A DNA stretch of 64,000 bases from Promethearchaeota archaeon. Its GTDB lineage: Archaea; Asgardarchaeota; Lokiarchaeia; Sigyniarchaeales; SOKP01. Location: assembly GCA_011364925.1 (NCBI GenBank), contig RDOA01000009.1, positions 47,291 to 111,290 on the forward strand, read 5' to 3'. Under the pieces are notes generated by a model that was not told where the DNA came from, did no database searches, and saw only the letters and a program-made list of their open reading frames with translations. Below, piece by piece: positions 1-64,000 of the stretch. The stretch's first letter is position 1. Each line of letters begins with the position of its first letter. Made by a program: the position numbers and the translations under genes.

Positions 1-2
1 CA

Positions 3-341
3 TATGAAGTCTTGAGATTATTGAGAACTGCAATTGTAACAAAGAACGATCTTGAAAAATTGAAGAAGAAAGGAGTTGAAGACATTGATAATATTCTGAG
101 ATTACTTTGGGAAAATCAGATGATTCTGGTTTTTAGAGACGATAAAAATACTGAATATTATGCTCTTCTTACGGATTTTCTTATACAATTAATTTTCCCT
201 AAATATTTATTAAATGTAATTAAATCTGAATACGATACTAAATCAAAAGCAGAGCATGTTTTAATAGAATACCTTAATGTTCTTGAAGACACCTATTTAG
301 GTTTAAAATCGATTGTTAAATCAAGAAAAAAAGCTAAATAG
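3..341 (+). CDS. C-terminal part (5'-truncated by window edge) of a paralogue of the longin-like/winged-helix protein at 4853-5956
   Basis: Frame is open from position 3 (YEVLRLLRTAIVTKNDLEKLKKKG...). By hand alignment, 75 of 100 residues are identical to the C-terminus of 4853-5956. Confidence 0.9.
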   Translation, partial: YEVLRLLRTAIVTKNDLEKLKKKGVEDIDNILRLLWENQMILVFRDDKNTEYYALLTDFLIQLIFPKYLLNVIKSEYDTKSKAEHVLIEYLNVLEDTYLGLKSIVKSRKKAK

Positions 342-545
342 GAATGGCTATTCGTTCCTTATTATATTTCTTCTAATTTTGGAAATTTTCAAATTGATTT
401 TTAGGTTTAAAAACGAATAATTGCTTATATTAGGTTTATTAAGATTCTTTTTACTAATAATTAAATATGCAAAAAGGTACTTATAAAGTTAAAAAGTTCT
501 TATTTTAAAGCATATCTAAAAAAAAACATAAATAGGTAAATGTAA

Positions 546-3500
546 ATGAATGTTAGAAAAAAACAAAAATTCAAAATGACACTGGTTTTACTTACGATCT
601 TAATTCCAACTGCTACATTTTCTATGATTTTATTTAATCAAGGAAATTATGGCGACAAAAATAATATGATATCTGATGGAGCGGAAAATCCGTTTGATAG
701 GGAAGGAGGAGATAACTATTATCCCAGAACTTCCGAAATCACTCATTTGAATGACAAATATGATTTATCTATCTGGTGGAATAAGACTTATAGGTTCAGA
801 ATTGGTTTTGTTTTAGAAGAAACTGAAGGAATTGATCGCTATCAACCTGTTGATGTGTTTTTTACATTCAGAGAGGATGAACATTATGAAAACACTGAAA
901 GACTCGTTAGCTTTAACGCAACGGGAAACGATGAGTGGAGCGATCCATTACCGTTGCAAATGTGGAACATAACTAAATATCCCGCGACGAATTTTATAGA
1001 ATCCTGTACAGTAACATTTCTCGCAAATGTTTCAGCTAATACAAACAAAACGTATTTTCTTTATTACAATGAAAATAATGCGGGAATTGAACAAATTGTA
1101 TATAATACTGGTTTCACAAGCGAGAAATCGGGGTTGACTCTAACTGTAACAGTAGGAACTGACTATCAAGTGGTCCTAAAGCAAGGATTAGCGTCAACGC
1201 AGTTAATAAGAGAAGGATTAAATTATCACCAAGATGAGTCTTTAGCTCCAGAAAAGCAATTATCAGATCCAAGCTTGAAATTTTTGGCTCATTTTGAGAA
1301 TTCAGTTTCTGATTCGTCAGGGAACGAACCAGATGGAACTATCAATGGTGATCCTCAATATATAACGGGAATAGTACAATATGGAATGGATTTTGACGGA
1401 AATGATTTTGTAAGTTATGCTAATGGCCTTGAAAGCATAGGAGATCCACTAAACGGCCTTAGCAACGAATTTACGGTATGTTTTTGGATTAACCCCGATG
1501 ATTTATCAGGTGGAGCAACTAATCACCAAACTGAGAATGTAGTGGCAGCTAAAGCTAGTGATTCATACAATGATAACTTTGAATTGGGAGTGAACAACGA
1601 AGGAAACATCCATGTTTATCTTGATACCGAGACCAGAGATACCTTTGCTGATTTTGCCCCCGCTGGAACAATTACTACTACAGGTGGGTGGTATTTTGTC
1701 GCTTTTAGATATCAACAGGGGATTGCTGAAGTAAGGATTGTTCAAATAAACAATCCAAGCAATCCAAATAATGATATCTGGTGGTCAATGCCTAATTGGA
1801 ATGGAGCAGACGATCTTGATGAAGCTGATGGTAGTCCGTTCACTATTGGAGCTTCTGAGCACATAGATCAATTTTTCAAAGGCGCAATTGACGAGTTTGC
1901 CGTTTACAATATATATCTTTCTGATCAAGAAGTTGAAGATTTTAAATACGGTTCAATGCCCTCTTCGATTCAATCAATAACAGAATTAGAGAATGGTCCC
2001 GTATTTTCCAGCTATGACGTTAAATGGACAACTACGTTTGATATGCATATTGAAGATACTTGTACATTTTACTACGATTATGAACTATGGAATCTAGAAC
2101 GAAGTATTTACTTTGAAAACGAATTCAACTACACGATTGATAGAATGTTTGCTTTAAATACAAATTATAATTTTACGGTAGTTGATGATCACGAGGACTT
2201 GTTATACATCTACGATGGTATTATCCAAAAAGACATAACTTCCGCGGGATTTGTTGCTGAAAATTATACTATTGTTCATAACGCTCCAGATGCATCTAAA
2301 GATGCAATAGGAGTGTTCATTGAAGGATATGAATTATCTGATCCCGCCCATACATCGATATCGTACCTTAAAGGTGATGTAATTTACGATAATGGTGATG
2401 TTGAGTTTATACCCGGTTCATTAAACGATTTTGATAATAGCGTTGGGAACGAATCCTATCAACTAAAGATCAATTTCTGGGAATTGGCAGGAAGTGTTAA
2501 TAAATCAGGAAATTTAGATAATACTGGCATGATCCAATATTTTGACGACACATTGTTATCCTTACGGGAAGAAGTAGACGTTTTTATTTATCAACAGGAT
2601 AGCCTTTTCTACAGCATCGACGTAAATGTGACTGATATTGATGGAAAATTAGTTCCAGACGCGACAGTAACCGTTTGGAATGCATCTGATTATACTACCT
2701 TCTGGACTCAAGACACAGATGCGTTTGGTCGTACTATTTTTAATCGATTTGAAAACGGACTTTATGTAGTAAATGTGTCTTACGTAAGATATGGCCAAAC
2801 TCTTAGCATCACAAATCCACAAGTTATTGAACTTAATGAAACTAATGTAGATACGTTTGGAGTATATTACCTTAGCTTTACTAATGTAAAGTTAACTTCT
2901 TTAGAGTTAAAGTTTCAGCGAGAAGATATGGGTACGATTCAAGAGGACGTAGTCGGTGCTAACATCACTTTTTCGATTGACGACGGTTCTGGATCAGTTA
3001 TATTAGGATATGAACTTACTAACTCCACTGGTGTTACTATATTTAGATGGGCTAATCTGACAGATGCTAATAGTGGAAATGTGAGTCTTACGGTTAATTG
3101 GCACGGCGAGAATTATGAAGATTTAGCTTGTGCTGATGATCTAAACCCTTCAGATATCGCTAGTATAACTTTACCCTTTTATCAATATCTCTATTCCGTT
3201 ATAAATGTATCTACTGGAAATACTTATCAATCTTTCCTAACAGTCAATGAAAGTGGAACAATAGATGTGATGTTAGGAGACCCATTGAGTCTTTGGGTAA
3301 ATTACACTCAACAAAAGAATTTGGATCCAATAACTCCAATTGAAGGTGGAACTGTAAGCTATAATATAAAAATCGGTACGCTACAAATTAATTCAGGAAC
3401 ACTCACATTTTCTGAAACGGGAAATGGTGTCTACAGTCTTTATATCGATACTTCAAATCCTGTAGAACCTGCTGGTGCGAATTGGTTATCCAGTGAGACA

Positions 3501-4853
3501 TATACAATGGAAATAACTGCTTCTAAACCAGGATATACTACAATCCAAACATCGATCACTTTTACACTTTTGGATAAATTGACAGCTTTAAGTGCAAGTG
3601 ATCCCACGCCTCAAGTTTATTACAACGATCCCATATCTTTCAATGTACATTATACAGATGTTTATGCTGAACCTGACCAAGATATCGATGGTGCTACAGT
3701 TCAATTTGTTGCAATTGGAGTTACGGGTGTTAATGGATATTTAACACCGTTAGGATCTGGTCTATACTCCTTTAATCTTGATAGTTCGGTTTTTCCGACT
3801 CACGGAGATTATATATTGCAAATTACTGCTTTTAAGCAGAATTACGAAACTCAAACGATTTATCTTCCGCTCTCAATAGAAAAGATAAATACAAGACTTA
3901 ACGATTCCGCTGCAATATATGATACTTACAATGTTTTTATAGGCGTTGAAAAGATTTTTTACTTTGAGTATACAGTTGAATCGTCAGGAATAGGATTATC
4001 AGGTGTTTCTCTAAGTGAATGCGCATGGGAAAAAGCAGTCAGCGGAGTCGTTGTAGATAGCGGTGTGGCTTCTTTAAATAGTATGGGTAATGGAATGTAT
4101 TCGTTAGATTTAAACACTGAAAACTTAGAAATCGCGACCTATACTCTCATAATAAGATTAGGGGAAAATAACTATGTCGAAAGAGATGCAATCATATTCT
4201 TGAATATAATTCCTAGAGATATTCATGTAGATGTGGATGATTTAATATCAGTAGTTTCTGGTAATAAACTGTCAATTGATATTTCGATATTTGATGCCAT
4301 TGATAATTCACCTTTACAAAATGCGGAAGTAATTTTAGAATTGAACAATGTAACTTATGGCTACTTTGATGATATTGGTGGTGGCACTTACTCAATAACT
4401 ATTCCTGATTCCGATCTTATTGATGCTTTTATCGCTAATGTATTCATACAAGCTAATATAATCGTGAATAAAGTTAACTATAGTCAAACAACCAAATCAT
4501 TTGCAATAGAAGTAAAAATGACAGAGATTTTCCCAGGCTTTCCAATGTTTTACTTTCTAATGTTGATTGGTGCCGTTGTTGCTGTGGTTGCTGCTCTTGT
4601 TATATCTCGTCAAGTGCGTAGAGCTAGGATACCCACATTTGTCAAGAAGGCAAGAGAGATGACTAAAAACATAAAAGGAAGGAAAGGCATATCAGATTCG
4701 CTTTTATATCCATCTAAAGAAGAATACATTGTTAAAAAACTAGGAGATAAGTGGGAATTGCTTGATTTGTCTTTGGTAGATATTCTAGGTGTCAGCACAA
4801 AGAAGAAAAAGAACTTGCCAGAACCAACTGAATTTGAGGGAGGTGGATTATAG
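546..4853 (+). CDS. Large membrane-anchored cell-surface protein (LamG/concanavalin-like domain, Ig-like beta-sandwich repeats, C-terminal TM helix and basic cytoplasmic tail)
   Basis: N-terminal basic + hydrophobic signal/anchor. LamG-like motifs (FTVCFWINP...GWYFVAF...FTIGA...FKGAIDEFAVYNIYLS). Many NxS/T sequons and repeated GxGxYS Ig-like units. TM FYFLMLIGAVVAVVAALVI followed by an approximately 80-aa tail. Confidence 0.85.
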   Translation: MNVRKKQKFKMTLVLLTILIPTATFSMILFNQGNYGDKNNMISDGAENPFDREGGDNYYPRTSEITHLNDKYDLSIWWNKTYRFRIGFVLEETEGIDRYQPVDVFFTFREDEHYENTERLVSFNATGNDEWSDPLPLQMWNITKYPATNFIESCTVTFLANVSANTNKTYFLYYNENNAGIEQIVYNTGFTSEKSGLTLTVTVGTDYQVVLKQGLASTQLIREGLNYHQDESLAPEKQLSDPSLKFLAHFENSVSDSSGNEPDGTINGDPQYITGIVQYGMDFDGNDFVSYANGLESIGDPLNGLSNEFTVCFWINPDDLSGGATNHQTENVVAAKASDSYNDNFELGVNNEGNIHVYLDTETRDTFADFAPAGTITTTGGWYFVAFRYQQGIAEVRIVQINNPSNPNNDIWWSMPNWNGADDLDEADGSPFTIGASEHIDQFFKGAIDEFAVYNIYLSDQEVEDFKYGSMPSSIQSITELENGPVFSSYDVKWTTTFDMHIEDTCTFYYDYELWNLERSIYFENEFNYTIDRMFALNTNYNFTVVDDHEDLLYIYDGIIQKDITSAGFVAENYTIVHNAPDASKDAIGVFIEGYELSDPAHTSISYLKGDVIYDNGDVEFIPGSLNDFDNSVGNESYQLKINFWELAGSVNKSGNLDNTGMIQYFDDTLLSLREEVDVFIYQQDSLFYSIDVNVTDIDGKLVPDATVTVWNASDYTTFWTQDTDAFGRTIFNRFENGLYVVNVSYVRYGQTLSITNPQVIELNETNVDTFGVYYLSFTNVKLTSLELKFQREDMGTIQEDVVGANITFSIDDGSGSVILGYELTNSTGVTIFRWANLTDANSGNVSLTVNWHGENYEDLACADDLNPSDIASITLPFYQYLYSVINVSTGNTYQSFLTVNESGTIDVMLGDPLSLWVNYTQQKNLDPITPIEGGTVSYNIKIGTLQINSGTLTFSETGNGVYSLYIDTSNPVEPAGANWLSSETYTMEITASKPGYTTIQTSITFTLLDKLTALSASDPTPQVYYNDPISFNVHYTDVYAEPDQDIDGATVQFVAIGVTGVNGYLTPLGSGLYSFNLDSSVFPTHGDYILQITAFKQNYETQTIYLPLSIEKINTRLNDSAAIYDTYNVFIGVEKIFYFEYTVESSGIGLSGVSLSECAWEKAVSGVVVDSGVASLNSMGNGMYSLDLNTENLEIATYTLIIRLGENNYVERDAIIFLNIIPRDIHVDVDDLISVVSGNKLSIDISIFDAIDNSPLQNAEVILELNNVTYGYFDDIGGGTYSITIPDSDLIDAFIANVFIQANIIVNKVNYSQTTKSFAIEVKMTEIFPGFPMFYFLMLIGAVVAVVAALVISRQVRRARIPTFVKKAREMTKNIKGRKGISDSLLYPSKEEYIVKKLGDKWELLDLSLVDILGVSTKKKKNLPEPTEFEGGGL

Positions 4854-5956
4854 TGCCCGTTGGTTTAGTTGTTATGAAATGGGATGAGCGCATCGGTACT
4901 GAAATCTTAGCCAAATATCCCGAGGAAATAGTCATAACTGATAAAACACTGATGCAAGTGTATAGCACGCACGAGTATAGTGGAGAGTCAGGGATGATCA
5001 GTTTAATGGTTGGTTCTTTAAATATCGCTTCTTACTACACTGGACCAGAAAAGGGATACTACATTCTCATGCTTTTAAATCTCGACGATGATCCTGATGC
5101 TTATGAAGGGGGCCTAGCTGACACAGCCAGGATAATATTGCAAAATCTAGAAGATGAGGCATTTATAAAACTCGTTCCTTCATTATTCCGCAGACTTTCG
5201 GTTTACCCAACATTAAATGATGAACAACGATTAGCGATGACATATCAAGATGAAATTAAACGCATGATTATCAATCGGTTAAGGGAAGAAGGGGTTGTCT
5301 CCAAATCCGAGCTAATGGTTTGGTTAAAAGACAGATATAAGCAAGGATTTGTTGACTTAGAAGGCGTATTAAGCGAATTGATTAAGAGGGAACTTATTAA
5401 AGAAACCTCTGTTAAAGGGATGCCTTCTGAGTTGATCTTTCTTACAAACGACATCTTAATGTTGAGAGTTCCTCCCGTAAAATTGCTCAAAGATCCAGGA
5501 GATAAAGGTCTACCTGCAAAGCTTGTTTCTGATTATAAAATGGAGATCAAAAAATATTTTCTTAACTATCGACCATCTGAACAGGACAATCTCAGGTTAA
5601 TTGATAACATTATTAATCCCCAAGTTTACGAAACACTGCGTTTGTTAAGAACGGCAATTGTAACTAAAAATGATCTCGAGAAATTGAAAAAGAAAGGTGT
5701 TGATGATATTGACGAAGTTTTGAAAATGCTTTGGGAAACTCAAATGATTCAAGTGTTTCAAGACGATAGAAACAATGAGTATTACGCCTTACTTTCAGAT
5801 TTTTATGTGGATAAAATCTTTCCGAAATATTTAATGAATGTCATTAAATCTGAATATGAGAAAAAATCAAAAGCAGATCAAGTCTTAGTTGAATACCTAA
5901 ATATTCTCGAGAATACATATATCAATTTAAAATCAGCTGTTAAATCAAAAGATTAA
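4853..5956 (+). CDS. Conserved hypothetical protein: putative N-terminal longin/uDENN-like domain plus two winged-helix-like domains
   Basis: N-terminus GLVVMKWDERIGTEILAKYP matches the beta1-beta2 'hydrophobic-(F/W)D-xx-xG-P/T...YP' pattern of longin/uDENN domains. IINRLREEGVVSKSEL...VLSELIKRELIK is wHTH-like. The GTG start overlaps the upstream TAG (TAGTG). Confidence 0.6.
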   Translation: MPVGLVVMKWDERIGTEILAKYPEEIVITDKTLMQVYSTHEYSGESGMISLMVGSLNIASYYTGPEKGYYILMLLNLDDDPDAYEGGLADTARIILQNLEDEAFIKLVPSLFRRLSVYPTLNDEQRLAMTYQDEIKRMIINRLREEGVVSKSELMVWLKDRYKQGFVDLEGVLSELIKRELIKETSVKGMPSELIFLTNDILMLRVPPVKLLKDPGDKGLPAKLVSDYKMEIKKYFLNYRPSEQDNLRLIDNIINPQVYETLRLLRTAIVTKNDLEKLKKKGVDDIDEVLKMLWETQMIQVFQDDRNNEYYALLSDFYVDKIFPKYLMNVIKSEYEKKSKADQVLVEYLNILENTYINLKSAVKSKD

Positions 5957-5980
5957 TTTTTTTTTATTTTCATTTTTTTT
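5955..5980 (+). terminator. Oligo-T tract, probable archaeal intrinsic terminator
   Basis: Long T-runs immediately after the stop of 4853-5956. Confidence 0.4.
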
Positions 5981-6057
5981 ATTTCGTTACGTTTTTCAAT
6001 TTTTCATAACTATAGTTCTTAAAAAACCTAATACAATTTCAATAAAAAATTAAATTT

Positions 6058-7413
6058 GTGATAATATTGGCTGAATATGATAATTTTGATTTAGAAAATC
6101 TAGCAAAACCAAATGCACTCCCTGAAGATATCGATTATGAGACTCATATAATTGCTACTTATAGCGCAATGCTTCATCGAAAAATGGATGCTTTTTATAT
6201 GATGCAAGCGGTATGTGTTGAGCAATCAACTGGTACATTTGTCCCTGTTCCCGCGGAAACCCCTGAACAACGAAGAAAGCATGTAGCGAAAGTTATTGGG
6301 TGGTGGAGAGTCCCTGATTTTGAGTATGAGGGTGCTGAAGATTTTTTTGGTAGTCCTAAAATGTATCAATATGTAGTTCAAATTGCATATCCGTTAAACT
6401 TTAAACCCCAATTCCCAATGTTATTTACGACAATTTATGGAAATATATCAATGGGTGGACCACTTAAGATGCTTGATGTCCGATTCCCAAAAGCGTTTCT
6501 AAAAGAGTTCAAGGGTCCAAAATTCGGAGATGTTGGGGTTCGAAAGATACTAGGAGTTAAAGAAAGACCACTTTTGAATAACATGATTAAACCTTGCGTC
6601 TACTCTGATCCAAAAATAGGAGCAGATTTAGCGTATCAAGCAGCTGTTGGAGGATGTGATGTCATAAAAGATGACGAATTAATAGCTGATGTGGATTTTA
6701 ATCCAATCACTGAAAGAGTTACTGCTTTTATGGAAGCTTTGGATAGAGCTGATTCTGAGAAAGGAGAAAAAACTCTTTATACCGTTAATATCACCGACAG
6801 AGTAGAACGGATGTTTGAATTAGCAGATATTGTGCAAGAACATGGCGCCAATGCGTTAATGGTAAATCACATATCGGTAGGTTATTCTGCGTTGAGAAAA
6901 TTAGCAGAAGATCCTTCCGTAAAGGTTCCAATACTAGGACATATGGATTTTGCTGGTTCCTTATTCCAAGATCCCTTAAGCGGAGTTTCAAGTCCACTGG
7001 TACTTGGTAAATTTGGGAGATTAGCTGGTTGTGATTTCATAGTGCACCCTGCCCCTTATGGCAAAGCCCCTACTTTAGTTGATAGATTCAAAGAGACTGC
7101 ACGTCAAATGGTAATGCCGATGCGAAACGCTCCGCATATTAAAAGAACGATGCCGATGCCAAGTGGAGGAATAACTCAAAGTCTTGTCGAGAAATGTGTG
7201 AATGATTTAGGCACTAATATTATGATTGGTAGTGGCGGAGGAATTCACGCGCATCCAGATGGTCCAATAGCAGGAGCTAAAGCTTTTAGACAAGCCATCG
7301 ATGCTGTAATGAAAGGAATTCCAGCAAGAGATTATGCGAAAGATCATAAAGAGTTAGCTGTAGCATTAGGTTTGTTTGGTATTGGAAAAAAGACAGAATT
7401 TACGTCAGTCTAA
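6058..7413 (+). CDS. RuBisCO-like protein (form IV RLP)
   Basis: EQSTGT, IKP and GGCDVIKDDE motifs plus SGG/GGG phosphate loops. It has GHMDFAG instead of HxHRA and VHPAPYGK instead of HxGTxxGK, the pattern typical of form IV. Confidence 0.88.
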   Translation: MIILAEYDNFDLENLAKPNALPEDIDYETHIIATYSAMLHRKMDAFYMMQAVCVEQSTGTFVPVPAETPEQRRKHVAKVIGWWRVPDFEYEGAEDFFGSPKMYQYVVQIAYPLNFKPQFPMLFTTIYGNISMGGPLKMLDVRFPKAFLKEFKGPKFGDVGVRKILGVKERPLLNNMIKPCVYSDPKIGADLAYQAAVGGCDVIKDDELIADVDFNPITERVTAFMEALDRADSEKGEKTLYTVNITDRVERMFELADIVQEHGANALMVNHISVGYSALRKLAEDPSVKVPILGHMDFAGSLFQDPLSGVSSPLVLGKFGRLAGCDFIVHPAPYGKAPTLVDRFKETARQMVMPMRNAPHIKRTMPMPSGGITQSLVEKCVNDLGTNIMIGSGGGIHAHPDGPIAGAKAFRQAIDAVMKGIPARDYAKDHKELAVALGLFGIGKKTEFTSV

Positions 7414-7447
7414 AGATAAAACTTTTTTTTAATTATTTTTATTATTA

Positions 7448-8446
7448 TTATCCGTTTGTACCAAATCTCTTATCCAATCTTTCTTCCAAATCTATTAAGG
7501 AGTTTTCTTTAAGAATTCTAGTATTCGGGCTAAAATCTGTACTTTGTATATAGTTAGCAAGGTCATTTCCTCTTAAATCAATTAGTTCTAAAAGTGGGAT
7601 TTGTTTCAAGTATTCAATGTTTTGTGGGTCACTTAACTTATTGTTTGATAAGTCAAGATGCGTTAAACTTTTCATTTCAACCAGAGCTTTAAGGTCGTGA
7701 ATTTGGTTATTTGCAAGATTCAAATTTTGCAGATTTTGTAGATTTTTCAAACCTATTATCTTAGATACAGAATCAATGTTGTTTTTCCAGCCCCAGGGTG
7801 TCCCCTTGACTTCAAATTCGAGATAGTCGGATAAATCTAATCCATTAATCAATACATCTTCAGAATTTAGTTCAAAATATACATTTGGGAACTCTTTGAT
7901 TAATTGCCTAATTGTAAAGAAGTTGATAAGAATGTCGCCAAGTTGTTTATTTGAATAAGCATTGATTTTATTCCTCTTAATTAAAGGCTTTAGAGCTTCT
8001 TTATATTTTCTATTTTCATAACCTTTCTCAGCATTTATATATTGAAGCTTCCTAATCTTCTTTAATTGGTCTATTAATTCTGCTCTGGACTCTTTAGAGT
8101 CGATTTTCACTAAAGCTTTAACAACTGTCAATAAACACTGAAAGGATTTTTCGTGTCGAATCGTCCATTTAAATATAGCTAAACTTTTATTGATATGGTG
8201 TTCACATAAATAAATAGCAGCAGCGTTCCGAATAATTTCACTTGAATCAGAAGTTAATAAGCTCTCAAATAGATCATATAAATTCTCATTTACAAATTCC
8301 TTATTACCTAGAACTTTAATTGATTCTTCTCTTATCTTATCATTATCATAATTCTCAAGGATAGAAGCTAATAGATTAATAGCTGTGTCTTTACTTAGTT
8401 TGTTATTTATATATTCTTTATAAATAGTATTAGGACTTAATTCCAT
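7448..8446 (-). CDS. HEAT-repeat N-terminal / leucine-rich-repeat protein
   Basis: N-terminal IREESIKVLG...LLTSDSSEIIRNAAA HEAT-like helices; C-terminal LxxLxLxxN repeats. Confidence 0.85.
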   Translation of the reverse strand: MELSPNTIYKEYINNKLSKDTAINLLASILENYDNDKIREESIKVLGNKEFVNENLYDLFESLLTSDSSEIIRNAAAIYLCEHHINKSLAIFKWTIRHEKSFQCLLTVVKALVKIDSKESRAELIDQLKKIRKLQYINAEKGYENRKYKEALKPLIKRNKINAYSNKQLGDILINFFTIRQLIKEFPNVYFELNSEDVLINGLDLSDYLEFEVKGTPWGWKNNIDSVSKIIGLKNLQNLQNLNLANNQIHDLKALVEMKSLTHLDLSNNKLSDPQNIEYLKQIPLLELIDLRGNDLANYIQSTDFSPNTRILKENSLIDLEERLDKRFGTNG

Positions 8447-8515
8447 GATGTATTAATGAATATAATGAGTAATATAGGAAATTTAATTAAATAAAGGTAA
8501 TAAGTAATAAAAAAG

Positions 8516-9793
8516 TTAGGTAAATTTTCTTCCAGAGATTTGTCCAACTAATTCTCTAATAGTGGCTTTCATTTTATTAAAGGGTCTTAAGTTTCCAGAG
8601 AAGGGAGTATCAATTCCATGGTGTAAAATAGGTTCCAGATGGGTTTCAATTTTCTGTACCTTCTTCAAATTTCCTTCAGTTAGGCAGGAAAGAAAATAAT
8701 CGTTCTTATATTTTTTAAAAGTTAAAAATCTATATCTTTGAAATCCTAATTTAACCGCGATCCAACGAGGATAAGCTCCGGTATTTCCTAATGTATTCGC
8801 AGCTATCGCTTCTATTTTTGCGGTAAGCAATGATTCCTTCATCTCTATTTCTTCGGCAGGATTTTCGTATTTTACGGGTAATTCAACGTTTAACTGTTCC
8901 TCGTTATCGAGTAAAAGTGAAATCACGCCTATTGACATGGAAGATAAGCCAACGTAATCTAATCTGATCCAATCGTCTACAGATGGAATCTCTTGATCTG
9001 TAAATATGTAATCTTGTAGTTGTAAATATTCTTTAAAAATAGCATAAAGGCTACCAGTGAATTTTTTCTCAATGTCGAACTTGTCAATTATACTTAAGTT
9101 GTTGACATCTTTATCGCGAACTAATTCTGAGAAATACTTTTCCATCTGCTTGAGAAACCATTTTCCTTTTTTATCGGGAAACTTTCCGTAAAGAATGTAA
9201 ATGATATCGTCTTTTTCAAAGAATTGACATTTTTCTACCTCACCACCTTCAGATTTGAGAAGCATCTTATCTAGATTCCCTCTTAAGATGCTTGTTGCGA
9301 TAAAATCTAAATTATTCGTTAATTCTAATAAATATAAAAGCCTCTTATTTGTCGCAAATAGAGGAGTTCTATCTACGGAAGTAACTCCGCATAATCTTAC
9401 GTACTCCTTCTTATCTTCATCTAAAGAAATCTTATCGTCATCTAAAGAAATTTTTGCATCTCTCTCTTTTTTCCTTACACCCTGTATCCTTGAGGAAGCT
9501 GTTTCAGTCTTAGGTATAAATTCTTGCGGTTCAAGCTTTTTCGACTCATTTTCTGTGTTATTTGTGTAGCTAAAGATATTAGATAAAAATTTCTTGCAGA
9601 TTGGACAGTATTTATCTTTTGGATATGGTTTCACCATCTTATATCCACAATTTTCACATGTAATACTTTCACGATCGGATGAAAATAAAAGTTTTTTATC
9701 CTGCTTTTTTATCTCTTTCTGCTTCTCTTCTTTCTTCTCTTCCTTCTTTTTCTTATCTTTTTTCTTCTTCTTTGAATTAGTGATTAAAATCAA
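8516..9793 (-). CDS. Hypothetical protein: Lys/Glu-rich N-terminus, CxxC...CxxC zinc ribbon, possible tandem longin/roadblock-like domains
   Basis: CENC...CPIC motif. The C-terminal two-thirds shows an alternating beta/alpha pattern. The domain call is inference. Confidence 0.55.
   Translation of the reverse strand: MILITNSKKKKKDKKKKEEKKEEKQKEIKKQDKKLLFSSDRESITCENCGYKMVKPYPKDKYCPICKKFLSNIFSYTNNTENESKKLEPQEFIPKTETASSRIQGVRKKERDAKISLDDDKISLDEDKKEYVRLCGVTSVDRTPLFATNKRLLYLLELTNNLDFIATSILRGNLDKMLLKSEGGEVEKCQFFEKDDIIYILYGKFPDKKGKWFLKQMEKYFSELVRDKDVNNLSIIDKFDIEKKFTGSLYAIFKEYLQLQDYIFTDQEIPSVDDWIRLDYVGLSSMSIGVISLLLDNEEQLNVELPVKYENPAEEIEMKESLLTAKIEAIAANTLGNTGAYPRWIAVKLGFQRYRFLTFKKYKNDYFLSCLTEGNLKKVQKIETHLEPILHHGIDTPFSGNLRPFNKMKATIRELVGQISGRKFT
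9410..9451. repeat. 21-bp in-frame tandem duplication (KISLDDD/KISLDED)
   Basis: cttatcttcatctaaagaaat followed by cttatcgtcatctaaagaaat (1 mismatch). Confidence 0.85.
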
Positions 9794-9888
9794 ACTCCGC
9801 GACTAATTTAAATTTGCTTCAGATAAATAAATCTAATACTTAATTGATATGTAAAGGTAATAAAAAATTTTGTATTAATATATTGGGT

Positions 9889-10980
9889 TTATAGATATTT
9901 TTCAGCAATAGAATTAAAAGCATCTATAAATTGATCATTTTCATCTTTGGTCCCGATAGTGACTCTTAAATAATTATAAAGTCCTGGTTTACTGAAATGT
10001 CTCACCATAATTTTGAGGTCTTTTAAGTCCCATAAAAACTTTAAGGTTGTTGATTTATCATCAAATTTAACGAATATAAAGTTCGCATCCGAAGGAAGAA
10101 CGCTGATTCCATTATAGCCATTCAATTTTTCTGAGAGTCTCTTTCTTTCTGCAATTATTTTATTATTTTGTTCGTAGACCTTATTCCTATGTCTGATACA
10201 AGAGATGGCTGCGAGTTGTGCTATATAATTAGTATTATATGGTAATTTAACACGATTCATTTCCTTAATGATCAGTGCATCCGCTAAAGCGTATCCAATT
10301 CTTAAAGAAGCCATTGAGAATGTTTTTGAGAAACTTCGACAAACTATTAAATTTTTTACATCTTTTAATAATGAAAGACAGGTAGTTTCAGAAAAATCTG
10401 CGTATGCTTCGTCTATTACAACAATTCCAGGAAACTGGGAGCAAATTTTAAGAATTGTATTATTATCAAAGGATTTTCCATTTGGATCGTTTGGAGAGTT
10501 TATAAACATTAACTTCCCTTTTTGGTTATAGGCACTATCTGGTATAGAAAAATCGTCATTTAGTTTTATTTCGTTAATTTTTGCATCGTAAAGATTAGCT
10601 AGAACTCTATACATGCTAAAAGAGGGATAGAATATAATTACCTCATCTCCCGGATTAACAAACACTTTAAATATAGTATCTAAAACTTCATCTGAACCAT
10701 TTCCTATAAACACCGTATTTCTATTAGTTAAGGTGTCTTTGTCTCTTAAAAGTTGGTTTAGAATTGCTTTACGAAGCTCAAGAGCAAATGGGTCGGGGTA
10801 CTTTTTTAGCAAAGATTCATCTTTTAAAGCAGAATTTATATCTTCGAGAATTTCTTTGATTGGGGGGTACGCATTTTCGTTTATATTTAATTGTATCCAA
10901 CCTTCAGTCTCTGCGTGCTCCTCCGTTTCATAAGAAGTAAACTTTTGAAGATGCTCTCTGAATAACTTTTCGATTTCCAT
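9889..10980 (-). CDS. hisC: Histidinol-phosphate aminotransferase
   Basis: LNINEN, GNGSDE, SPNDPNG, DEAY, RSFSKTFSMASLRIGY (PLP Lys), PSDANF. Confidence 0.92.
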   Translation of the reverse strand: MEIEKLFREHLQKFTSYETEEHAETEGWIQLNINENAYPPIKEILEDINSALKDESLLKKYPDPFALELRKAILNQLLRDKDTLTNRNTVFIGNGSDEVLDTIFKVFVNPGDEVIIFYPSFSMYRVLANLYDAKINEIKLNDDFSIPDSAYNQKGKLMFINSPNDPNGKSFDNNTILKICSQFPGIVVIDEAYADFSETTCLSLLKDVKNLIVCRSFSKTFSMASLRIGYALADALIIKEMNRVKLPYNTNYIAQLAAISCIRHRNKVYEQNNKIIAERKRLSEKLNGYNGISVLPSDANFIFVKFDDKSTTLKFLWDLKDLKIMVRHFSKPGLYNYLRVTIGTKDENDQFIDAFNSIAEKYL

Positions 10981-11203
10981 TTTGTTAACCTTGTATTTAG
11001 AAATAGATTAATTGCCAGTTAATTCTTAATGGTTAATAGTTAAAGTTACAAATTACTACCATTTATTTTTTGTCTTTATGCTCATTCTTTTTCAGTTTGA
11101 AAAAAAAAACATGATTGAAAAACCAATTTTTAAATGTATCAAATCTATTAATTTTATATTATTATTCAATGATGATAAAGATTTATTGTTGAGGAGTCTA
11201 TTC

Positions 11204-12097
11204 ATGGAATTCGCAATGATGTTTCAAGTTTTAGAAGGCGGAGTAAGCGAGCCTATCAAATGGTCAAAGGATAATCTTACGCCTGATAGTAATATAATCA
11301 TATTAGACGAAGGTTCTTCTTCGCTTTATTTGTGGTATGGGTCTAAACAAGGCTTAGTTTCGAGGAGAACTGCTCTTAGGCAAGCAGAATCGTTAAAAGG
11401 ACATGGATTTTCAGTTGGCAAGAGTATTGTTGGACGAGATATTAAAAATTTAAAAGAAATCGATCAAAGAAAAATTGGTCGTGTGCCCGAAATTGATGAA
11501 ATAAACGACGAACTCCAGACACTTTTATCCAGAAAATTTAAACCATTAGACGATTACACTGTTACCTTTGAATTGGAAGCAGAAATCCCTTCAGCTGTTA
11601 GATCTGCACCGAAGCTTGAACCTAAATTTGAGCCTAAACCTGAACCAAAATATACACCCGAACCCGTTCCCCAACCCGTTGGTATGGCGGAACCGATTAA
11701 AAAAGTAAAACCCCCCGAACCAAAAATGCTACGTGCCTCTGAATATGACACTGAAATCGATATTCCAACATCTAGCACACCCATCGAAAAAAATATTGTA
11801 AAACCTCCCCCAGTTCCTTTGGAACAAAAACCTCTCTTTTCAGAAGCTAAAGAAGAGCTTGATGTTCAAGCAAAGATTGGATTTGTGTTAATTGGAGTAC
11901 TGGACCACTATGACGATATATGGGTTTCGAAGAAAGAAGATGGGGGGTATTCTGTTGAACATATGGATGGAAAAGTATGTGAATTCTCAATTTTCGAAGG
12001 AAAAATTAAGTTCACTTCAGATTCTTTTTCAGGAATTTCTACCAAAATTAAATCGGAAATCCAAAAGAAATTTGTAGAGCTTTCAAAATTAATCTAA
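11204..12097 (+). CDS. Gelsolin-domain protein with Pro-rich linker and C-terminal domain (Asgard gelsolin-like)
   Basis: NLTPDSNIIILDEGSSSLYLWYGSKQGLVSRRTALRQAESL matches the gelsolin repeat. The ATG at 11204 is preceded by GAGGAG and is preferred over 11078. Confidence 0.75.
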   Translation: MEFAMMFQVLEGGVSEPIKWSKDNLTPDSNIIILDEGSSSLYLWYGSKQGLVSRRTALRQAESLKGHGFSVGKSIVGRDIKNLKEIDQRKIGRVPEIDEINDELQTLLSRKFKPLDDYTVTFELEAEIPSAVRSAPKLEPKFEPKPEPKYTPEPVPQPVGMAEPIKKVKPPEPKMLRASEYDTEIDIPTSSTPIEKNIVKPPPVPLEQKPLFSEAKEELDVQAKIGFVLIGVLDHYDDIWVSKKEDGGYSVEHMDGKVCEFSIFEGKIKFTSDSFSGISTKIKSEIQKKFVELSKLI

Positions 12098-12213
12098 AAA
12101 TTTTTTTCCTAATTTTTTAACATTGATGTTTAAATCTTAAGCTTATTTCTTAAATAATAAGAATTTCAATTATGACTTAACATTAATCTTAGAAAAAAGT
12201 ATAACATAATACA

Positions 12214-13971
12214 ATGAAATTTAAAAATTTAGCAGTGCTTTTTTCAGACCTAGAATCTACATCAAAGAGACTCGAAATGATAGATTTCTTGTCTAAATTC
12301 TTTGAAGAAGTAAAATCAAGTAATGAATTTCAGGATTTAGATAAAATTATATACTTACTGCAAGGTGAGTTAGTTTCAAACATTAAACAATTCCCTAAAA
12401 TTGGGATTGCTGAGAAGATGATTATTGAAGCTTTGTCTCTCCACTCTGGTATAGATAAAAAGAAAATAAAAGAAATTCTGATAAAGAAGGGGGATATCGG
12501 AGCTACTGCAGAATTAATATTAGCCAAAAAGAAAAAGCAAAAATCTCTATTCGATTTCGAAGAGAAACCAGAGGAATCTCTCCCTTCTCTAGAAATTTCA
12601 GAATTGTATTCAGCTTTACAAAAAATCGCTTTGAGTGAAGGAGTAGGATCACAAGATATAAAATTAGGGATACTAAGGGGTTTAATGAGAAAGTGCTCGC
12701 CATTAGAAAATAAGTATTTACTCCGAATAATTACCTCAACATTAAGAGTCGGAGTGTCAACTTTGACGATAATTGATGGTTTAGCTATAGGATTTACTGG
12801 TGTTAAAGAGAACAGGAACTTTATCGAAATGGCATATAATTTGCATCCTGATTTAGGGGATATTACAAAAATTCTAGCAAAAAAAGGGATTGGTGAAGTT
12901 CAAAAAATTGGAATAACTTATGGAATACCTATCAGAATGATGTTGGCTTCAAGAGTTCCTTATGGAGAAATAATCGAGAAACTTGGAAGTCCTTTTATTG
13001 CAGAGTATAAATTAGATGGAGAAAGACTTCAAATTCACAAACAAGGCCAAGATATAAAATTATTTTCTCGAAGATTGCTTGAAATATCTGAACAATACCC
13101 TGATGTATGTCAGACGATAAATGAAAATATCCAAGTCGATAATGTCATTATCGAGGGAGAAGTTGTTGCCATGGATTCCGTTTACGAAAAAATGCTACCA
13201 TTTCAAGTACTCAGTAAAAGACGGCGAAAATATGATGTAGAAGGTGTCATGAAGGAAGTCCCCGTTTGCCTTTTCCTATTTGATTTGTTAAAGTATAAAG
13301 ACGAATCTTTTATTGATAAACCATTCCTTGTACGAAGGAAAAAATTGGAGGAAATTGTATTAGAAAGAGATGAATTACGTATAGTTAAATCAGTCTTAAT
13401 CAATAATACTGATGAACTCTTAGAGTTTTTTAACATTGCTAGAAATGAAGGAAATGAGGGTGTTATGGCTAAATCTATCAAAGATAATTCTGTTTATCAA
13501 GCAGGAAATAGAGGTTTTCTGTGGATAAAATTAAAAGGATTAGAGGGAGGAAAGCTAAAAGATACGGTTGATGTTGTATTAATTGGAGCTTTTTACGGAA
13601 AAGGTCGTAGAACTGGTGTGTATGGAACTTACATCGGAGCGGTATATGACCCCATAAATGGAATCTTTATTGCTTTTACTAGATTTTTTTCAGGATTGAC
13701 AGATGAACTTTCAGAGTCCCTAACCAAACAAATGGAGACATATAAAACAGAAAAAAAACCTAAAAATGTTATTTGTGAAGATATTCCAGATGTTTGGCTG
13801 GAACCAGAAATCGTGGTGGAAATTTTTGGAGATGAGATAACAGTTAGTGAGAAATTTCCCGCTTTAGGTTATTCTATGAGATTCCCTGTCTTCCAAAGAG
13901 TTCGTCCTGAAAAAGGTCCCGTAGATATAACAACAGTCGATGAAATTAAAAGCCTGTATGAATCTCAATAA
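12214..13971 (+). CDS. lig: ATP-dependent DNA ligase
   Basis: EYKLDGER (motif I), EGEVV, FDLL, EGVMAK, WIKLK, RFPVFQRVR. Confidence 0.97.
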   Translation: MKFKNLAVLFSDLESTSKRLEMIDFLSKFFEEVKSSNEFQDLDKIIYLLQGELVSNIKQFPKIGIAEKMIIEALSLHSGIDKKKIKEILIKKGDIGATAELILAKKKKQKSLFDFEEKPEESLPSLEISELYSALQKIALSEGVGSQDIKLGILRGLMRKCSPLENKYLLRIITSTLRVGVSTLTIIDGLAIGFTGVKENRNFIEMAYNLHPDLGDITKILAKKGIGEVQKIGITYGIPIRMMLASRVPYGEIIEKLGSPFIAEYKLDGERLQIHKQGQDIKLFSRRLLEISEQYPDVCQTINENIQVDNVIIEGEVVAMDSVYEKMLPFQVLSKRRRKYDVEGVMKEVPVCLFLFDLLKYKDESFIDKPFLVRRKKLEEIVLERDELRIVKSVLINNTDELLEFFNIARNEGNEGVMAKSIKDNSVYQAGNRGFLWIKLKGLEGGKLKDTVDVVLIGAFYGKGRRTGVYGTYIGAVYDPINGIFIAFTRFFSGLTDELSESLTKQMETYKTEKKPKNVICEDIPDVWLEPEIVVEIFGDEITVSEKFPALGYSMRFPVFQRVRPEKGPVDITTVDEIKSLYESQ

Positions 13972-13995
13972 TAACTAGTCAAATTAATTTGAGTG

Positions 13996-14988
13996 TTAAA
14001 TTAGTTCATTATATGTCTCATAAATAGCTTTAGCAGTTTCTTTTATGTCTAACTTATTCGCGGTATTGAAACCGTTTAGGGCAATCCTTTTTCTCTCTTC
14101 AGGATTGTTTATCAAATAATAGATTTTTTCAACAAATTCTTTGTTATTTCTCGCTTTGAGACAGTTTTCACCATTAAAAAACCTACCCATATAAGTCGGT
14201 AAATCACGAATTACAACGGGTAAACCACAACTCATTGCTTCTAAGATTGCGATACCTTCTCCCTCATAATATGACGGAAAACAGAAGATATCACCTCCAG
14301 AGTAAGCTGCAGTTATATCCTTAACATAACCAGGCATAAATAAGTTACTCGTGTTAACCATAAAATCTGGTTGAATCAACGGAAATGCACGTTTCCCCAC
14401 CCATAAGAATGAATGTTCGGTAATTTCTCTTGAGAATTCGATAAAGTCATAAAAACCCTTTCTTTCTATGGGCATTCCCACGCACATTACGGTTGTATTA
14501 TTGAGGTTATACTCTCTTCTAAATTGTTTTCTTTTCTCAAGAGAGGCCTTAAATCGTTCTGTGTCAACTCCATTTGAAATAATCTTTATTGGCTTATCGA
14601 CTCTGAGCTCTCTCCTCACAATATTTCGAGAGTGTTGAGTTGGGCAGATTACGACATCACCAAATTTATAATATCTAGTAATATACAACTTAAAAAGCGC
14701 AGAGATTTGTTTTGAAAATAAAAATGCATTATCAGTATCATAGTGAGTTTGGTGAGCAGATATTATGATTGGTTTCTTCAATTTGATTGCTTTTTTCATT
14801 AGATGAAATGTTATAGGAAAACAGCCATGAGAGTGAACTAGATCATAATCTTTTCCGTAATAATTAAACATAACCTTCGCATATTTCTTAATTTCGTCTG
14901 CTTGGGTCATAGTAGCAACTAAAGCTCCATTAATGCCAACAAATTTCCGAAAAAGATGGAATTCAGATAAGAAATTTACCTTTAGCAT
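13996..14988 (-). CDS. Glycosyltransferase family 4
   Basis: ISNGVD, RKG, FPSYYEGEGIAILEAMSCGLPV. Confidence 0.9.
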   Translation of the reverse strand: MLKVNFLSEFHLFRKFVGINGALVATMTQADEIKKYAKVMFNYYGKDYDLVHSHGCFPITFHLMKKAIKLKKPIIISAHQTHYDTDNAFLFSKQISALFKLYITRYYKFGDVVICPTQHSRNIVRRELRVDKPIKIISNGVDTERFKASLEKRKQFRREYNLNNTTVMCVGMPIERKGFYDFIEFSREITEHSFLWVGKRAFPLIQPDFMVNTSNLFMPGYVKDITAAYSGGDIFCFPSYYEGEGIAILEAMSCGLPVVIRDLPTYMGRFFNGENCLKARNNKEFVEKIYYLINNPEERKRIALNGFNTANKLDIKETAKAIYETYNELI

Positions 14989-15081
14989 TTTAATAATAAA
15001 ATTGTTAAACTCATTTGTGTATAATAAACCGTATTTTTTAAACTCATTAGACCACGCTTAATAAATATATGAGATACATAT

Positions 15082-16470
15082 TCATAAAAATACATTAATT
15101 CCTAATGTTTCCAACTTCTTTATATTTTCGGTGTTTATGTCAAGATCATTGTCACCAAGATATAACTCTTCTAAGCTTTCAAGATTGTATATAGATCGTG
15201 GAAGTAACTTCAATTTATTCCTTGCTAAATTTAATATTTTTAACTTTTTTAAATTTCCAATTGTTTCTGGTATAGATTCTAAATTGTTGTCTCCTAAATT
15301 TAAAATTTCTAAAGAAGATAAGGAATCGATTAAAGAAGGAACTTGGACTAATTCGTTTCTCTCAAGATCTAAGGATTTAAGCGAGCGCAAAAGAGTAATT
15401 GATAGTGGAAGATTCGTTAGCAAGTTCCAACTCAAATTTAAAATCTCTAATGATTTAAGAGAAGAAATAGAATTAGGAATATCAACTAGTTTATTATCAT
15501 GAAGATTTAATTCTTTAAGATTTTTTAAATTCCCTATATTATAAGGTAACATTTTTAGTTGGTTCAATCTTAAGTTCAGATGTTCTAGAGCCTCTAATGA
15601 ACAAATGGAATCTGGTAGATTTTGGAGCTCATTCTTCCAAAGTAATAATTCTTTTAAATGCAAAAGAGAACCTATAGATGTTGGAAGTTTATTTATATAG
15701 TTTACATTTAGGTTAAGTGATTCCAAGGAAGTTAAAGAACAGATCCATTCAGGAATTTCGGTAATTTGATTATATCTTAAAGCCAATTTCTTAAGATTTG
15801 TAAGATGTTTTAAAACATTGGGTAGTTTTGTTAAGCCTTTAAAAATAAAATCTAACTCTATAATTTTGCATTTATTTACGGTGTATTTCAATCTCCAGTA
15901 AGATTTTTTTAAAAATACTAAAGAAAAGTAATTTCTTAAGATATCTGCTAACTCATCTATAGTAAAATCTCTGCCTAATGAAGTAGATTTTAAGTTTTCA
16001 AGATCTATCCGAAAATCTTTATCGATAATCGCTTTTATTTCGTGAATTAAAATTAATTTAGCTGTTGGTTCATTATTTTTCAATAGATTATTGATTATCT
16101 TAATTAAGGAATGATAAATTGTTTCTAAACAAAGGGGAGATTCTTCATGATGTAAAGCCCACCTTATTGGTTCTAAGGCCTTTTGTTTGTATTCATGACA
16201 TAAAATAAGAGCAGCTTCATTTCTTATTAACTCGTCTGTATCCGATATAAGTAAATTTTCAAAGAAGTTCATCATAGTCTCACTATTGTCTTCAAGACTG
16301 CCAAATTCAATACTAATTTCTCGTAATACTTGAAGGCTTTCTAATCTATGTTTGACATTTGTACTGTTTTCAATTAATGCTATTAAGTGCTGAGTAGCTG
16401 ATTGCTTGTCTAAGATGTTCTTTTTTAATTTATCAAGAATTATTGATGGTGTACGGCTCTTAATGCTCAT
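15082..16470 (-). CDS. HEAT-repeat N-terminal / leucine-rich-repeat protein
   Basis: Same N-terminal module as 7448-8446 (ENLLISDTDELIRNEAA); about 10 regular 23-aa LPxSIxxLxxLxxLxLxxN repeats. Confidence 0.9.
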   Translation of the reverse strand: MSIKSRTPSIILDKLKKNILDKQSATQHLIALIENSTNVKHRLESLQVLREISIEFGSLEDNSETMMNFFENLLISDTDELIRNEAALILCHEYKQKALEPIRWALHHEESPLCLETIYHSLIKIINNLLKNNEPTAKLILIHEIKAIIDKDFRIDLENLKSTSLGRDFTIDELADILRNYFSLVFLKKSYWRLKYTVNKCKIIELDFIFKGLTKLPNVLKHLTNLKKLALRYNQITEIPEWICSLTSLESLNLNVNYINKLPTSIGSLLHLKELLLWKNELQNLPDSICSLEALEHLNLRLNQLKMLPYNIGNLKNLKELNLHDNKLVDIPNSISSLKSLEILNLSWNLLTNLPLSITLLRSLKSLDLERNELVQVPSLIDSLSSLEILNLGDNNLESIPETIGNLKKLKILNLARNKLKLLPRSIYNLESLEELYLGDNDLDINTENIKKLETLGINVFL

Positions 16471-16477
16471 CCCTCAA

Positions 16478-17977
16478 TTATTTAAAGATATTTAAACCTT
16501 TCTTTTCTAACTCGCTTAAGAAGTTTGGTATTTCTTCAATATCAGTGAAGTTTAAATCTAAGATTCTTAAAGATGTAAGATTTTCTAAGGTTTTTGGGAG
16601 ACACTTTACTCTATTCCCCCATAAACATAACTCTTCTAGAGATTTTAGCGATCCAATCCAACTAGGTAAACTTTCAAAACGATTCCAGCTCAGATTTAAT
16701 ACTTTTAAATTTTTTAATGCGCTAAATGACTTAGGTAATGATGTAAGCGAATTATTCCATAACATTAAGACTTTCAGATTGGAAAGCGTTCCAATTGAAC
16801 TAGGAAGAACGGACAATTGATTATCAAATAAATTTAAAACCTCTAACGATTGAAATACTTGAATCCAATTAGGAAGATACGATAACTCGTTTCCCCCTAA
16901 TCCTAATTTTTTTAAAGATTTAAGAAATTTAATGTTTTTCGGAATATGTTCGAGACTATTCAATCCTAATTCTAATTGTGTTAAAGAACTCATCCCTTTA
17001 AAAGAAATGTTAAGCTTACTTAAATTGTTTCCATGTAAATCTAATAATTCTAGGTTTAACAAATTATTTATTGAACTAGGCAACGAAGTCAATTCATTAG
17101 CTCTTAAGTCTAAATGCGTTAAAGAATGTAGAAAGCCAACAGAATTTGGGAGAGATTTAATTTTGTTATACCTCAAATTCAGATATTTCAAGTTATTCAG
17201 AGAACCAATAGAATTGGGCAGAGATTTAATTTTATTGTAGCTTAGATCGAGGTATTTTATTGAAGATAAATTTCCAATTGTTTCAGGTACCGTAGTGAGT
17301 CTATTAAATTTTAAATCTAACACATCTAACGAAGTTAAATATTCAATGAAATCAGGGAATCTGTTCAATATCGTCCATCCAAAAACGTGGCTACTCACAT
17401 CTGATAAATCTAACTGAGAGATCAACCCATCCCTTACTTGATAATTAATCTGACCGAACTTTCTCTCCAAATCTGTTATAACAAAATAATTCTCAACAAT
17501 TTGAGATAATTCAAGATTTGAGAAGCTTTCAAATGGTCTTTTATCAAATAATATTTTCAAACTTTCTGCTATCTTTTCGTTTGTAATTCCATCGATTTTA
17601 TTTTTAAGTAATGATCTTGAATGAGGTGTGTCAATTTTCCCTAAGATTTTAGAGACCGTCAATAAACATCTTAAAGACTCTTCATGTTCTAAAACCCAGT
17701 TTAACGGTTCAAGGGCTATATCCAGAAAGATTCGTTCTATTACAGTCGCAGCGGTATACCTTATAATTTCATGCGTATCTGAAATTAATAAATTTTCTAA
17801 TAATTTGAAAACAATATCTGTATTAGCGTTAATATCAGCTAAAACGCTGATACTATCAATTCGAACTTGTATATCTTCACTGTTTTCTATTATTGAAACG
17901 AGTTGATCTATTGCAGAATTTTTATCTAATCTTTTATTCTGATAATTTTTTTTAATGAGTTGAGAAGATAATTCCAT
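16478..17977 (-). CDS. HEAT-repeat N-terminal / leucine-rich-repeat protein
   Basis: ENLLISDTHEIIRYTAA module; about 12 regular 23-aa LRRs. Confidence 0.9.
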   Translation of the reverse strand: MELSSQLIKKNYQNKRLDKNSAIDQLVSIIENSEDIQVRIDSISVLADINANTDIVFKLLENLLISDTHEIIRYTAATVIERIFLDIALEPLNWVLEHEESLRCLLTVSKILGKIDTPHSRSLLKNKIDGITNEKIAESLKILFDKRPFESFSNLELSQIVENYFVITDLERKFGQINYQVRDGLISQLDLSDVSSHVFGWTILNRFPDFIEYLTSLDVLDLKFNRLTTVPETIGNLSSIKYLDLSYNKIKSLPNSIGSLNNLKYLNLRYNKIKSLPNSVGFLHSLTHLDLRANELTSLPSSINNLLNLELLDLHGNNLSKLNISFKGMSSLTQLELGLNSLEHIPKNIKFLKSLKKLGLGGNELSYLPNWIQVFQSLEVLNLFDNQLSVLPSSIGTLSNLKVLMLWNNSLTSLPKSFSALKNLKVLNLSWNRFESLPSWIGSLKSLEELCLWGNRVKCLPKTLENLTSLRILDLNFTDIEEIPNFLSELEKKGLNIFK

Positions 17978-18132
17978 TAATCTTCGATATTCGGGTTGAT
18001 TATTTAAATTTATTATTATATGCCATTAAATTTGTGATGAGTCAATGTTATAATAACATTTTTCAAAAAAAAAAGAGATTTTAATAAAAAAAAATGTGGT
18101 AGATTAGACATTTAAAAATTCAATCCGTAAAT

Positions 18133-18627
18133 TTATTCTTTATCTGGTGGTTTTCTTCCTAACCAATTTTCGTAGAATACATCAATTTCAGGCAAGAAAT
18201 TGAATATTACAGGATATCCGGGAGGAACAGCCTCAACATCTAGTAACGAAAAACAACCAGGACAAAAATATTCTCTGAGCTCTTCCCATTCGGGATCACA
18301 CCCCATATCTTTAGGATAAAGTTCTTCAATTGCCTCAAAAGTGTCTCTTACGCGTATCTTACATTTTGTTTTCCAGTTAATCCTATAATCTCCAAATTCA
18401 TATCCACAATCACATTTTACAATTCGTTCCCCATTTTTCGAAACAATATAAAGATGCTCGTGAAGAGGCAGGATAATTGGTTCTTTCCAGTTAAGTTTCT
18501 CTTGTAGAATCTCAATAATCGCGTCGAATCGATTAGGATCTTTATGATCTCCTATAATCGGTTTAAGTTGTTCCCAAGGCAATTGTCCATCTAACATCCT
18601 CTGTAAAGTTTTCTTATCTTCTTTCAT
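18133..18627 (-). CDS. acxC: Acetone carboxylase gamma subunit
   Basis: KDPNRF, VKCDCGYEFGDYRINWK, REYFCPGC...LLDVEAVPPGYP, FLPEIDVFY. Confidence 0.92.
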   Translation of the reverse strand: MKEDKKTLQRMLDGQLPWEQLKPIIGDHKDPNRFDAIIEILQEKLNWKEPIILPLHEHLYIVSKNGERIVKCDCGYEFGDYRINWKTKCKIRVRDTFEAIEELYPKDMGCDPEWEELREYFCPGCFSLLDVEAVPPGYPVIFNFLPEIDVFYENWLGRKPPDKE

Positions 18628-18630
18628 TTC

Positions 18631-20847
18631 TTAATCTCCTCCCATCTGGAAATCCTCAGGGAATTTCCAAAATTCTTTAAATTCTTTGCTCCATGTTTTT
18701 GAAAGTTTAAGACTTTCAGAATACATTCTATTCACGTGTTCAGAAAGTTCTCCTTCAGTTATCTTTTTACGTTCATATTTCCAGAATTCTTCAAAATTCA
18801 TAGATTTTTCTTCTCTCTCCTTCTTGATCTCTTCTCTATGTTTTGTTGATTCTTCTACATCGATTTCCCACTCTTTTGTTGTCTTTTCATATTTAGCGAC
18901 AACACCAAATACGTTATTCACTGTTTCTGGAGTATATAAACCATCATCAAGATCTTGCTTAATGCTTTCTAATTTTCTCTCAAGAGGATCTCCATAACCA
19001 GGACCCCCACTTTCTGAAAAATGTATAATATCATAATTATGAAGAGAAATGGGATAAATTGTTCCATACGGTTTTCTTTCTATGTCACCTTCTAAAAACC
19101 TCTCAAATTCTCCATTACGCGTATCGTCATCACTTATAGGGTAATCTTGTTTATTTTGAAATATTTCTGCTAAATTTGTATTGGTAGCTTGTAATCTGTA
19201 ACTAGTAGAATTTGGATATCCACCATGCATACCTCCTGATCCATGAAAAACCAATCCTTCCCTTCCAGCAAAAAATTCAACCTTTTCTGAATTTGCAATG
19301 AAAGCTACTGATCCATAGTTCCCTCCTCCTCGATATTTTCCAAATCCTGCAACATTAGGTTTCACTTTTCTCGACAAGTAAGGAATACCTCCTTGGAAAA
19401 GCTCCCAGGTTTCTACATCTCCAAGATCAGACTCGGGATTCCACATAGCATAACCCCAATTTAAGCCATCTCTAACAGCACTAGCACCTAAACCTTGACC
19501 TGAAATTTCAAAGGTTGATAGCATCCATCTTTCACCCTTCAAAGGTCCCGCATTAAATATACCTCCACCTTGAATAGAATCACCCGTAAATCCATATCCA
19601 GGAACAACTTCTTCTCTAAATCCTCGTGCAAATAATCCATACGATAAGCATTTCATCATAGCTGTATAAGCAGGAATCAGATTTCCCCATGGAGCTTGAT
19701 AGGAAAGATAAGGATCTCCCGGATTAGCCCAAGAACCTAATGGATAATTTTTCTCAACAGCATAATATGCACCATCATTTACCTTATCCCCATAGATTAA
19801 AACCTGTGTTAATAGGACCCACTGACCTCCTTCCATAGCACCCTTATCACAATTAAAAGCGTTAGCGCCTCCTGCACTGGCACCGTCAAACGAAACGGAA
19901 AACTTTCCATCCTCCTTAACAATAATTTCAAGGGGATGATTAGAAATTCGATTTTCTTTTGCTAAGGGAACCCATGCTTGGTGTTTCATTGGAAGGTCCA
20001 TAAAGGAAGAAGCCCGATATCTTCCTGGAATCAGCCTTTCTTTGACTCTCTTCTGAAGTATTTGCCTCCCTTCTTCTATAGCTTCCCGTATAAATTTCTT
20101 ATAATATTCGATACCTTCTCTCTCGATGAACTCAAAAACCGCGTCTCTTATCATTAAGTTCCCAGCAAGACGGCATTTTTCATCAAGCTCCCAATACATA
20201 GGACTTCTCACAGCTTTTTTTGCGCTTATCATATGATCCCGCCAGATTTTATCATTCGATCCAATTTTTAGGCAAGTGTAATAAGCACCATCATCGAACC
20301 TCTGGATTGAAGATACTAAAGTATGACCTGGTGTTATTCCACCAATATCTATTTGATGAGTTACACCTCCAGCCCATCCGATGAGTTCTTCTTCCCAAAA
20401 GATTGGAATTAATGTCTGCACATCAGTTGTGTGAACATTTCCACACTGCGGATCATTATTTAAAAAGATATCTCCTTGATTAATTGTAGGATTCTCTTCA
20501 TACCCTTCCCGAATCATAAATTTGATGCCTTCGCTCATTGTATGGATGTGTACCAATATACCCGTAGAAACAGCAATTGAATCTCCCTCTGGGGTATATA
20601 ATCCAAAACATAATTCTCCAATCTCTGTTACAATAGGTGATGCTGCGACATGTAAAGCTGTTTCTCTAGCAGAAACTAAAGCTCCTCTTAAACTCGCATA
20701 TGCTCTCTCATATCTAAACGGATTTTCTTCCTTTAAGCTTAAATGTTCAATCCCATAATAAGATTTCTTGTCTTCAAGTAATTTTTCGCTCTCTTCAAGC
20801 ATGCTTTTAAGCGACTTTCCATTCCAACCGATATTTTTAGACTCCAT
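18631..20847 (-). CDS. acxB: Acetone carboxylase alpha subunit (hydantoinase B/oxoprolinase family)
   Basis: AASPIV..GELCFGLY, NNDPQCGNVHTTDV and GGVTHQID metal ligands, GGPGYGDPLER. Confidence 0.9.
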   Translation of the reverse strand: MESKNIGWNGKSLKSMLEESEKLLEDKKSYYGIEHLSLKEENPFRYERAYASLRGALVSARETALHVAASPIVTEIGELCFGLYTPEGDSIAVSTGILVHIHTMSEGIKFMIREGYEENPTINQGDIFLNNDPQCGNVHTTDVQTLIPIFWEEELIGWAGGVTHQIDIGGITPGHTLVSSIQRFDDGAYYTCLKIGSNDKIWRDHMISAKKAVRSPMYWELDEKCRLAGNLMIRDAVFEFIEREGIEYYKKFIREAIEEGRQILQKRVKERLIPGRYRASSFMDLPMKHQAWVPLAKENRISNHPLEIIVKEDGKFSVSFDGASAGGANAFNCDKGAMEGGQWVLLTQVLIYGDKVNDGAYYAVEKNYPLGSWANPGDPYLSYQAPWGNLIPAYTAMMKCLSYGLFARGFREEVVPGYGFTGDSIQGGGIFNAGPLKGERWMLSTFEISGQGLGASAVRDGLNWGYAMWNPESDLGDVETWELFQGGIPYLSRKVKPNVAGFGKYRGGGNYGSVAFIANSEKVEFFAGREGLVFHGSGGMHGGYPNSTSYRLQATNTNLAEIFQNKQDYPISDDDTRNGEFERFLEGDIERKPYGTIYPISLHNYDIIHFSESGGPGYGDPLERKLESIKQDLDDGLYTPETVNNVFGVVAKYEKTTKEWEIDVEESTKHREEIKKEREEKSMNFEEFWKYERKKITEGELSEHVNRMYSESLKLSKTWSKEFKEFWKFPEDFQMGGD

Positions 20848-20849
20848 TT

Positions 20850-23036
20850 TTATTTTCCCTCCATATGAAATATTCTGTGCTTATCAAGTTTAACTCGATA
20901 ATTTGGTGGAACCACTAAAGTAGTAGCTGGAGCCTCAATAACAGCCGGACCATTTACGATATTTCCACTATTTAATAGTCTCATTTCCCAGATAGAAGAC
21001 TCGTGCCATTTTCCGTCCCAATATGTTTCTCTTGTCCCTTTAGAGGATATGTCGTTAGGCCTTTCACTGCTTAACTCATACTCTGGTAATATAGGTTTAG
21101 GAACTGGTACTACTCCCGTACCGACAGCCTTAGTAACATGATAACCTAATTCAGGACTTTTGGTCCCTCGTCGAAAAATTTTTTCAAACAAATCGTCGTA
21201 TCGCTTAAGGATTATATCTACATCAGGCGAATCAAAACGATCTAGCTCTGCAGAATACTCTGCATTCAGTACATCGGTATGCGATTCAACTTCTAAATCT
21301 TTCAACATCCCAAAATATTGTAACTTAAGGGACGGTTTAAACTTCATTTCTTCAGGGTTCCTCCCTTCCTTTTCAAATTCTTCTTTAATTCTTGTTTTCA
21401 AGTCATTCCATGTTGAGCTTAGCATTGAGGCAACAAATCCACTCATAGTTCTGTCAGGATCGATAACTAAATCTACAGAGATCTCGTGTCTATAAGAGTG
21501 ATCGGCACATGCGCACCCATAAGCTGAAAACGCAGCAGCCCACTCCGGTATCATAATATTTTGAAAAGATAACCCTTTTGAATATCCTGCTACATGAAGA
21601 GGTCCACCACCTCCAAAGCTTAAAAGCGTATAATTTTCTGGTCTAAATCCAAGGCCCTGAATCATCCCGTTTAGGTGGTTTTTCATGTTAATCTCAATTA
21701 AATCCAAAGCTCCTCTTGCGGTTTCATATGGATCAGTTTTGAAAGGTGTAGCTAATTGATCTTCGATGTAACTAAGTGCTCTTTTTTTGTTTAAAGGAAC
21801 TTTCCCACCCAAAAAGTAGTCTGGATTAAGGTAGCCAAGAATCAAGCTGCAGTCAGTCATAGTCACTTGTTCTACTCCTGATTGTTCGTTACACACTCCT
21901 ATAAGATATCCTGCGCTCTCAGGACCGAATTCTAGTCTACCAGAAACATCATTGTATCTAACATACATCCCTGTACCTGCTCCAATTGAATCCAACGCTA
22001 TCATGGGAATATTTAGGATAAATCCACCAAGAGAGCTTTCCCATTTAGTCGGAACATAGTGTTCCATAGTTAGCCCAACATCAAAACTCGTACCTCCTAC
22101 ATCTGAAGATACCAGGTTTTTTATACCATATTTTTCAGCAATGAATTTACTACCAATCATACCCCCTATTGGTCCAGAGACCATGGTCGGAATAAGAGAT
22201 TTAGAATAGGGAGACATTGTTCCTCCATAAGAGGTCAAAATCCTAAGAGGTGCTGGCACACCCTTCTCTTTTAATTTCTCAGCTATAGCTTTTAATTGCT
22301 TCCTTGAGGGTTCTGCGGCATATTGTTCAATAAGAAGAGCGTTTAATCGTGGTGTTTCACCTCTTACCGGATTATGATCGGAAGACAGGATGACTGGTAT
22401 TTCTTTCCCTTTCTCTTTCATAATTTGCTTTGCTATTCTTTCTACCTCCATTTCATGCATTGAATTCATATATGAACAAAGTAGACATACACAGATACAA
22501 TCTACATTCATTTCAAGTAATTCGTCTACTGCTTTTTCTACATCTCTTTCATAAAGAGGAATCAGTTCGTCACCCCAAAAATTAATTCTTCCTCTCACTC
22601 CTTTAAAGTTATTTCTTGGAATAAGAGTCGGAGGATGTTCGTGTTCCCTAACATGAAGTCTTCCAGCATAATCAAGTCCTATCCAACATTGTAAAGCCCT
22701 TCCTAAACGGTGGAGATCCTCAAATCCTGCATTTACAATAACGCCAATGTTGTCGTTTCCTTCTCGTTCCAAAAGTCTATTAAGCATGGCTGTGCCTGAA
22801 TAGACTAAAGCCTCCACACCGACACCAGTATCTTCTAACAATTTACCCCATTGGTTTAATGAATCTTCGATGGAATTTAAAATTCCAATGGATTCTTCGT
22901 TTCCGGTGGTTAATGCTTTTCCTACAGAAAAACTACCATTCTCATCTATAATAAAGGAATCTGTCATTGTTCCACCAGTATCTAACGCAATGACCTTTAA
23001 TAAATGTGCTTTATCTTCATTTACTGATTCTGTCAA
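20850..23036 (-). CDS. acxA: Acetone carboxylase beta subunit (hydantoinase A family)
   Basis: DTGGTMTD, SGPIGG, DVGGTSFD, SIGAGTG, FGGGGPLH, GPAVIE; first gene of the acxABC operon. Confidence 0.9.
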   Translation of the reverse strand: MTESVNEDKAHLLKVIALDTGGTMTDSFIIDENGSFSVGKALTTGNEESIGILNSIEDSLNQWGKLLEDTGVGVEALVYSGTAMLNRLLEREGNDNIGVIVNAGFEDLHRLGRALQCWIGLDYAGRLHVREHEHPPTLIPRNNFKGVRGRINFWGDELIPLYERDVEKAVDELLEMNVDCICVCLLCSYMNSMHEMEVERIAKQIMKEKGKEIPVILSSDHNPVRGETPRLNALLIEQYAAEPSRKQLKAIAEKLKEKGVPAPLRILTSYGGTMSPYSKSLIPTMVSGPIGGMIGSKFIAEKYGIKNLVSSDVGGTSFDVGLTMEHYVPTKWESSLGGFILNIPMIALDSIGAGTGMYVRYNDVSGRLEFGPESAGYLIGVCNEQSGVEQVTMTDCSLILGYLNPDYFLGGKVPLNKKRALSYIEDQLATPFKTDPYETARGALDLIEINMKNHLNGMIQGLGFRPENYTLLSFGGGGPLHVAGYSKGLSFQNIMIPEWAAAFSAYGCACADHSYRHEISVDLVIDPDRTMSGFVASMLSSTWNDLKTRIKEEFEKEGRNPEEMKFKPSLKLQYFGMLKDLEVESHTDVLNAEYSAELDRFDSPDVDIILKRYDDLFEKIFRRGTKSPELGYHVTKAVGTGVVPVPKPILPEYELSSERPNDISSKGTRETYWDGKWHESSIWEMRLLNSGNIVNGPAVIEAPATTLVVPPNYRVKLDKHRIFHMEGK

Positions 23037-23165
23037 TTTCTTTCACTTAGAACTTTTTTAAAATTATATAACATAATTAGAGTTGATGCTATTTATAGCT
23101 AAGTGGTTATCAATATAATGTAAAATTGAAAAATAAGTATGATGATATTAACATCTAATAGAGAA

Positions 23166-24704
23166 TTAAATTCGTTCTATCATCATTCCACCAAGTATTA
23201 TAGGTCCACCTGTTGAATTGTAAATATTTTCTGCCCGTTTTATTTTACTTTGACTCTCAGAATATATTTTGAAAATTAAATCTCCTTCTTTAATTCTTGC
23301 GCCTTGTTTTTTGAAAATCTCGACACCTGACTGTTTTGAGTGTGGACATCCAGTAGCTTTGGCAATCTGATTAATAATGGCGTTATTTACTCCAGTTATA
23401 TGCCCTGGCTTTGTGGCAAAGAATTCTTTTTTGTAAGGCCCTAATTTAATTTCTTCTGGTTTAAGTTCAGGATTTCCACCTTGTGCTTTAATTATACTTC
23501 TCATTTTTTCATACGCCTTTCCAGATCGCAAAATTTCCTTTGCTAATTTTTGGCCCATTCCTTTTTGAGCTTTCCCTCCCATTTCAAGTAAAATGCCTGC
23601 TATATCTGTAGATTTTTCAATTAGAGAATTGGGACCAGCAGAATAGTCCATAAGTAGTGTTAACGCTTCTTTAGCTTCTAAACCAGGTCCAACCGCGTGA
23701 CCAATAGGTTGGTGTGCAAGAGTTAGTGCGCATTCTGCTTTAATTCCAACATTTCTTGCTATTTCTTTAAAAACATAAGCGAATTGTTTACCATCATGAG
23801 GGGTTGTAAATTTCGTACCTTCGCCTACCGGTATGTCTAATACGAGTTTTTTAACACCGAGAGATAATTTTTTAGTTATTATAGAGGGAATCATAAGGCC
23901 TATAGGGTCCATGTGCAATGGGCGTTCAATTTCGATTAATATGTTATCCGCGGGTGAAGTGTTTAAAGCTCCACCCCAAATAATGCAAGCGTTCTCTGTC
24001 GACACAATGGTTTTCAATGCATCTGCTTCAAAAGCGACTGGTGCTAAAACTTCCATAGAATCAGCAGTTCCAGAAGGAGAAGTTATTGCCCTTGTAGAAG
24101 ATTTCGGAATGGTTAATCCCGTAGCTGCAACAATAGGAACTATTATTAGGGAAACCTTATTTCCCGGTACCCCTCCCGTTGAATGTTTATCATATACATC
24201 GGGACCAAAATTGAAGATTTCCCCACTCCTAGATTCCGCATTTGCTAACGAAGTCATCTCTTCATGATCCATCCCATTTATGAATACTGCTGTGATAAAA
24301 GCTGCCAGATCTATTTTTGATAAGGAACCTGAGACAGTATCAGAAACAATGTTGTTAATTTCTTCAGTTGTCAATTTGCTTCCCCTTATTTTTTTCTGAA
24401 TAAATTTGAAAGAATCGGGAGGATCTGCTGATTTGACAGATAACACCATGTTATCTTTAAGAGAAGGCTTTTCTTTAATGATATCTAGAAAAACACCAAT
24501 TTCTCCCGGTTTCACGATAGAATTAGAATAATCAATTTGTAAAATGGCAATCCAATATTTTTCTTCAATGTTTTTAGATTCTAAATTTTTAATATTAATT
24601 CTATCGCCAGCTTTTTGTCCAAGTTTAAGTGCATCCTTGATATTTAAAACAACATCTTTGGTATTACCTGTCTCAAAGTTTATTGTTTTTACTTTTAGCT
24701 TCAT
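23166..24704 (-). CDS. deoA: AMP phosphorylase (archaeal thymidine phosphorylase family)
   Basis: DKHSTGGVPGNK, KSSTRAITSPSGTADSMEVL, DIPVGEGTK, QPIGHAVGPGLEA. Confidence 0.92.
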   Translation of the reverse strand: MKLKVKTINFETGNTKDVVLNIKDALKLGQKAGDRINIKNLESKNIEEKYWIAILQIDYSNSIVKPGEIGVFLDIIKEKPSLKDNMVLSVKSADPPDSFKFIQKKIRGSKLTTEEINNIVSDTVSGSLSKIDLAAFITAVFINGMDHEEMTSLANAESRSGEIFNFGPDVYDKHSTGGVPGNKVSLIIVPIVAATGLTIPKSSTRAITSPSGTADSMEVLAPVAFEADALKTIVSTENACIIWGGALNTSPADNILIEIERPLHMDPIGLMIPSIITKKLSLGVKKLVLDIPVGEGTKFTTPHDGKQFAYVFKEIARNVGIKAECALTLAHQPIGHAVGPGLEAKEALTLLMDYSAGPNSLIEKSTDIAGILLEMGGKAQKGMGQKLAKEILRSGKAYEKMRSIIKAQGGNPELKPEEIKLGPYKKEFFATKPGHITGVNNAIINQIAKATGCPHSKQSGVEIFKKQGARIKEGDLIFKIYSESQSKIKRAENIYNSTGGPIILGGMMIERI

Positions 24705-24866
24705 AATTTCAAAATAGCGTTTAATTCATTATAAATTAGATCATTCGGTTAAATAAAGGTACTTGAATAGTCTTCGTATTCCCCTCTGAATAATTTCTCG
24801 CGTGAGTTTCTCATTTTCCGAATATTTTATTTAAACTTTTTAATAAAATTAATTAAAAATCAATAA

Positions 24867-26018
24867 ATGATAAGAAGTATGAACAAGTTCGAAAAAGCTC
24901 AAACTGTACTCAACGAAATTGACGCGGAAGGCTGGTTAATAGTATGCGTTGAAGATAGTGATATTAATTCTAGATTTATGATAGGTGTTACTTCTCACGC
25001 CCGGCACTACATTTATATTGGTGCTGATGGAAAACATAAAGTTATCGCTGTTGAGATGGAAGCTCCCATGATTGCTCGTTCTTTAAAGGACAAAGGAGTA
25101 AATGCTGATGTGGTATCCTATAACTCAATGCTTGAATTAACAACATTGTTAATTCCTCTTGTTAATAAACCGCGTATAGCTTTAAACTTCGGAAATGAAA
25201 TACTATCTCCAGAAGGAACCGCCTTTGCTGATCAGATTCGCGTAGGAGATTTCTTCTCGATGAAAACATTGGCTCCACAAACAGAATTTATATCAGCAGC
25301 ACCTATAATAGAGAGGTTAAGAAGCGTAAAATCCTCTGAAGAGTTAAAAGATTTGCGAAACGTATGCAAAGCCACTTTAGAGTTATTGGAGAAATTTCCC
25401 GATTGGGTTAAGGTTGGGATGACGGAAAAGGAAGTAAAAGCAAAATTAGAATACGAATATATGAAAGTGGGGAGACCTTCGTTTCCAGCAATAGTTGCCA
25501 CTGGAGCTCATTCAGCAGATCCGCATCATAACACTTCTTCGAAGAAAATTGAACCGGGTGTGTTATTAGTGGATACAGGGTTGCAAATCGACGAAATGTG
25601 CTCTGACATAACTTGGACATTTTGGGTTCGAGATAAACCTGTTCAAGAATTTATCACCGCTTACGACGCTCTTTTTGAATCTAAAGAAATTGCTCACAAT
25701 TTCTTTACTGATGGAACCCCAAATAACTTACCTGCTAAGAAATGTCGAAAATATCTAGCTGATAAGGGATACGACCACGAGAAGTTATTTTTCCATGGAT
25801 ACGGCCACTCATTAGGATTCGAAGCGCACGACATCGGCGGTAGAATTAACTGGAATATGCCTGACAATATTAAACTTAAAGAGAATATGGTATATACGAG
25901 CGAGCCAGGGCTATATTGGACTGATAAATGGGGAATAAGGTTAGAAGACGATGTTATTATAGGTAAAGATAAATGCGAGAAAGTTACTTATAACTCTAAA
26001 GATCCTATGATAATTTAA
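24867..26018 (+). CDS. Xaa-Pro peptidase family (M24B)
   Basis: PHH, DTG...SDITWT, HGYGHSLGFEAHD, EPGLY, GIRLEDD. Confidence 0.9.
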   Translation: MIRSMNKFEKAQTVLNEIDAEGWLIVCVEDSDINSRFMIGVTSHARHYIYIGADGKHKVIAVEMEAPMIARSLKDKGVNADVVSYNSMLELTTLLIPLVNKPRIALNFGNEILSPEGTAFADQIRVGDFFSMKTLAPQTEFISAAPIIERLRSVKSSEELKDLRNVCKATLELLEKFPDWVKVGMTEKEVKAKLEYEYMKVGRPSFPAIVATGAHSADPHHNTSSKKIEPGVLLVDTGLQIDEMCSDITWTFWVRDKPVQEFITAYDALFESKEIAHNFFTDGTPNNLPAKKCRKYLADKGYDHEKLFFHGYGHSLGFEAHDIGGRINWNMPDNIKLKENMVYTSEPGLYWTDKWGIRLEDDVIIGKDKCEKVTYNSKDPMII

Positions 26019-26031
26019 ACTTGATTTTTGC

Positions 26032-27339
26032 TTAAAGTTTGATGGAGAATGGGAATTCTTTAGCTTCTTCTATTTTGTTTTGGTCAGGATCGACAAATTT
26101 TATGTATACTTTAATTATGTAATCTCCTGCTTCTAATGGTTTAAGGTTTATTTCCCATTTCAAATCTTCATTAGTTCTTAATGAATATATCTGTTTTTTA
26201 GTGGTACCTCTCATAACTTTTAAATTCTCGGGGAATTCGACATCAATATCTACATCTAACGCTTCCCCTTCGCTTTGGTTTTCAATTAGAATCTCCAAAG
26301 GAAATGTTTGATCAATAAGAGGAGGTCTTAAATTTTTAATAGAAGCTAATAGTGTAGCAGGAGGGGAAACTAACTGAGGTACTACTGATTGAGTTTCATA
26401 TGTAAAGATGAGGTTTTTGTCTAAATCGCAAGTAAACAAAATAGGTCCAATGAACGGATTTTCAATTTGGAAATGAGGTTTAATTATAAATTCTAAACTG
26501 GAAACATTTCCCACATCAAGAGTTAAAGGAACTTGTGGTTTTTTACTCGTAGTCAAGTTATCTGAAAGGTTAACTGTTATTTTATTTATATTAAACTCGC
26601 TATATTCAAACTGATAATAAGGATCATTTAGGATCGTTGATAAGCCTGTGATATCAAAATTGAGAGTAAGGTTTATTAGTTCATTAGTGTTATATTGGTC
26701 TTTATCTAGTTTAAATGTTGAGTTAGTTAACAGTTGAACATTTATTAGGAGTAGCACATATTTTAATAGTTTTACTTCAGCGTCCCTAAATTTGTAATGG
26801 GTCATATTCTCTTTAATTTTATCAATGTATTTGATTTGTTTATCCCGAAGAGAAAGGGTAATTTCAGAAACTAGCTGTATTAATGAGCTTTCCTTGAAAA
26901 AATCTTTATCGACCTTTCTTTGAATCTTCTTTATATTCTCTAAACCTTCCTCAGGATTACCCTTAAGAAATGAACATAAATAGGATAATACTGAAAAGAG
27001 AATGCTATTATAACTTCGTTCTCCTTCATTTTTTAGCTTCGGAACATACTCTAACACTTCTTTATAAACTTCGTTAGCTGCTAAAAATTCATCTGCATAA
27101 ATACAAGCTTCCCCAGATTGCCTAAATAGCTCAATAGTAGTATCATATCTCTCCAATTCCATAAACATTTTAGCAGCATTGATAAAACTGTTCCTAGCCT
27201 CTTCAAATTCCTCTAATTTCAGCAGAATATTTCCAGCTAAGTGATAATTTTTACCAGCTTTTTTAAATTGTCTTGCTTTGAACAGTTGGTCAGCTTTTAG
27301 TATTTGCTTTTCAGCTTGTTCTCTTTGGTCTTTTCCCAT
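26032..27339 (-). CDS. Hypothetical protein: TPR/SNAP-like helical N-terminus plus C-terminal Ig-like domains
   Basis: Ala-rich TPR-like helices (AGKNYHLAGNILLKLEEFEEARNSFINAA). C-terminal LEILIENQSEGEALDVDI...L.PLEAGDY beta-sandwich. Confidence 0.65.
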   Translation of the reverse strand: MGKDQREQAEKQILKADQLFKARQFKKAGKNYHLAGNILLKLEEFEEARNSFINAAKMFMELERYDTTIELFRQSGEACIYADEFLAANEVYKEVLEYVPKLKNEGERSYNSILFSVLSYLCSFLKGNPEEGLENIKKIQRKVDKDFFKESSLIQLVSEITLSLRDKQIKYIDKIKENMTHYKFRDAEVKLLKYVLLLINVQLLTNSTFKLDKDQYNTNELINLTLNFDITGLSTILNDPYYQFEYSEFNINKITVNLSDNLTTSKKPQVPLTLDVGNVSSLEFIIKPHFQIENPFIGPILFTCDLDKNLIFTYETQSVVPQLVSPPATLLASIKNLRPPLIDQTFPLEILIENQSEGEALDVDIDVEFPENLKVMRGTTKKQIYSLRTNEDLKWEINLKPLEAGDYIIKVYIKFVDPDQNKIEEAKEFPFSIKL

Positions 27340-27448
27340 TTAAAATCCCAATAATTTTAATTTAAATTTATGAATTAAATTACACATTAAAAATTACGCC
27401 TAATTAATGAGAAAAAAGAAAAAAAAAGACAAATTTAATTTATTTTGT

Positions 27449-28105
27449 TTATAAAGCTAAAACCATTAGTACAAATGCTATTAAAATGAGTATTCCTCCA
27501 AATCCAGCTAATCCAATAAAACCTACCGCAAATGGCGATATCCAAGTAAAGATAACAAAACCTATTAATAGGACTACCCACCATGAGTAATTAATTACCT
27601 TCAAATCTACGAAATCAAATAAAACGATAATCAAAAGTATTAAAAGAATTAATCCAATAACGCCATTAACGATAAGAAGAGCATTTCCAGAGAGGAAAAG
27701 TAAAAAGCACTCATAAACCGAAAAGCCAATACCGATTAGTAGTACTATTTTTGAAGCTTTATATGGTTTCTTTTGCATAAATAATTCAACAAATGCCGCT
27801 ATTAACAACAATATTCCAGCAAAATAACCACCACCAAAGAAGTAGGCAAATATAATCAATATAGCTCCAAAGATAAGGATTAGCCACCATTGATATGGAA
27901 TTTTTAAAGGCCCAAAACTAATCAATTCTAATGTAAGAAAGATTAAGAACGCAATGACTAAGCAAAGTATCCCCCAGAGTATATTAAGACCGAAACCACC
28001 TAGTGGCGCATAGAAATATGTTATAGCCATAAAAATTGTATAAAGCATCCCTATAAACACAAGCAATTTTGGAGCTGAAATTTTTTCTGTTGACAATTCA
28101 TTCAT
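27449..28105 (-). CDS. Integral membrane protein with internal two-fold duplication
   Basis: About 8 hydrophobic segments; halves repeat (APKLLVFIG/ASKIVLLIG; IPYQWWLILIFG/INYSWWVVLLIG). Confidence 0.8.
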   Translation of the reverse strand: MNELSTEKISAPKLLVFIGMLYTIFMAITYFYAPLGGFGLNILWGILCLVIAFLIFLTLELISFGPLKIPYQWWLILIFGAILIIFAYFFGGGYFAGILLLIAAFVELFMQKKPYKASKIVLLIGIGFSVYECFLLFLSGNALLIVNGVIGLILLILLIIVLFDFVDLKVINYSWWVVLLIGFVIFTWISPFAVGFIGLAGFGGILILIAFVLMVLAL

Positions 28106-28270
28106 TTTTTTTCACTTTTTTTAAATTCTTCTAAATTTTAATTTAGAATTAGAAATTAAATAGGATCGTGAATTTAAAAAGATTTACAGATTACTTAAGA
28201 TATTATTAATAGGAGTTCAAAACTCTTATTAAAAAATAAAATTTTAAAAATTAGAGATTAAAATTTTTTT

Positions 28271-28337
28271 CCGAAACCATCACATAATGGGTTGTCTTCT
28301 CGCGACTATTATTTCTTCGCGAAAATCATTCTTTCGG
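28271..28337 (-). promoter_or_regulatory. SECIS element (eukaryote-like AUGA...GA type)
   Basis: mRNA reads CCGAAA-GA-AUGA-UUUUCGCGA-AGAAAUAAUAG-UCGCGAGAA-GA-CAAC-[CCAUUA-UG-UGAUGG]-UUUCGG. This gives an AUGA/GA core, a 9-bp upper stem, an AAA-containing loop and a CCGAAA/UUUCGG lower stem, directly 3' of two UGA-containing genes. Confidence 0.88.
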
Positions 28338-28814
28338 TTTAATTTTTTTTGCTTTTTCATCAGAATCTTTTTTCTCATTTATTAAGGATTCTTTAATGGG
28401 ATTGGTGCCTAGATTTTCTATTAATTCAGTAACCCTGGTAACTTCTTCTTGAAATCTCTGGCCCTCAGCAGCACTACAGTTAAACATTTGGATTCTTTCA
28501 GGAGCTACTCCGGCAGTTTTTAAAATTTCTCGAGTGTATTCAACATTTTTTGCTGCTACTAAATTACCAGTTTCATAATCGCATTCTCCTTCGTATCATC
28601 CTGCAACGACTACTCCATCTGCGCCCTTTCCAATCGCCCTCATCATTAAACTGGGGGTAACCCTCCCAGTACAGTTAATTCGCACAGGTCTAATAGACGC
28701 AGGATATTGAGCGCGTATTGTTCCAGCCATATCCCCAGCACCATAACCTCATTTCCAACACATAAAAGCTATTATCTTTACCTGGTCTTTTGTTTTTGCT
28801 ACTATAATTTTCAC
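28326..28814 (-). CDS. mvhD: Selenoprotein VhuD/MvhD (methyl-viologen-reducing hydrogenase delta subunit, 2Fe-2S), 2 Sec; not in ORF track
   Basis: Translates KIIAFMCWK-U-GYGAGDMAG...RINCTGRV...GADGVVVAG-U-YEGECDYETGN...PERIQMFNCSAAEG. TGA at 28749-28751 and 28596-28598 occupy conserved MvhD Cys positions. Start is GTG 28814 or a nearby ATA; stop is TGA 28326-28328. Confidence 0.93.
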
Positions 28815-28818
28815 CTCT

Positions 28819-30795
28819 CTATATCTCTTCCAATATCGCGTCTATCTGTTTTTCGTATTGAGGTTCACGATAATATCTTAAAGTAATTGCTTCTGAGGGG
28901 CAATTAGCCAAACAAGCACCACAACCTCTACAAAGGATATCGTTAACTTCTGCGCCATCCGATTCGACAGTAATCGCACCATATGGGCAGTTGAGCTGAC
29001 ACAATCCACACTTTGCGCATCTTTCGTTATCAACAGTTGCACGAATTAGGAGAATCCTATATTTATCCTTTGTCATTAACCTTGCCAAAGACGACGCAGC
29101 GGCTCTTCCTTGCGCTATTGACTCTGAAATTGATTTTGGTCCTTGAGATACACCAGCTAGCACAATTCCAGGGATTTTTGTATCGATTGGATTCAATCGC
29201 GAATGATATTCCTTGAAAAATCCATCATGACTTTTCTCTAGTTTCAGAATATTGGACAAACCCTCAATCCCTTTAGCGGGTACCATAGCGCTAGATAAAA
29301 CTACCAAATCAAATTCAAATTCTTTTAATCCCGTAGTACCTACGGTGTTTTGTAATCTTACTTTAAGGTTATGGGTTTCGGGGTCTTCATAAATTCTGGA
29401 TACATTAGTTCGTATGTATTTTATTCCCTCTTTTCTAGATGCTGTAAAATATTCCTCGTAATCTTTCCCCGCAGCTCTTATATCCATGTAGGCTACGGAA
29501 ACATCAATATCGGGAGAGTGTTGTTTAATGAGCTTTGTATTCTTTACTGAGATCATACAACACACTCCAGCACTACAGTAAGTTTGCCTGGTTAAATCTC
29601 TTGATCCTACACATTGAATAAATAGAACGCTTTTAGGCTCTTTTCCATCAGAAGGTCGCTTTAGGTGTCCTATTGTAGGTCCATTAGGTGCTAATATTCT
29701 CTCCAGTTTTAACTGTGTTATAACATTAGGGTAAACATTGTAACCTAAATAACCTGTCTCTGGTTCGTATTCATCCCATCCTGTTGCAACTACTATAGAA
29801 CCAACCTCAATTTCTAAGATTTCATCTTTTTGGTCAAAATCTATCGCGTCTACTTCGCAAGCTTTTTCACATAATCCACATTTGATACACTTGGTCATGT
29901 CGATTTGAGCTATCATTGGAACTGCTTGTGCAAATGAAGCATATATAGCTTTTCTGGGATTCAAACCTTCGTTAAATTCATTGTATCCATAAGCTGGGCA
30001 GACTTCCCAACACGCTCCACAGCCATTGCAGTCATTGTTAACATATCTTGCTTTTTTTCTGATTTTAACCTTAAAATTCCCAACAAATCCAGTTACTTCT
30101 TCAACTTCACTATAGGTATGCAGATTCAATCCAGGAGTTCTAGCAGTTTGGAGCATAACCGGACCGAGAATTCATATACTGCAATCGTCTGTTGGGAATG
30201 TACGATCTAACATAGCCATCTTTCCGCCAATCGTGGGTTTTTTCTCTACTAAATGTACCTCAAAACCTTCTTCTGCTAAATCTATTCCTGCAGATAATCC
30301 TGCGACTCCCCCACCAATAATTAGAGCCTTTTTTGTTATATCTACTTCTTTGATTAAGATTTTCTCTAAAGTAGCAGCTCGAGCTACTCCGGCACGGATA
30401 GCGTCTTCTGCCGTTTTTTGTGCTCCAGGTTTATCATTTCTGTGGACAAAACTCGAATGCTCGCGGATATTCACGAATTCTAAGTATGACGGATCTAAAT
30501 TCATCGACTCTAGCACGCTTTTAAATACTGGTTCGTGAGTTTTTGGAGTGCATGATGCCATTAGTAATCGATTTGCATTAAATTCGATCATCTTTTCTTT
30601 TATAAACTCAGCACCAGACTGTGTTCATAGAGAAATATAATCTATCGCTTCTACAACATTAGGCAGTTTTTTGGCATATTCTGATAATACTTTTGTATCT
30701 ATGATTTCAGCGATGTTAAGTCCTCACTGGCAAATAGTAACTAAGATTCTGATGTCATCACTTTCAGTCATAACTTCCTCTTTAGTTTCTACCAT
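28819..30795 (-). CDS. hdrA: Selenoprotein heterodisulfide reductase subunit A-like (HdrA), 3 Sec; ORF track splits it into fragments
   Basis: One reading frame from ATG 30795 (alternative 30771) to TAG 28819. In-frame TGA at 30724-30726 (CQ-U-GLNI), 30625-30627 (ISL-U-TQSG) and 30172-30174 (TDDCSI-U-ILGP), all aligning with conserved HdrA cysteines. Also GGGVAG FAD motif, QCVGSRD and ferredoxin motifs. Confidence 0.95.
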
Positions 30796-31001
30796 TGCAT
30801 GTCCTTCCTTTCTAATTTTTTAAGTTCCTCCTAAATATTCAAATCTAATTATTACAGTTCTAAATGATTATTTCTAATTTAAAATAACTGATTAAAAAAA
30901 TAACTTTAAAACAATCTTTTTTTATATAAGTTTTATAATTAATTGAATTAAAAATATTCGTTAATCGTTTATAATCGAATTATCACGGTTATTGATATAA
31001 A

Positions 31002-31427
31002 ATGATATTAACTTTTTTCCAGATGGGAAATTTTAAAATAGACGAATATCTCCCTATCATAATGATTGCTGCATTTGCTGTAGGAGATATATTATTGCTT
31101 AAGCTTGGGTTAGTAATAACTAAAGCGCAGAAAAGAAAACGCATGAAATGGGTTGCGGGAAGTTTTGCAATTCAATTTGGAGTAGTTTTTGCTATAAGTT
31201 CTCCTTTGTTTTTACTTGGCATTATAGGTGCTTTCAAAGGGGGGCCTCCTCCTGTAGGGTTAGCTTCTATCGTTTTCATTTCAGCTTTTATTGATCTTAA
31301 CATAATTAACATTTTACATCAGATTGGATTAAAACGCTCACTAGTAGTGGTGATATTTACATTTGCTCCAATATTTCTGATGATGGTAGTTTTTGGGATG
31401 TATGTATCAAGCTTTTTTCATTATTAA
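31002..31427 (+). CDS. Small integral membrane protein
   Basis: Four hydrophobic segments; no recognised motif. Confidence 0.7.
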   Translation: MILTFFQMGNFKIDEYLPIIMIAAFAVGDILLLKLGLVITKAQKRKRMKWVAGSFAIQFGVVFAISSPLFLLGIIGAFKGGPPPVGLASIVFISAFIDLNIINILHQIGLKRSLVVVIFTFAPIFLMMVVFGMYVSSFFHY

Positions 31428-32353
31428 GTATTGTCTAAGTTAATCACTTTATTTATTTCCTTATTCATTTCAGAGATTTTGTCTCTAGCAGCTTCACCGA
31501 ATTTGTTCGCAGAGTATTTGCCGTTTTTAGAATAAGCATACATTATTCCTCTAGAGGAATTAACAATTGCTCCCAAGCCATCCTCATAAAATCCATTTTT
31601 TGTCTCTTTTGCCGTAGCACCCTGAGCTCCAAAACCAGGTATTAGAATATAAGAATTCTTGACTATGTTTCTTATAGACTTTAGTTCATCTGGGAAAGTG
31701 GCGCCTACAACGACACCTAAATTGTGAAAATTTGATACTTGCGTTAACTCTTCCCCCCATTTAGATACAAGTCTTGCCATTTTTATGTAATTTCTTTCTA
31801 AAGTAGCATTTTCCACGCTAACTTCGATCTTAGAATCTGGTATTCCTAATATTTCAGTACTAAAAAGGTTTTGAAAGTCATTACTGCTAGGATTTGATGT
31901 TTTAACTAAAACGAATAAACCTTTTTCTTTAAATTCTAAAAATGGTTTTACTCCATCAATTCCAAGATATGCGTTTATAGTACACGCATCAGCGTTTAAA
32001 ACTTTAAAAATAGAATAAGCATATGCCTCTGAAGTCGTCCCGATATCGTTTCTTTTGCAGTCTAAAATAACTAATAAATCCTTTTTGTGAGCATATTTTA
32101 TAGTTTCTTTTAAAGCGTCGAAAGCTTCATATTTCTCGTAAAATGCTATTTGAGGTTTTATAACAGAGATTATATCATATGTATTATCAATAAGAGTTTT
32201 ATTAAATTCAAGAATAATTTCATTGGGGTCATCATATTCGTCGATTAAAAATTGTGGAATTTCCCCTTCTTTATCTAATCTGGGATCCAATCCCATGGAT
32301 ACAACGCTATGTTTATCCTTAATTGATTGAATTAAATCTCTAATAAAATTCAT
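31424..32353 (-). CDS. pyrF: Orotidine-5'-phosphate decarboxylase
   Basis: GLDP, KPQIAFYE, DCKRNDIGTT, KTSNP, VVGAT, LIPGFGAQG, NSSR. Confidence 0.96.
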   Translation of the reverse strand: MNFIRDLIQSIKDKHSVVSMGLDPRLDKEGEIPQFLIDEYDDPNEIILEFNKTLIDNTYDIISVIKPQIAFYEKYEAFDALKETIKYAHKKDLLVILDCKRNDIGTTSEAYAYSIFKVLNADACTINAYLGIDGVKPFLEFKEKGLFVLVKTSNPSSNDFQNLFSTEILGIPDSKIEVSVENATLERNYIKMARLVSKWGEELTQVSNFHNLGVVVGATFPDELKSIRNIVKNSYILIPGFGAQGATAKETKNGFYEDGLGAIVNSSRGIMYAYSKNGKYSANKFGEAARDKISEMNKEINKVINLDNT

Positions 32354-32515
32354 GATTTAATATTAAGATTAGTTCTTGTTTTCTAATATTTTAAAGGACT
32401 CTTTATGTATATATCTTTTTCTTAGAAACTCTTATTGTGAAGCTTTCTTTAACTGTGGATTTCGCACTTTTATTTGAATAATTTACTAAACCATACAATA
32501 TAGAAAATTAATTAC

Positions 32516-33946
32516 CTATTTTTCCCGATAAAAAGTTTCTTTCCCTCGAACCATTGAGATTAAGGCTCCAAATATACAAATTATTGCGGATACTATAAAA
32601 GCAGTATGCATTCCCATTTCAAAACTAGCTTTTATTGAGGAGGTGATTACAATGGTCTGATGAGATAATACGGGATTCAACACATAAGGGGGAATAAATA
32701 TTGCTAAGATAGCACTAAGCAAAGCTATGCTAATTGATTGCCCTATCACCCGCATTGTAGACAGTGTCCCAGAAGCAATTCCTAAATCTCTTTTTTCGAC
32801 AGATTTCATAATAGCAGACTGATTAGGTGAAGAAAATAGTCCAATCCCAAAACCAATAACGGATTGGCTTATAATAATATAAATTATGTTAAGATAAGTA
32901 ATTATAAACACGAGACTGAAAAGCCCTACTGCCATAATACTCAAACCTACAGTACATGGAATTCTTGTTCCTATTTTATCAGACAATCTCCCACTAAATA
33001 AGGTAGAAACTGCCATTGTTAATGTGGTTGGAACTAAGAAAAATGCTGTTATTGCTGGAAATATTCCTAATATAGATTGCAGATAAATTGATAACAAAAA
33101 ACTTACCCCCATTGTAGCAATATAATTTATTAAAGCAGCAACATTTGCAGCAGCAAAGATCCTGTTTTTTTTAAATAGATTTAAGTTTAGCATAGGATAT
33201 TTTACCTTTGTCTCTATAATAATGTAAGAAATAAAACTTATTATTGAAATTATTATAAAACTCAGAATAATCGGAGACATCCACCCAAAAGTATTTGCCA
33301 GACTCAAACTTAAGAGAAATAAAGCTAAAGCAATACCGAAAGCTATGGTTCCTAAAATATCAAATGATTCGTCTTTTAATTTTAATTCTGATTGTTTTAA
33401 TTTTAAAAATCCGATGATAATTAAAATTACACCAATGGGAAGATTGATTGTAAATATGGTTCTCCATGTACCAGTAACTTGTATTAAAAGACCTCCTAAT
33501 ACCGGTCCTAATACCAATCCAAGATAAATAGATGCAACATATATTCCTAATGCTTTGCCCGTTTCTTGATGGGGAAACACTTCAGTTATCATTGAAGCGG
33601 AAATCGCAGCTATAAATGCACTGCCCGTTCCTTGAATCGCACGAAATATGATAACCATCTCTCCAGATGTAGATAACATACATAAGAAACTTGAAAATGT
33701 AAATAGGATAATACCTAATAAAAAAAAGTTTTTTCTTCCACGAATATCTGATAATCTCCCAAATGCTATTAAAGTAACAGCCATAACCAAAAGATAAACA
33801 ATCGGTATCCATTGAACAATTTCAAAAGAAGTTTTTAAATCTTTAGAAAGCGCGGGAATTGCAATATTTAAAATACTCCCGTCTAAAGAAGTCATAAAAG
33901 AACCTACTGTAGTGACTCCTAATACGGTCCATTTGTATTTTACCAT
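32516..33946 (-). CDS. MFS transporter, DHA2/EmrB-like (14 TM)
   Basis: LDGSILNIAIP, GRLSDIRGRK, RAIQGTG, LGPVLGG, WRTIFTINLPIG. Confidence 0.92.
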   Translation of the reverse strand: MVKYKWTVLGVTTVGSFMTSLDGSILNIAIPALSKDLKTSFEIVQWIPIVYLLVMAVTLIAFGRLSDIRGRKNFFLLGIILFTFSSFLCMLSTSGEMVIIFRAIQGTGSAFIAAISASMITEVFPHQETGKALGIYVASIYLGLVLGPVLGGLLIQVTGTWRTIFTINLPIGVILIIIGFLKLKQSELKLKDESFDILGTIAFGIALALFLLSLSLANTFGWMSPIILSFIIISIISFISYIIIETKVKYPMLNLNLFKKNRIFAAANVAALINYIATMGVSFLLSIYLQSILGIFPAITAFFLVPTTLTMAVSTLFSGRLSDKIGTRIPCTVGLSIMAVGLFSLVFIITYLNIIYIIISQSVIGFGIGLFSSPNQSAIMKSVEKRDLGIASGTLSTMRVIGQSISIALLSAILAIFIPPYVLNPVLSHQTIVITSSIKASFEMGMHTAFIVSAIICIFGALISMVRGKETFYREK

Positions 33947-34089
33947 AGTAAATACTCCAATTTCATTTTTTTATATCATTTTGATCCTATAATTATATCT
34001 AAAAGTAAAATTTGGAGTTATTAAAAAATTAAGATTTAAAAATAAAAGCAAAAATCAAAGAAATACTAAAAAAATATCAAAGTTTAAAT

Positions 34090-34692
34090 TTAGACTCTTA
34101 ACGAGCCACGGAATCCCCTAGCGCTATAGAAAGAGGGTGCGCTGTTATGATATATGAATACATGATCGTAGCGGCGATCAGCAAAGATGGCGCCACCAAG
34201 TTTTCTAATATCAGAAGGTGTTTTCACCCAGCTCGATGTCTTCATATCAAAATTCCCAAGTTTCTGCAACTCTCGATATTGTTCTTCTGTTAAAAGCTCA
34301 ATGCCCATTGCAGCTGCCATATCAATAGCATTACCTGCTGGATGAATCCCTTTCTTTTCCCTCGCCTCCTGTCCTTCACGGTCGTAACAAACATTTCTAC
34401 GGTCTTTAGGACTTTCCGCTGAGCAATCATAAAAAATGTATTCACTCGTCTTTTTATCATGGCCAACAACATCCGGTTCACCACCAGTTCTTTCCATTTC
34501 ATTGAGTGACCACAGTTTATCTGTATTGGCTTCCAGCTTTGTTTGTATTTCAGCCCATTTAAGACTTTTATGGCGGTCCATGTTTTTCTCAAAACGAGCT
34601 TTCAATGCTCTGAGTAGTTTTTCATGTTGTTCTGTTGACAACTCTTTTTTGAATGCAGTAATTGACGATTTAGGCATAATCATCGTATTCAT
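34090..34692 (-). CDS. DUF4256 family protein (bacterial-type)
   Basis: LKARFEKNM.RH, WSLNEMERTGGEPDVV, DCSAESPK.RR, KTSSWVKTP..IRKLGGAIF, ARGFRGSLRV. Confidence 0.85.
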   Translation of the reverse strand: MNTMIMPKSSITAFKKELSTEQHEKLLRALKARFEKNMDRHKSLKWAEIQTKLEANTDKLWSLNEMERTGGEPDVVGHDKKTSEYIFYDCSAESPKDRRNVCYDREGQEAREKKGIHPAGNAIDMAAAMGIELLTEEQYRELQKLGNFDMKTSSWVKTPSDIRKLGGAIFADRRYDHVFIYHNSAPSFYSARGFRGSLRV

Positions 34693-34828
34693 CTTGAATA
34701 TATAAAATTATCTAGGCATGGAAGGACATTTTTAGTCCTAATTGCTGTGAAAAATTAGAGAACATCGGACTTTATTTCCACTAAATTAAAAAAAAAATAG
34801 AATATTTTTGATACAATAAATGTTCTAA

Positions 34829-35797
34829 CTAATCATTATTTTTGTTACCTTTTCCGGATCTTATTTCGCGGATTCCTTCCTTAACTTTTTTTATCGTAAT
34901 TCCTTTAAGTTTAATGAATCGAAGGATATATATGACAGTAGAGATTATAATGCCCACAAGGTAAAAGATTTGAATAGTCCAAAAGAGAGGTTCTATAGAT
35001 AAAAAGAATACTAGTTTAAATATGTATGATAAGCACGAGATCGTAGCGATCCAAATCATCGAAATAAGTAATGCGATTCTTTCGTAGAACTTTGGTTCTC
35101 CTTTATCAAAAACAAATATTTTAAGCCAAAAAACAATACAAACAAAAGCCACAGGCGTAAAAATAAGAGATCCTATAGCAATCGGTATAAGCATATATAC
35201 TGCAAATCTGTTTCTCCAAATATCAAGAACATCTCTTAATGACATTTGATCTTGAATTTGAACCTTCGCGTACTTTTTTCTCATGCTGAAGTACCCTTTC
35301 TTAATTTTTCTTCCTATTTCTTTTGCTCCTCTTTTTGCACGATTAAATATTCCTGCATCTGTGGCCTCCTGAAATTCTTCTTTAATTAAAGGAATAATGT
35401 ATAATGTTAGTGCAAATGAAATAATACCATAAAGAAATACAATAAGATCGATCCAATATTGTATACCCGTGGGAGACGTAGAAGGTGGTAAGTTTGAAAT
35501 TATACTATAAATTGCGTATCCTATGAAAATTACCGGAATAATCAATTGTATTACTATAAGAACCTGAATATCTTTTTTATTGAATTTTTCTGTAAAACGA
35601 TTAAGAATCCATAAAATAGCATTTGAAACTGTTAATATCAAACCAAATCCGGAAATGAGCTTCATTGCCCAAAAGAAAATCAAGTAACTAAGATTCAATG
35701 CGACAAATCCAAAAATGAACTCAAGAGCCATGAAAATAGCAGTTCCGACTAAACCAATTATATAGAAAATATCAAATTGTTTGAGATTTAGATTCAT
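34829..35797 (-). CDS. Integral membrane protein, unknown function
   Basis: About 7 TM segments with a basic cytoplasmic loop. Confidence 0.75.
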   Translation of the reverse strand: MNLNLKQFDIFYIIGLVGTAIFMALEFIFGFVALNLSYLIFFWAMKLISGFGLILTVSNAILWILNRFTEKFNKKDIQVLIVIQLIIPVIFIGYAIYSIISNLPPSTSPTGIQYWIDLIVFLYGIISFALTLYIIPLIKEEFQEATDAGIFNRAKRGAKEIGRKIKKGYFSMRKKYAKVQIQDQMSLRDVLDIWRNRFAVYMLIPIAIGSLIFTPVAFVCIVFWLKIFVFDKGEPKFYERIALLISMIWIATISCLSYIFKLVFFLSIEPLFWTIQIFYLVGIIISTVIYILRFIKLKGITIKKVKEGIREIRSGKGNKNND

Positions 35798-35910
35798 AAA
35801 TAAAATGAATTATTCTAAATCTTAATAATGTTCGTGAAGTTACATTTCAGTTTTTTCAAAAAAATAATAGTTTAGCACCTTTTCTTTCATAGATATCAAG
35901 ATCTTATTAA

Positions 35911-37422
35911 CTAATTAAGAGTTTTACCTATTTTCTTATTCTTTTTCAAAGATTTTCTAGACTGCCATGGATATATTGATATTGCTGTTACAAATGGTAC
36001 CTTAGATCTTCCTATACGGAACAAGCTTCTCAATGATTTTCTGATTTCTGACATAAATTCATTTCTAATAATTTGATTTTTTACCTCTCCTTCTTCCTTG
36101 ACTAATTTCAATCGAAATAGTGCGAAAAGACCGATAAAAATAGCAATTATAAAGAAAAAATCTATTCCTTGTAATGATAGTATTTGAATGGTAGTACCTT
36201 CATTTGGAAAGTTCCAAGTTAAAGTCCAAGAAAAATTAGAAAATTCAAAAATATTTACTAAAAGTCCGCCAATAATAGGAGCAACTCCCAAGGAAATAGA
36301 TGTGAATAACGAAGCTATCGCTAGAAACCAATTAGCTTTTCCTCTTGGAGCTAATTTCAAACCAATATTGCTTAAGGAAAGAGAAGTTCCTGCTAGTGAA
36401 ATTCCCATAAGAATATGTATTACAACTAATAATGGAATTGTTAATAAATATAATGCAGAAACTGATGTGAAAATCCAAGCTAAAATGCACAAAAGAAACA
36501 TAGGACATGATATACTCAATACAGATTTATTACTGAACTTATCAGAAAGAGAACCCCACAACTTTAAAAACATCAGATTTACAAGTTGGCTTATTACAGT
36601 GAAAACTACAACTATAGTCAGACTTAAATGTAATTTTTCTAGCATATAAACTGTAAAAAAAGGTACTGTTAATCCAATTGTAAAATACCAAAAAAATAAA
36701 AAGATTAGAAGCTTTTTGAAATTCTTATCTTTATAAGGTTCAGAAATTGTTTGGAAGAATTTTGGTTTTCCATCTAATTTTATCATCATTGGTTCTGAAA
36801 TTTTTGAAATATAATAGACGCTAATCAACCCAAATATAAATCCTAAAAAATACAAAATAGAATAACCAAAATCTTCTGCATTCACGAAATTAGTTTTCCA
36901 AAAATCGATAAAAATTCCAGCTAATAAATTTGTGATTAGTCCCATGAATGTTGATATTAGCAATCTTCTAGAAAAAAATTTGCCAAGTATTTTTTGAGGA
37001 ATTAAATCATGCATCCAAAAATTCCAAGCAGTATGTCCAATTGAAGCGAAGATAGATTGTAATGATAAAAAAATAATTAAAAAAATTAAACCTGATTCAG
37101 ACTTGAAAAAAAATGGAACTAAACCTATTGTTAGGAGGCAAATTCTATATAAAGTTAGTGAAAAAACACTAATTGCCCGACGATTACGTAATTTTTCAAT
37201 TAAAAAAATTGTGGGAATTTGAAAGAAATTGCATATTGTTGGAATCGCGCTCATTAGACCAATAATAAAAAAATTTGCTCCAAATCTCAGAGCAAAAGAA
37301 ACTAATATTGGCCCTGTCGTTAAATTCACCATAATTTGGGAGATGTAACCATCTTTCGTAACGTTTTTCAACGAAAGTTCTATGTCATTTTCACTTAATG
37401 TCTCTTGAGTTGGAAGGAACAT
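35911..37422 (-). CDS. MFS transporter
   Basis: About 12 TM; WMHDLIP...GKFFSRR, WGSLSDKFSNK. Confidence 0.88.
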   Translation of the reverse strand: MFLPTQETLSENDIELSLKNVTKDGYISQIMVNLTTGPILVSFALRFGANFFIIGLMSAIPTICNFFQIPTIFLIEKLRNRRAISVFSLTLYRICLLTIGLVPFFFKSESGLIFLIIFLSLQSIFASIGHTAWNFWMHDLIPQKILGKFFSRRLLISTFMGLITNLLAGIFIDFWKTNFVNAEDFGYSILYFLGFIFGLISVYYISKISEPMMIKLDGKPKFFQTISEPYKDKNFKKLLIFLFFWYFTIGLTVPFFTVYMLEKLHLSLTIVVVFTVISQLVNLMFLKLWGSLSDKFSNKSVLSISCPMFLLCILAWIFTSVSALYLLTIPLLVVIHILMGISLAGTSLSLSNIGLKLAPRGKANWFLAIASLFTSISLGVAPIIGGLLVNIFEFSNFSWTLTWNFPNEGTTIQILSLQGIDFFFIIAIFIGLFALFRLKLVKEEGEVKNQIIRNEFMSEIRKSLRSLFRIGRSKVPFVTAISIYPWQSRKSLKKNKKIGKTLN

Positions 37423-37478
37423 AATAAACTTTATAGTTGAGCCTTTTTAGGAATTAGATTTATTATGAAGAAAATTGG

Positions 37479-38582
37479 TTATTGAATTAAGATTTTTTGC
37501 TTTTCACCCAGTTCTATCGACAATTCTTTTGTAATTTGTTTTTTAATTAACTCTTCTAAACCTAGTCCATGTATTGTTCTTCCCTCTTTCCTAAAATCTT
37601 TTCCACATAATATTGAGGAGAGATTGATTACAGAGTCAATTATAGGCGTTTCAACACCTAAAAATTTAGCCAAAGATGAAATTGGTACTAACCCAGTTGG
37701 TACATCCTCGGTGAAATATCTTGTAATTAATTTATTTGGTGCATTTATATTTTCATAAGCCTTTATGTTTTGAATTGAATTATAAATATTATTCATTTTA
37801 ACACCATATGATTTGTTTACCCACTTGCTAAAATTTAATTGGTTTAATCCCAAAATTTTACATATTTTATTTAATTCAAGTTGAATAGTTTCAAGAACTT
37901 CGCATATCCTAGTCGTTGCACCCTCAGCATAGAACTTAAAATTTTTTCCACATTCCATAGCACCAGCATTTAATAACGAAAGTGTTGGATGTAACAACAT
38001 CCCTATATTATTCAATGTCATTTTAAGATAATCATCTACAGGATTTAACTGAGGAAATATCTCTTTTAGTGTATCATACACAAAAAAAGTATCTTTATCG
38101 GGAAATGCAGCAAAATCGATAAGATTTTTGATTTTAAGTATCTTTACTTTATTTTTTTTCAGTTGCCTTGAAGTAAATATAAGTGTTTGGGTTTCAGCGA
38201 TAAAAATAGGGAATAATACCCCTTTTTTTTCAATCGTATGCCGAAATTCAACAGCACCAAAAGTTCTTCCAGGGTTTAAGAGTATTATCTGATCGGGTGA
38301 AAGATAAGGCGCAATTTTTTCAGCAATATCTTTATGTGCTGAAGCGGGGACAACAATTAAGATGATATCAACATTTTTTACTGCCTCTTTTAAATCCTGT
38401 GTAACTAAATTGCATGGATAGTTGCCTTTAATTTCGCCTAAGACACTAATTCCCCCATTCTTCTTTATATCTATGATTCTTGAAAAAGTACGATTATAGA
38501 GATTAACTTGATATCCATTGGATGATAAATATGCTGCAAAAGCTCGACCACCATTTCCAGCACCGATTATACAAAACTTCAT
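37479..38582 (-). CDS. NAD/NADP-dependent octopine/nopaline (opine) dehydrogenase family
   Basis: IIGAGNGG Rossmann motif, VVPASAH, LNPGRTFGA, AETQT, LNNIGMLLHP, FYAEG, RYFTEDVPTGLVP. Confidence 0.9.
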   Translation of the reverse strand: MKFCIIGAGNGGRAFAAYLSSNGYQVNLYNRTFSRIIDIKKNGGISVLGEIKGNYPCNLVTQDLKEAVKNVDIILIVVPASAHKDIAEKIAPYLSPDQIILLNPGRTFGAVEFRHTIEKKGVLFPIFIAETQTLIFTSRQLKKNKVKILKIKNLIDFAAFPDKDTFFVYDTLKEIFPQLNPVDDYLKMTLNNIGMLLHPTLSLLNAGAMECGKNFKFYAEGATTRICEVLETIQLELNKICKILGLNQLNFSKWVNKSYGVKMNNIYNSIQNIKAYENINAPNKLITRYFTEDVPTGLVPISSLAKFLGVETPIIDSVINLSSILCGKDFRKEGRTIHGLGLEELIKKQITKELSIELGEKQKILIQ

Positions 38583-40328
38583 TTATATATCACCTAATAG
38601 AGAGATTCTTTGATGCAAGACATTGTTTTTTATAATATCGGATTGGTTTGAGATAACATCTTTAATCCTCTGTATTTCATCGTATCTTTTTTGTCTTAAA
38701 TTATCCCAGGAGTTGCATTCTCCATCAATTATTTTAGTTTTGATTTTACCTAAAGCAAATTTGTTATTTTTTAAATGTGGAGCATCGAATATTCCATATT
38801 TGACTAACCGGTTTAAAACGTTAGGATTGATATATGGGTTGCTACGCTCATCTTTATTTTTAGCGAGTGAAGGTATTAGATTAATAATCCATTTTGCTTG
38901 TTTGATTAACTCTTCTTTTCTTTTGAGTATATGACTATCAATCATATTAATTTCGCTTGAATACATTCTACTTATAACTTGGTCCACTATTTTGCAACTT
39001 TCAATTACATCTTCTGGAAGAGCAACATGGTTAGCTTCCGAATAACTTACTACATGAACAATGTCTGGTTTCAAAGTTAATTGAACCATAGTTGCCGCTG
39101 CCAACTGGCCCTTAGCTTTATTTAAATCTAGTGGAAAACTAGCTAAGCCAGTCCTCACTTGTTTTATGACAGAAAAGTTATTGTCTGTCAAAGAGTGAAG
39201 TAATTCGTTTTTTGCGAGCATTTTAGCTAAATCCATATTGAATGAACTTGCAGGTGGGGTGTTAAACATATATTGTGCTATAAAATATCTAACTCCTAAC
39301 ATTTTGGCGATGATTCCACAAAGATACATATCTGCGACAGCAATACAGTCTGGGGCATCTCGTAAACTCCAATGGTGAGCATCATTGATTTCAACAGGAA
39401 TGTCGTTTTCTCCATGCCATTTTATTACTGCCAAATGTTGCTTTATTGATTCTTTTAGGGTTAAGGGACCACGACCGTCCATCTGATTAAACCAGAAAAT
39501 GGGTATAGCAGCCCAAGCATTTTTAATTGTAGCCCTAAATAATTTAGCTAATTCTATAAAATCACGTGTGCCAGCATATATTCGCAATAAAGGATGGTTT
39601 CCAGTTAATCTTGCCTTATTCAATTTTAAAAGATCTTCTTTAGATCTTATAGGCACTCCTCCTGCTCCGGATAATTCTTTATTATTATCTTCGGGATGAA
39701 AAAAATTAACTTGAGTATTTTGATCTGGTGCAATTGAGACTATGTCTAAAACTTCGGAGTCTGCAATCTTCTTAATTCCTTCAATAGTATCCCTCAAATT
39801 AGGTAATCCAAAATGAGCTCTTATTACTGGAAATGGTTTTTTCCATTTTATTCGTGAGATTAAATCTCTTGGAATTGTTTCTTTTTTCTCATATTCAACC
39901 AAATCATTTCTTAAAGTGGAAATTATTTTATGTTTTGATTCCCCGCCAATAAAAAATTCATGAAAAAGATTAATTTCTTTAGCAACTTTAACTGTTTCGG
40001 GAGTTCCTGCAAAAAACAGCCTTGAAGGTCTTTCTTCTAGTTTCTTATAATGTACTTTCAGCTCTCTAAGTATAGGTCTCAATGTAGAAGGCGTTAACCT
40101 GTAACTTAGTCCTAGGATGCTTGGATTAAATATTTTTATTTTATTAATAATTGCTGGAATCTCAGTTGCAGGACCTAAGAATAAACAATCAAATCCCAAT
40201 TGGGTTGCTATATCCATAAAATTATGAACTCCTGCTATATGAACACATTGACCAAGACATGCTGTTAAAATTTTCCTTACATGCTGTTTTCTATAGTTAT
40301 TACTATTAGCTTTAGCCACATTGATCAC
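38583..40328 (-). CDS. Cobalamin (B12)-binding domain protein with C-terminal TIM-barrel-like domain, uncharacterised
   Basis: LGQCVHIAG (variant of DxHxxG), FLGPA, GLSYRL, FAGT. C-terminal RAHFG, SIAPDQ, YAGTRD, DGRG, EINDAHHW, QYMFNTP, HVVSYSEA. Confidence 0.8.
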   Translation of the reverse strand: MINVAKANSNNYRKQHVRKILTACLGQCVHIAGVHNFMDIATQLGFDCLFLGPATEIPAIINKIKIFNPSILGLSYRLTPSTLRPILRELKVHYKKLEERPSRLFFAGTPETVKVAKEINLFHEFFIGGESKHKIISTLRNDLVEYEKKETIPRDLISRIKWKKPFPVIRAHFGLPNLRDTIEGIKKIADSEVLDIVSIAPDQNTQVNFFHPEDNNKELSGAGGVPIRSKEDLLKLNKARLTGNHPLLRIYAGTRDFIELAKLFRATIKNAWAAIPIFWFNQMDGRGPLTLKESIKQHLAVIKWHGENDIPVEINDAHHWSLRDAPDCIAVADMYLCGIIAKMLGVRYFIAQYMFNTPPASSFNMDLAKMLAKNELLHSLTDNNFSVIKQVRTGLASFPLDLNKAKGQLAAATMVQLTLKPDIVHVVSYSEANHVALPEDVIESCKIVDQVISRMYSSEINMIDSHILKRKEELIKQAKWIINLIPSLAKNKDERSNPYINPNVLNRLVKYGIFDAPHLKNNKFALGKIKTKIIDGECNSWDNLRQKRYDEIQRIKDVISNQSDIIKNNVLHQRISLLGDI

Positions 40329-40676
40329 TTTTTTTGTAGTTTTTAATAAACTAATTCTCAGTTATTCGAAGAATAAGCTTGAATTTCATTCAAAAGCCAA
40401 TTGATAACGATCTAAAAATAGGTATATTTACCGTAATATTGGAGCAGAGATCAATTGACATAGTTAACTCTATATTATTCTAGAAATGTTGGGTATTTAA
40501 ATATAATGTTCATTTAAATATAAGTGAATCTATTCAATATATAAAAAAATAACTTATTAAATAATTATTTATTTATATAAATTTAATTAGTATATGTACT
40601 TTTAAATAGTACAAATTACAATTATATATGAACAATAATTATTTTGTGTAAAGGAATAAATTATATCAGTTGGTGA

Positions 40677-40907
40677 AAGGATTTCTCAGCTAGGTCTTCA
40701 CACAAGAAAACCAAATTACAGATTTTAGAAAATATATTTAAAGTATTAGATGATGGAAAATTTCATACAATTAGTGAAATTTCTCAATTAACCAATTCGA
40801 ACTGGAACACTATAAAAAGGCAAATTCAGTTCATACAGAAGGTACAAGAATTACCCAAAATTGATTTAATTCACGCTTCAAAGCAAATATTAGTGAGAAA
40901 GATTTAA
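40677..40907 (+). CDS. Small winged-helix/HTH protein (76 open codons, no canonical start); not in ORF track
   Basis: ...KKTKLQILENIFKVLDDGKFHTISEISQLTNSNWNTIKRQIQFIQKVQELPKIDLIHASKQILVRKI*. HTH pattern TISEISQLTNSNWNTIKRQI; divergent from the B12-opine operon. Confidence 0.6.
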   Translation, partial: KDFSARSSHKKTKLQILENIFKVLDDGKFHTISEISQLTNSNWNTIKRQIQFIQKVQELPKIDLIHASKQILVRKI

Positions 40908-41200
40908 TTTGAATAAGAGAATGATATAATTCTCTAAAACTAGTAAATAAGTTAATTTTTTTCTATTTGGATAAAGTTTGCTTTCTTTCTTCATTCTGAA
41001 AGGCAAACTTAGAGTATAGAAGAATATTCTCAATTAAATATTTAATAATAACTTTGAGAAAGAAAAAATTGATGTAAAAATGGTGGGAATATTAGCAATT
41101 TATAAGAAGAAGAAATTGAATGAGGATTTATTAAGAATAATTTTGTAATAGAAGGCGATGAGTATTGAATTTAAAAAAAGAAGGAGGAAGTCAACAAATT

Positions 41201-41794
41201 ATGGAAGGAAAAGGAAGTAGTATTGATAAGAATCGTTTGAGCTTGAGTGAGTCTGAAGAATATCACATTTTTTCAAATCTATTAAAGAGATTAAATCATA
41301 GCAAAATTACAAGTATGGAAAAGATTTTAATAATTGGAGACTCTCTAATAGAAATTTATTTGCAATTAATTAAGATTTCTCCAAATGCGCGATTTTATAT
41401 TACAAATAGTTCAAATAAGGTTTTAGAGTCCTTTAAAAAATATACTAAGAATTATGAAAATTATTCCACTTGTATTCTTGATGTTTCTAAAGGAGTCTCA
41501 CTTCATGATTTTGTTTTTTATAATGGTAAATTTGATTTAGTTATCGCTAACAAAGCTTATTCCCAATTAAGTAAAAAGAAAAGAAATCTTTCATTAAAAT
41601 TCCTATATAAACATTACTTGCGTGAAAATGGGATATTATCTATAATTAGTTATATAAGAGATACTATTCAAGGTGGTAAATTTAACTTTATAAGAAATAT
41701 TAAACCCGTTTTAGAAAAAGAAATTTCAATAGAAAATAAAAAAAATTCAATTCAATTTAGTTTTTTTAGGAAAAATAAACGTTTTCCGAGTTAG
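41201..41794 (+). CDS. Divergent class I SAM-methyltransferase-like protein
   Basis: KILIIGD (degenerate motif I), ILDV, KFDLVIA, LRENGIL. ATG 41201 follows GGAGG and is preferred over 41165. Confidence 0.5.
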   Translation: MEGKGSSIDKNRLSLSESEEYHIFSNLLKRLNHSKITSMEKILIIGDSLIEIYLQLIKISPNARFYITNSSNKVLESFKKYTKNYENYSTCILDVSKGVSLHDFVFYNGKFDLVIANKAYSQLSKKKRNLSLKFLYKHYLRENGILSIISYIRDTIQGGKFNFIRNIKPVLEKEISIENKKNSIQFSFFRKNKRFPS

Positions 41795-41913
41795 GCGCTA
41801 CTTGATGAAGTATGATGAGCATGAAAAGCATAAAAATTAAAGTTTCTTATTTTAGTATTGTAGCGATTGCACTTGTTTTTATAAATTTTTAATTATCTCT
41901 TTAAAAATGAATT

Positions 41914-42549
41914 ATGAACAAAGTTTTAGATAAAATAAGACAAGACGGTAAGGAAATTATTACCTTGGAGGAATTAAGAAGTTATTGTAAAGAGTTGTAT
42001 TTTAATTATAAAATTATTGGCAATTATTTGATTTCTCGAAAATTTTTAATAAAAATATTAGACGATACTTATTATGTAAAGACAGCAGAGGAGATTAATC
42101 AAAATAAGCTAAACGTTTCCGTTTCAGAGCTCCTCGGTAAAGCATTAGAATTAAAGAATATTAACAATTGGTACTTTGGTTTATATACAGCTTTAAACCT
42201 TAATGGAATTAAGTATGTTCATCAAGATGAATACTGCTATGTTATAAATAATCGAATTCTAATTAATAGACCAATAAAGGTTCTTGGTAAAAAATATAGG
42301 TTTTTAAGGTTTCAAGATAGTCTCTTTAATTTCGGAATAATAAATGGAAAAATTAAATATTCAGATCCAGAAAAAACAATATTAGATTTGTTATATTTGT
42401 GGGAATATAGTCAAAAAACCGAAAATAGAATAATTGTTGAATTGTTGAAATTGTTAGATGGAAACTCTAAAGAGAAGTTACTTGAATATTCGAAATCTTA
42501 CCCTATATCTACGATAAATATCTTGAACAAAGCCTTGAAAAATTTATAA
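41914..42549 (+). CDS. AbiEi-like (type IV TA antitoxin family) transcriptional regulator
   Basis: N-terminal wHTH-like region, WYFGLYTALNLNG, FNFGI, YSDPEKTILDLLY. Confidence 0.7.
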   Translation: MNKVLDKIRQDGKEIITLEELRSYCKELYFNYKIIGNYLISRKFLIKILDDTYYVKTAEEINQNKLNVSVSELLGKALELKNINNWYFGLYTALNLNGIKYVHQDEYCYVINNRILINRPIKVLGKKYRFLRFQDSLFNFGIINGKIKYSDPEKTILDLLYLWEYSQKTENRIIVELLKLLDGNSKEKLLEYSKSYPISTINILNKALKNL

Positions 42550-42615
42550 TTATAATGTAACAATGTAATGAGAAAAAATCTAGATTATTCTTAATTTACA
42601 TTTTAAATCTTAATT

Positions 42616-42819
42616 CTATTTCTTCGAATCTGAAAGTTTTTTGTCAATATAGTCCAATAAAATCAAATCTTCAGGCTTTAGCTCGGTTTTTTCTAAATCA
42701 TTCGCTATCTCATTTAATATATTTTTCTTTTTGGAACGCTTTTTCATCCTTAAGATTATTTTATTCTTTAAATTCTCTCTTCTCTTCTTTAATTCTTTTT
42801 TATCTGCCAAAATCTTCAC
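42616..42819 (-). CDS. Small basic hypothetical protein
   Basis: 67-aa Lys-rich helical ORF with plausible codon usage. Confidence 0.45.
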   Translation of the reverse strand: MKILADKKELKKRRENLKNKIILRMKKRSKKKNILNEIANDLEKTELKPEDLILLDYIDKKLSDSKK

Positions 42820-42909
42820 TTTCTTGTGAATTTATATTGATGATAAATCTCAACATTAAATTTATAAATAACGATATTCCATAGGGTATCTCACAAAATT
42901 CAACCATAT

Positions 42910-44340
42910 TTAATCGTCACATACTTCTAATTTCATACAATCGTTTTTTTGTTCTTTCCCAAAGATGCTTTTGATTTGTTCAGCGATAATTTTTCCGTGA
43001 GCTACTGCTTCAACAACGCTTTTTGAGCCAGTAACACAATCGCCTCCAGCTAACACATCAGAAATAGATGTAATAAATCTTTTATTTACTATTATAGTAT
43101 CTGCTTTACTAGTTTTTAATTTTTCAGTATCAAATCCGTTTAAATCAGGCTTTTGACCAATTGCTTCAATTATTAAATCAGCTTCAACCTGAAAATTAGA
43201 ATCTTCGATGAGTATGGGAGTAGGTCTTCCACTTTGATCAATTTCTCCTAACTCCACTTTTTGGCAAACAGCACCTTGAAGTTCGTCTTCGGTGCATACA
43301 TATTCTATGGGAGTTACTAAGAAGCTGATGGGGATACCTTCATCTTCGGTATCTCGAATTTCATGCTTTCCCGCAGGCATCTGTTGTTTTTCTCTCCGAT
43401 AAAGGACGGAAACATCTGCTCCAAGACGCTTGCTAACTCTCGCAGCATCAGTTGCAGTGCTACCACCGCCAATAACAACAACTTTTCTTCCTTGTAAATT
43501 TGGAATTTGATTGTTTAAATGAAAGTTTCTTAAAAATGTGATTCCTTGTAGCACTCTACTTGAATCCTTACCAGGAATATCCATTCGTCTTGGTTTATGA
43601 GTTCCAATTCCAATGACGATTATGTCATATCCTAAATCAAATAGATGTTCACAAGTAAAATCGTTACTTATACTTTTATTGAGAATAAATTTAATCCCTA
43701 ACTTTTTTATGTTTGAGATCTCATCATTAAGAATATTTCTTGGTAATCGAAATTCAGGGATTTCAAAAGCCATCATTCCTCCAAGTGAACCAGTTTTTTC
43801 ATAAACTGTAACAGAGATTCCATATTTTCGGAGGTAATAAGCAGTTGTTAGGCTTAATGGTCCAGAACCTATTATCGCAACTTTTTTACCTGTATCAGCT
43901 TTACGTTCAAAATAATCTTTAGAAGGTCCAAAATTATCTGCTAAAAAACGTTTTATTAGAGGGATTTGTATTGGATCCCCTTTCTTCCCAGCAGTACAAT
44001 GAAGTTGACAATATCCCGGACATATTCTTTCTACGCTCCTAGGAAAAGGATAATGTTCATATATAATTTTAAGAGCACTATCTATATCGTTTTCCATTAC
44101 ATTCTTGATAATCTCTCTTGAATTACAATGAGTAGGACAAAATTCCATACATGGAGGGGGTTTTTCTTCAGGATCCTTATTTTTAAAGCATTGAAAGCAT
44201 CTCTCACATTCTTCTTGTATCTCTTCAAGTTTTAAATAACCAAGGTTTACTTCATTAAAGTTCCCTATTCGTTTATTTGTGGGCAATGAGTGATTTTTAA
44301 TGGCAATTTTACTACGAATTTTTTGTTTTTCTCCACTCAA
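42910..44340 (-). CDS. GltD/NfnB(SudA)-like NAD(P)H-dependent Fe-S flavoprotein
   Basis: ERCFQC...PPCMEFCP, RICP..CQLHC, IIGSGP, IPEFRLP, VIGGGSTATD, YRR, AGGDCVTG. Confidence 0.88.
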   Translation of the reverse strand: MSGEKQKIRSKIAIKNHSLPTNKRIGNFNEVNLGYLKLEEIQEECERCFQCFKNKDPEEKPPPCMEFCPTHCNSREIIKNVMENDIDSALKIIYEHYPFPRSVERICPGYCQLHCTAGKKGDPIQIPLIKRFLADNFGPSKDYFERKADTGKKVAIIGSGPLSLTTAYYLRKYGISVTVYEKTGSLGGMMAFEIPEFRLPRNILNDEISNIKKLGIKFILNKSISNDFTCEHLFDLGYDIIVIGIGTHKPRRMDIPGKDSSRVLQGITFLRNFHLNNQIPNLQGRKVVVIGGGSTATDAARVSKRLGADVSVLYRREKQQMPAGKHEIRDTEDEGIPISFLVTPIEYVCTEDELQGAVCQKVELGEIDQSGRPTPILIEDSNFQVEADLIIEAIGQKPDLNGFDTEKLKTSKADTIIVNKRFITSISDVLAGGDCVTGSKSVVEAVAHGKIIAEQIKSIFGKEQKNDCMKLEVCDD

Positions 44341-44469
44341 TTAAGATCCCTTAAACACTACTTTCTATTAATGGAAAATTTCTAAATTGTTATAAATTTA
44401 GCAGTTATAAAACAAAAACCTAAAATTAGAATAAGTGTGAAGCCAAAACGATTACTTTTCGGAATTTTT

Positions 44470-45816
44470 TCATTCCAAATCTTCAATTATATCGTAAATT
44501 TTGTCAATTAGTAAGTTATTTTTTATAGTTTCCTGTTCTTCTGTCTTCATATTTCTCACTGTAACTTCGTTTTTTTCCATCTCCTTTGGACCAATTATTA
44601 AAGTAATTAAAACGCCTAATTCGTTTGCTCTACTCAATTGATTTTTAAGATTTGAAAATCGGTAATCAATGATACAAGGAAAATCTTCAGCTCTTATCAT
44701 CTGAGCAAGTTTCAATGCATAATTGGACACTTTATCGTTGATTGAGGCAATATAGATTGTATCAGTGTAATCCTTTTCCCGAATTTCACTCGGGATTAGG
44801 TCGTACGTTTTTAGGAATAAAGAAAACATTAATATTCCCATTCCAAATCCTGTGCCAGTTATTTTCTCATCTGAAAACATTGATAATAAATCATCATATC
44901 TCCCTCCTCCGAAAATACTTCTTATATTATCCTTTCCAGTATCAAATACCTCGTAAATAATTCCGGTATAATAATCTAAGCCTCTTACCGTTCCCGAAGA
45001 AAAAGTACAATATTTTGAAAGATTTAAATCATTTAGGAGCAAGTTAAAATTAGTTAGTTCTAGATAACCTTCAGATTTATAAAATTCTTCCGGAATGTTA
45101 TCAAACTTACTTAATAATTCATCAATACTCTTCGCATCTTTTAATTTAAGAATCCCTTGGATAATTATTTCATCTTGAAATGTATCTATTAAATATTTCT
45201 CAAACTCTGCATCCTCCAATTTATTGGATTTATCTAAAGTTTTGTAAACTAAGGGAATTTTGCTCGGTTCAATTTCGATTATATATTTGCTTACTGCATC
45301 CATAAATCGTCGACTATTGAAGTATATTTGAAATTGATCTGATGTAGCTCCGAATTCATTGAATATATCTATGATAATATTAAATATTTCGAGATCAGCG
45401 TATAGGCTTTCTTCACCTAATATATCAACATTAGGTTGAAAAAAAGCACGACGACGACCTTTCTGAGGTCTTTCATACCTAAAGCAAGTTGGAGAACAAA
45501 ACCATCGAATAGGTTTTTTTAATTCTTGACTTTTTTTAGCGACCATTCGAGCTAACGAAGGTGTTAGCTCTGGTATCAAAATAAGCCTTTCTCCTTCTTT
45601 TTTTTCGATAATAAATGATTGTTCATTAACTAATTCATCAGATGATTTCGCAGCAAATATTTCATAGGGTTCTACTTGTGGGGTTAGATACTCTTCATAA
45701 CCATATCTTTCTGCTACATCTCTAATCGTATCAATTATCCAATTTACAACGCGTAAATCTTCTGGGTAATAATCGTCCATACCTCTAATAGGTTCCTTTG
45801 AAAATTTCTTGGACAT
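44470..45816 (-). CDS. hisS: Histidyl-tRNA synthetase
   Basis: RGMDDY, PELTPSLAR, FRYERPQKGR, RGLDYYTG, GGGRYDDL. Confidence 0.97.
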   Translation of the reverse strand: MSKKFSKEPIRGMDDYYPEDLRVVNWIIDTIRDVAERYGYEEYLTPQVEPYEIFAAKSSDELVNEQSFIIEKKEGERLILIPELTPSLARMVAKKSQELKKPIRWFCSPTCFRYERPQKGRRRAFFQPNVDILGEESLYADLEIFNIIIDIFNEFGATSDQFQIYFNSRRFMDAVSKYIIEIEPSKIPLVYKTLDKSNKLEDAEFEKYLIDTFQDEIIIQGILKLKDAKSIDELLSKFDNIPEEFYKSEGYLELTNFNLLLNDLNLSKYCTFSSGTVRGLDYYTGIIYEVFDTGKDNIRSIFGGGRYDDLLSMFSDEKITGTGFGMGILMFSLFLKTYDLIPSEIREKDYTDTIYIASINDKVSNYALKLAQMIRAEDFPCIIDYRFSNLKNQLSRANELGVLITLIIGPKEMEKNEVTVRNMKTEEQETIKNNLLIDKIYDIIEDLE

Positions 45817-45974
45817 TAAATCACATCTATTCTGTATTACAACAATTAAAATTTAAAAAGAATCTTAACAATTAATTTTTTCGATATTTTTACATCAAAG
45901 ACTAAAACACTCTAAATTAAGTTTAATTAGAATTCCAATTTAATGATCTTAATACTTCTTAATTTATCAAGGAG

Positions 45975-47063
45975 TTGTTATTCTTGGAAGGCAATTGGAA
46001 AGATAATATTTCAACACCAGCTCTCGTTGTAGATTATGGCCTCATGCAGAAGAATATTAAGACTATGGCTAATTTTGCGAGAGAAAAAAAAATTAACCTA
46101 AGACCGCATGTAAAAACTCACAAGTGCCCAGAGATAGCTAAGATGATGCTAGAAGCGGGAGCAAGCGGTATCTGTGTAGCAAAAGTTGGTGAAGCGGAGA
46201 TTTTTGCCGAATCTGGTTTAAACGATATATTGATCGCAAATCAAGTAATAGACTTAGGTCAAATTAAAAGGTTAATTGAACTGAATAAAAAAACACTTGT
46301 TAGAGTTTGTGTTGATTCAGAGAAAAATGTTAAAGATCTTAGTAAAGCAGCCCAAAAAGAAGGAGTTTCGATAGAAGTAGTATTAGAAATAGATATTGGA
46401 TTAGGAAGAAATGGCATTCAACCTGGAGAACCTGCACTGAATTTCGCAAAATTTCTACAAAATCAAAAGAACATAAAGCTAGTTGGTCTCCAAGGATATG
46501 AAGGACACTTAATATCTGTACTAGATCCGGAGTTAAGAGAACAACAAGCTCACAATTGCATGCAACTTTTAGTTGACACTCGAGATCTTCTAAATGAAAA
46601 TGGCATTAACATAAATTATTTAACTGGCGGAAATACAACTACATATAGGTTCACTGGATCACACGAAGGTATAACTGAAATTCAACCCGGTACTTATGTA
46701 TTTAACGATGAACATCACTATAGAGTATGTCCGGAATTTAAAGTCGCGGCAACAGTCTTATGTGCAGTGTCTAATAACCCTACACGAAGAATTTATACAG
46801 TTGATGCAGGATTAAAATCAGTCACCAATGACAACGGTAATCCAACCCTCAGGGATTATCCTAAATCTAAAATTAAAGTTATGACAGAAGAACACTCTAT
46901 TATAAGAACTGGCCCAAAAGACACATTCGAAATAGGACAAAAAATAGAGATAATTCCTTCTCATATTTGTACAACTGTAAATTTATATGACTTTTTGACT
47001 GTTGTTAAAGATGATGAGATTATCGAAAAATGGGATGTGTTAGCAAGAGGAAAAAATTATTAA
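45975..47063 (+). CDS. DSD1/D-threonine aldolase family PLP-dependent enzyme
   Basis: TPALVVD, LRPHVKTHK, GYEGH, TEIQPGTYVFND, DAGLKS, EEH, PSHICTTVNL. Confidence 0.9.
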   Translation: MLFLEGNWKDNISTPALVVDYGLMQKNIKTMANFAREKKINLRPHVKTHKCPEIAKMMLEAGASGICVAKVGEAEIFAESGLNDILIANQVIDLGQIKRLIELNKKTLVRVCVDSEKNVKDLSKAAQKEGVSIEVVLEIDIGLGRNGIQPGEPALNFAKFLQNQKNIKLVGLQGYEGHLISVLDPELREQQAHNCMQLLVDTRDLLNENGININYLTGGNTTTYRFTGSHEGITEIQPGTYVFNDEHHYRVCPEFKVAATVLCAVSNNPTRRIYTVDAGLKSVTNDNGNPTLRDYPKSKIKVMTEEHSIIRTGPKDTFEIGQKIEIIPSHICTTVNLYDFLTVVKDDEIIEKWDVLARGKNY

Positions 47064-47085
47064 AAATTAAAGGATAATATTAATT

Positions 47086-47463
47086 ATGCCAAATTCAGAG
47101 ATTGTAAATCCTGGGACGCCAGTTGCCGGTCCCTATACTCCAGGTATAAAAGTTGGAAATTTATTGTTTATTTCAGGACAAGGACCTGCCCAAGGAGCTC
47201 TTGACATAGAAGAGCAAACAAGAACTACACTTGGGAAGATAAAAATAATAGTTGAAGCAGCTGGAGGGACACTTTCAAACATAGTCAATACTACAGTTTA
47301 TTTAAAAAATGTTCAGGATTTTGGGAAAATGAACAAAATATACAAAACATTTTTTGAAGAAAATGGAGTTACCGAAAAGTTTCCTTCACGATCTACAGTA
47401 GAAGTTTCGAATTTACCTCTCGCAACTATGCTTATAGAGATTGGAGCAATAGCAGTATTATAA
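47086..47463 (+). CDS. ridA: RidA family enamine/imine deaminase
   Basis: GPYTPG, LFISGQ, FPSRSTVEV, IEI. Confidence 0.9.
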   Translation: MPNSEIVNPGTPVAGPYTPGIKVGNLLFISGQGPAQGALDIEEQTRTTLGKIKIIVEAAGGTLSNIVNTTVYLKNVQDFGKMNKIYKTFFEENGVTEKFPSRSTVEVSNLPLATMLIEIGAIAVL

Positions 47464-47532
47464 GTTGATCATAGTTCCCTTTTATTCCTACCAAAAATTT
47501 TTAATATCTTTTAGCTAGGTTTAAAAAAAATC

Positions 47533-49371
47533 TTAATATAAATCGTTAATTACGAAGTTTAAATTAAGCTCCTCAAGAGTTTCTTTAAGAGGGTAACCAT
47601 TATCAGGATTCCAACCCATCTTTTCGCAATATCCCTTGTAATCTTCTAAATAATCTATACTCACTGCTCTATCTGAAATATTGTTCTTAATAATATCCAC
47701 TCCTTCACGAAGAGTGAATGCTTGTCTTAATGTTTGTATCCTTAGCCCTATCTTTATAATTTCTTCCATAGATATGTCCCATCCCACAATAGCTTTAATC
47801 AATTTCTTCAATGGATATTGTTGAAAGAAAGCTGAGAATTCGCATAACCCTAGACTGTTAAAACTTTGCCATAATCCAGCAACCAATTTTTCCGCTTCGC
47901 TTCTTTCTTCTCCAGCCCTTTTAAATTTTCTTGGTAAGGCAATTCCTTCGAATAATCCGTCAGGTTTTATAATAGGTCCCATTGCTAACATATCAAGTGT
48001 AGCGCTTGTATGTCTCCCGGGAGTTGGATCAAACGCGAAGGAAGCACCCATGCTTTTATAATATTTTGCGGAATGCATGCCAAGTTCTTGGCCTAAAGCA
48101 TGGATAGCGTAGACTTCACTACCTTTTCCTATTTTTTCAGATGCAATTTTACTCCCATCTGCTAATAAATCACCAATTCCTTCCCGATTAATAATTTTTT
48201 TCAGAATTTCTAGTATTGCCTTAGAATTTCCCCAAGTTAACTCAATACCATCTGTATCATCCAACCCTAATATCCCGTTTTCAAAACATTCGATAGCAAA
48301 AGCTATTGTCGCTCCAGCAGAGATTGTATCTAAACCTGCTCTGTTACACAAATCATTAGCTGTAAAGATGGTCATTAGATCATCATTTAAAAGTAAATGT
48401 CCAAAACTCGCACAAGTCTCGTATTCTGGTCTGTGTGTTTCTTCGAGACCAACTTCAGGTACTTTTAAAATAGCGCCACATTGAACGGGGCAAGAAAAAC
48501 AGCCATATGATTTTTGCTTAAATTTTAATATCTCTGTCCCCGCTAATTTATTAAGTTTTTCATCGGGAAAATCGTCTCTTGATCCCCCCCAATTTTTACA
48601 AGGTGTATCTCCAATTTGAAAAGAAATAGTATTACCAAATGTAGTACCCATTGATTTATATGCTTCTATTGCTCCACCAGTCGCATTTCGTATTCCTTCA
48701 TTGTATAATTTGGTATGCTCGAGTAATTCTTTCTTATCTGAAATGTTAACAGATTGATTTCCCCTAAGAACGATAGCTTTTAATTTCTTAGAGCCCATAA
48801 CGGCGCCCAATCCTGACCTTCCCGCAATTCTAGCCTTATCATTTACTATTCCCGAGATTAACGATAACTTCTCCCCGGACTGGCCTATACTAGCTACTTG
48901 AACTTTTCCATACATTTCAGTCAGTTTTTCTTCTGTTTGGACTACATCTAATCCCCAAAACTCTGAAGCATCCAAAATTTGCTTCTCACCATCTATTATT
49001 GAAATATATTTAGGACTATTTGACATACCTTTAATTAAAATAGCGTCGTAGCCACATTTTTTTATTTCAGGTCCAAAATATCCTCCACAATTCGAATCAC
49101 CCCACGTTCCCGTAAGGGGCGATTTTCCTGCAACCATAAATCGACCACTAAATGGTGCTACTGTACCTGTTAATAAACCCGGAAAAAATCCAAAAAGTGA
49201 ATCGGATGATAATGCACCTATATTTGCAGGCATATTTTGATAAAGTAATTTCGCAGCTAACCCATATCCTCCTAAATATTGACGATAAACTTCGTCTTTC
49301 AATTCTTCTTCTTCAAATGAATCGTTAGAAAGATTAATCCACAATATTTTACCTAAATATCCATTTGGCAT
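47533..49371 (-). CDS. aor: Tungsten-dependent aldehyde:ferredoxin oxidoreductase family
   Basis: KSPLTG, DSNCGG, GRSGLGAVMGSKKLKA, CFSCPVQC, PEYET, DTIS. Confidence 0.92.
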   Translation of the reverse strand: MPNGYLGKILWINLSNDSFEEEELKDEVYRQYLGGYGLAAKLLYQNMPANIGALSSDSLFGFFPGLLTGTVAPFSGRFMVAGKSPLTGTWGDSNCGGYFGPEIKKCGYDAILIKGMSNSPKYISIIDGEKQILDASEFWGLDVVQTEEKLTEMYGKVQVASIGQSGEKLSLISGIVNDKARIAGRSGLGAVMGSKKLKAIVLRGNQSVNISDKKELLEHTKLYNEGIRNATGGAIEAYKSMGTTFGNTISFQIGDTPCKNWGGSRDDFPDEKLNKLAGTEILKFKQKSYGCFSCPVQCGAILKVPEVGLEETHRPEYETCASFGHLLLNDDLMTIFTANDLCNRAGLDTISAGATIAFAIECFENGILGLDDTDGIELTWGNSKAILEILKKIINREGIGDLLADGSKIASEKIGKGSEVYAIHALGQELGMHSAKYYKSMGASFAFDPTPGRHTSATLDMLAMGPIIKPDGLFEGIALPRKFKRAGEERSEAEKLVAGLWQSFNSLGLCEFSAFFQQYPLKKLIKAIVGWDISMEEIIKIGLRIQTLRQAFTLREGVDIIKNNISDRAVSIDYLEDYKGYCEKMGWNPDNGYPLKETLEELNLNFVINDLY

Positions 49372-49494
49372 CTTTTTTATTACCGTACAATTTAATTTAT
49401 AGAAATATATTGCAAGTGATATTTTTAAATAATTTAAATATTTAGAATGTATAAAGTAATTTTAACTGAGAATTATATGGAGTAGAGATATTGT

Positions 49495-49788
49495 ATGACT
49501 AAACAACTGAAAAGTTTTATCTTAATGAGTCCAGATGATAATTGTGCTACTGCGTTGGAAGATGTATCAAAAGATTCGCAAGTTCAAATAATGGACATTT
49601 CAATTACAATAAATCATGATATACCGTTAGGACACAAAATTGCTTTAGCAGACATTAAAAAAGGCGAGTTGGTCAAAAAATATGGTCAAGCTATAGGAGT
49701 TGCTACTGAAAATATAACAAAAGGAGATTGGATACACACTCATAATCTATCAAGCCAATACATTCAGGAGGTTTTGAAAAACGACTGA
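49495..49788 (+). CDS. UxaA-family dehydratase small (SAF) subunit
   Basis: DNCATAL, IPLGHKIAL..IKKGE.VKKYG..IG, GDWIHTHN. Confidence 0.9.
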   Translation: MTKQLKSFILMSPDDNCATALEDVSKDSQVQIMDISITINHDIPLGHKIALADIKKGELVKKYGQAIGVATENITKGDWIHTHNLSSQYIQEVLKND

Positions 49789-50968
49789 AGAATTTATGGG
49801 ATATCAACGACCAAAGGGAGAAGTGGGAATTAGAAATAAAATAGCGATCATATCTTCTGTTGTATGTGTAAACCATGTAGTTCAGCAAATCGCTAATCAA
49901 GTAGAGAATGCTGTTCCTATTACTCATCCTTTAGGTTGTGGTCAATTTGGACCAGACTACAAGAATACTCTAAATACTTTGATTGGATTAGGAAAAAATC
50001 CAAATGTGTTTGGAGTTATTGTTGTAGGTTTAGGGTGTGAAAATATTACAAGTAGTTTAGTGGCGAAAAATATTAAGAAATCGAAGAAACCAGTTGAATT
50101 TTTCGATTTACAGGATATTAAAGGAGGATCACCAGCGGCAATAGAAAAAGGTGTTAAGCTTGGCAAAAAACTTTCAAAGGAAGCTGAAGAAATGAAAAGA
50201 GAACCATTTGACTTCTCGCGCATAGTCTTAGGATTAGAATGTGGGGCATCAGATTCCATATCTGGAATTTCAGCGAATCCAGCATTAGGAATAGTATCTG
50301 ATAGAATCGTTAATTATGGGGGAATATCAATATTACCAGAGTTTACAGAATGGATAGGGACTGAACATCTACTCATTAAAAGAGCAATAGATGAGAATGT
50401 CGCAGAACAAATAAAAGATTTACTTTCCGGTTTTATAGAAAATCTAAAAGGGTTAGGCATCAACTTTCTTGGAGTTCAACCCACTCCCGGGAACATCCAA
50501 GGTGGATTAACAACTATAGAAGAAAAAAGCCTAGGTACTATCGCAAAAGCTGGAAAATCTCCAATCCAAGGGTTAATCCAATACACAGAAAAACCTAAAG
50601 GAAAAGGTTTATGGTTAATGGTAGAACCAAGCTTGGATGTTGAATCTATGACAGGCTTAGCGGGTGTAGGAGCAAATGTGATTATTATGACGACTGGAAG
50701 AGGTAGCCCTTGTGGCAATCCAGTAGTACCTGTGATAAAGTTATGCGGTAACCCTAAAACATACGAATGGATGGCAGAGAACATTGATGTGGATATGAGT
50801 CCAATAATTATGGGAGATAAATCTGTGGAAGATCTGGCTGAAGTTCTCTGGGTAAAGTTAAAAAGTACATTGAACGGCCAAGAAACTCAAGCAGAAAAAT
50901 TAGGTTTTAATGATGTAGCGATTTGGAGAAATACCGCTTCACCGTTTCAATACATGCATTGTAAATAA
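49781..50968 (+). CDS. UxaA/GarD/SuyB-family dehydratase large subunit (start ACG 49781 or ATG 49796)
   Basis: FMGYQR..G.VGIRN, HPLGCGQ, GLGCE, GLECGASD, NPALG, PTPGNIQGGLTTIEEKSLG, TTGRG. Confidence 0.9.
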   Translation, partial: TTEEFMGYQRPKGEVGIRNKIAIISSVVCVNHVVQQIANQVENAVPITHPLGCGQFGPDYKNTLNTLIGLGKNPNVFGVIVVGLGCENITSSLVAKNIKKSKKPVEFFDLQDIKGGSPAAIEKGVKLGKKLSKEAEEMKREPFDFSRIVLGLECGASDSISGISANPALGIVSDRIVNYGGISILPEFTEWIGTEHLLIKRAIDENVAEQIKDLLSGFIENLKGLGINFLGVQPTPGNIQGGLTTIEEKSLGTIAKAGKSPIQGLIQYTEKPKGKGLWLMVEPSLDVESMTGLAGVGANVIIMTTGRGSPCGNPVVPVIKLCGNPKTYEWMAENIDVDMSPIIMGDKSVEDLAEVLWVKLKSTLNGQETQAEKLGFNDVAIWRNTASPFQYMHCK

Positions 50969-50980
50969 TAATAAGTGAGT

Positions 50981-52282
50981 TTATATAAATGGATTTTTAT
51001 CTTTGAAAATCTTGTTTTTATATTGTTCCAGATCAGGGGGTGCCAGACCTTTATCCGTTGCTTCCTTTTTCATTGATTTGAGAATTTCTCCACAATTAAT
51101 TGACACGGGGCACCAGTGATAGCAATTTTCGCATCCTGTACACAAAAACAACCCATTTTTTACAGCAGATTCAATTCCATTATGGATATAATCTCTTATT
51201 ATCGCAGTAGCACCTAAACCATATTTGGACGCGTAAATATTCCCAAATGCTCGGGAAGCAGTGCAGGGAAATATACACGATTTGCACCCAAGACATTTTA
51301 AAAAATCAGCGTAAATTAGATTTTCTTTAGCTGCTTTTGTTCGCCAATCATCAACAAGAATTACTACTACTTCTTTTGCTCCATACATGCCTTGAACGCT
51401 TGTTCCTTGTATATCAGATGTATTTGATGGCCCTGAGATGAGACTTATATAATTAAAAGAAACATTGTTTATCCTAGATTGTAACTGGGTCATTAAAACA
51501 GCATCTAAGACGTTAGGGACGATTTTAGTAATACCACACACAACTATGTGTTTTTCAGTTGCTCTTGTAATAAGACTGATATTACCTTCATTTTCTCCTA
51601 GTACAATTGTTCCATCCTCGGCAGAAATTGCATTTGCAGATGTTAAGGAGACTTTTACATTATTAAGCAATTCATTTCTAAAAGTATTCCTAAAATATTC
51701 GACAATAGCTTGAGCTTTAGGTTCAAGTTCTACACCATGCACCTCTTTAATTTTATTGGCTATTTCTTCTTCTGTGAAATGGGCTCCCGGACCGACTTGA
51801 AAACTTGGCAAAGTGTAATTAAATAATTGAACAAGTACATCACCTAAATCGGTCTCTTTAATTTCAATATTATTTTCTTTTAGAACATCCAATATTCCAA
51901 TATCTTTTGCTTCGGTAGATTTTGATTTATATATGATCTTATTATCTCCTAATTCTTCCATGAATATCTTTTGAGCTTCCTCGTTAGTTTTTGCGTGATG
52001 AACGATAAAGTTCTTTTTACGCATGATATTTATACATTTTTCAACGTACATATCCATATTGTTTACAAATTCTTCCCGCATTTCGATGAATCTATCTCTA
52101 TTTCTATTAACAAATTCTCGACTTGTATCCTCGTACAAATATCTCATATCATGCTGTCTTGTTTTTATAGTACAAGCCATTTTCCAGAAAGTTCCAAATT
52201 TATTTTGTAAAGTTCCAGCTTTTTGAGAAGTTTCGATTTTTTCTTTAACCTTATCATATAATTCCTTTCCACTTTTACTCAA
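50981..52282 (-). CDS. LUD-domain Fe-S protein (LutB-like)
   Basis: KSKS, ETDLG, ENEGN, ISGPSNTSDI, CLGCKSC...CTGCENCYHWCP. Confidence 0.85.
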   Translation of the reverse strand: MSKSGKELYDKVKEKIETSQKAGTLQNKFGTFWKMACTIKTRQHDMRYLYEDTSREFVNRNRDRFIEMREEFVNNMDMYVEKCINIMRKKNFIVHHAKTNEEAQKIFMEELGDNKIIYKSKSTEAKDIGILDVLKENNIEIKETDLGDVLVQLFNYTLPSFQVGPGAHFTEEEIANKIKEVHGVELEPKAQAIVEYFRNTFRNELLNNVKVSLTSANAISAEDGTIVLGENEGNISLITRATEKHIVVCGITKIVPNVLDAVLMTQLQSRINNVSFNYISLISGPSNTSDIQGTSVQGMYGAKEVVVILVDDWRTKAAKENLIYADFLKCLGCKSCIFPCTASRAFGNIYASKYGLGATAIIRDYIHNGIESAVKNGLFLCTGCENCYHWCPVSINCGEILKSMKKEATDKGLAPPDLEQYKNKIFKDKNPFI

Positions 52283-53015
52283 TTAAAGGATCAACTCCTT
52301 CCATTAGTTTAATAATAAAATCTTCAAACTTAATTACGGGTTTTTTTAATTGGTTATCATCTTTAACACGCTTAAAAGCGGTATAACAAAATGGACAAGC
52401 AGTTAATAAAATCTTACCTCGATTTAATTGATCAAAAATCAACTTTGAATTGTAATCACTATTTTCCTTAAAAATTGAATATACACCTCCTCCAGCACCA
52501 CAACAAATACTATTAGTTTTATTATTTTCCATTTCTATGAGTTCAATGTTATCGATTGAGTTAATGATTTGTCTGGGTTCTTCAATTATTGGTACTGCAG
52601 CATTTCTTAAGTGACAAGCATCGTGATAACTTACTTTTAATCTTTTTCCAGAATATTGTAGGTTTAGTTTCTTAAGATTCTCTGGTTTCGCTAAGAATTG
52701 AAGCAAATGTTGGACATTAATTTTAAAATCGTTTCCTAAGAATAGAGTGTAATATTTTGTTAAATAATTATAGCATCCGGCACAAATAGTCACGATCTCA
52801 GATATTTCATGAATTTTGAACCAATTATTAACGAATTCAACATGATCTTTTAATTCTATATCGTTTCCAATATGATACGCCAAAGCACCGCAGCAAGGAG
52901 CATCGTCTAAAACTACATAGTCTGGATCTATGGATTTGATAAGTTTTATAGCGTTAGCGCAGGTATCTTTGTATTTTGTATTTGACAAACAACCTAAGAA
53001 GATTAATTTTTTCAT
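52275..53015 (-). CDS. CCG-domain Fe-S protein (LutA/GlpC/HdrB-like)
   Basis: FLGC, PCCG, CAGC, YHDACHL, CCGAGGG, ACPFC; overlaps the LUD gene by 8 bp. Confidence 0.88.
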   Translation of the reverse strand: MKKLIFLGCLSNTKYKDTCANAIKLIKSIDPDYVVLDDAPCCGALAYHIGNDIELKDHVEFVNNWFKIHEISEIVTICAGCYNYLTKYYTLFLGNDFKINVQHLLQFLAKPENLKKLNLQYSGKRLKVSYHDACHLRNAAVPIIEEPRQIINSIDNIELIEMENNKTNSICCGAGGGVYSIFKENSDYNSKLIFDQLNRGKILLTACPFCYTAFKRVKDDNQLKKPVIKFEDFIIKLMEGVDPLIE

Positions 53016-53161
53016 AGTAAGTAAAAAATCTGCTTTTAAAAAAAATTTGATATTATTTTATTTAAGCTTATATCATCTTATACCTAATCTTAAAATAATG
53101 GAAATTTAAAACATCTAAAATATTTTATAACCTAACTGAAAGAATAAGTGAGCTGATTATA

Positions 53162-53434
53162 ATACCAAAATTATTAGAAAATGAAGAGAAGAATTTTTCA
53201 CTTTTTCTCGATAAAAATAGATGTGGAGGATGTCAAATGTGTATTTCTCTATGTCCCACTGGTATTTTAGAGTTGAGTGATGAGTTGAACATGAGAATTG
53301 CTTATGTTCCTCAAGTTAAGGAAGGCAAGGGTAAATACTGTACAGGGTGTAGAAGATGCGAATATGGATGTCCTGATTGGTGTATTTATGTCTTGGATGA
53401 AGAGGAAATTAAAACTGAAAAAGCTAAAACTTAG
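53162..53434 (+). CDS. 2-oxoacid:ferredoxin oxidoreductase delta subunit (2x[4Fe-4S] ferredoxin)
   Basis: The first cluster motif CGGCQMC...CP begins upstream of the ORF-track ATG (53237); the second is CTGCRRCEYGCP. No canonical start exists upstream, so ATA 53162 is assumed. Confidence 0.85.
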   Translation: MPKLLENEEKNFSLFLDKNRCGGCQMCISLCPTGILELSDELNMRIAYVPQVKEGKGKYCTGCRRCEYGCPDWCIYVLDEEEIKTEKAKT

Positions 53435-53451
53435 AGTGGTGAAAAGAATAT

Positions 53452-54624
53452 ATGAGTGATAAAGATACTAAAAGATATCTCCCAGAAGGTAAGTATATTA
53501 TGATGGGAAATGTAGCAATGGCAGAGGGAGCATTAGCTGCAGGTTTAAACTTTTTTGGAGGTTATCCGATAACTCCTTCAACAGAAGTGATAGAACATCT
53601 TGCAAAGCGATTACCTGAAGTTGGAGGAACTTGTCTTCAAATGGAAGACGAGTTAGCGTCAATTAACGCCGTCATGGGGGCGTCTTTAGCTGGAGCTAAA
53701 GCGATGACTGCGACTTCTGGACCGGGTCTTTCTTTAATGGTTGAAACTATCTCAATGGCAGCAAATCTTGAAATACCTTTTGTTTTTTGTGATGTTCAAC
53801 GCGTTGGTCCGGGTAGTCATGGACCTGTAACCGCCCCGCATCATAATGATATTGGATTAGTTCGTTTTGCAGGTCATGGAGAATTTCAAGTCATTGCGTT
53901 AGCTCCTATGAACTGCCAAGAACTCTTTGACTTGACAATAACAGCATTTAATTTTGCTGAAACTTATCGATGTCCTGTATTTATTCTCTCAGATGCCTAT
54001 TTAGGACACATTCATGAACCAGTTTATGTTCCATCAAAAGAAGAAGTAATTAAAAGAGTTATTATGCGTGAACTGCCCCAAGATTATTCTAAAATCTATT
54101 CTTACAAAGATAACGACACTGGAGCGTATGTCATCCCTAAACCTCCAATAATAGGCACAGATTATTACCCACCTACAGCTTTACAATTACCTCATACAAC
54201 ACAAGGTCTTCCAACATCTAATATCTTATCATTTATGGAAATATTGATTGAAAAAGTAAAATCAAACATTGATAAAATATCATTAACCGAAGAATATCGA
54301 TTAGAAGATGCGGATATTGTAATAATTGCCTACGGTCTACCAGTGAGAGCTAGTTATCGAGCAGTCGATGAAGCTAGAGATATGGGAATAAAAGTTGGTG
54401 TATTTAGGTTAATAACCGTTTGGCCATTTCCTGATGAGAAGGTAAGAGAAGTAGTAGAAAATTGTAAAGCAATAATTATACCTGAACTAAATTATACCGG
54501 ATTTATCGCTGAACAAGTGGAGAGAGTCAAAAAGCCTGAAACTCCGATGACTAAAATCCCAAAAGTGGGTGTTTTCCATCATCCAGATGATATCTTAAAT
54601 GTTATAAAGGAGGTATCAAAATAA
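53452..54624 (+). CDS. 2-oxoacid:ferredoxin oxidoreductase alpha subunit
   Basis: GYPITPSTE, QMEDELAS, TATSGPG, QRVGP. Confidence 0.93.
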   Translation: MSDKDTKRYLPEGKYIMMGNVAMAEGALAAGLNFFGGYPITPSTEVIEHLAKRLPEVGGTCLQMEDELASINAVMGASLAGAKAMTATSGPGLSLMVETISMAANLEIPFVFCDVQRVGPGSHGPVTAPHHNDIGLVRFAGHGEFQVIALAPMNCQELFDLTITAFNFAETYRCPVFILSDAYLGHIHEPVYVPSKEEVIKRVIMRELPQDYSKIYSYKDNDTGAYVIPKPPIIGTDYYPPTALQLPHTTQGLPTSNILSFMEILIEKVKSNIDKISLTEEYRLEDADIVIIAYGLPVRASYRAVDEARDMGIKVGVFRLITVWPFPDEKVREVVENCKAIIIPELNYTGFIAEQVERVKKPETPMTKIPKVGVFHHPDDILNVIKEVSK

Positions 54625-55541
54625 TGTCAGATTTAGGTCCGCGTTATCCAACAGAAAAACCAGTTCAACCTTACATTCAATATTCATATGGAGGATATCT
54701 TTATGGCAAATATAATTCCCTATTTTGTGCCGGGTGCGGGTATGGTATTATAGGTCATCTTTTTACTCGCATGTTTGAGGATGAGAAACTAGATCCAAAA
54801 TTGTATCCATTAATTATCGGTGTTGGTTGCTATACCCAAATAGTAACATTAGCTCATTATAAAGCTCAAAAGATTACTACACTTCACGGTCGTGCTCCAG
54901 CAGTAGCAACGGGAGTGAAAATGGCGAATCCAAACTTGAAACCCATTGTTTTTACCGGTGATGGAGATTGTTTAGGAATTGGAGGAAATCACTTTATTCA
55001 TATCTGTCGAAGAAATGTTGATTGTACCATCCTTATCTTCAATAATAGCATATATGGAATGACGGGGGGTCAAAGTGCTCCTACTACTTTGTATGGGGCA
55101 AAAAGCACAACTACTCCTTACAAAGTATTCGAAGAAAGAAGTGATGCCGTGAAATTAGCATTAGCTGCTGGTGCCACATATATCGCTAGAACCACTGTAG
55201 CACACCCACGAACATTTTTGAAATACTTCAAAAAGGCTTTAAACCATAAAGGAACTTCAGTGATTGAAGTCATTACGCCTTGTTTAACATATTTTGGGAG
55301 CAAAAATCTTGATAATCTCGGTGCTGAAAATTTGGGTCTTCCAGGCAATAAAATGGATACTGGAGGAAAAATGATAGAATGGATAAAAAGAAACACTATA
55401 AGAAAAAATCAAGCAAAGTTCATGGATGATAATGAACTTCTTAATAGGTATGTTATTGGTGAATTTCGCTACGACACTAGTAAACCCGAATACTCAGAAG
55501 TATATGCCAAGATTCAGAAAGTTGCGATGGGAGATGATTAA
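54624..55541 (+). CDS. 2-oxoacid:ferredoxin oxidoreductase beta subunit
   Basis: FCAGCG, GVGC, LHGR, GDGD...NNSIYGMTGGQ (TPP motif). Confidence 0.93.
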   Translation: MSDLGPRYPTEKPVQPYIQYSYGGYLYGKYNSLFCAGCGYGIIGHLFTRMFEDEKLDPKLYPLIIGVGCYTQIVTLAHYKAQKITTLHGRAPAVATGVKMANPNLKPIVFTGDGDCLGIGGNHFIHICRRNVDCTILIFNNSIYGMTGGQSAPTTLYGAKSTTTPYKVFEERSDAVKLALAAGATYIARTTVAHPRTFLKYFKKALNHKGTSVIEVITPCLTYFGSKNLDNLGAENLGLPGNKMDTGGKMIEWIKRNTIRKNQAKFMDDNELLNRYVIGEFRYDTSKPEYSEVYAKIQKVAMGDD

Positions 55542-55543
55542 AC

Positions 55544-56143
55544 ATGAGTAGATACGAAGTTAGAATTGTTGGATATGGTGGGCAGGGAGTGATTACGCTC
55601 AGTAAAATGATAATTAACGCGAGCTCATTATATGGAAATTTAGCAGCTACACAAACCGAAGCATATGGATCTTCTGCTCGAGGAGGAAGGTGTTGGGCCG
55701 AAGTGGTTATAGAATTAGATAAGAATATAAAATCGATAGATTATCCTAAAGCCATGGAACCTTACGATTTCTTGGTTGTTCTTTCAGAGGAAGCCGCTAA
55801 AAATGTAAAACCAGATAATCTCAAAAAGGACGAAAACACAGGATATCTGATATGGGATACTTCTACAATTCAATCATTTCGAGCTGCAAAACAAATTGAT
55901 AAAGCGATTGGTATTCCGATCCAAAGAATAGCTGTGGAAGTCTTCAATAATATGGTGTTTGGAAACTCAATTCTATTTGGAGTTTTTACTAGTCTTTCTA
56001 AAATTTTTTCTGAGCAGTCAGCCATCGAAACTATTAAAAAATTCGTTCCAAGTGCAACCATTAATCAAAATTTAGAGGCATTCGAATTAGGAAAACAAGA
56101 AGCAGAGAAATTCCTTATTAAATTGAAGGAGGCAGCAAATTAG
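55544..56143 (+). CDS. 2-oxoacid:ferredoxin oxidoreductase gamma subunit
   Basis: GYGGQG, YGSSARGG, GNSILFG, NLEAFELG. Confidence 0.93.
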   Translation: MSRYEVRIVGYGGQGVITLSKMIINASSLYGNLAATQTEAYGSSARGGRCWAEVVIELDKNIKSIDYPKAMEPYDFLVVLSEEAAKNVKPDNLKKDENTGYLIWDTSTIQSFRAAKQIDKAIGIPIQRIAVEVFNNMVFGNSILFGVFTSLSKIFSEQSAIETIKKFVPSATINQNLEAFELGKQEAEKFLIKLKEAAN

Positions 56144-56144
56144 G

Positions 56145-57962
56145 ATGCATATTGGTAAAATCCAGAAAGGTTGGAAGGAACTATCTGAAGAAGTAATTCA
56201 AACTGGGAAATGTGTGTATTGTGGAGCGTGCGGAGCTTTCTGTGCTAACATTAAATTTGACAAAGAAAAAGAGATTCCCATTGAAGATGGATCTTGTAAA
56301 GATGTTAACACATGTAAAGACGGTTACGGTCTTTGTTATAATCTTTGTCCAAAAACTGAAACTGAAGTTATTCCTTCATCCCTATTAGATAAATGGGTTT
56401 TTGGAAAAAAGCATGACAAGATTTTGGGGCACTATCTAGAAATCACTTCAATAAAACTTACAGATAAAGCCAGAGAGAGCATACCAGAAAATGCTGGACC
56501 GTTATCAGGATTATTGTGGTTAGCGATGCAAAACGGTTTAGTTGATGCTTCGATCATTACTGATAAAGACGGTAATTTTAGACCTTTTCCTATGATCGCT
56601 CAAAATTCGCAAGAAATTTTCAAAGGATCTGGATATAAACCAAGCCAAGGTCCAATGCTTTCACTTTTAGGAGATGCTATCAACCGAGAAAACGTAAATA
56701 TTGCAGTCGTAGGAACTCCTTGTCAGATTCAAGCTCTAAGGAAATTACAGAACCATCCCGCATTTGATTACGAGGCTTACGATTTAGTATCTTTAGCTAT
56801 CGGAACATTCTGCTTTGGAACATATTATAATCAGTTGCTGGAGAAGGTTTATAAAGAGTATGGAATCAATACAAGCGAGATAAGTAAAATCGACACTGAT
56901 AAAGAGAATTTTAAACTGATGGTGCATTGTAATTCGACGGCAAAGGATATCCCGTTAAACTATTTATACGATACAGCAGTTAGAAAAGCTTGTTTTTCTT
57001 GTTCTGATTACACCGCATCGTTCGCAGATTTATCAATCGGAAAATTTGGCAGTAAAGAGGGGTGGAACACTGTAATTGTCAGAACAGAAAAAGGTAAAGA
57101 GGTTTTGGGTTTAGCCGTTGAAAAAGGTTTCATCGAAAAAGTACCTTTAGAAAATACGATGAAGGAACTTGTCTTAGAACTGACCAGAAACAAAACAGAG
57201 ATAGTAAAAATAGAATCTATTACAAAACACTCCTCAGAAATAAGAAGTTTTTTAATTAGAAACTCTAGGATTGCTGATGCTTATAAACCAGGCATGTTTG
57301 TAATTTTATGGCTTCCTGATTACGACTTTCTACCAATGTCCATCTCGGGCTTACAAGAAGACCTCATCGAAATAACGGTTAAAAAAGTCGGAGATGGAAC
57401 TAGGAAACTGTTCGAATTAAATGTAGGGGACTCAATTGGAATAAGAGGCCCTTTTGGTAATTCATTTACTTATGAAGATTCTAATAATATCCTTGTTGTT
57501 GGAGGAGGAATGGGAATCGCAGCACTAACTACTTTAATAGAAGTTCTAAACAAGAAAAAGGCAAATCTACAAGTGGCGATTGGAGCGAAAGACGAGGATT
57601 CCTTGATATTCGGAGAGCGATTATTGGGATTGATTCCAAATACGATGTGCACTACGGAAGATGGATCTATAGGTAAGAAATGCTTAGTGACAGATCCGGT
57701 TGAAGAACTAATTAATAAAGAGAATTTTGACACAATATTTACATGCGGACCAGAAGTTATGATGAAAAAAGTGCTTGAACTAGCAGATTCTAAAAATATT
57801 CAAGTTCAAGCTAGTTTAGAAAGAAAAATGAAATGTGGATTAGGACTTTGCGGCTCTTGTTGCATAGGAGAAGGTAACAACATCACTGTATGCAAGGATG
57901 GACCTGTCTTTAAGTCAAATCAGTTAAAGAGTTTTCCTCAATTTGGGACTTATAAAAAATAA
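56145..57962 (+). CDS. Fusion: ferredoxin + FrhB/FdhB (F420-binding) domain + PyrK-like FAD/NAD/[2Fe-2S] domain
   Basis: CVYCGAC, VVGTPCQI.A, IGTFC, ACFSCSDY..ADLSIG, GWNTVIVRTEKG. Then PGMF..LW, IRGPFGN, VGGGMG, CGPEVMM, SLERKMKCGLGLCGSC...CKDGPVF. Confidence 0.9.
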   Translation: MHIGKIQKGWKELSEEVIQTGKCVYCGACGAFCANIKFDKEKEIPIEDGSCKDVNTCKDGYGLCYNLCPKTETEVIPSSLLDKWVFGKKHDKILGHYLEITSIKLTDKARESIPENAGPLSGLLWLAMQNGLVDASIITDKDGNFRPFPMIAQNSQEIFKGSGYKPSQGPMLSLLGDAINRENVNIAVVGTPCQIQALRKLQNHPAFDYEAYDLVSLAIGTFCFGTYYNQLLEKVYKEYGINTSEISKIDTDKENFKLMVHCNSTAKDIPLNYLYDTAVRKACFSCSDYTASFADLSIGKFGSKEGWNTVIVRTEKGKEVLGLAVEKGFIEKVPLENTMKELVLELTRNKTEIVKIESITKHSSEIRSFLIRNSRIADAYKPGMFVILWLPDYDFLPMSISGLQEDLIEITVKKVGDGTRKLFELNVGDSIGIRGPFGNSFTYEDSNNILVVGGGMGIAALTTLIEVLNKKKANLQVAIGAKDEDSLIFGERLLGLIPNTMCTTEDGSIGKKCLVTDPVEELINKENFDTIFTCGPEVMMKKVLELADSKNIQVQASLERKMKCGLGLCGSCCIGEGNNITVCKDGPVFKSNQLKSFPQFGTYKK

Positions 57963-57974
57963 TTATATTTATTT

Positions 57975-58841
57975 TTACTTCTCCGGGATACTATTTGAGC
58001 AAGATACACCTACTTGACATAAACCGCAACCATAGATATTAATTCCGTAATTTTCCTTAATATATGGAATTGTACCCATAACATGTTTAGAACACAACAT
58101 TTTATCGTGACCTCTTTCAAGGCTTATTGCTTTAACGGGACAACGGTCAATGCAATCACCACATTTAGTGCAATATTCGTATGGATCCGAAGGTCTTTTT
58201 TTAGCATCAGAAGACAATTCATAGTTAACGATTATACTTCCACACCTCATTGCTTTTCCCCGTGCGTTGATAAAACCATCAGATAATCCAAATGAACCTA
58301 ACCCCGCGGCGAAACAACAATGTCTGTGGGACCAATTCGAAGCCCAAACTTTACGATTGATTTTAAACAATTGCTTCTCGTTTGTAGGAGCCATTGAATT
58401 AATGCCAATTTTTTTTAGTTCTTCAATTAAGTGTTTTTGAATGCTCACGTTAGCTTCTTCCCCGAACAGGCGCGTGTTAGCCCATCGCTCGGAAGGCATT
58501 TCTTTAGAATATATGAGGTTTTCATCTTTAGTTTTCACATTTATCGGGAGGATATAAGCGACGACAAACAAACTATTTGTAAGGAGAGGTATATCGTTAT
58601 TTTCACAATACCAGGTAAATGCTTCTTCTGGAGTGAGATAAAATTCACCTATAATCTCCTTATATTTGCTGAAGATGGGATCGTCTCCACGCACAAATCC
58701 AACGAGAACATCTGGTTCAAAAAAGTAGGAATTGTCCACCTTTTTCATCCTATTCCTCTCGTCTTTTTCCAAAAAACTGTTAATCTTCTCTAAAAACCAA
58801 TCTTTATTTATACCCATAAGTAAGTAAAACCTTCTCAACAC
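57975..58841 (-). CDS. Epoxyqueuosine reductase (QueG)-like Fe-S protein
   Basis: WSHRH..FAAGLGSFGL, CTKCGDCIDRCP, CGLCQVGVSC. Confidence 0.75.
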   Translation of the reverse strand: MLRRFYLLMGINKDWFLEKINSFLEKDERNRMKKVDNSYFFEPDVLVGFVRGDDPIFSKYKEIIGEFYLTPEEAFTWYCENNDIPLLTNSLFVVAYILPINVKTKDENLIYSKEMPSERWANTRLFGEEANVSIQKHLIEELKKIGINSMAPTNEKQLFKINRKVWASNWSHRHCCFAAGLGSFGLSDGFINARGKAMRCGSIIVNYELSSDAKKRPSDPYEYCTKCGDCIDRCPVKAISLERGHDKMLCSKHVMGTIPYIKENYGINIYGCGLCQVGVSCSNSIPEK

Positions 58842-58912
58842 TTAAATGATAAACTTTTCTAATTTACATATAAATTTAATTTCCCTTTAACTTTAATCAA
58901 CAATTCTTATGC

Positions 58913-59440
58913 TTATACTTGTGATATACTCCATTTATTTAGCTTTAACTTACATGTTAGACAGTAGGATGCTTGCATTTGATGGACATCATAAATATTA
59001 TTTGAGGGGGCCATTGAGCAGGGAGATTGACAATGTGTTAGTCCAAATACATGGCCAATTTCATGCAATATGACCTTGTGCAAGTTCTCGATATTGTTTT
59101 CAAGCCTAAAAGTAGATATTACTGAACCAGCATTTGGAACTCCGATCCCAAACACATAGTTTAAATCTCTGAGATAAATGTCCTCTGAGATTATCGTTAA
59201 AACAATTCTGTTGAATCTTTTTTTCACTACATAATCAAAAAGACATTCTACATTATATTGATTGCGAGAAGCAATCCAACACTCTTTAGGGACATCAAAA
59301 TTTTGATCTAGAATAACATCCTTTAAAAAAGTAAAATTTTTGGACATAAAAACTTCTAAATCAGGGAGATTCAACTCTGAAACTCGAGATTCGACTAGAA
59401 TATAAAGTTTAATTCTTGAATACCTCCAAATTAATTCCAA
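58913..59440 (-). CDS. Archaemetzincin (M54 zinc protease)
   Basis: RNQY, DIY..LNYVFG, HEIGHVFGLTHC..CSM, YCLTC. Confidence 0.9.
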   Translation of the reverse strand: MELIWRYSRIKLYILVESRVSELNLPDLEVFMSKNFTFLKDVILDQNFDVPKECWIASRNQYNVECLFDYVVKKRFNRIVLTIISEDIYLRDLNYVFGIGVPNAGSVISTFRLENNIENLHKVILHEIGHVFGLTHCQSPCSMAPSNNIYDVHQMQASYCLTCKLKLNKWSISQV

Positions 59441-59492
59441 AATTCGTTTAATTTTTATTTAACTTTATTTTACTAAAGTTTAATTTCTTTTA

Positions 59493-60461
59493 TTGTTTCT
59501 TTTTGATAAAGTGGAGAACTATAATCTTAAAAAAGGAATAATATACGCTTCAATTTGTATATTCACAATTGGCCTCCAACCAGTAATTACAATTGCTCGA
59601 CCCAGTGTAATTGATCCCTACTTATTTGGAGCTATTACTGCTCTCTTTGAAGCAATTTTACTATTACCGATATTCTTATTAGAAAATAATAAATTGAAGA
59701 GAAGTTTAAAAGGTGATCCTTTACTAGATAAAAAAACTCTTTCCTTAATTCATGGTTGGAAAAAAAAGTCAAATATAAGAACCATCGCAATAATAGGATT
59801 AACATTTAGCGTAGTTCCAATAATGCTATATATTGGTTATGATCTTGCGGGGGGAATTTTGTCGAGTTTGACTATGAAATCAGAAATAATTTTTGCTTTA
59901 ATGTTTGGATATTTATTTTTACGAGAGAAAATCAATAAAATTCAAATTTTATTTTGCTTTGTTTTATTTTTTGGTTTGGTTATCGCGATTACAGGTGGTT
60001 CGTTCAACTTACTTGAGTTTAATTTAGGTGTTTTTATTCTTCTCGTAAGCACAGCCTTGTTTACTCTTGTTCATACGCTTACAAAAATAAGCTTTGAAAG
60101 AAATGAATTATATCCATCCCAGGTAGTATTTATTCGAAATGTATTGTCTGGGATTATCTTAATTATATTTTACATTTCCTTTTTTCCTCTATCTAATCTA
60201 TTATTGTTATTTGATCCTCTAAATTTTGCATTTTTTATAATAATGAGTGTAGATTATGGCCTCAGTTTATATCTTTGGTATAAAGCTCTAACCTATATAG
60301 AAATTGGGAAAACAACTATCATAATGTCATTAACCCCGATTGTTTCTTCGGTATTTTCGGTCTTAATCCTTGGTGCAGTTTTTACTCCTTTTCACTTGAT
60401 TGGAATAATTATCGTAATCTTTTCCATTATTATGATTGTAAAAGGGAAAAAAAGTAATTAA
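59493..60461 (+). CDS. DMT/EamA family transporter
   Basis: About 10 TM with two EamA repeats; paralogue of 62117-63058. Confidence 0.88.
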   Translation: MFLFDKVENYNLKKGIIYASICIFTIGLQPVITIARPSVIDPYLFGAITALFEAILLLPIFLLENNKLKRSLKGDPLLDKKTLSLIHGWKKKSNIRTIAIIGLTFSVVPIMLYIGYDLAGGILSSLTMKSEIIFALMFGYLFLREKINKIQILFCFVLFFGLVIAITGGSFNLLEFNLGVFILLVSTALFTLVHTLTKISFERNELYPSQVVFIRNVLSGIILIIFYISFFPLSNLLLLFDPLNFAFFIIMSVDYGLSLYLWYKALTYIEIGKTTIIMSLTPIVSSVFSVLILGAVFTPFHLIGIIIVIFSIIMIVKGKKSN

Positions 60462-60468
60462 TAATGGA

Positions 60469-60768
60469 TTACGTTAAATCTTGACCACAATGGGGGCAAA
60501 TCTTTAAATTTTCTTCTATTTTTTCACCACAATAGGTACAGAAGTTCGCAGCCGTTTCCGTTTTCTTATCCTTTTTTTTATAATATTTGGCGGAATAAGG
60601 ATTATCAGAGCTTATGCCCTCGCCTAGTTTAGAACGGCCAGTAAACATTTTAACAACGAAGTATATTATGACAATAAACACAATAACAAAAACAATGATT
60701 ATGACTATAATCATTATTGCGAAGGGTCCAAATAAATTGAAAGGATCAAACATATTTTTTTTTTTCAC
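60469..60768 (-). CDS. Single-TM protein with C-terminal zinc ribbon
   Basis: Hydrophobic helix followed by FCTYCG...ICPHCG. Confidence 0.8.
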   Translation of the reverse strand: MKKKNMFDPFNLFGPFAIMIIVIIIVFVIVFIVIIYFVVKMFTGRSKLGEGISSDNPYSAKYYKKKDKKTETAANFCTYCGEKIEENLKICPHCGQDLT

Positions 60769-60835
60769 CTATTTTTTTGGAATGTTGTTTCTAATCATTA
60801 TGTTGATTAAGGATTAATAAATAAATTCCTTATAT

Positions 60836-62005
60836 TTACTTTAAATTTTCTGATAATGGATATTCTCCAAACTGATGTGCTGCTTCTATCATCCACTTTA
60901 ACCGTTCTACGGACATTTGTGGATGAAAATTAGCAGGTGATAACATAGCACCACCATTTGGACCTAATGCTTTAATTGCATGCTTTACAGCGGCTACAAC
61001 TTCCTCTTTAGTACCCTTGACGAGAACATGACGAGTATCAATATTTCCTGATAAGCAAATTTTATCTCCAACCTTTTGCTTTGCCATATTTAAATCTACT
61101 AAAGGAGGTTCCAAGCATTGTAATCCATCGAAACCGCATTCTACAATGAAGTCAAGTTGACTAGTAACGTCTCCATCTGTATGCAGAATATACTTACTTC
61201 CCCAACTATGAATGGCTTCTGCTACTTCTTGATAACATGGTTTAACGTACTGCTCGAAATATTTAGGATTGATCATAGGTCCTCCACTATGGGCAATATC
61301 TCCGCCCTCCAAGAAAATTTTAGCGCCAGAATCGTGATACGCTTTAAATGTTGTTAGCGTATAATCCGTCGTAAACCTGAAGCGTTCTTTGATCAATTCA
61401 GGATCATTTCTTAGCGCTCGCGCAAACGCTTGCATTCCCATGCCCTGCCAAACTGGAGGAAAAATGGATGTTAAAGCGTTTTGAGCGAATATACATATTT
61501 CATCCTTGATATCGCGGCATTTTCTCAATACTCCCTTGTAAAACTTTTTTGCTTTGTTATACTCATCTCTCAAATCAGGTTTAGGATACGCTTCCCAATC
61601 TTTCCTATCTTTAATATACCCCCCGTAATAATCGGGATAAGGATTTCCGTCAATATTTCGGATTTTATGTCTCTTTCCAAACACATCCGTCATTTCTTCC
61701 AAGCTTTCGAAAATGAAAGGGATATATTGTATTCCAACACCGTCAAATCCTAGAGCTTGCCCAGCTCTTACACATTTTGCAAATACTGAGATTTCGATAT
61801 CGTCGAGTATTTCATTTATTTTTTCAACATATTCATGGGGATATTTTTCTTCTAACTCGTCAAATACATCATAAGCAGTTCGTTTTGGAGGTCCTAAGAT
61901 TTGATCTGCGACATTTCCATCTATATTGATTGTGTGCGTTGGAATTCTATCTGGTTCTTCAAGATTAAGCGCTACCCAAATCCGTTCGAAACTTTTCATA
62001 ATCAT
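60836..62005 (-). CDS. Uroporphyrinogen decarboxylase-fold protein (MtaA/CmuA-like)
   Basis: EEPDRIP, GDIA, ILHTDG, GNID...L..GT.EEV, GGAMLSPAN. Confidence 0.85.
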   Translation of the reverse strand: MIMKSFERIWVALNLEEPDRIPTHTINIDGNVADQILGPPKRTAYDVFDELEEKYPHEYVEKINEILDDIEISVFAKCVRAGQALGFDGVGIQYIPFIFESLEEMTDVFGKRHKIRNIDGNPYPDYYGGYIKDRKDWEAYPKPDLRDEYNKAKKFYKGVLRKCRDIKDEICIFAQNALTSIFPPVWQGMGMQAFARALRNDPELIKERFRFTTDYTLTTFKAYHDSGAKIFLEGGDIAHSGGPMINPKYFEQYVKPCYQEVAEAIHSWGSKYILHTDGDVTSQLDFIVECGFDGLQCLEPPLVDLNMAKQKVGDKICLSGNIDTRHVLVKGTKEEVVAAVKHAIKALGPNGGAMLSPANFHPQMSVERLKWMIEAAHQFGEYPLSENLK

Positions 62006-62116
62006 TAATGTAAGGAGTGAATCAATAATAACATTTTTCTTTATGTTAGGAATAGGACTTTAATTGTCTCCCTTAAAGTAAAACTTTTTAATTTTTACCA
62101 GCTTTTCTTAGGTATC

Positions 62117-63058
62117 TTGAGTAATAATTTAAGAAAAGGTTTAATATCCGGAGTTATTGGAACAATACTTATTGGATTCCAACCAATTATTGCGATTTCG
62201 GCTAAAACAATCGACTCCCACGCTTTTGCAGCCATGACCTGCTTAATCGAAGCAATTCTCTTTCTTCCCATCATGGCTTTAGAGAGTCAAATAAACAAGA
62301 GGAAAGTGCGAGTAGGCACAGAATTAAAAACAAATAACTCGCTTTTAGCAAATTGGAAAAAATATTTTTGGTTATTAATATTCCTTGGAATTATATTTAG
62401 TGTAAATCAACTTCTTTTTTTTGTTGGATACCGATTAGCAGGGGCAATTAATGGATCATTAACTCAAAAAACTTCTGTGTTCTTTGGATTATTTTACGGC
62501 TTTCTATTATTAAAAGAAAAAATTTCAAAAATTCAAATTATTTTTTCAATCGTTCTGTTTTTCGGGTTAGTAATAGCAATAACTCAAGGTTCATTAGATT
62601 TTCTCAGGTTAAACATCGATATTTTAATAGGTGTAGTGCTTATATTATTAATTACAGCTTTATGGATGTTGGGTCATACTCTAACAAAACAATTTTTTAG
62701 TCGTAAGGATTTCACACCGACTCAAATGGTTTTTATTCGAAATATTTTGAGTGGGTTCATATTGATCTCAACTTTTTTCATTTTTTCTCCAAATAACTTA
62801 AGTGTCTTCTATGATCCATATAATTGGTTCTATTTTGTATTGATGGGAACTGTTTATGGATTTGGATTATTCTTCTGGTATAAAACATTATCGTATTTGG
62901 ATGTGTCGAACGCTACAATAGTTTTATCTCCCACTCCAATTGTTACCGCCATATTTGCCACATTATTATTAGGAGACTCTTTCACACCATTTCATCTAAT
63001 TGGTTCTATAATTGTTATCTGTTCTATTGTTATTATAGTCAAACTAAAAAAAGAATGA
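62117..63058 (+). CDS. DMT/EamA family transporter
   Basis: About 10 TM; shares IGxQP, LAG, PxQxVFIRNxLSG and WYKxL motifs with 59493-60461. Confidence 0.88.
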   Translation: MSNNLRKGLISGVIGTILIGFQPIIAISAKTIDSHAFAAMTCLIEAILFLPIMALESQINKRKVRVGTELKTNNSLLANWKKYFWLLIFLGIIFSVNQLLFFVGYRLAGAINGSLTQKTSVFFGLFYGFLLLKEKISKIQIIFSIVLFFGLVIAITQGSLDFLRLNIDILIGVVLILLITALWMLGHTLTKQFFSRKDFTPTQMVFIRNILSGFILISTFFIFSPNNLSVFYDPYNWFYFVLMGTVYGFGLFFWYKTLSYLDVSNATIVLSPTPIVTAIFATLLLGDSFTPFHLIGSIIVICSIVIIVKLKKE

Positions 63059-63277
63059 AGATTATATTTTGTCTAATTATACTATATATAAATATATATT
63101 AGTATATTTTTCAGAAAAATAGCTTTTAAGTCAATTTATAAAGGATATAATCGCATTAATAACATTTATATAGTGAGGGTGAATAGTAATTAATATACAA
63201 AAATATATAAACTATAGAAATTTTAAACTTGAAATTCAATACCTTATTTACTTTTAGATTTTAAAGGAAGTTATATT

Positions 63278-64000
63278 ATGATAGATGGTAGTATAATCAC
63301 AGTAAGAAATTTAAAGAAGTATTTTGGTGAAGTAAAAGCTGTAAATGGTATTTCTTTTGATGTTCGTAAAGGTGAAATTTTTGGTCTTTTAGGACCTAAT
63401 GGAGCGGGAAAAACTACAACGATAAAACTTCTTTTGGGATTACTTGAACCTTTAGAGGGAGAAATCAGTATATTGGGATTAAATCCTGAACGGGAAGAGG
63501 TCTTAATGAAAAAGAATGTAGGGTATGTTTCAGAAGAACCTCTTATCTTTAAGTCTTTAGCCCCGAAAGATTTGTTTAATTTTGTAGCTTCGATTCGTAA
63601 ATTAGATCCAAAGGAAGCTACAAAACGAGTGCAAGAGTATTTGGAGAGTTTTGGGGCAACAGAATATTATTCACAGCTAATAGCCTCTTTATCGCATGGG
63701 AACAAACAAAAAATGCAAATCATTTCCTCAATACTCCACGATCCCGAGCTCTTGATATTAGACGAACCAATCTCTGGACTTGATGCAAAATCGGTGCGAG
63801 TATTTAAAGAAATTTTAGATATGCATATTGAAAGAGGAGGAGCTGCACTTTTTTCAACTCATATAATGGAAGTCGCCGAAGAATTATGCGATCGGATTGC
63901 TATAATCAATAAAGGTAAAATTGTAGGTATTGGAACAATCGAAGAACTTAGAAAACAAGCAAATAAATTGGGAGCAAGTCTAGAAGATGTATTTCTTCGG
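63278..64000 (+). CDS. ABC transporter ATP-binding protein (3'-truncated by window edge); not in ORF track
   Basis: MIDGSIITVRNLKKYFG...GPNGAGKTT (Walker A), LSHGNKQK, LLILDEP, STH. Confidence 0.93.
   Translation, partial: MIDGSIITVRNLKKYFGEVKAVNGISFDVRKGEIFGLLGPNGAGKTTTIKLLLGLLEPLEGEISILGLNPEREEVLMKKNVGYVSEEPLIFKSLAPKDLFNFVASIRKLDPKEATKRVQEYLESFGATEYYSQLIASLSHGNKQKMQIISSILHDPELLILDEPISGLDAKSVRVFKEILDMHIERGGAALFSTHIMEVAEELCDRIAIINKGKIVGIGTIEELRKQANKLGASLEDVFLR

Follow-up and report, generated by a model that had tools for sequence, protein, structure and literature searches.

The vhuD stop codon lies within the core of a lokiSECIS probably shared by hdrA and vhuD in a Promethearchaeota archaeon

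The element at the 3′ end of vhuD in a Promethearchaeota archaeon (28271..28337, minus strand) is a genuine SECIS of the eukaryote-like lokiSECIS type already published for Lokiarchaeota. Positions refer to the window, that is, the whole 64,000-nucleotide stretch of contig RDOA01000009.1 that was analysed, and lie on the minus strand unless a plus strand is given. We consider it very probable that this is the single SECIS shared by both cistrons of the hdrA-vhuD selenoprotein mRNA, a lokiSECIS (Asgard eSECIS-like type I) in which the coincidence between the vhuD stop codon and the conserved core is a by-product. Comparison across relatives adds one modest point, suggesting that these signals regularly contain the two helices framing the main stem, H1 and H3, and would thus be three-way junctions.

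The two genes are tightly arranged. When TGA is read as selenocysteine (Sec), hdrA (28819..30795) has 658 codons and ends at a UAG stop (28819-28821); its three Sec UGAs fall at 30726-30724, 30627-30625 and 30174-30172, and its product matches the HdrA structure 5ODC (6.7e-199) with Cys opposite all three. The hdrA UAG is separated by 4 nt from the start of vhuD/mvhD (FlpD family; 28326..28814; 162 codons; Pfam PF02662, E = 1.7e-42), whose two Sec UGAs lie at 28751-28749 and 28598-28596; two TGA codons are present in every one of its close orthologues. All five UGAs of hdrA and vhuD occupy Cys/Sec positions, and they lie from 267 to ~2400 nt upstream of the SECIS, the farthest being ~2.4 kb away. 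The 3′ end of vhuD reads AAA CCG AAA GAA UGA, with the terminal UGA at 28328-28326. The next gene downstream (27449-28105) encodes a very hydrophobic product of 218 residues with no Pfam match, and several T-runs between it and the SECIS could be an archaeal terminator of the hdrA-vhuD transcript.

Folding the element with RNAfold returned exactly a three-helix structure, with a minimum free energy (MFE) of −18.2 kcal/mol and z = −3.09 relative to shuffles, and the core and full covariance models place the element at the same site. In the lower helix, H1, the 5′ strand CCGAAA (28332..28337) pairs with UUUCGG (28271..28276), which adjoins H3 directly; as the earlier note had stated, the 5′ strand is coding sequence, the Pro-Lys codons near the end of vhuD. 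The AUGA core follows at 28329-28326, and its UGA is the vhuD stop codon. H2, the main stem (28297..28325), pairs 28325-28317 with 28305-28297 through nine standard pairs out of nine, one of them G-U, and is capped by an 11-nt apical loop (28316-28306, AGAAAUAAUAG) that starts with AGAAA and ends with AG. The 3′ GA of the AUGA/GA core occupies 28296-28295 and is followed by a conserved C at 28294, which with G 28331 forms the first pair below the kink. H3 is a side hairpin on the 3′, non-bulged strand (28290-28277; CCAUU-AUGU-GAUGG). The earlier note had described this hairpin with 6 bp; it does exist at this position, but it comprises 5 bp and a 4-nt loop, since a sixth pair would shrink the loop to an impossible 2 nt. 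Thus the A-UGA at the end of vhuD is indeed the 5′ half of the AUGA/GA core, and a single UGA would act both as terminator and as structural element on an mRNA with five other in-frame UGAs, three in hdrA and two in vhuD.

Several searches identify the element as a SECIS. The full three-helix model (R1) scored 92 bits at the vhuD site, but its pre-filter missed several known elements when it was run on the archaeon's own genome, and we therefore relied on a covariance model of the core only (R2), derived from 27 diverse elements, all of which carry the AUGA, with sampling unbiased as to H1 and H3. This core model scored 47 bits at the vhuD site (E = 3.9e-8 for the genome) and found no second match in the hdrA-vhuD operon. 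In all it returned ~776 matches; each genome of the family (101/101) had 4-13 of them, and 114/121 genomes of the order had at least some. A whole-genome pattern scan for the core alone recovered ten convincing elements, and the SECIS-like elements that we examined stand just 3′ of long open frames, several of which contain in-frame UGAs. The main stem also varies in a compensatory manner: an orthologue alignment made from sequence only has compensatory changes at five H2 pairs, and a wider structure-fitted set has them at all nine.

A scan of positions 20000-40000 against Rfam, with E values up to 10, found no SECIS family and only two chance matches, so the link to eukaryotic SECIS is made by motif rather than by model. 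One sub-threshold match in this region, to a plant C/D-box snoRNA (25.9 bits, E = 0.2), falls inside an OMP-decarboxylase-like gene at 32077-32171 on the plus strand and is probably due to chance. The missing Rfam match and the T-runs after the element are what one would cite for regarding the hairpins as chance folds of AT-rich intergenic DNA, or as an archaeal transcription terminator rather than a SECIS. However, the exact lokiSECIS pattern directly 3′ of a gene with two Sec codons, and the presence of only ~10 such elements per genome, are at odds with that reading, and the core-model score together with covariation and the compensatory changes among orthologues effectively refutes it; we regard it as exceedingly improbable. 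From the position of the SECIS, its conservation and the analogy with known systems, we infer that it directs Sec insertion at the upstream UGAs.

In the text of Mariotti et al. (2016, PMC4989117), a lokiSECIS consists of an AUGA, then a 9-bp stem whose 11-nt loop is A-rich at its start and closes with (A)G, and finally GA(C). The vhuD element follows this description throughout, with AUGA directly 5′ of a 9-bp main stem, an 11-nt loop whose first five nucleotides are A-rich (AGAAA) and whose end is AG, and, where GA or AA is expected directly 3′ of the stem, a GA at 28296-28295 and then a C. Its location agrees as well, at the 3′ end of a selenoprotein gene and, within the tandem, only after vhuD: the same text reports that hdrA-vhuD tandems share one element after vhuD, that the stop of hdrA in these tandems is always UAA or UAG, and that the element serves up to six UGAs over ~2 kb. 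It mentions neither a lower helix nor a 3′ side hairpin, whereas the vhuD element has both. The element also fits the pattern given for Asgard eSECIS-like type I in the text of PMC11227280 (NNGAN, stem of 7-15, loop of 8-20, NGANN), which further considers an internal loop and a lower stem but, in that text, not a conserved hairpin inside the 3′ side of the internal loop.

With the eukaryotic SECIS (RF00031, whose kink-turn core is bound by SBP2) the vhuD element shares the AUGA/GA core, the A-rich apical motif, a helix I below the internal loop, long-range action from the 3′ end and a minimal spacing between UGA and SECIS. It differs in its shorter upper stem, the absence of an Rfam match, its overlap with coding sequence and its third helix; SBP2, according to the text of PMC4989117, is not known in Lokiarchaeota. 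The euryarchaeal SECIS (eaSECIS) is defined by a GAA_A bulge between two stems, the upper of which has three consecutive G/C pairs, and on inspection the vhuD element lacks this combination: the nucleotide before the 3′ strand of H1 is G rather than A, and GAA is not followed by an upper stem in the required register. Elsewhere in the genome, SepSecS is present (contig C64:6905-8062). tRNA-Sec was not detected with RF01852, with ARAGORN over the whole genome or with both tools around SepSecS on C64, in an assembly that yields only 23 tRNAs, so that this negative carries little weight; that so few appear in a MAG rated 100% complete points to tRNA genes that are either poorly assembled or atypical.

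How the stop codon relates to the core is best seen among the 20 vhuD orthologues of the same genus (74-91% protein identity). The stop is the UGA of AUGA in 10/20, and in the other 10/20 it lies 6-19 nt upstream: eight of these ten end at a UAA immediately 5′ of H1, one at a UAA a few codons 5′ of that main site, and the last at a UAA that lies in frame, two codons ahead of AUGA. The nucleotide sequence from the UAA through CCGA to AUGA is conserved in both groups of orthologues, and CCGA/UCGG of H1 is kept in 19/19, whether or not it lies in the coding frame. What distinguishes the groups is the frame in which a Lys-rich tail encoded by poly-A arrives. With the H1 region constant while the frame varies, the constraint is on the RNA, which thereby sets the last few residues of VhuD. 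The comparison of vhuD 3′ ends that the earlier note had proposed thus came out divided, in that the compensatory changes at five pairs of H2 bear out the main stem, whereas the coincidence of stop and AUGA is not conserved.

The wider sample is similar. Among 67 distinct vhuD-linked elements across the order, the stop falls at AUGA in 21 (31%), 1-7 nt upstream in 20 (13 of these being UAG at −5), 8-20 nt upstream in 19 and farther off in six, and 31% is close to the one third expected from a random reading frame. In many other genera (for example L066, L077, L089 and L104) vhuD ends with a UAG located at −5 relative to the U of AUGA (UAGAAUGA); the A and G of this UAG can pair with the C-U after GA, so that the stop would form a short helix below the kink. 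In the archaeon's own genome, elements on contigs C5, C67 and C112 have a stop at AUGA. The one at ~20460 of C67 (plus strand; L045) follows a short VhuU-like gene (FDC-UGA-LSCAAH) that stops at the UGA of its AUGA, in agreement with the published VhuU.1. At ~33569 of C32 (plus strand; L041/L053), a selenoprotein gene ends AAG UGA GAA UGA, where another UGA stands in frame two codons ahead of the one in AUGA and either may be the terminator.

A stop inside the core is not new, being already published, and it is evolutionarily labile. The text of Mariotti et al. (2016, PMC4989117) reports that AUGA doubles as the stop codon of VhuU.1, the difference being that the gene concerned is vhuU there and vhuD here, and that of Huang, Xiao and Zhang (2024, PMC11227280) reports that UGA stops often overlap AUGA in Asgard elements. 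Given these reports, with 10/20 orthologues and 21/67 vhuD-linked elements sharing the arrangement, it does not count as special or selected. Judged from sequence comparison, the coincidence is a by-product of the overlap between gene and element, not a conserved device.

The contrary proposal is that the coincidence was selected as a device: ribosomes terminating there would melt the SECIS and thereby limit Sec insertion at the five UGAs, and the overlap would ensure that the last UGA is never recoded. The overlap is real, a ribosome at the stop must unfold the element, and the arrangement recurs across lineages and gene families, as on C5, C67 and C112 and in the 21 of 67 vhuD-type elements. 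Yet only half of the orthologues keep it, stops 6-19 nt upstream would melt the SECIS equally well, a frequency of about one third is that of a random frame, changes of frame in the Lys-rich poly-A tail account for the flips, and proximity alone protects nearby UGAs (PMC4989117). Because the stop lies within or just before the element in nearly all cases, a terminating ribosome unfolds the SECIS even where the stop is not the AUGA, and since any nearby stop brings about this unfolding, a special device is neither needed nor evidenced. We therefore consider a selected device highly unlikely. Any feedback of termination on upstream Sec insertion, if real, is a matter of speculation and should hold just as much for the ~90% of elements with a stop no more than 20 nt upstream of AUGA.

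For the shared SECIS with its incidental stop, the structure and the published model together suggest the following course of events. A kink-turn-type AUGA/GA core would form at the base of the 9-bp stem with its A-rich 11-nt loop, framed by H1 and H3, and the folded element would let a Sec-specific elongation factor carrying Sec-tRNA decode the five distant UGAs. As the element adjoins the point where the coding sequence ends, its 5′ part would be translated, and the vhuD frame would simply happen to enter the UGA of AUGA. With the terminal UGA in the A site, H1 would be unwound and the 5′ strand of H2 would lie in the mRNA channel; the SECIS would be unfolded at that moment, and a release factor would terminate translation, in line with the minimal-distance argument of Mariotti et al. 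(2016). In the Discussion of PMC4989117, UGAs close to the SECIS are held not to be recoded on account of a minimal-distance requirement, and the statement of the earlier note that a ribosome at the terminal UGA must have melted the SECIS amounts to the same account. Over evolution, the RNA sequence would have been held constant, with relatives stopping as often at a UAA just 5′ of H1 or at a UAG at −5.

The frame beyond the terminal UGA is open, as the earlier note had pointed out: read-through would add 24 codons before the UAA at 28253-28251 (putative extension, 28251..28325). Given that UGA is decoded as Sec elsewhere on the same mRNA, the terminal UGA might sometimes be read as Sec as well, producing a VhuD isoform with a 24-residue C-terminal extension. 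However, the extension runs through the SECIS, which cannot be folded while it is being decoded, its sequence is low-complexity and AT-rich, and half of the orthologues end at an upstream UAA, so that no conserved extension exists. We rejected Sec at the terminal UGA on the grounds that half of the orthologues stop earlier; such an isoform is very improbable, and the 24-codon extension is probably never translated.

The side hairpin had been presented in the earlier note as an insertion in the vhuD element. To judge H1 and H3 more generally, we used a set sampled by the core and not selected for its flanks; its 98 distinct elements fall into 44 flank-sequence clusters and come from ~70 genomes of at least 17 genera. 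H3 stands 1-6 nt after the GA in 43/44 clusters; it has at least 4 bp in 43/44 (compared with 54% of shuffled flanks) and at least 5 bp in 35/44 (26% of shuffled flanks). Scoring the three-helix layout by MFE worked well for only 16/24 clusters on account of competing pairings, and helices were therefore enumerated explicitly, upon which H1 and H3 occurred together in 21/24 clusters as against 37% of shuffles, or in 19/24 as against 18% under a stricter score. When the ten elements of the archaeon's own genome were folded one by one, most had the same layout in entirely different sequences, with H1 around the core, an H3 of 4-7 bp a few nucleotides after the GA and then, almost at once, the 3′ strand of H1. 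H3 is thus a regular helix and not a peculiarity of the vhuD element. Helices similar to H1 and H3 also occur downstream of vhuD in other families of the order.

Alignments agree with this layout to differing degrees. In a model-fitted alignment of 62 distinct elements, pairing was preserved in 92% and 75% of cases for the two segments of H1, 93% for H2 and 96% for H3; double changes occurred at every pair, and 90% of cells were paired. The covariation score in this alignment, which is fitted to the structure and made of related sequences, was 0.562, whereas shuffles gave 0.199 and slid partners no more than 0.146. When the orthologues are aligned from sequence alone, H1 and H3 show conservation without covariation, and RNAalifold run on the orthologue alignment found H2 and H3 unaided. 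The nucleotide two before AUGA and the one after GA, the (−2,+1) pair, form G-C in 42/44 clusters, the two exceptions having U-A or A-U, as would suit a kink turn whose bulge is three nucleotides long (R, A, U). The tip of H3 is GCAA or GCGA, of GNRA type (GC[AG]A), in 24/44 clusters (for example L040, L044, L046, L058, L065, L070 and L081), and in the vhuD group of the archaeon's own genus the H3 loops are others; we found no literature on tetraloops in Asgard SECIS. Since the pairing of H1 and H3 is kept while their sequences change, SECIS of this type would be three-way junctions. The side hairpin does not appear in the texts of PMC4989117, PMC11227280 and the 2026 review PMC13188914, figures and supplements aside.

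A known structure offers a parallel at the level of secondary structure. The k-junction (Wang et al. 2014, PMC4005666; Li et al. 2023, PMC10573300) is a kink turn whose non-bulged strand carries a third helix. In secondary structure only, H2 would correspond to the NC helix, following the GA/GA with its capacity for tandem G·A pairs, and the bulged strand reads R-A-U; likewise, H3 would be the third helix on the non-bulged strand, 0-1 nt from H1, such that coaxial stacking is possible. In contrast to canonical k-junctions, however, the elements have 1-3 Watson-Crick pairs and 2-4 linker nucleotides between GA and H3, and the known k-junctions belong to riboswitches and DUF-3268 rather than to recoding signals. 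L7Ae did not fold the two k-junctions tested by Lilley and colleagues (PMC10573300). Tentatively, and as a structural model that we hold to be plausible but somewhat short of probable, Lokiarchaeial SECIS could be k-junction-like, kink-turn three-way junctions rather than two-helix hairpins, with H1 and H3 functional, for example by being read by an archaeal SECIS-binding factor.

The locus illustrates well how one distal SECIS can serve five UGAs spread over two cistrons and provide a stop codon besides. It is of practical use for annotation, as gene callers break both hdrA and vhuD at their UGAs. Being published and labile, the overlap of stop and core answers no open question. More is to be gained from the architecture, in which a third helix on the 3′ strand and a closing helix persist in at least 17 genera of one family. 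This may provide a sharper structural model for finding the Asgard SECIS binder or for tracing the origin of the eukaryotic SECIS, and, if the k-junction-like reading is true, the internal loop of the eukaryotic SECIS would be the remnant of a lost helix.

Follow-up and report, generated by a model that had tools for sequence, protein, structure and literature searches.

On the minus strand of a 64,000-nucleotide stretch of Promethearchaeota DNA (RDOA01000009.1:47291-111290 of assembly GCA_011364925.1, hereafter the window, all positions being counted from its first letter), hdrA and vhuD are intact selenoprotein genes that are followed by one conserved SECIS element of the kink-turn type, in a genome that also encodes the machinery for decoding UGA as selenocysteine (Sec, U). 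An initial annotation of this DNA had read the locus as a selenoprotein pair with one downstream SECIS, and our analysis supports that reading. Judging from the sequence, we consider it likely (a probability of roughly 0.85) that the intact pair is carried on one mRNA and that the single element, a lokiSECIS, serves all five in-frame UGAs. The arrangement is real and was correctly read, but it is already known, having been published in 2016 and generalised in 2024; the locus is one more clean and complete example of it, not a discovery.

Reading TGA as U, the hdrA frame (28819-30795, minus strand; 658 amino acids and a TAG stop) is open from the ATG at 30795 to 28822 and closes with the TAG at 28821-28819, no in-frame TAA or TAG occurring before this terminal stop. 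The product is a heterodisulfide-reductase subunit A-type flavoprotein of full length: its residues 14–655 align with the solved structure 5odc_A across the whole chain (E 6.7e-199), end-to-end matches were also obtained with 9sfi_A (E 8e-198) and 8rvu_a (E 2.4e-189), and Pfam recognizes Fer4 and FAD/NAD-binding domains. For a full-length HdrA we asked for end-to-end homology to a solved chain that includes an N-terminal Cys domain, a FAD domain, an inserted ferredoxin domain and another ferredoxin domain at the C-terminus, and the protein qualifies. The three UGAs of this gene are codon 24, in a C-Q-U motif of the N-terminal domain (30724-30726), codon 57 (30625-30627) and codon 208 (30172-30174), the last of which occupies the canonical D-C-x-x-U site. 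In the alignments, U24 lies opposite Cys13 and U57 opposite Cys46 of 5odc_A, while U208 lies opposite Cys197 of the same chain, Cys205 of 8rvu_a and X197 (Sec) of 9sfi_A; the D-C-x-x-C/U motif beside the flavin reads D-D-C-S-I-U at residues 203–208.

The second gene, vhuD/mvhD (28326-28814, minus strand; 162 amino acids and a TGA stop), encodes the delta subunit of an F420-non-reducing hydrogenase, and its assignment to the MvhD/VhuD family follows from the Pfam domain PF02662 FlpD (144.7 bits for a cut-off of 22.3) and from its best PDB match, 9sfi_K (E 9.8e-36). Its frame runs from the GTG at 28814 to the terminal TGA at 28328-28326, with U at residues 22 (28749-28751; opposite X in 9sfi_K and Cys16 of 9sw2_D) and 73 (28596-28598; opposite X in 9sfi_K and a Cys in 9sw2_D). 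The coordinates given in the initial annotation for three UGAs in hdrA and two in vhuD were thus correct throughout, as was its statement that all of them occupy Cys positions of homologues, since five out of five fall on Cys or Sec in solved Hdr/Mvh structures. When translated with table 11, or processed with standard gene callers, both hdrA and vhuD fall into fragments at their TGAs, which confirms that gene callers break genes of this kind.

The space between the two genes is very small. The only canonical in-frame start of vhuD is the GTG at 28814-28812, which lies within a Shine-Dalgarno-like AGAGGTG (28812-28818, minus strand) directly 3' of the hdrA stop, a motif that is kept in the orthologues displayed. 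The gap of 4 bp claimed earlier holds if this GTG is the start; by orthology it is instead 13 nt, as relatives start vhuD with an ATG or GTG 13 nt after the hdrA stop, a position at which the present sequence has ATA. On the other side of hdrA, where the neighbouring gene is divergent, an AT-rich intergenic stretch (30796-31001, minus strand) appears to be the sole non-coding room for a promoter.

The SECIS core was found immediately at the end of vhuD (28295-28329, minus strand) both by pattern scan and by folding. It comprises an AUGA (28329-26) whose UGA doubles as the vhuD stop codon, a perfect 9-bp helix (28325-17 paired with 28305-28297), an A-rich apical loop of 11 nt, AGAAAUAAUAG, and a GA at 28296-95, and it has the geometry of the eukaryote-like lokiSECIS published in PMC4989117 and of the Asgard eSECIS-like type I elements. 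All five Sec codons lie upstream of the AUGA, at distances of 2397, 2298 and 1845 nt for hdrA and of 422 and 269 nt for vhuD, so that the span of up to about 2.4 kb proposed in the initial annotation is accurate. The strict SECIS pattern matches only 13 times in 7.8 Mb (both strands of the 3.9-Mb genome), among which a perfect stem is unique to the element at the vhuD end, and approximately 0.005 matches would be expected by chance in a 2.9-kb region. An A-rich loop is present in seven of these 13 matches, including the one described here; six matches were inspected, and several of them lie 3' of ORFs with in-frame UGAs that resemble known selenoprotein families.

Beyond the core, the RNA can be extended (28271-28337, minus strand) by an outer helix, CCGAAA/UUUCGG, formed by 28337-32 and 28276-71, and by a hairpin on the 3' side in which 28290-86 pair with 28281-77. 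The 84-nt fold has a minimum free energy of -18.2 kcal/mol (z -3.4), with none of 200 shuffled sequences being equally stable, and the same three-helix fold is found in most orthologues, albeit with thin covariation evidence for the extended part because its sequence is nearly invariant. Scoring the outer helix by script gave an ambiguous picture, as ACCG is also able to pair with the side hairpin. The core helix itself is better documented: among 45 sequences, compensatory changes were found at all nine helix pairs (85 cells), a result matched by 0 of 500 shuffles (these sequences had been picked with a pattern that requires pairing, which inflates the percentage paired and leaves the compensatory changes unaffected). 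Runs of T 3' of the SECIS (28231-28263, minus strand) may represent an archaeal terminator.

To place the locus among its relatives, one genome per species was searched for orthologues, yielding 80 loci with HdrA identities of 73–93%. All of them come from Promethearchaeota (Asgard) metagenome-assembled genomes, which identifies the organism as Loki-type. U208 is present in every one of the 81 HdrA sequences and U24 in 78 of them (Cys in the remainder), and U57 is found in 30, the other 51 having Cys. vhuD directly follows hdrA in 80/80 loci. In 44 loci the strict scan placed the SECIS between -1 and +16 nt relative to the vhuD stop; visual inspection of the 24 loci missed by a looser scan revealed the same element, AUAAA being one of the loop variants, and the most tolerant scan located an element after vhuD in 76 of the 80 related loci as well as in the window. 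As for stop codons, that of hdrA is TAA or TAG in 80/80 loci and never UGA, while vhuD ends in TGA in 16 of the 80. The same rule, with hdrA always ending in UAA or UAG and vhuD being allowed to end in UGA, was described by Mariotti et al. (2016; PMC4989117), and, as these authors argued, it fits a far-reaching signal with a minimal distance. In our reading, a UGA closing hdrA would itself be decoded as Sec, which leaves this gene with UAA or UAG as its stop.

Taken together, the data suggest the following mechanism. The two genes are most likely co-transcribed, so that a single bicistronic mRNA would carry the lokiSECIS at its 3' end, from where the element would direct EFsec and Sec-tRNA(Sec) to five UGAs situated 269–2397 nt away; we infer that this one SECIS, acting across two cistrons, drives the insertion of Sec even at the distal codons of hdrA. 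The UGA embedded in the SECIS core would be too close to be recoded and would instead serve as the stop of vhuD. The pair is expected to yield an HdrA flavoprotein together with its MvhD-type [2Fe-2S] partner. To our knowledge, no SECIS-binding protein has been described in archaea.

Two other ways of decoding hdrA have to be weighed against this bicistronic model. The genes could be transcribed separately, with the SECIS acting in trans on the hdrA mRNA or the hdrA UGAs being read independently of any SECIS. Nothing speaks directly for such a scheme, an internal promoter in the 3' end of hdrA being conceivable from the sequence, and we regard it as quite improbable: a conserved ribosome-binding motif occupies the gap of 4–13 nt, the tandem order does not vary across the 80 loci, and the absence of UGA from the hdrA stops is what one would expect if a downstream SECIS reaches into hdrA.

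The second alternative, according to which hdrA possesses its own signal (a SECIS that is internal or in its 5'-UTR, or local hairpins 3' of the individual UGAs) and is independent of the element at the vhuD end, was examined with several scans and is highly improbable. A relaxed scan of 28150-31010 did return one further SECIS-shaped hairpin, inside hdrA at 29507, with UUGA, a 12-bp stem containing one mismatch and then GA. However, its core and its pairing are not kept in the 80 orthologues, where the UUGA is mostly CAGA or CGGA and only 5–10 of the 12 positions are paired, and we rejected it as a SECIS. Neither were hairpins of the bacterial type detected, as the 70 nt after each UGA are no more stable than shuffled sequences (z -1.15 to +0.38). 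Searching the same 28150-31010 interval for a methanogen-type SECIS, defined by a long lower helix, a GAA bulge opposite an A and a 3-bp G+C helix, gave one weak, AT-only match at 30079 and no convincing element. Rfam returned no match at gathering score in the whole window and, with E allowed up to 10, no credible one in the region; in particular, the covariance model of the eukaryotic SECIS (RF00031) found nothing there at that limit. RNAz likewise found no such signal in the study of Mariotti et al. (2016; PMC4989117). The initial annotation had located its only SECIS at the end of vhuD and had advised looking within hdrA for more; the hairpin at the vhuD end is real, the sole internal candidate lacks conservation, and we detected no further SECIS either within hdrA or around it.

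The bicistronic model further presupposes that the organism can decode UGA as Sec. The genome (Promethearchaeota; 3.9 Mb, 112 contigs, 33% G+C) carries the genes for EFsec (best PDB match 4ac9_A, E 2.8e-88), tRNA-Sec and SepSecS (PF05889, 377 bits) clustered within approximately 6 kb on contig C64. PSTK is encoded on C20 (best match 3adb_A at E 2e-34, with a score below the TIGR03574 cut-off), and C94 contains two SPS genes with one in-frame TGA each. The tRNA-Sec gene (C64:6532-6679) is interrupted by an intron of 28 nt in the anticodon loop and by another of 30 nt in the T loop. Once spliced, the RNA folds into a cloverleaf of the 9/4 type whose anticodon is UCA and whose discriminator base is G. 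It qualifies as a Sec-decoding tRNA, the traits required for this being 9/4 acceptor/T stems, the UCA anticodon, the G discriminator and a long variable arm; it can be aligned end to end with a tRNA-Sec of the same genus (62 bits on RF01852), with compensatory changes in the acceptor stem. It was located only by blastn with this same-genus tRNA-Sec, having been missed by ARAGORN, by RF01852 run on the genome, by a structure scan and by a G+C-island scan because the gene has two introns. Two other candidates were discarded: the tRNA at 17347 of C64 is an intron-containing tRNA-Ser(GGA), and the one on C70, of 132 nt, belongs to the ordinary 7/5 kind. The initial annotation had allowed that its reading would fall if the genome lacked Sec machinery; with tRNA-Sec, EFsec, SepSecS, PSTK and two SPS genes in hand, this objection no longer applies. 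That the genes are pseudogenes broken by stops, or that UGA has been reassigned genome-wide to another residue, is barely credible: standard gene callers do split both genes at their TGAs, but these TGAs coincide with Cys columns in five of five cases and occur nowhere else, they are retained in relatives at 73–93% protein identity, the Sec machinery is complete, and 207 of 1529 long ORFs (13.5%) use TGA as their normal stop.

Several related systems have been described. In Lokiarchaeota, Mariotti et al. (2016, Mol Biol Evol; PMC4989117) reported multi-Sec HdrA proteins, in which five positions can hold up to four Sec in all, together with two-Sec VhuD, encoded in invariant hdrA-vhuD tandems in which as many as six UGAs, over about 2 kb, are served by a single post-vhuD lokiSECIS. 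The present locus shares with those tandems (PMC4989117) the gene order, the very short gap, a multi-Sec HdrA with the canonical site, a two-Sec VhuD and a single AUGA/9-bp/11-nt/GA element just 3' of vhuD. Its apical loop starts with AGAAA instead of AAAAA, and nothing essential differs; the vhuD stop is located inside the AUGA core, an overlap that the paper describes for VhuU.1. Huang, Xiao and Zhang (2024, ISME J; PMC11227280) extended these observations to hundreds of Asgard genomes, in which hdrA and frhD/vhuD are always same-strand neighbours with one common eSECIS-like structure, the cores being of the AUGA_GA kind and AGAAA being listed among the Asgard loop variants; the genome analysed here is one more member with such hdrA-frhD clusters (PMC11227280). 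Compared with the eukaryotic SECIS (RF00031), the element has in common the AUGA...GA core, the A-rich apical loop, the 3'-UTR location and an action at kilobase distance, but it has a shorter helix, no known SBP2, two cistrons to serve and no Rfam match.

The relationship to the methanogen enzymes is one of orthology at the protein level. In comparison with the Methanococcales HdrA(Sec197)/VhuD(2 Sec) pair (9sfi; PMC13518236), U208 corresponds to Sec197 and both Sec positions of VhuD are identical; these three are the classical methanogen Sec sites, and U24 and U57 are extra. Methanogen HdrA contains one Sec, while the protein described here has two further ones in its N-terminal domain, and each of the methanogen genes uses the archaeal SECIS of the GAA/A type as opposed to the kink-turn-type AUGA/GA element of this locus. 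The earlier remark that three Sec exceed the single site of methanogen HdrA is therefore right as regards U24 and U57, although multi-Sec HdrA as such has been in print since 2016.

According to published accounts of the crystal structure, the N-terminal [4Fe-4S] "shuttle" cluster (HA3) of HdrA is bound by N-terminal cysteines (given as three) and by Cys197 of the partner protomer (PMC9012536). Recent cryo-EM work places HdrA Cys202/Cys205 and MvhD Cys16 between the [2Fe-2S]/shuttle cluster and the flavin (PMC13580544), and a Cys-Sec197 bridge has also been reported by cryo-EM (PMC13518236). According to our alignments, U208 corresponds to Cys205/Sec197 and VhuD U22 to Cys16, so that Sec sites of this pair map to the residues placed between the [2Fe-2S]/shuttle cluster and the bifurcating flavin. 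Selenium would take the place of sulfur at cysteines that surround the mobile N-terminal shuttle cluster and the flavin. HdrA's N-terminal domain contains only four Cys/Sec residues (C22, U24, U57 and C82); if three of them bind the cluster, U24 or U57, or both, would be a ligand. We tentatively propose, while holding the odds to be somewhat against it, that the three Sec of HdrA and U22 of VhuD are gathered at the electron hand-over of the mobile arm, and that U24 and/or U57, plus U208', ligate HA3, which would make the bifurcation shuttle cluster partly Se-ligated. If this were true, the shuttle cluster of the Loki-type enzyme would be tuned unlike that of any methanogen enzyme studied. The match between HdrA's N-terminal domain and VhuD in BLASTP is weak (E 0.06), yet all four Cys/Sec positions are aligned; we did not accept it as homology.

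The surroundings of the pair comprise pyrF, small membrane proteins, a TPR/SNAP-like protein, an M24 peptidase, a nucleoside phosphorylase-like protein and hydantoinase subunits. The initial annotation had noticed that no hdrBC or hydrogenase genes are adjacent, and indeed none were found within approximately 10 kb on either side of hdrA-vhuD. More than 70 of the 80 loci retain the arrangement pyrF, 141-aa membrane protein, hdrA, vhuD, TPR-like protein, indicating that the "orphan" state of the pair is itself conserved. It had also been stated that the electron-bifurcating partner is unknown; here a probable one can be named. The sole [NiFe] large-subunit gene of the genome lies within a vhuG-vhuA-vhuU-hdrC-hdrB cluster on contig C67, which is without hdrA or vhuD and whose vhuU has a Sec in the motif D-C-U-L-S-C and an AUGA_AA SECIS spanning its stop. 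The products of this cluster are probably the partner of HdrA-VhuD, the pair working together with a VhuAGU hydrogenase and HdrBC supplied from another contig. A well-delimited locus, accompanied by its Sec machinery and by a probable VhuAGU-HdrBC partner, is well suited to tests of shared-SECIS decoding. The pair also has paralogues: the genome contains 14 MvhD-type genes, four of which have two TGAs, and each of these four lies 3' of a multi-Sec hdrA and 5' of its own single SECIS. In one such paralogous pair, on another contig, seven UGAs would have to be served by one SECIS.

The SECIS downstream of the UGA codons of hdrA and vhuD (window 28271-28337) appears to be a three-helix element, in which a nearly invariant outer helix (CCGA/UCGG) and a 3' side hairpin, both also found in most orthologues, accompany the 9-bp stem and loop described previously (PMC4989117, PMC11227280). 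Compensatory variants of the outer helix (GCGA/UCGC, CCGU/ACGG and UCGA/UCGA) occur in only about three loci. Huang 2024 (PMC11227280) additionally describes a lower stem and an internal loop; we noticed no mention of the 3' side hairpin in the SECIS descriptions of either paper.

Other Sec-type hdrA-vhuD pairs are encoded in the same 3.9-Mb genome (G000). On a 5.5-kb contig, a paralogous pair (G000:C5, about 1086-3700, minus strand) carries five Sec codons within the portion of hdrA examined, four at positions corresponding to residues 24, 57, 82 and 208 and one in the inserted ferredoxin domain; together with two in vhuD, seven UGAs thus lie 5' of a single lokiSECIS, one above the maximum of six quoted by Mariotti 2016 (PMC4989117). 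A fourth pair, located ~30 kb ahead of the window start (G000:C112:15040-17489, minus strand), has three Sec codons in hdrA and two in vhuD, one of the five falling in the inserted ferredoxin domain, and its SECIS was missed by the strict scan (9-bp helix, 11-nt loop) because its loop spans 10 nt. Further lokiSECIS matches were found downstream of ORFs with in-frame UGA, these being a ~150-aa protein with adjacent U-U (G000:C32, about 33100-33603, plus strand), a small membrane protein with G-G-G-U-P-N-I-C (G000:C41, about 11710-11950, minus strand), a peroxiredoxin-like protein with W-U-S-H-C (G000:C39, about 13300-13843, plus strand) and, less clearly, an ORF on C24 (about 22000-22143, plus strand).

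Components of the Sec machinery are grouped within ~6 kb (L022:1956-8083, a region of G000:C64), with EFsec at 1956-3392 (minus strand), tRNA-Sec at 6532-6679 (plus strand; G000:C64:6532-6679) and SepSecS at 6707-8083. Small ORFs lie between and after these genes. The tRNA-Sec gene, which was not detected by ARAGORN and gave no above-threshold match to the Rfam tRNA-Sec model, contains two introns, one of 28 nt within the anticodon loop and one of 30 nt within the T loop, whereas only a T-loop intron was reported for the 2016 Loki tRNA-Sec (PMC4989117) and the gene is uninterrupted in several genomes of the same genus.

The HdrA-VhuD pairs probably have their partner in the products of a vhuG-vhuA-vhuU-hdrC-hdrB cluster on another contig (L113:3650-7962, G000:C67:17649-21961); no other [NiFe] hydrogenase large subunit was detected in this genome. 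This vhuA lacks its C-terminal end, and the small vhuU has Sec within a D-C-U-L-S-C motif and a UGA stop that sits inside an AUGA...AA SECIS.

At the main locus (window 26032-32353), pyrF is followed by the gene of a 141-aa membrane protein, which is divergent from hdrA, and then by hdrA, vhuD and the gene of a 435-aa TPR/SNAP-like protein. Of the 80 Promethearchaeota loci, more than 70 share this arrangement; Pfam gave no match for either small membrane protein (27449-28105 and 31002-31427). Between hdrA and vhuD (window 28803-28818), the orthologous vhuD start, an ATG 13 nt past the hdrA stop, is replaced by ATA, and the sole canonical in-frame start is a GTG within the conserved AGAGGTG ribosome-binding motif; translation of vhuD may therefore begin at a near-cognate codon. 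Two CCG (HdrB/HdrD-type) domains occur in a 260-aa protein encoded 22 kb from hdrA (window 52371-53003, G000:C112:99661-100293, minus strand). Genome-wide, 48 CCG-domain matches over roughly two dozen genes, together with ten Cys-type MvhD genes, point to many Hdr-like modules.
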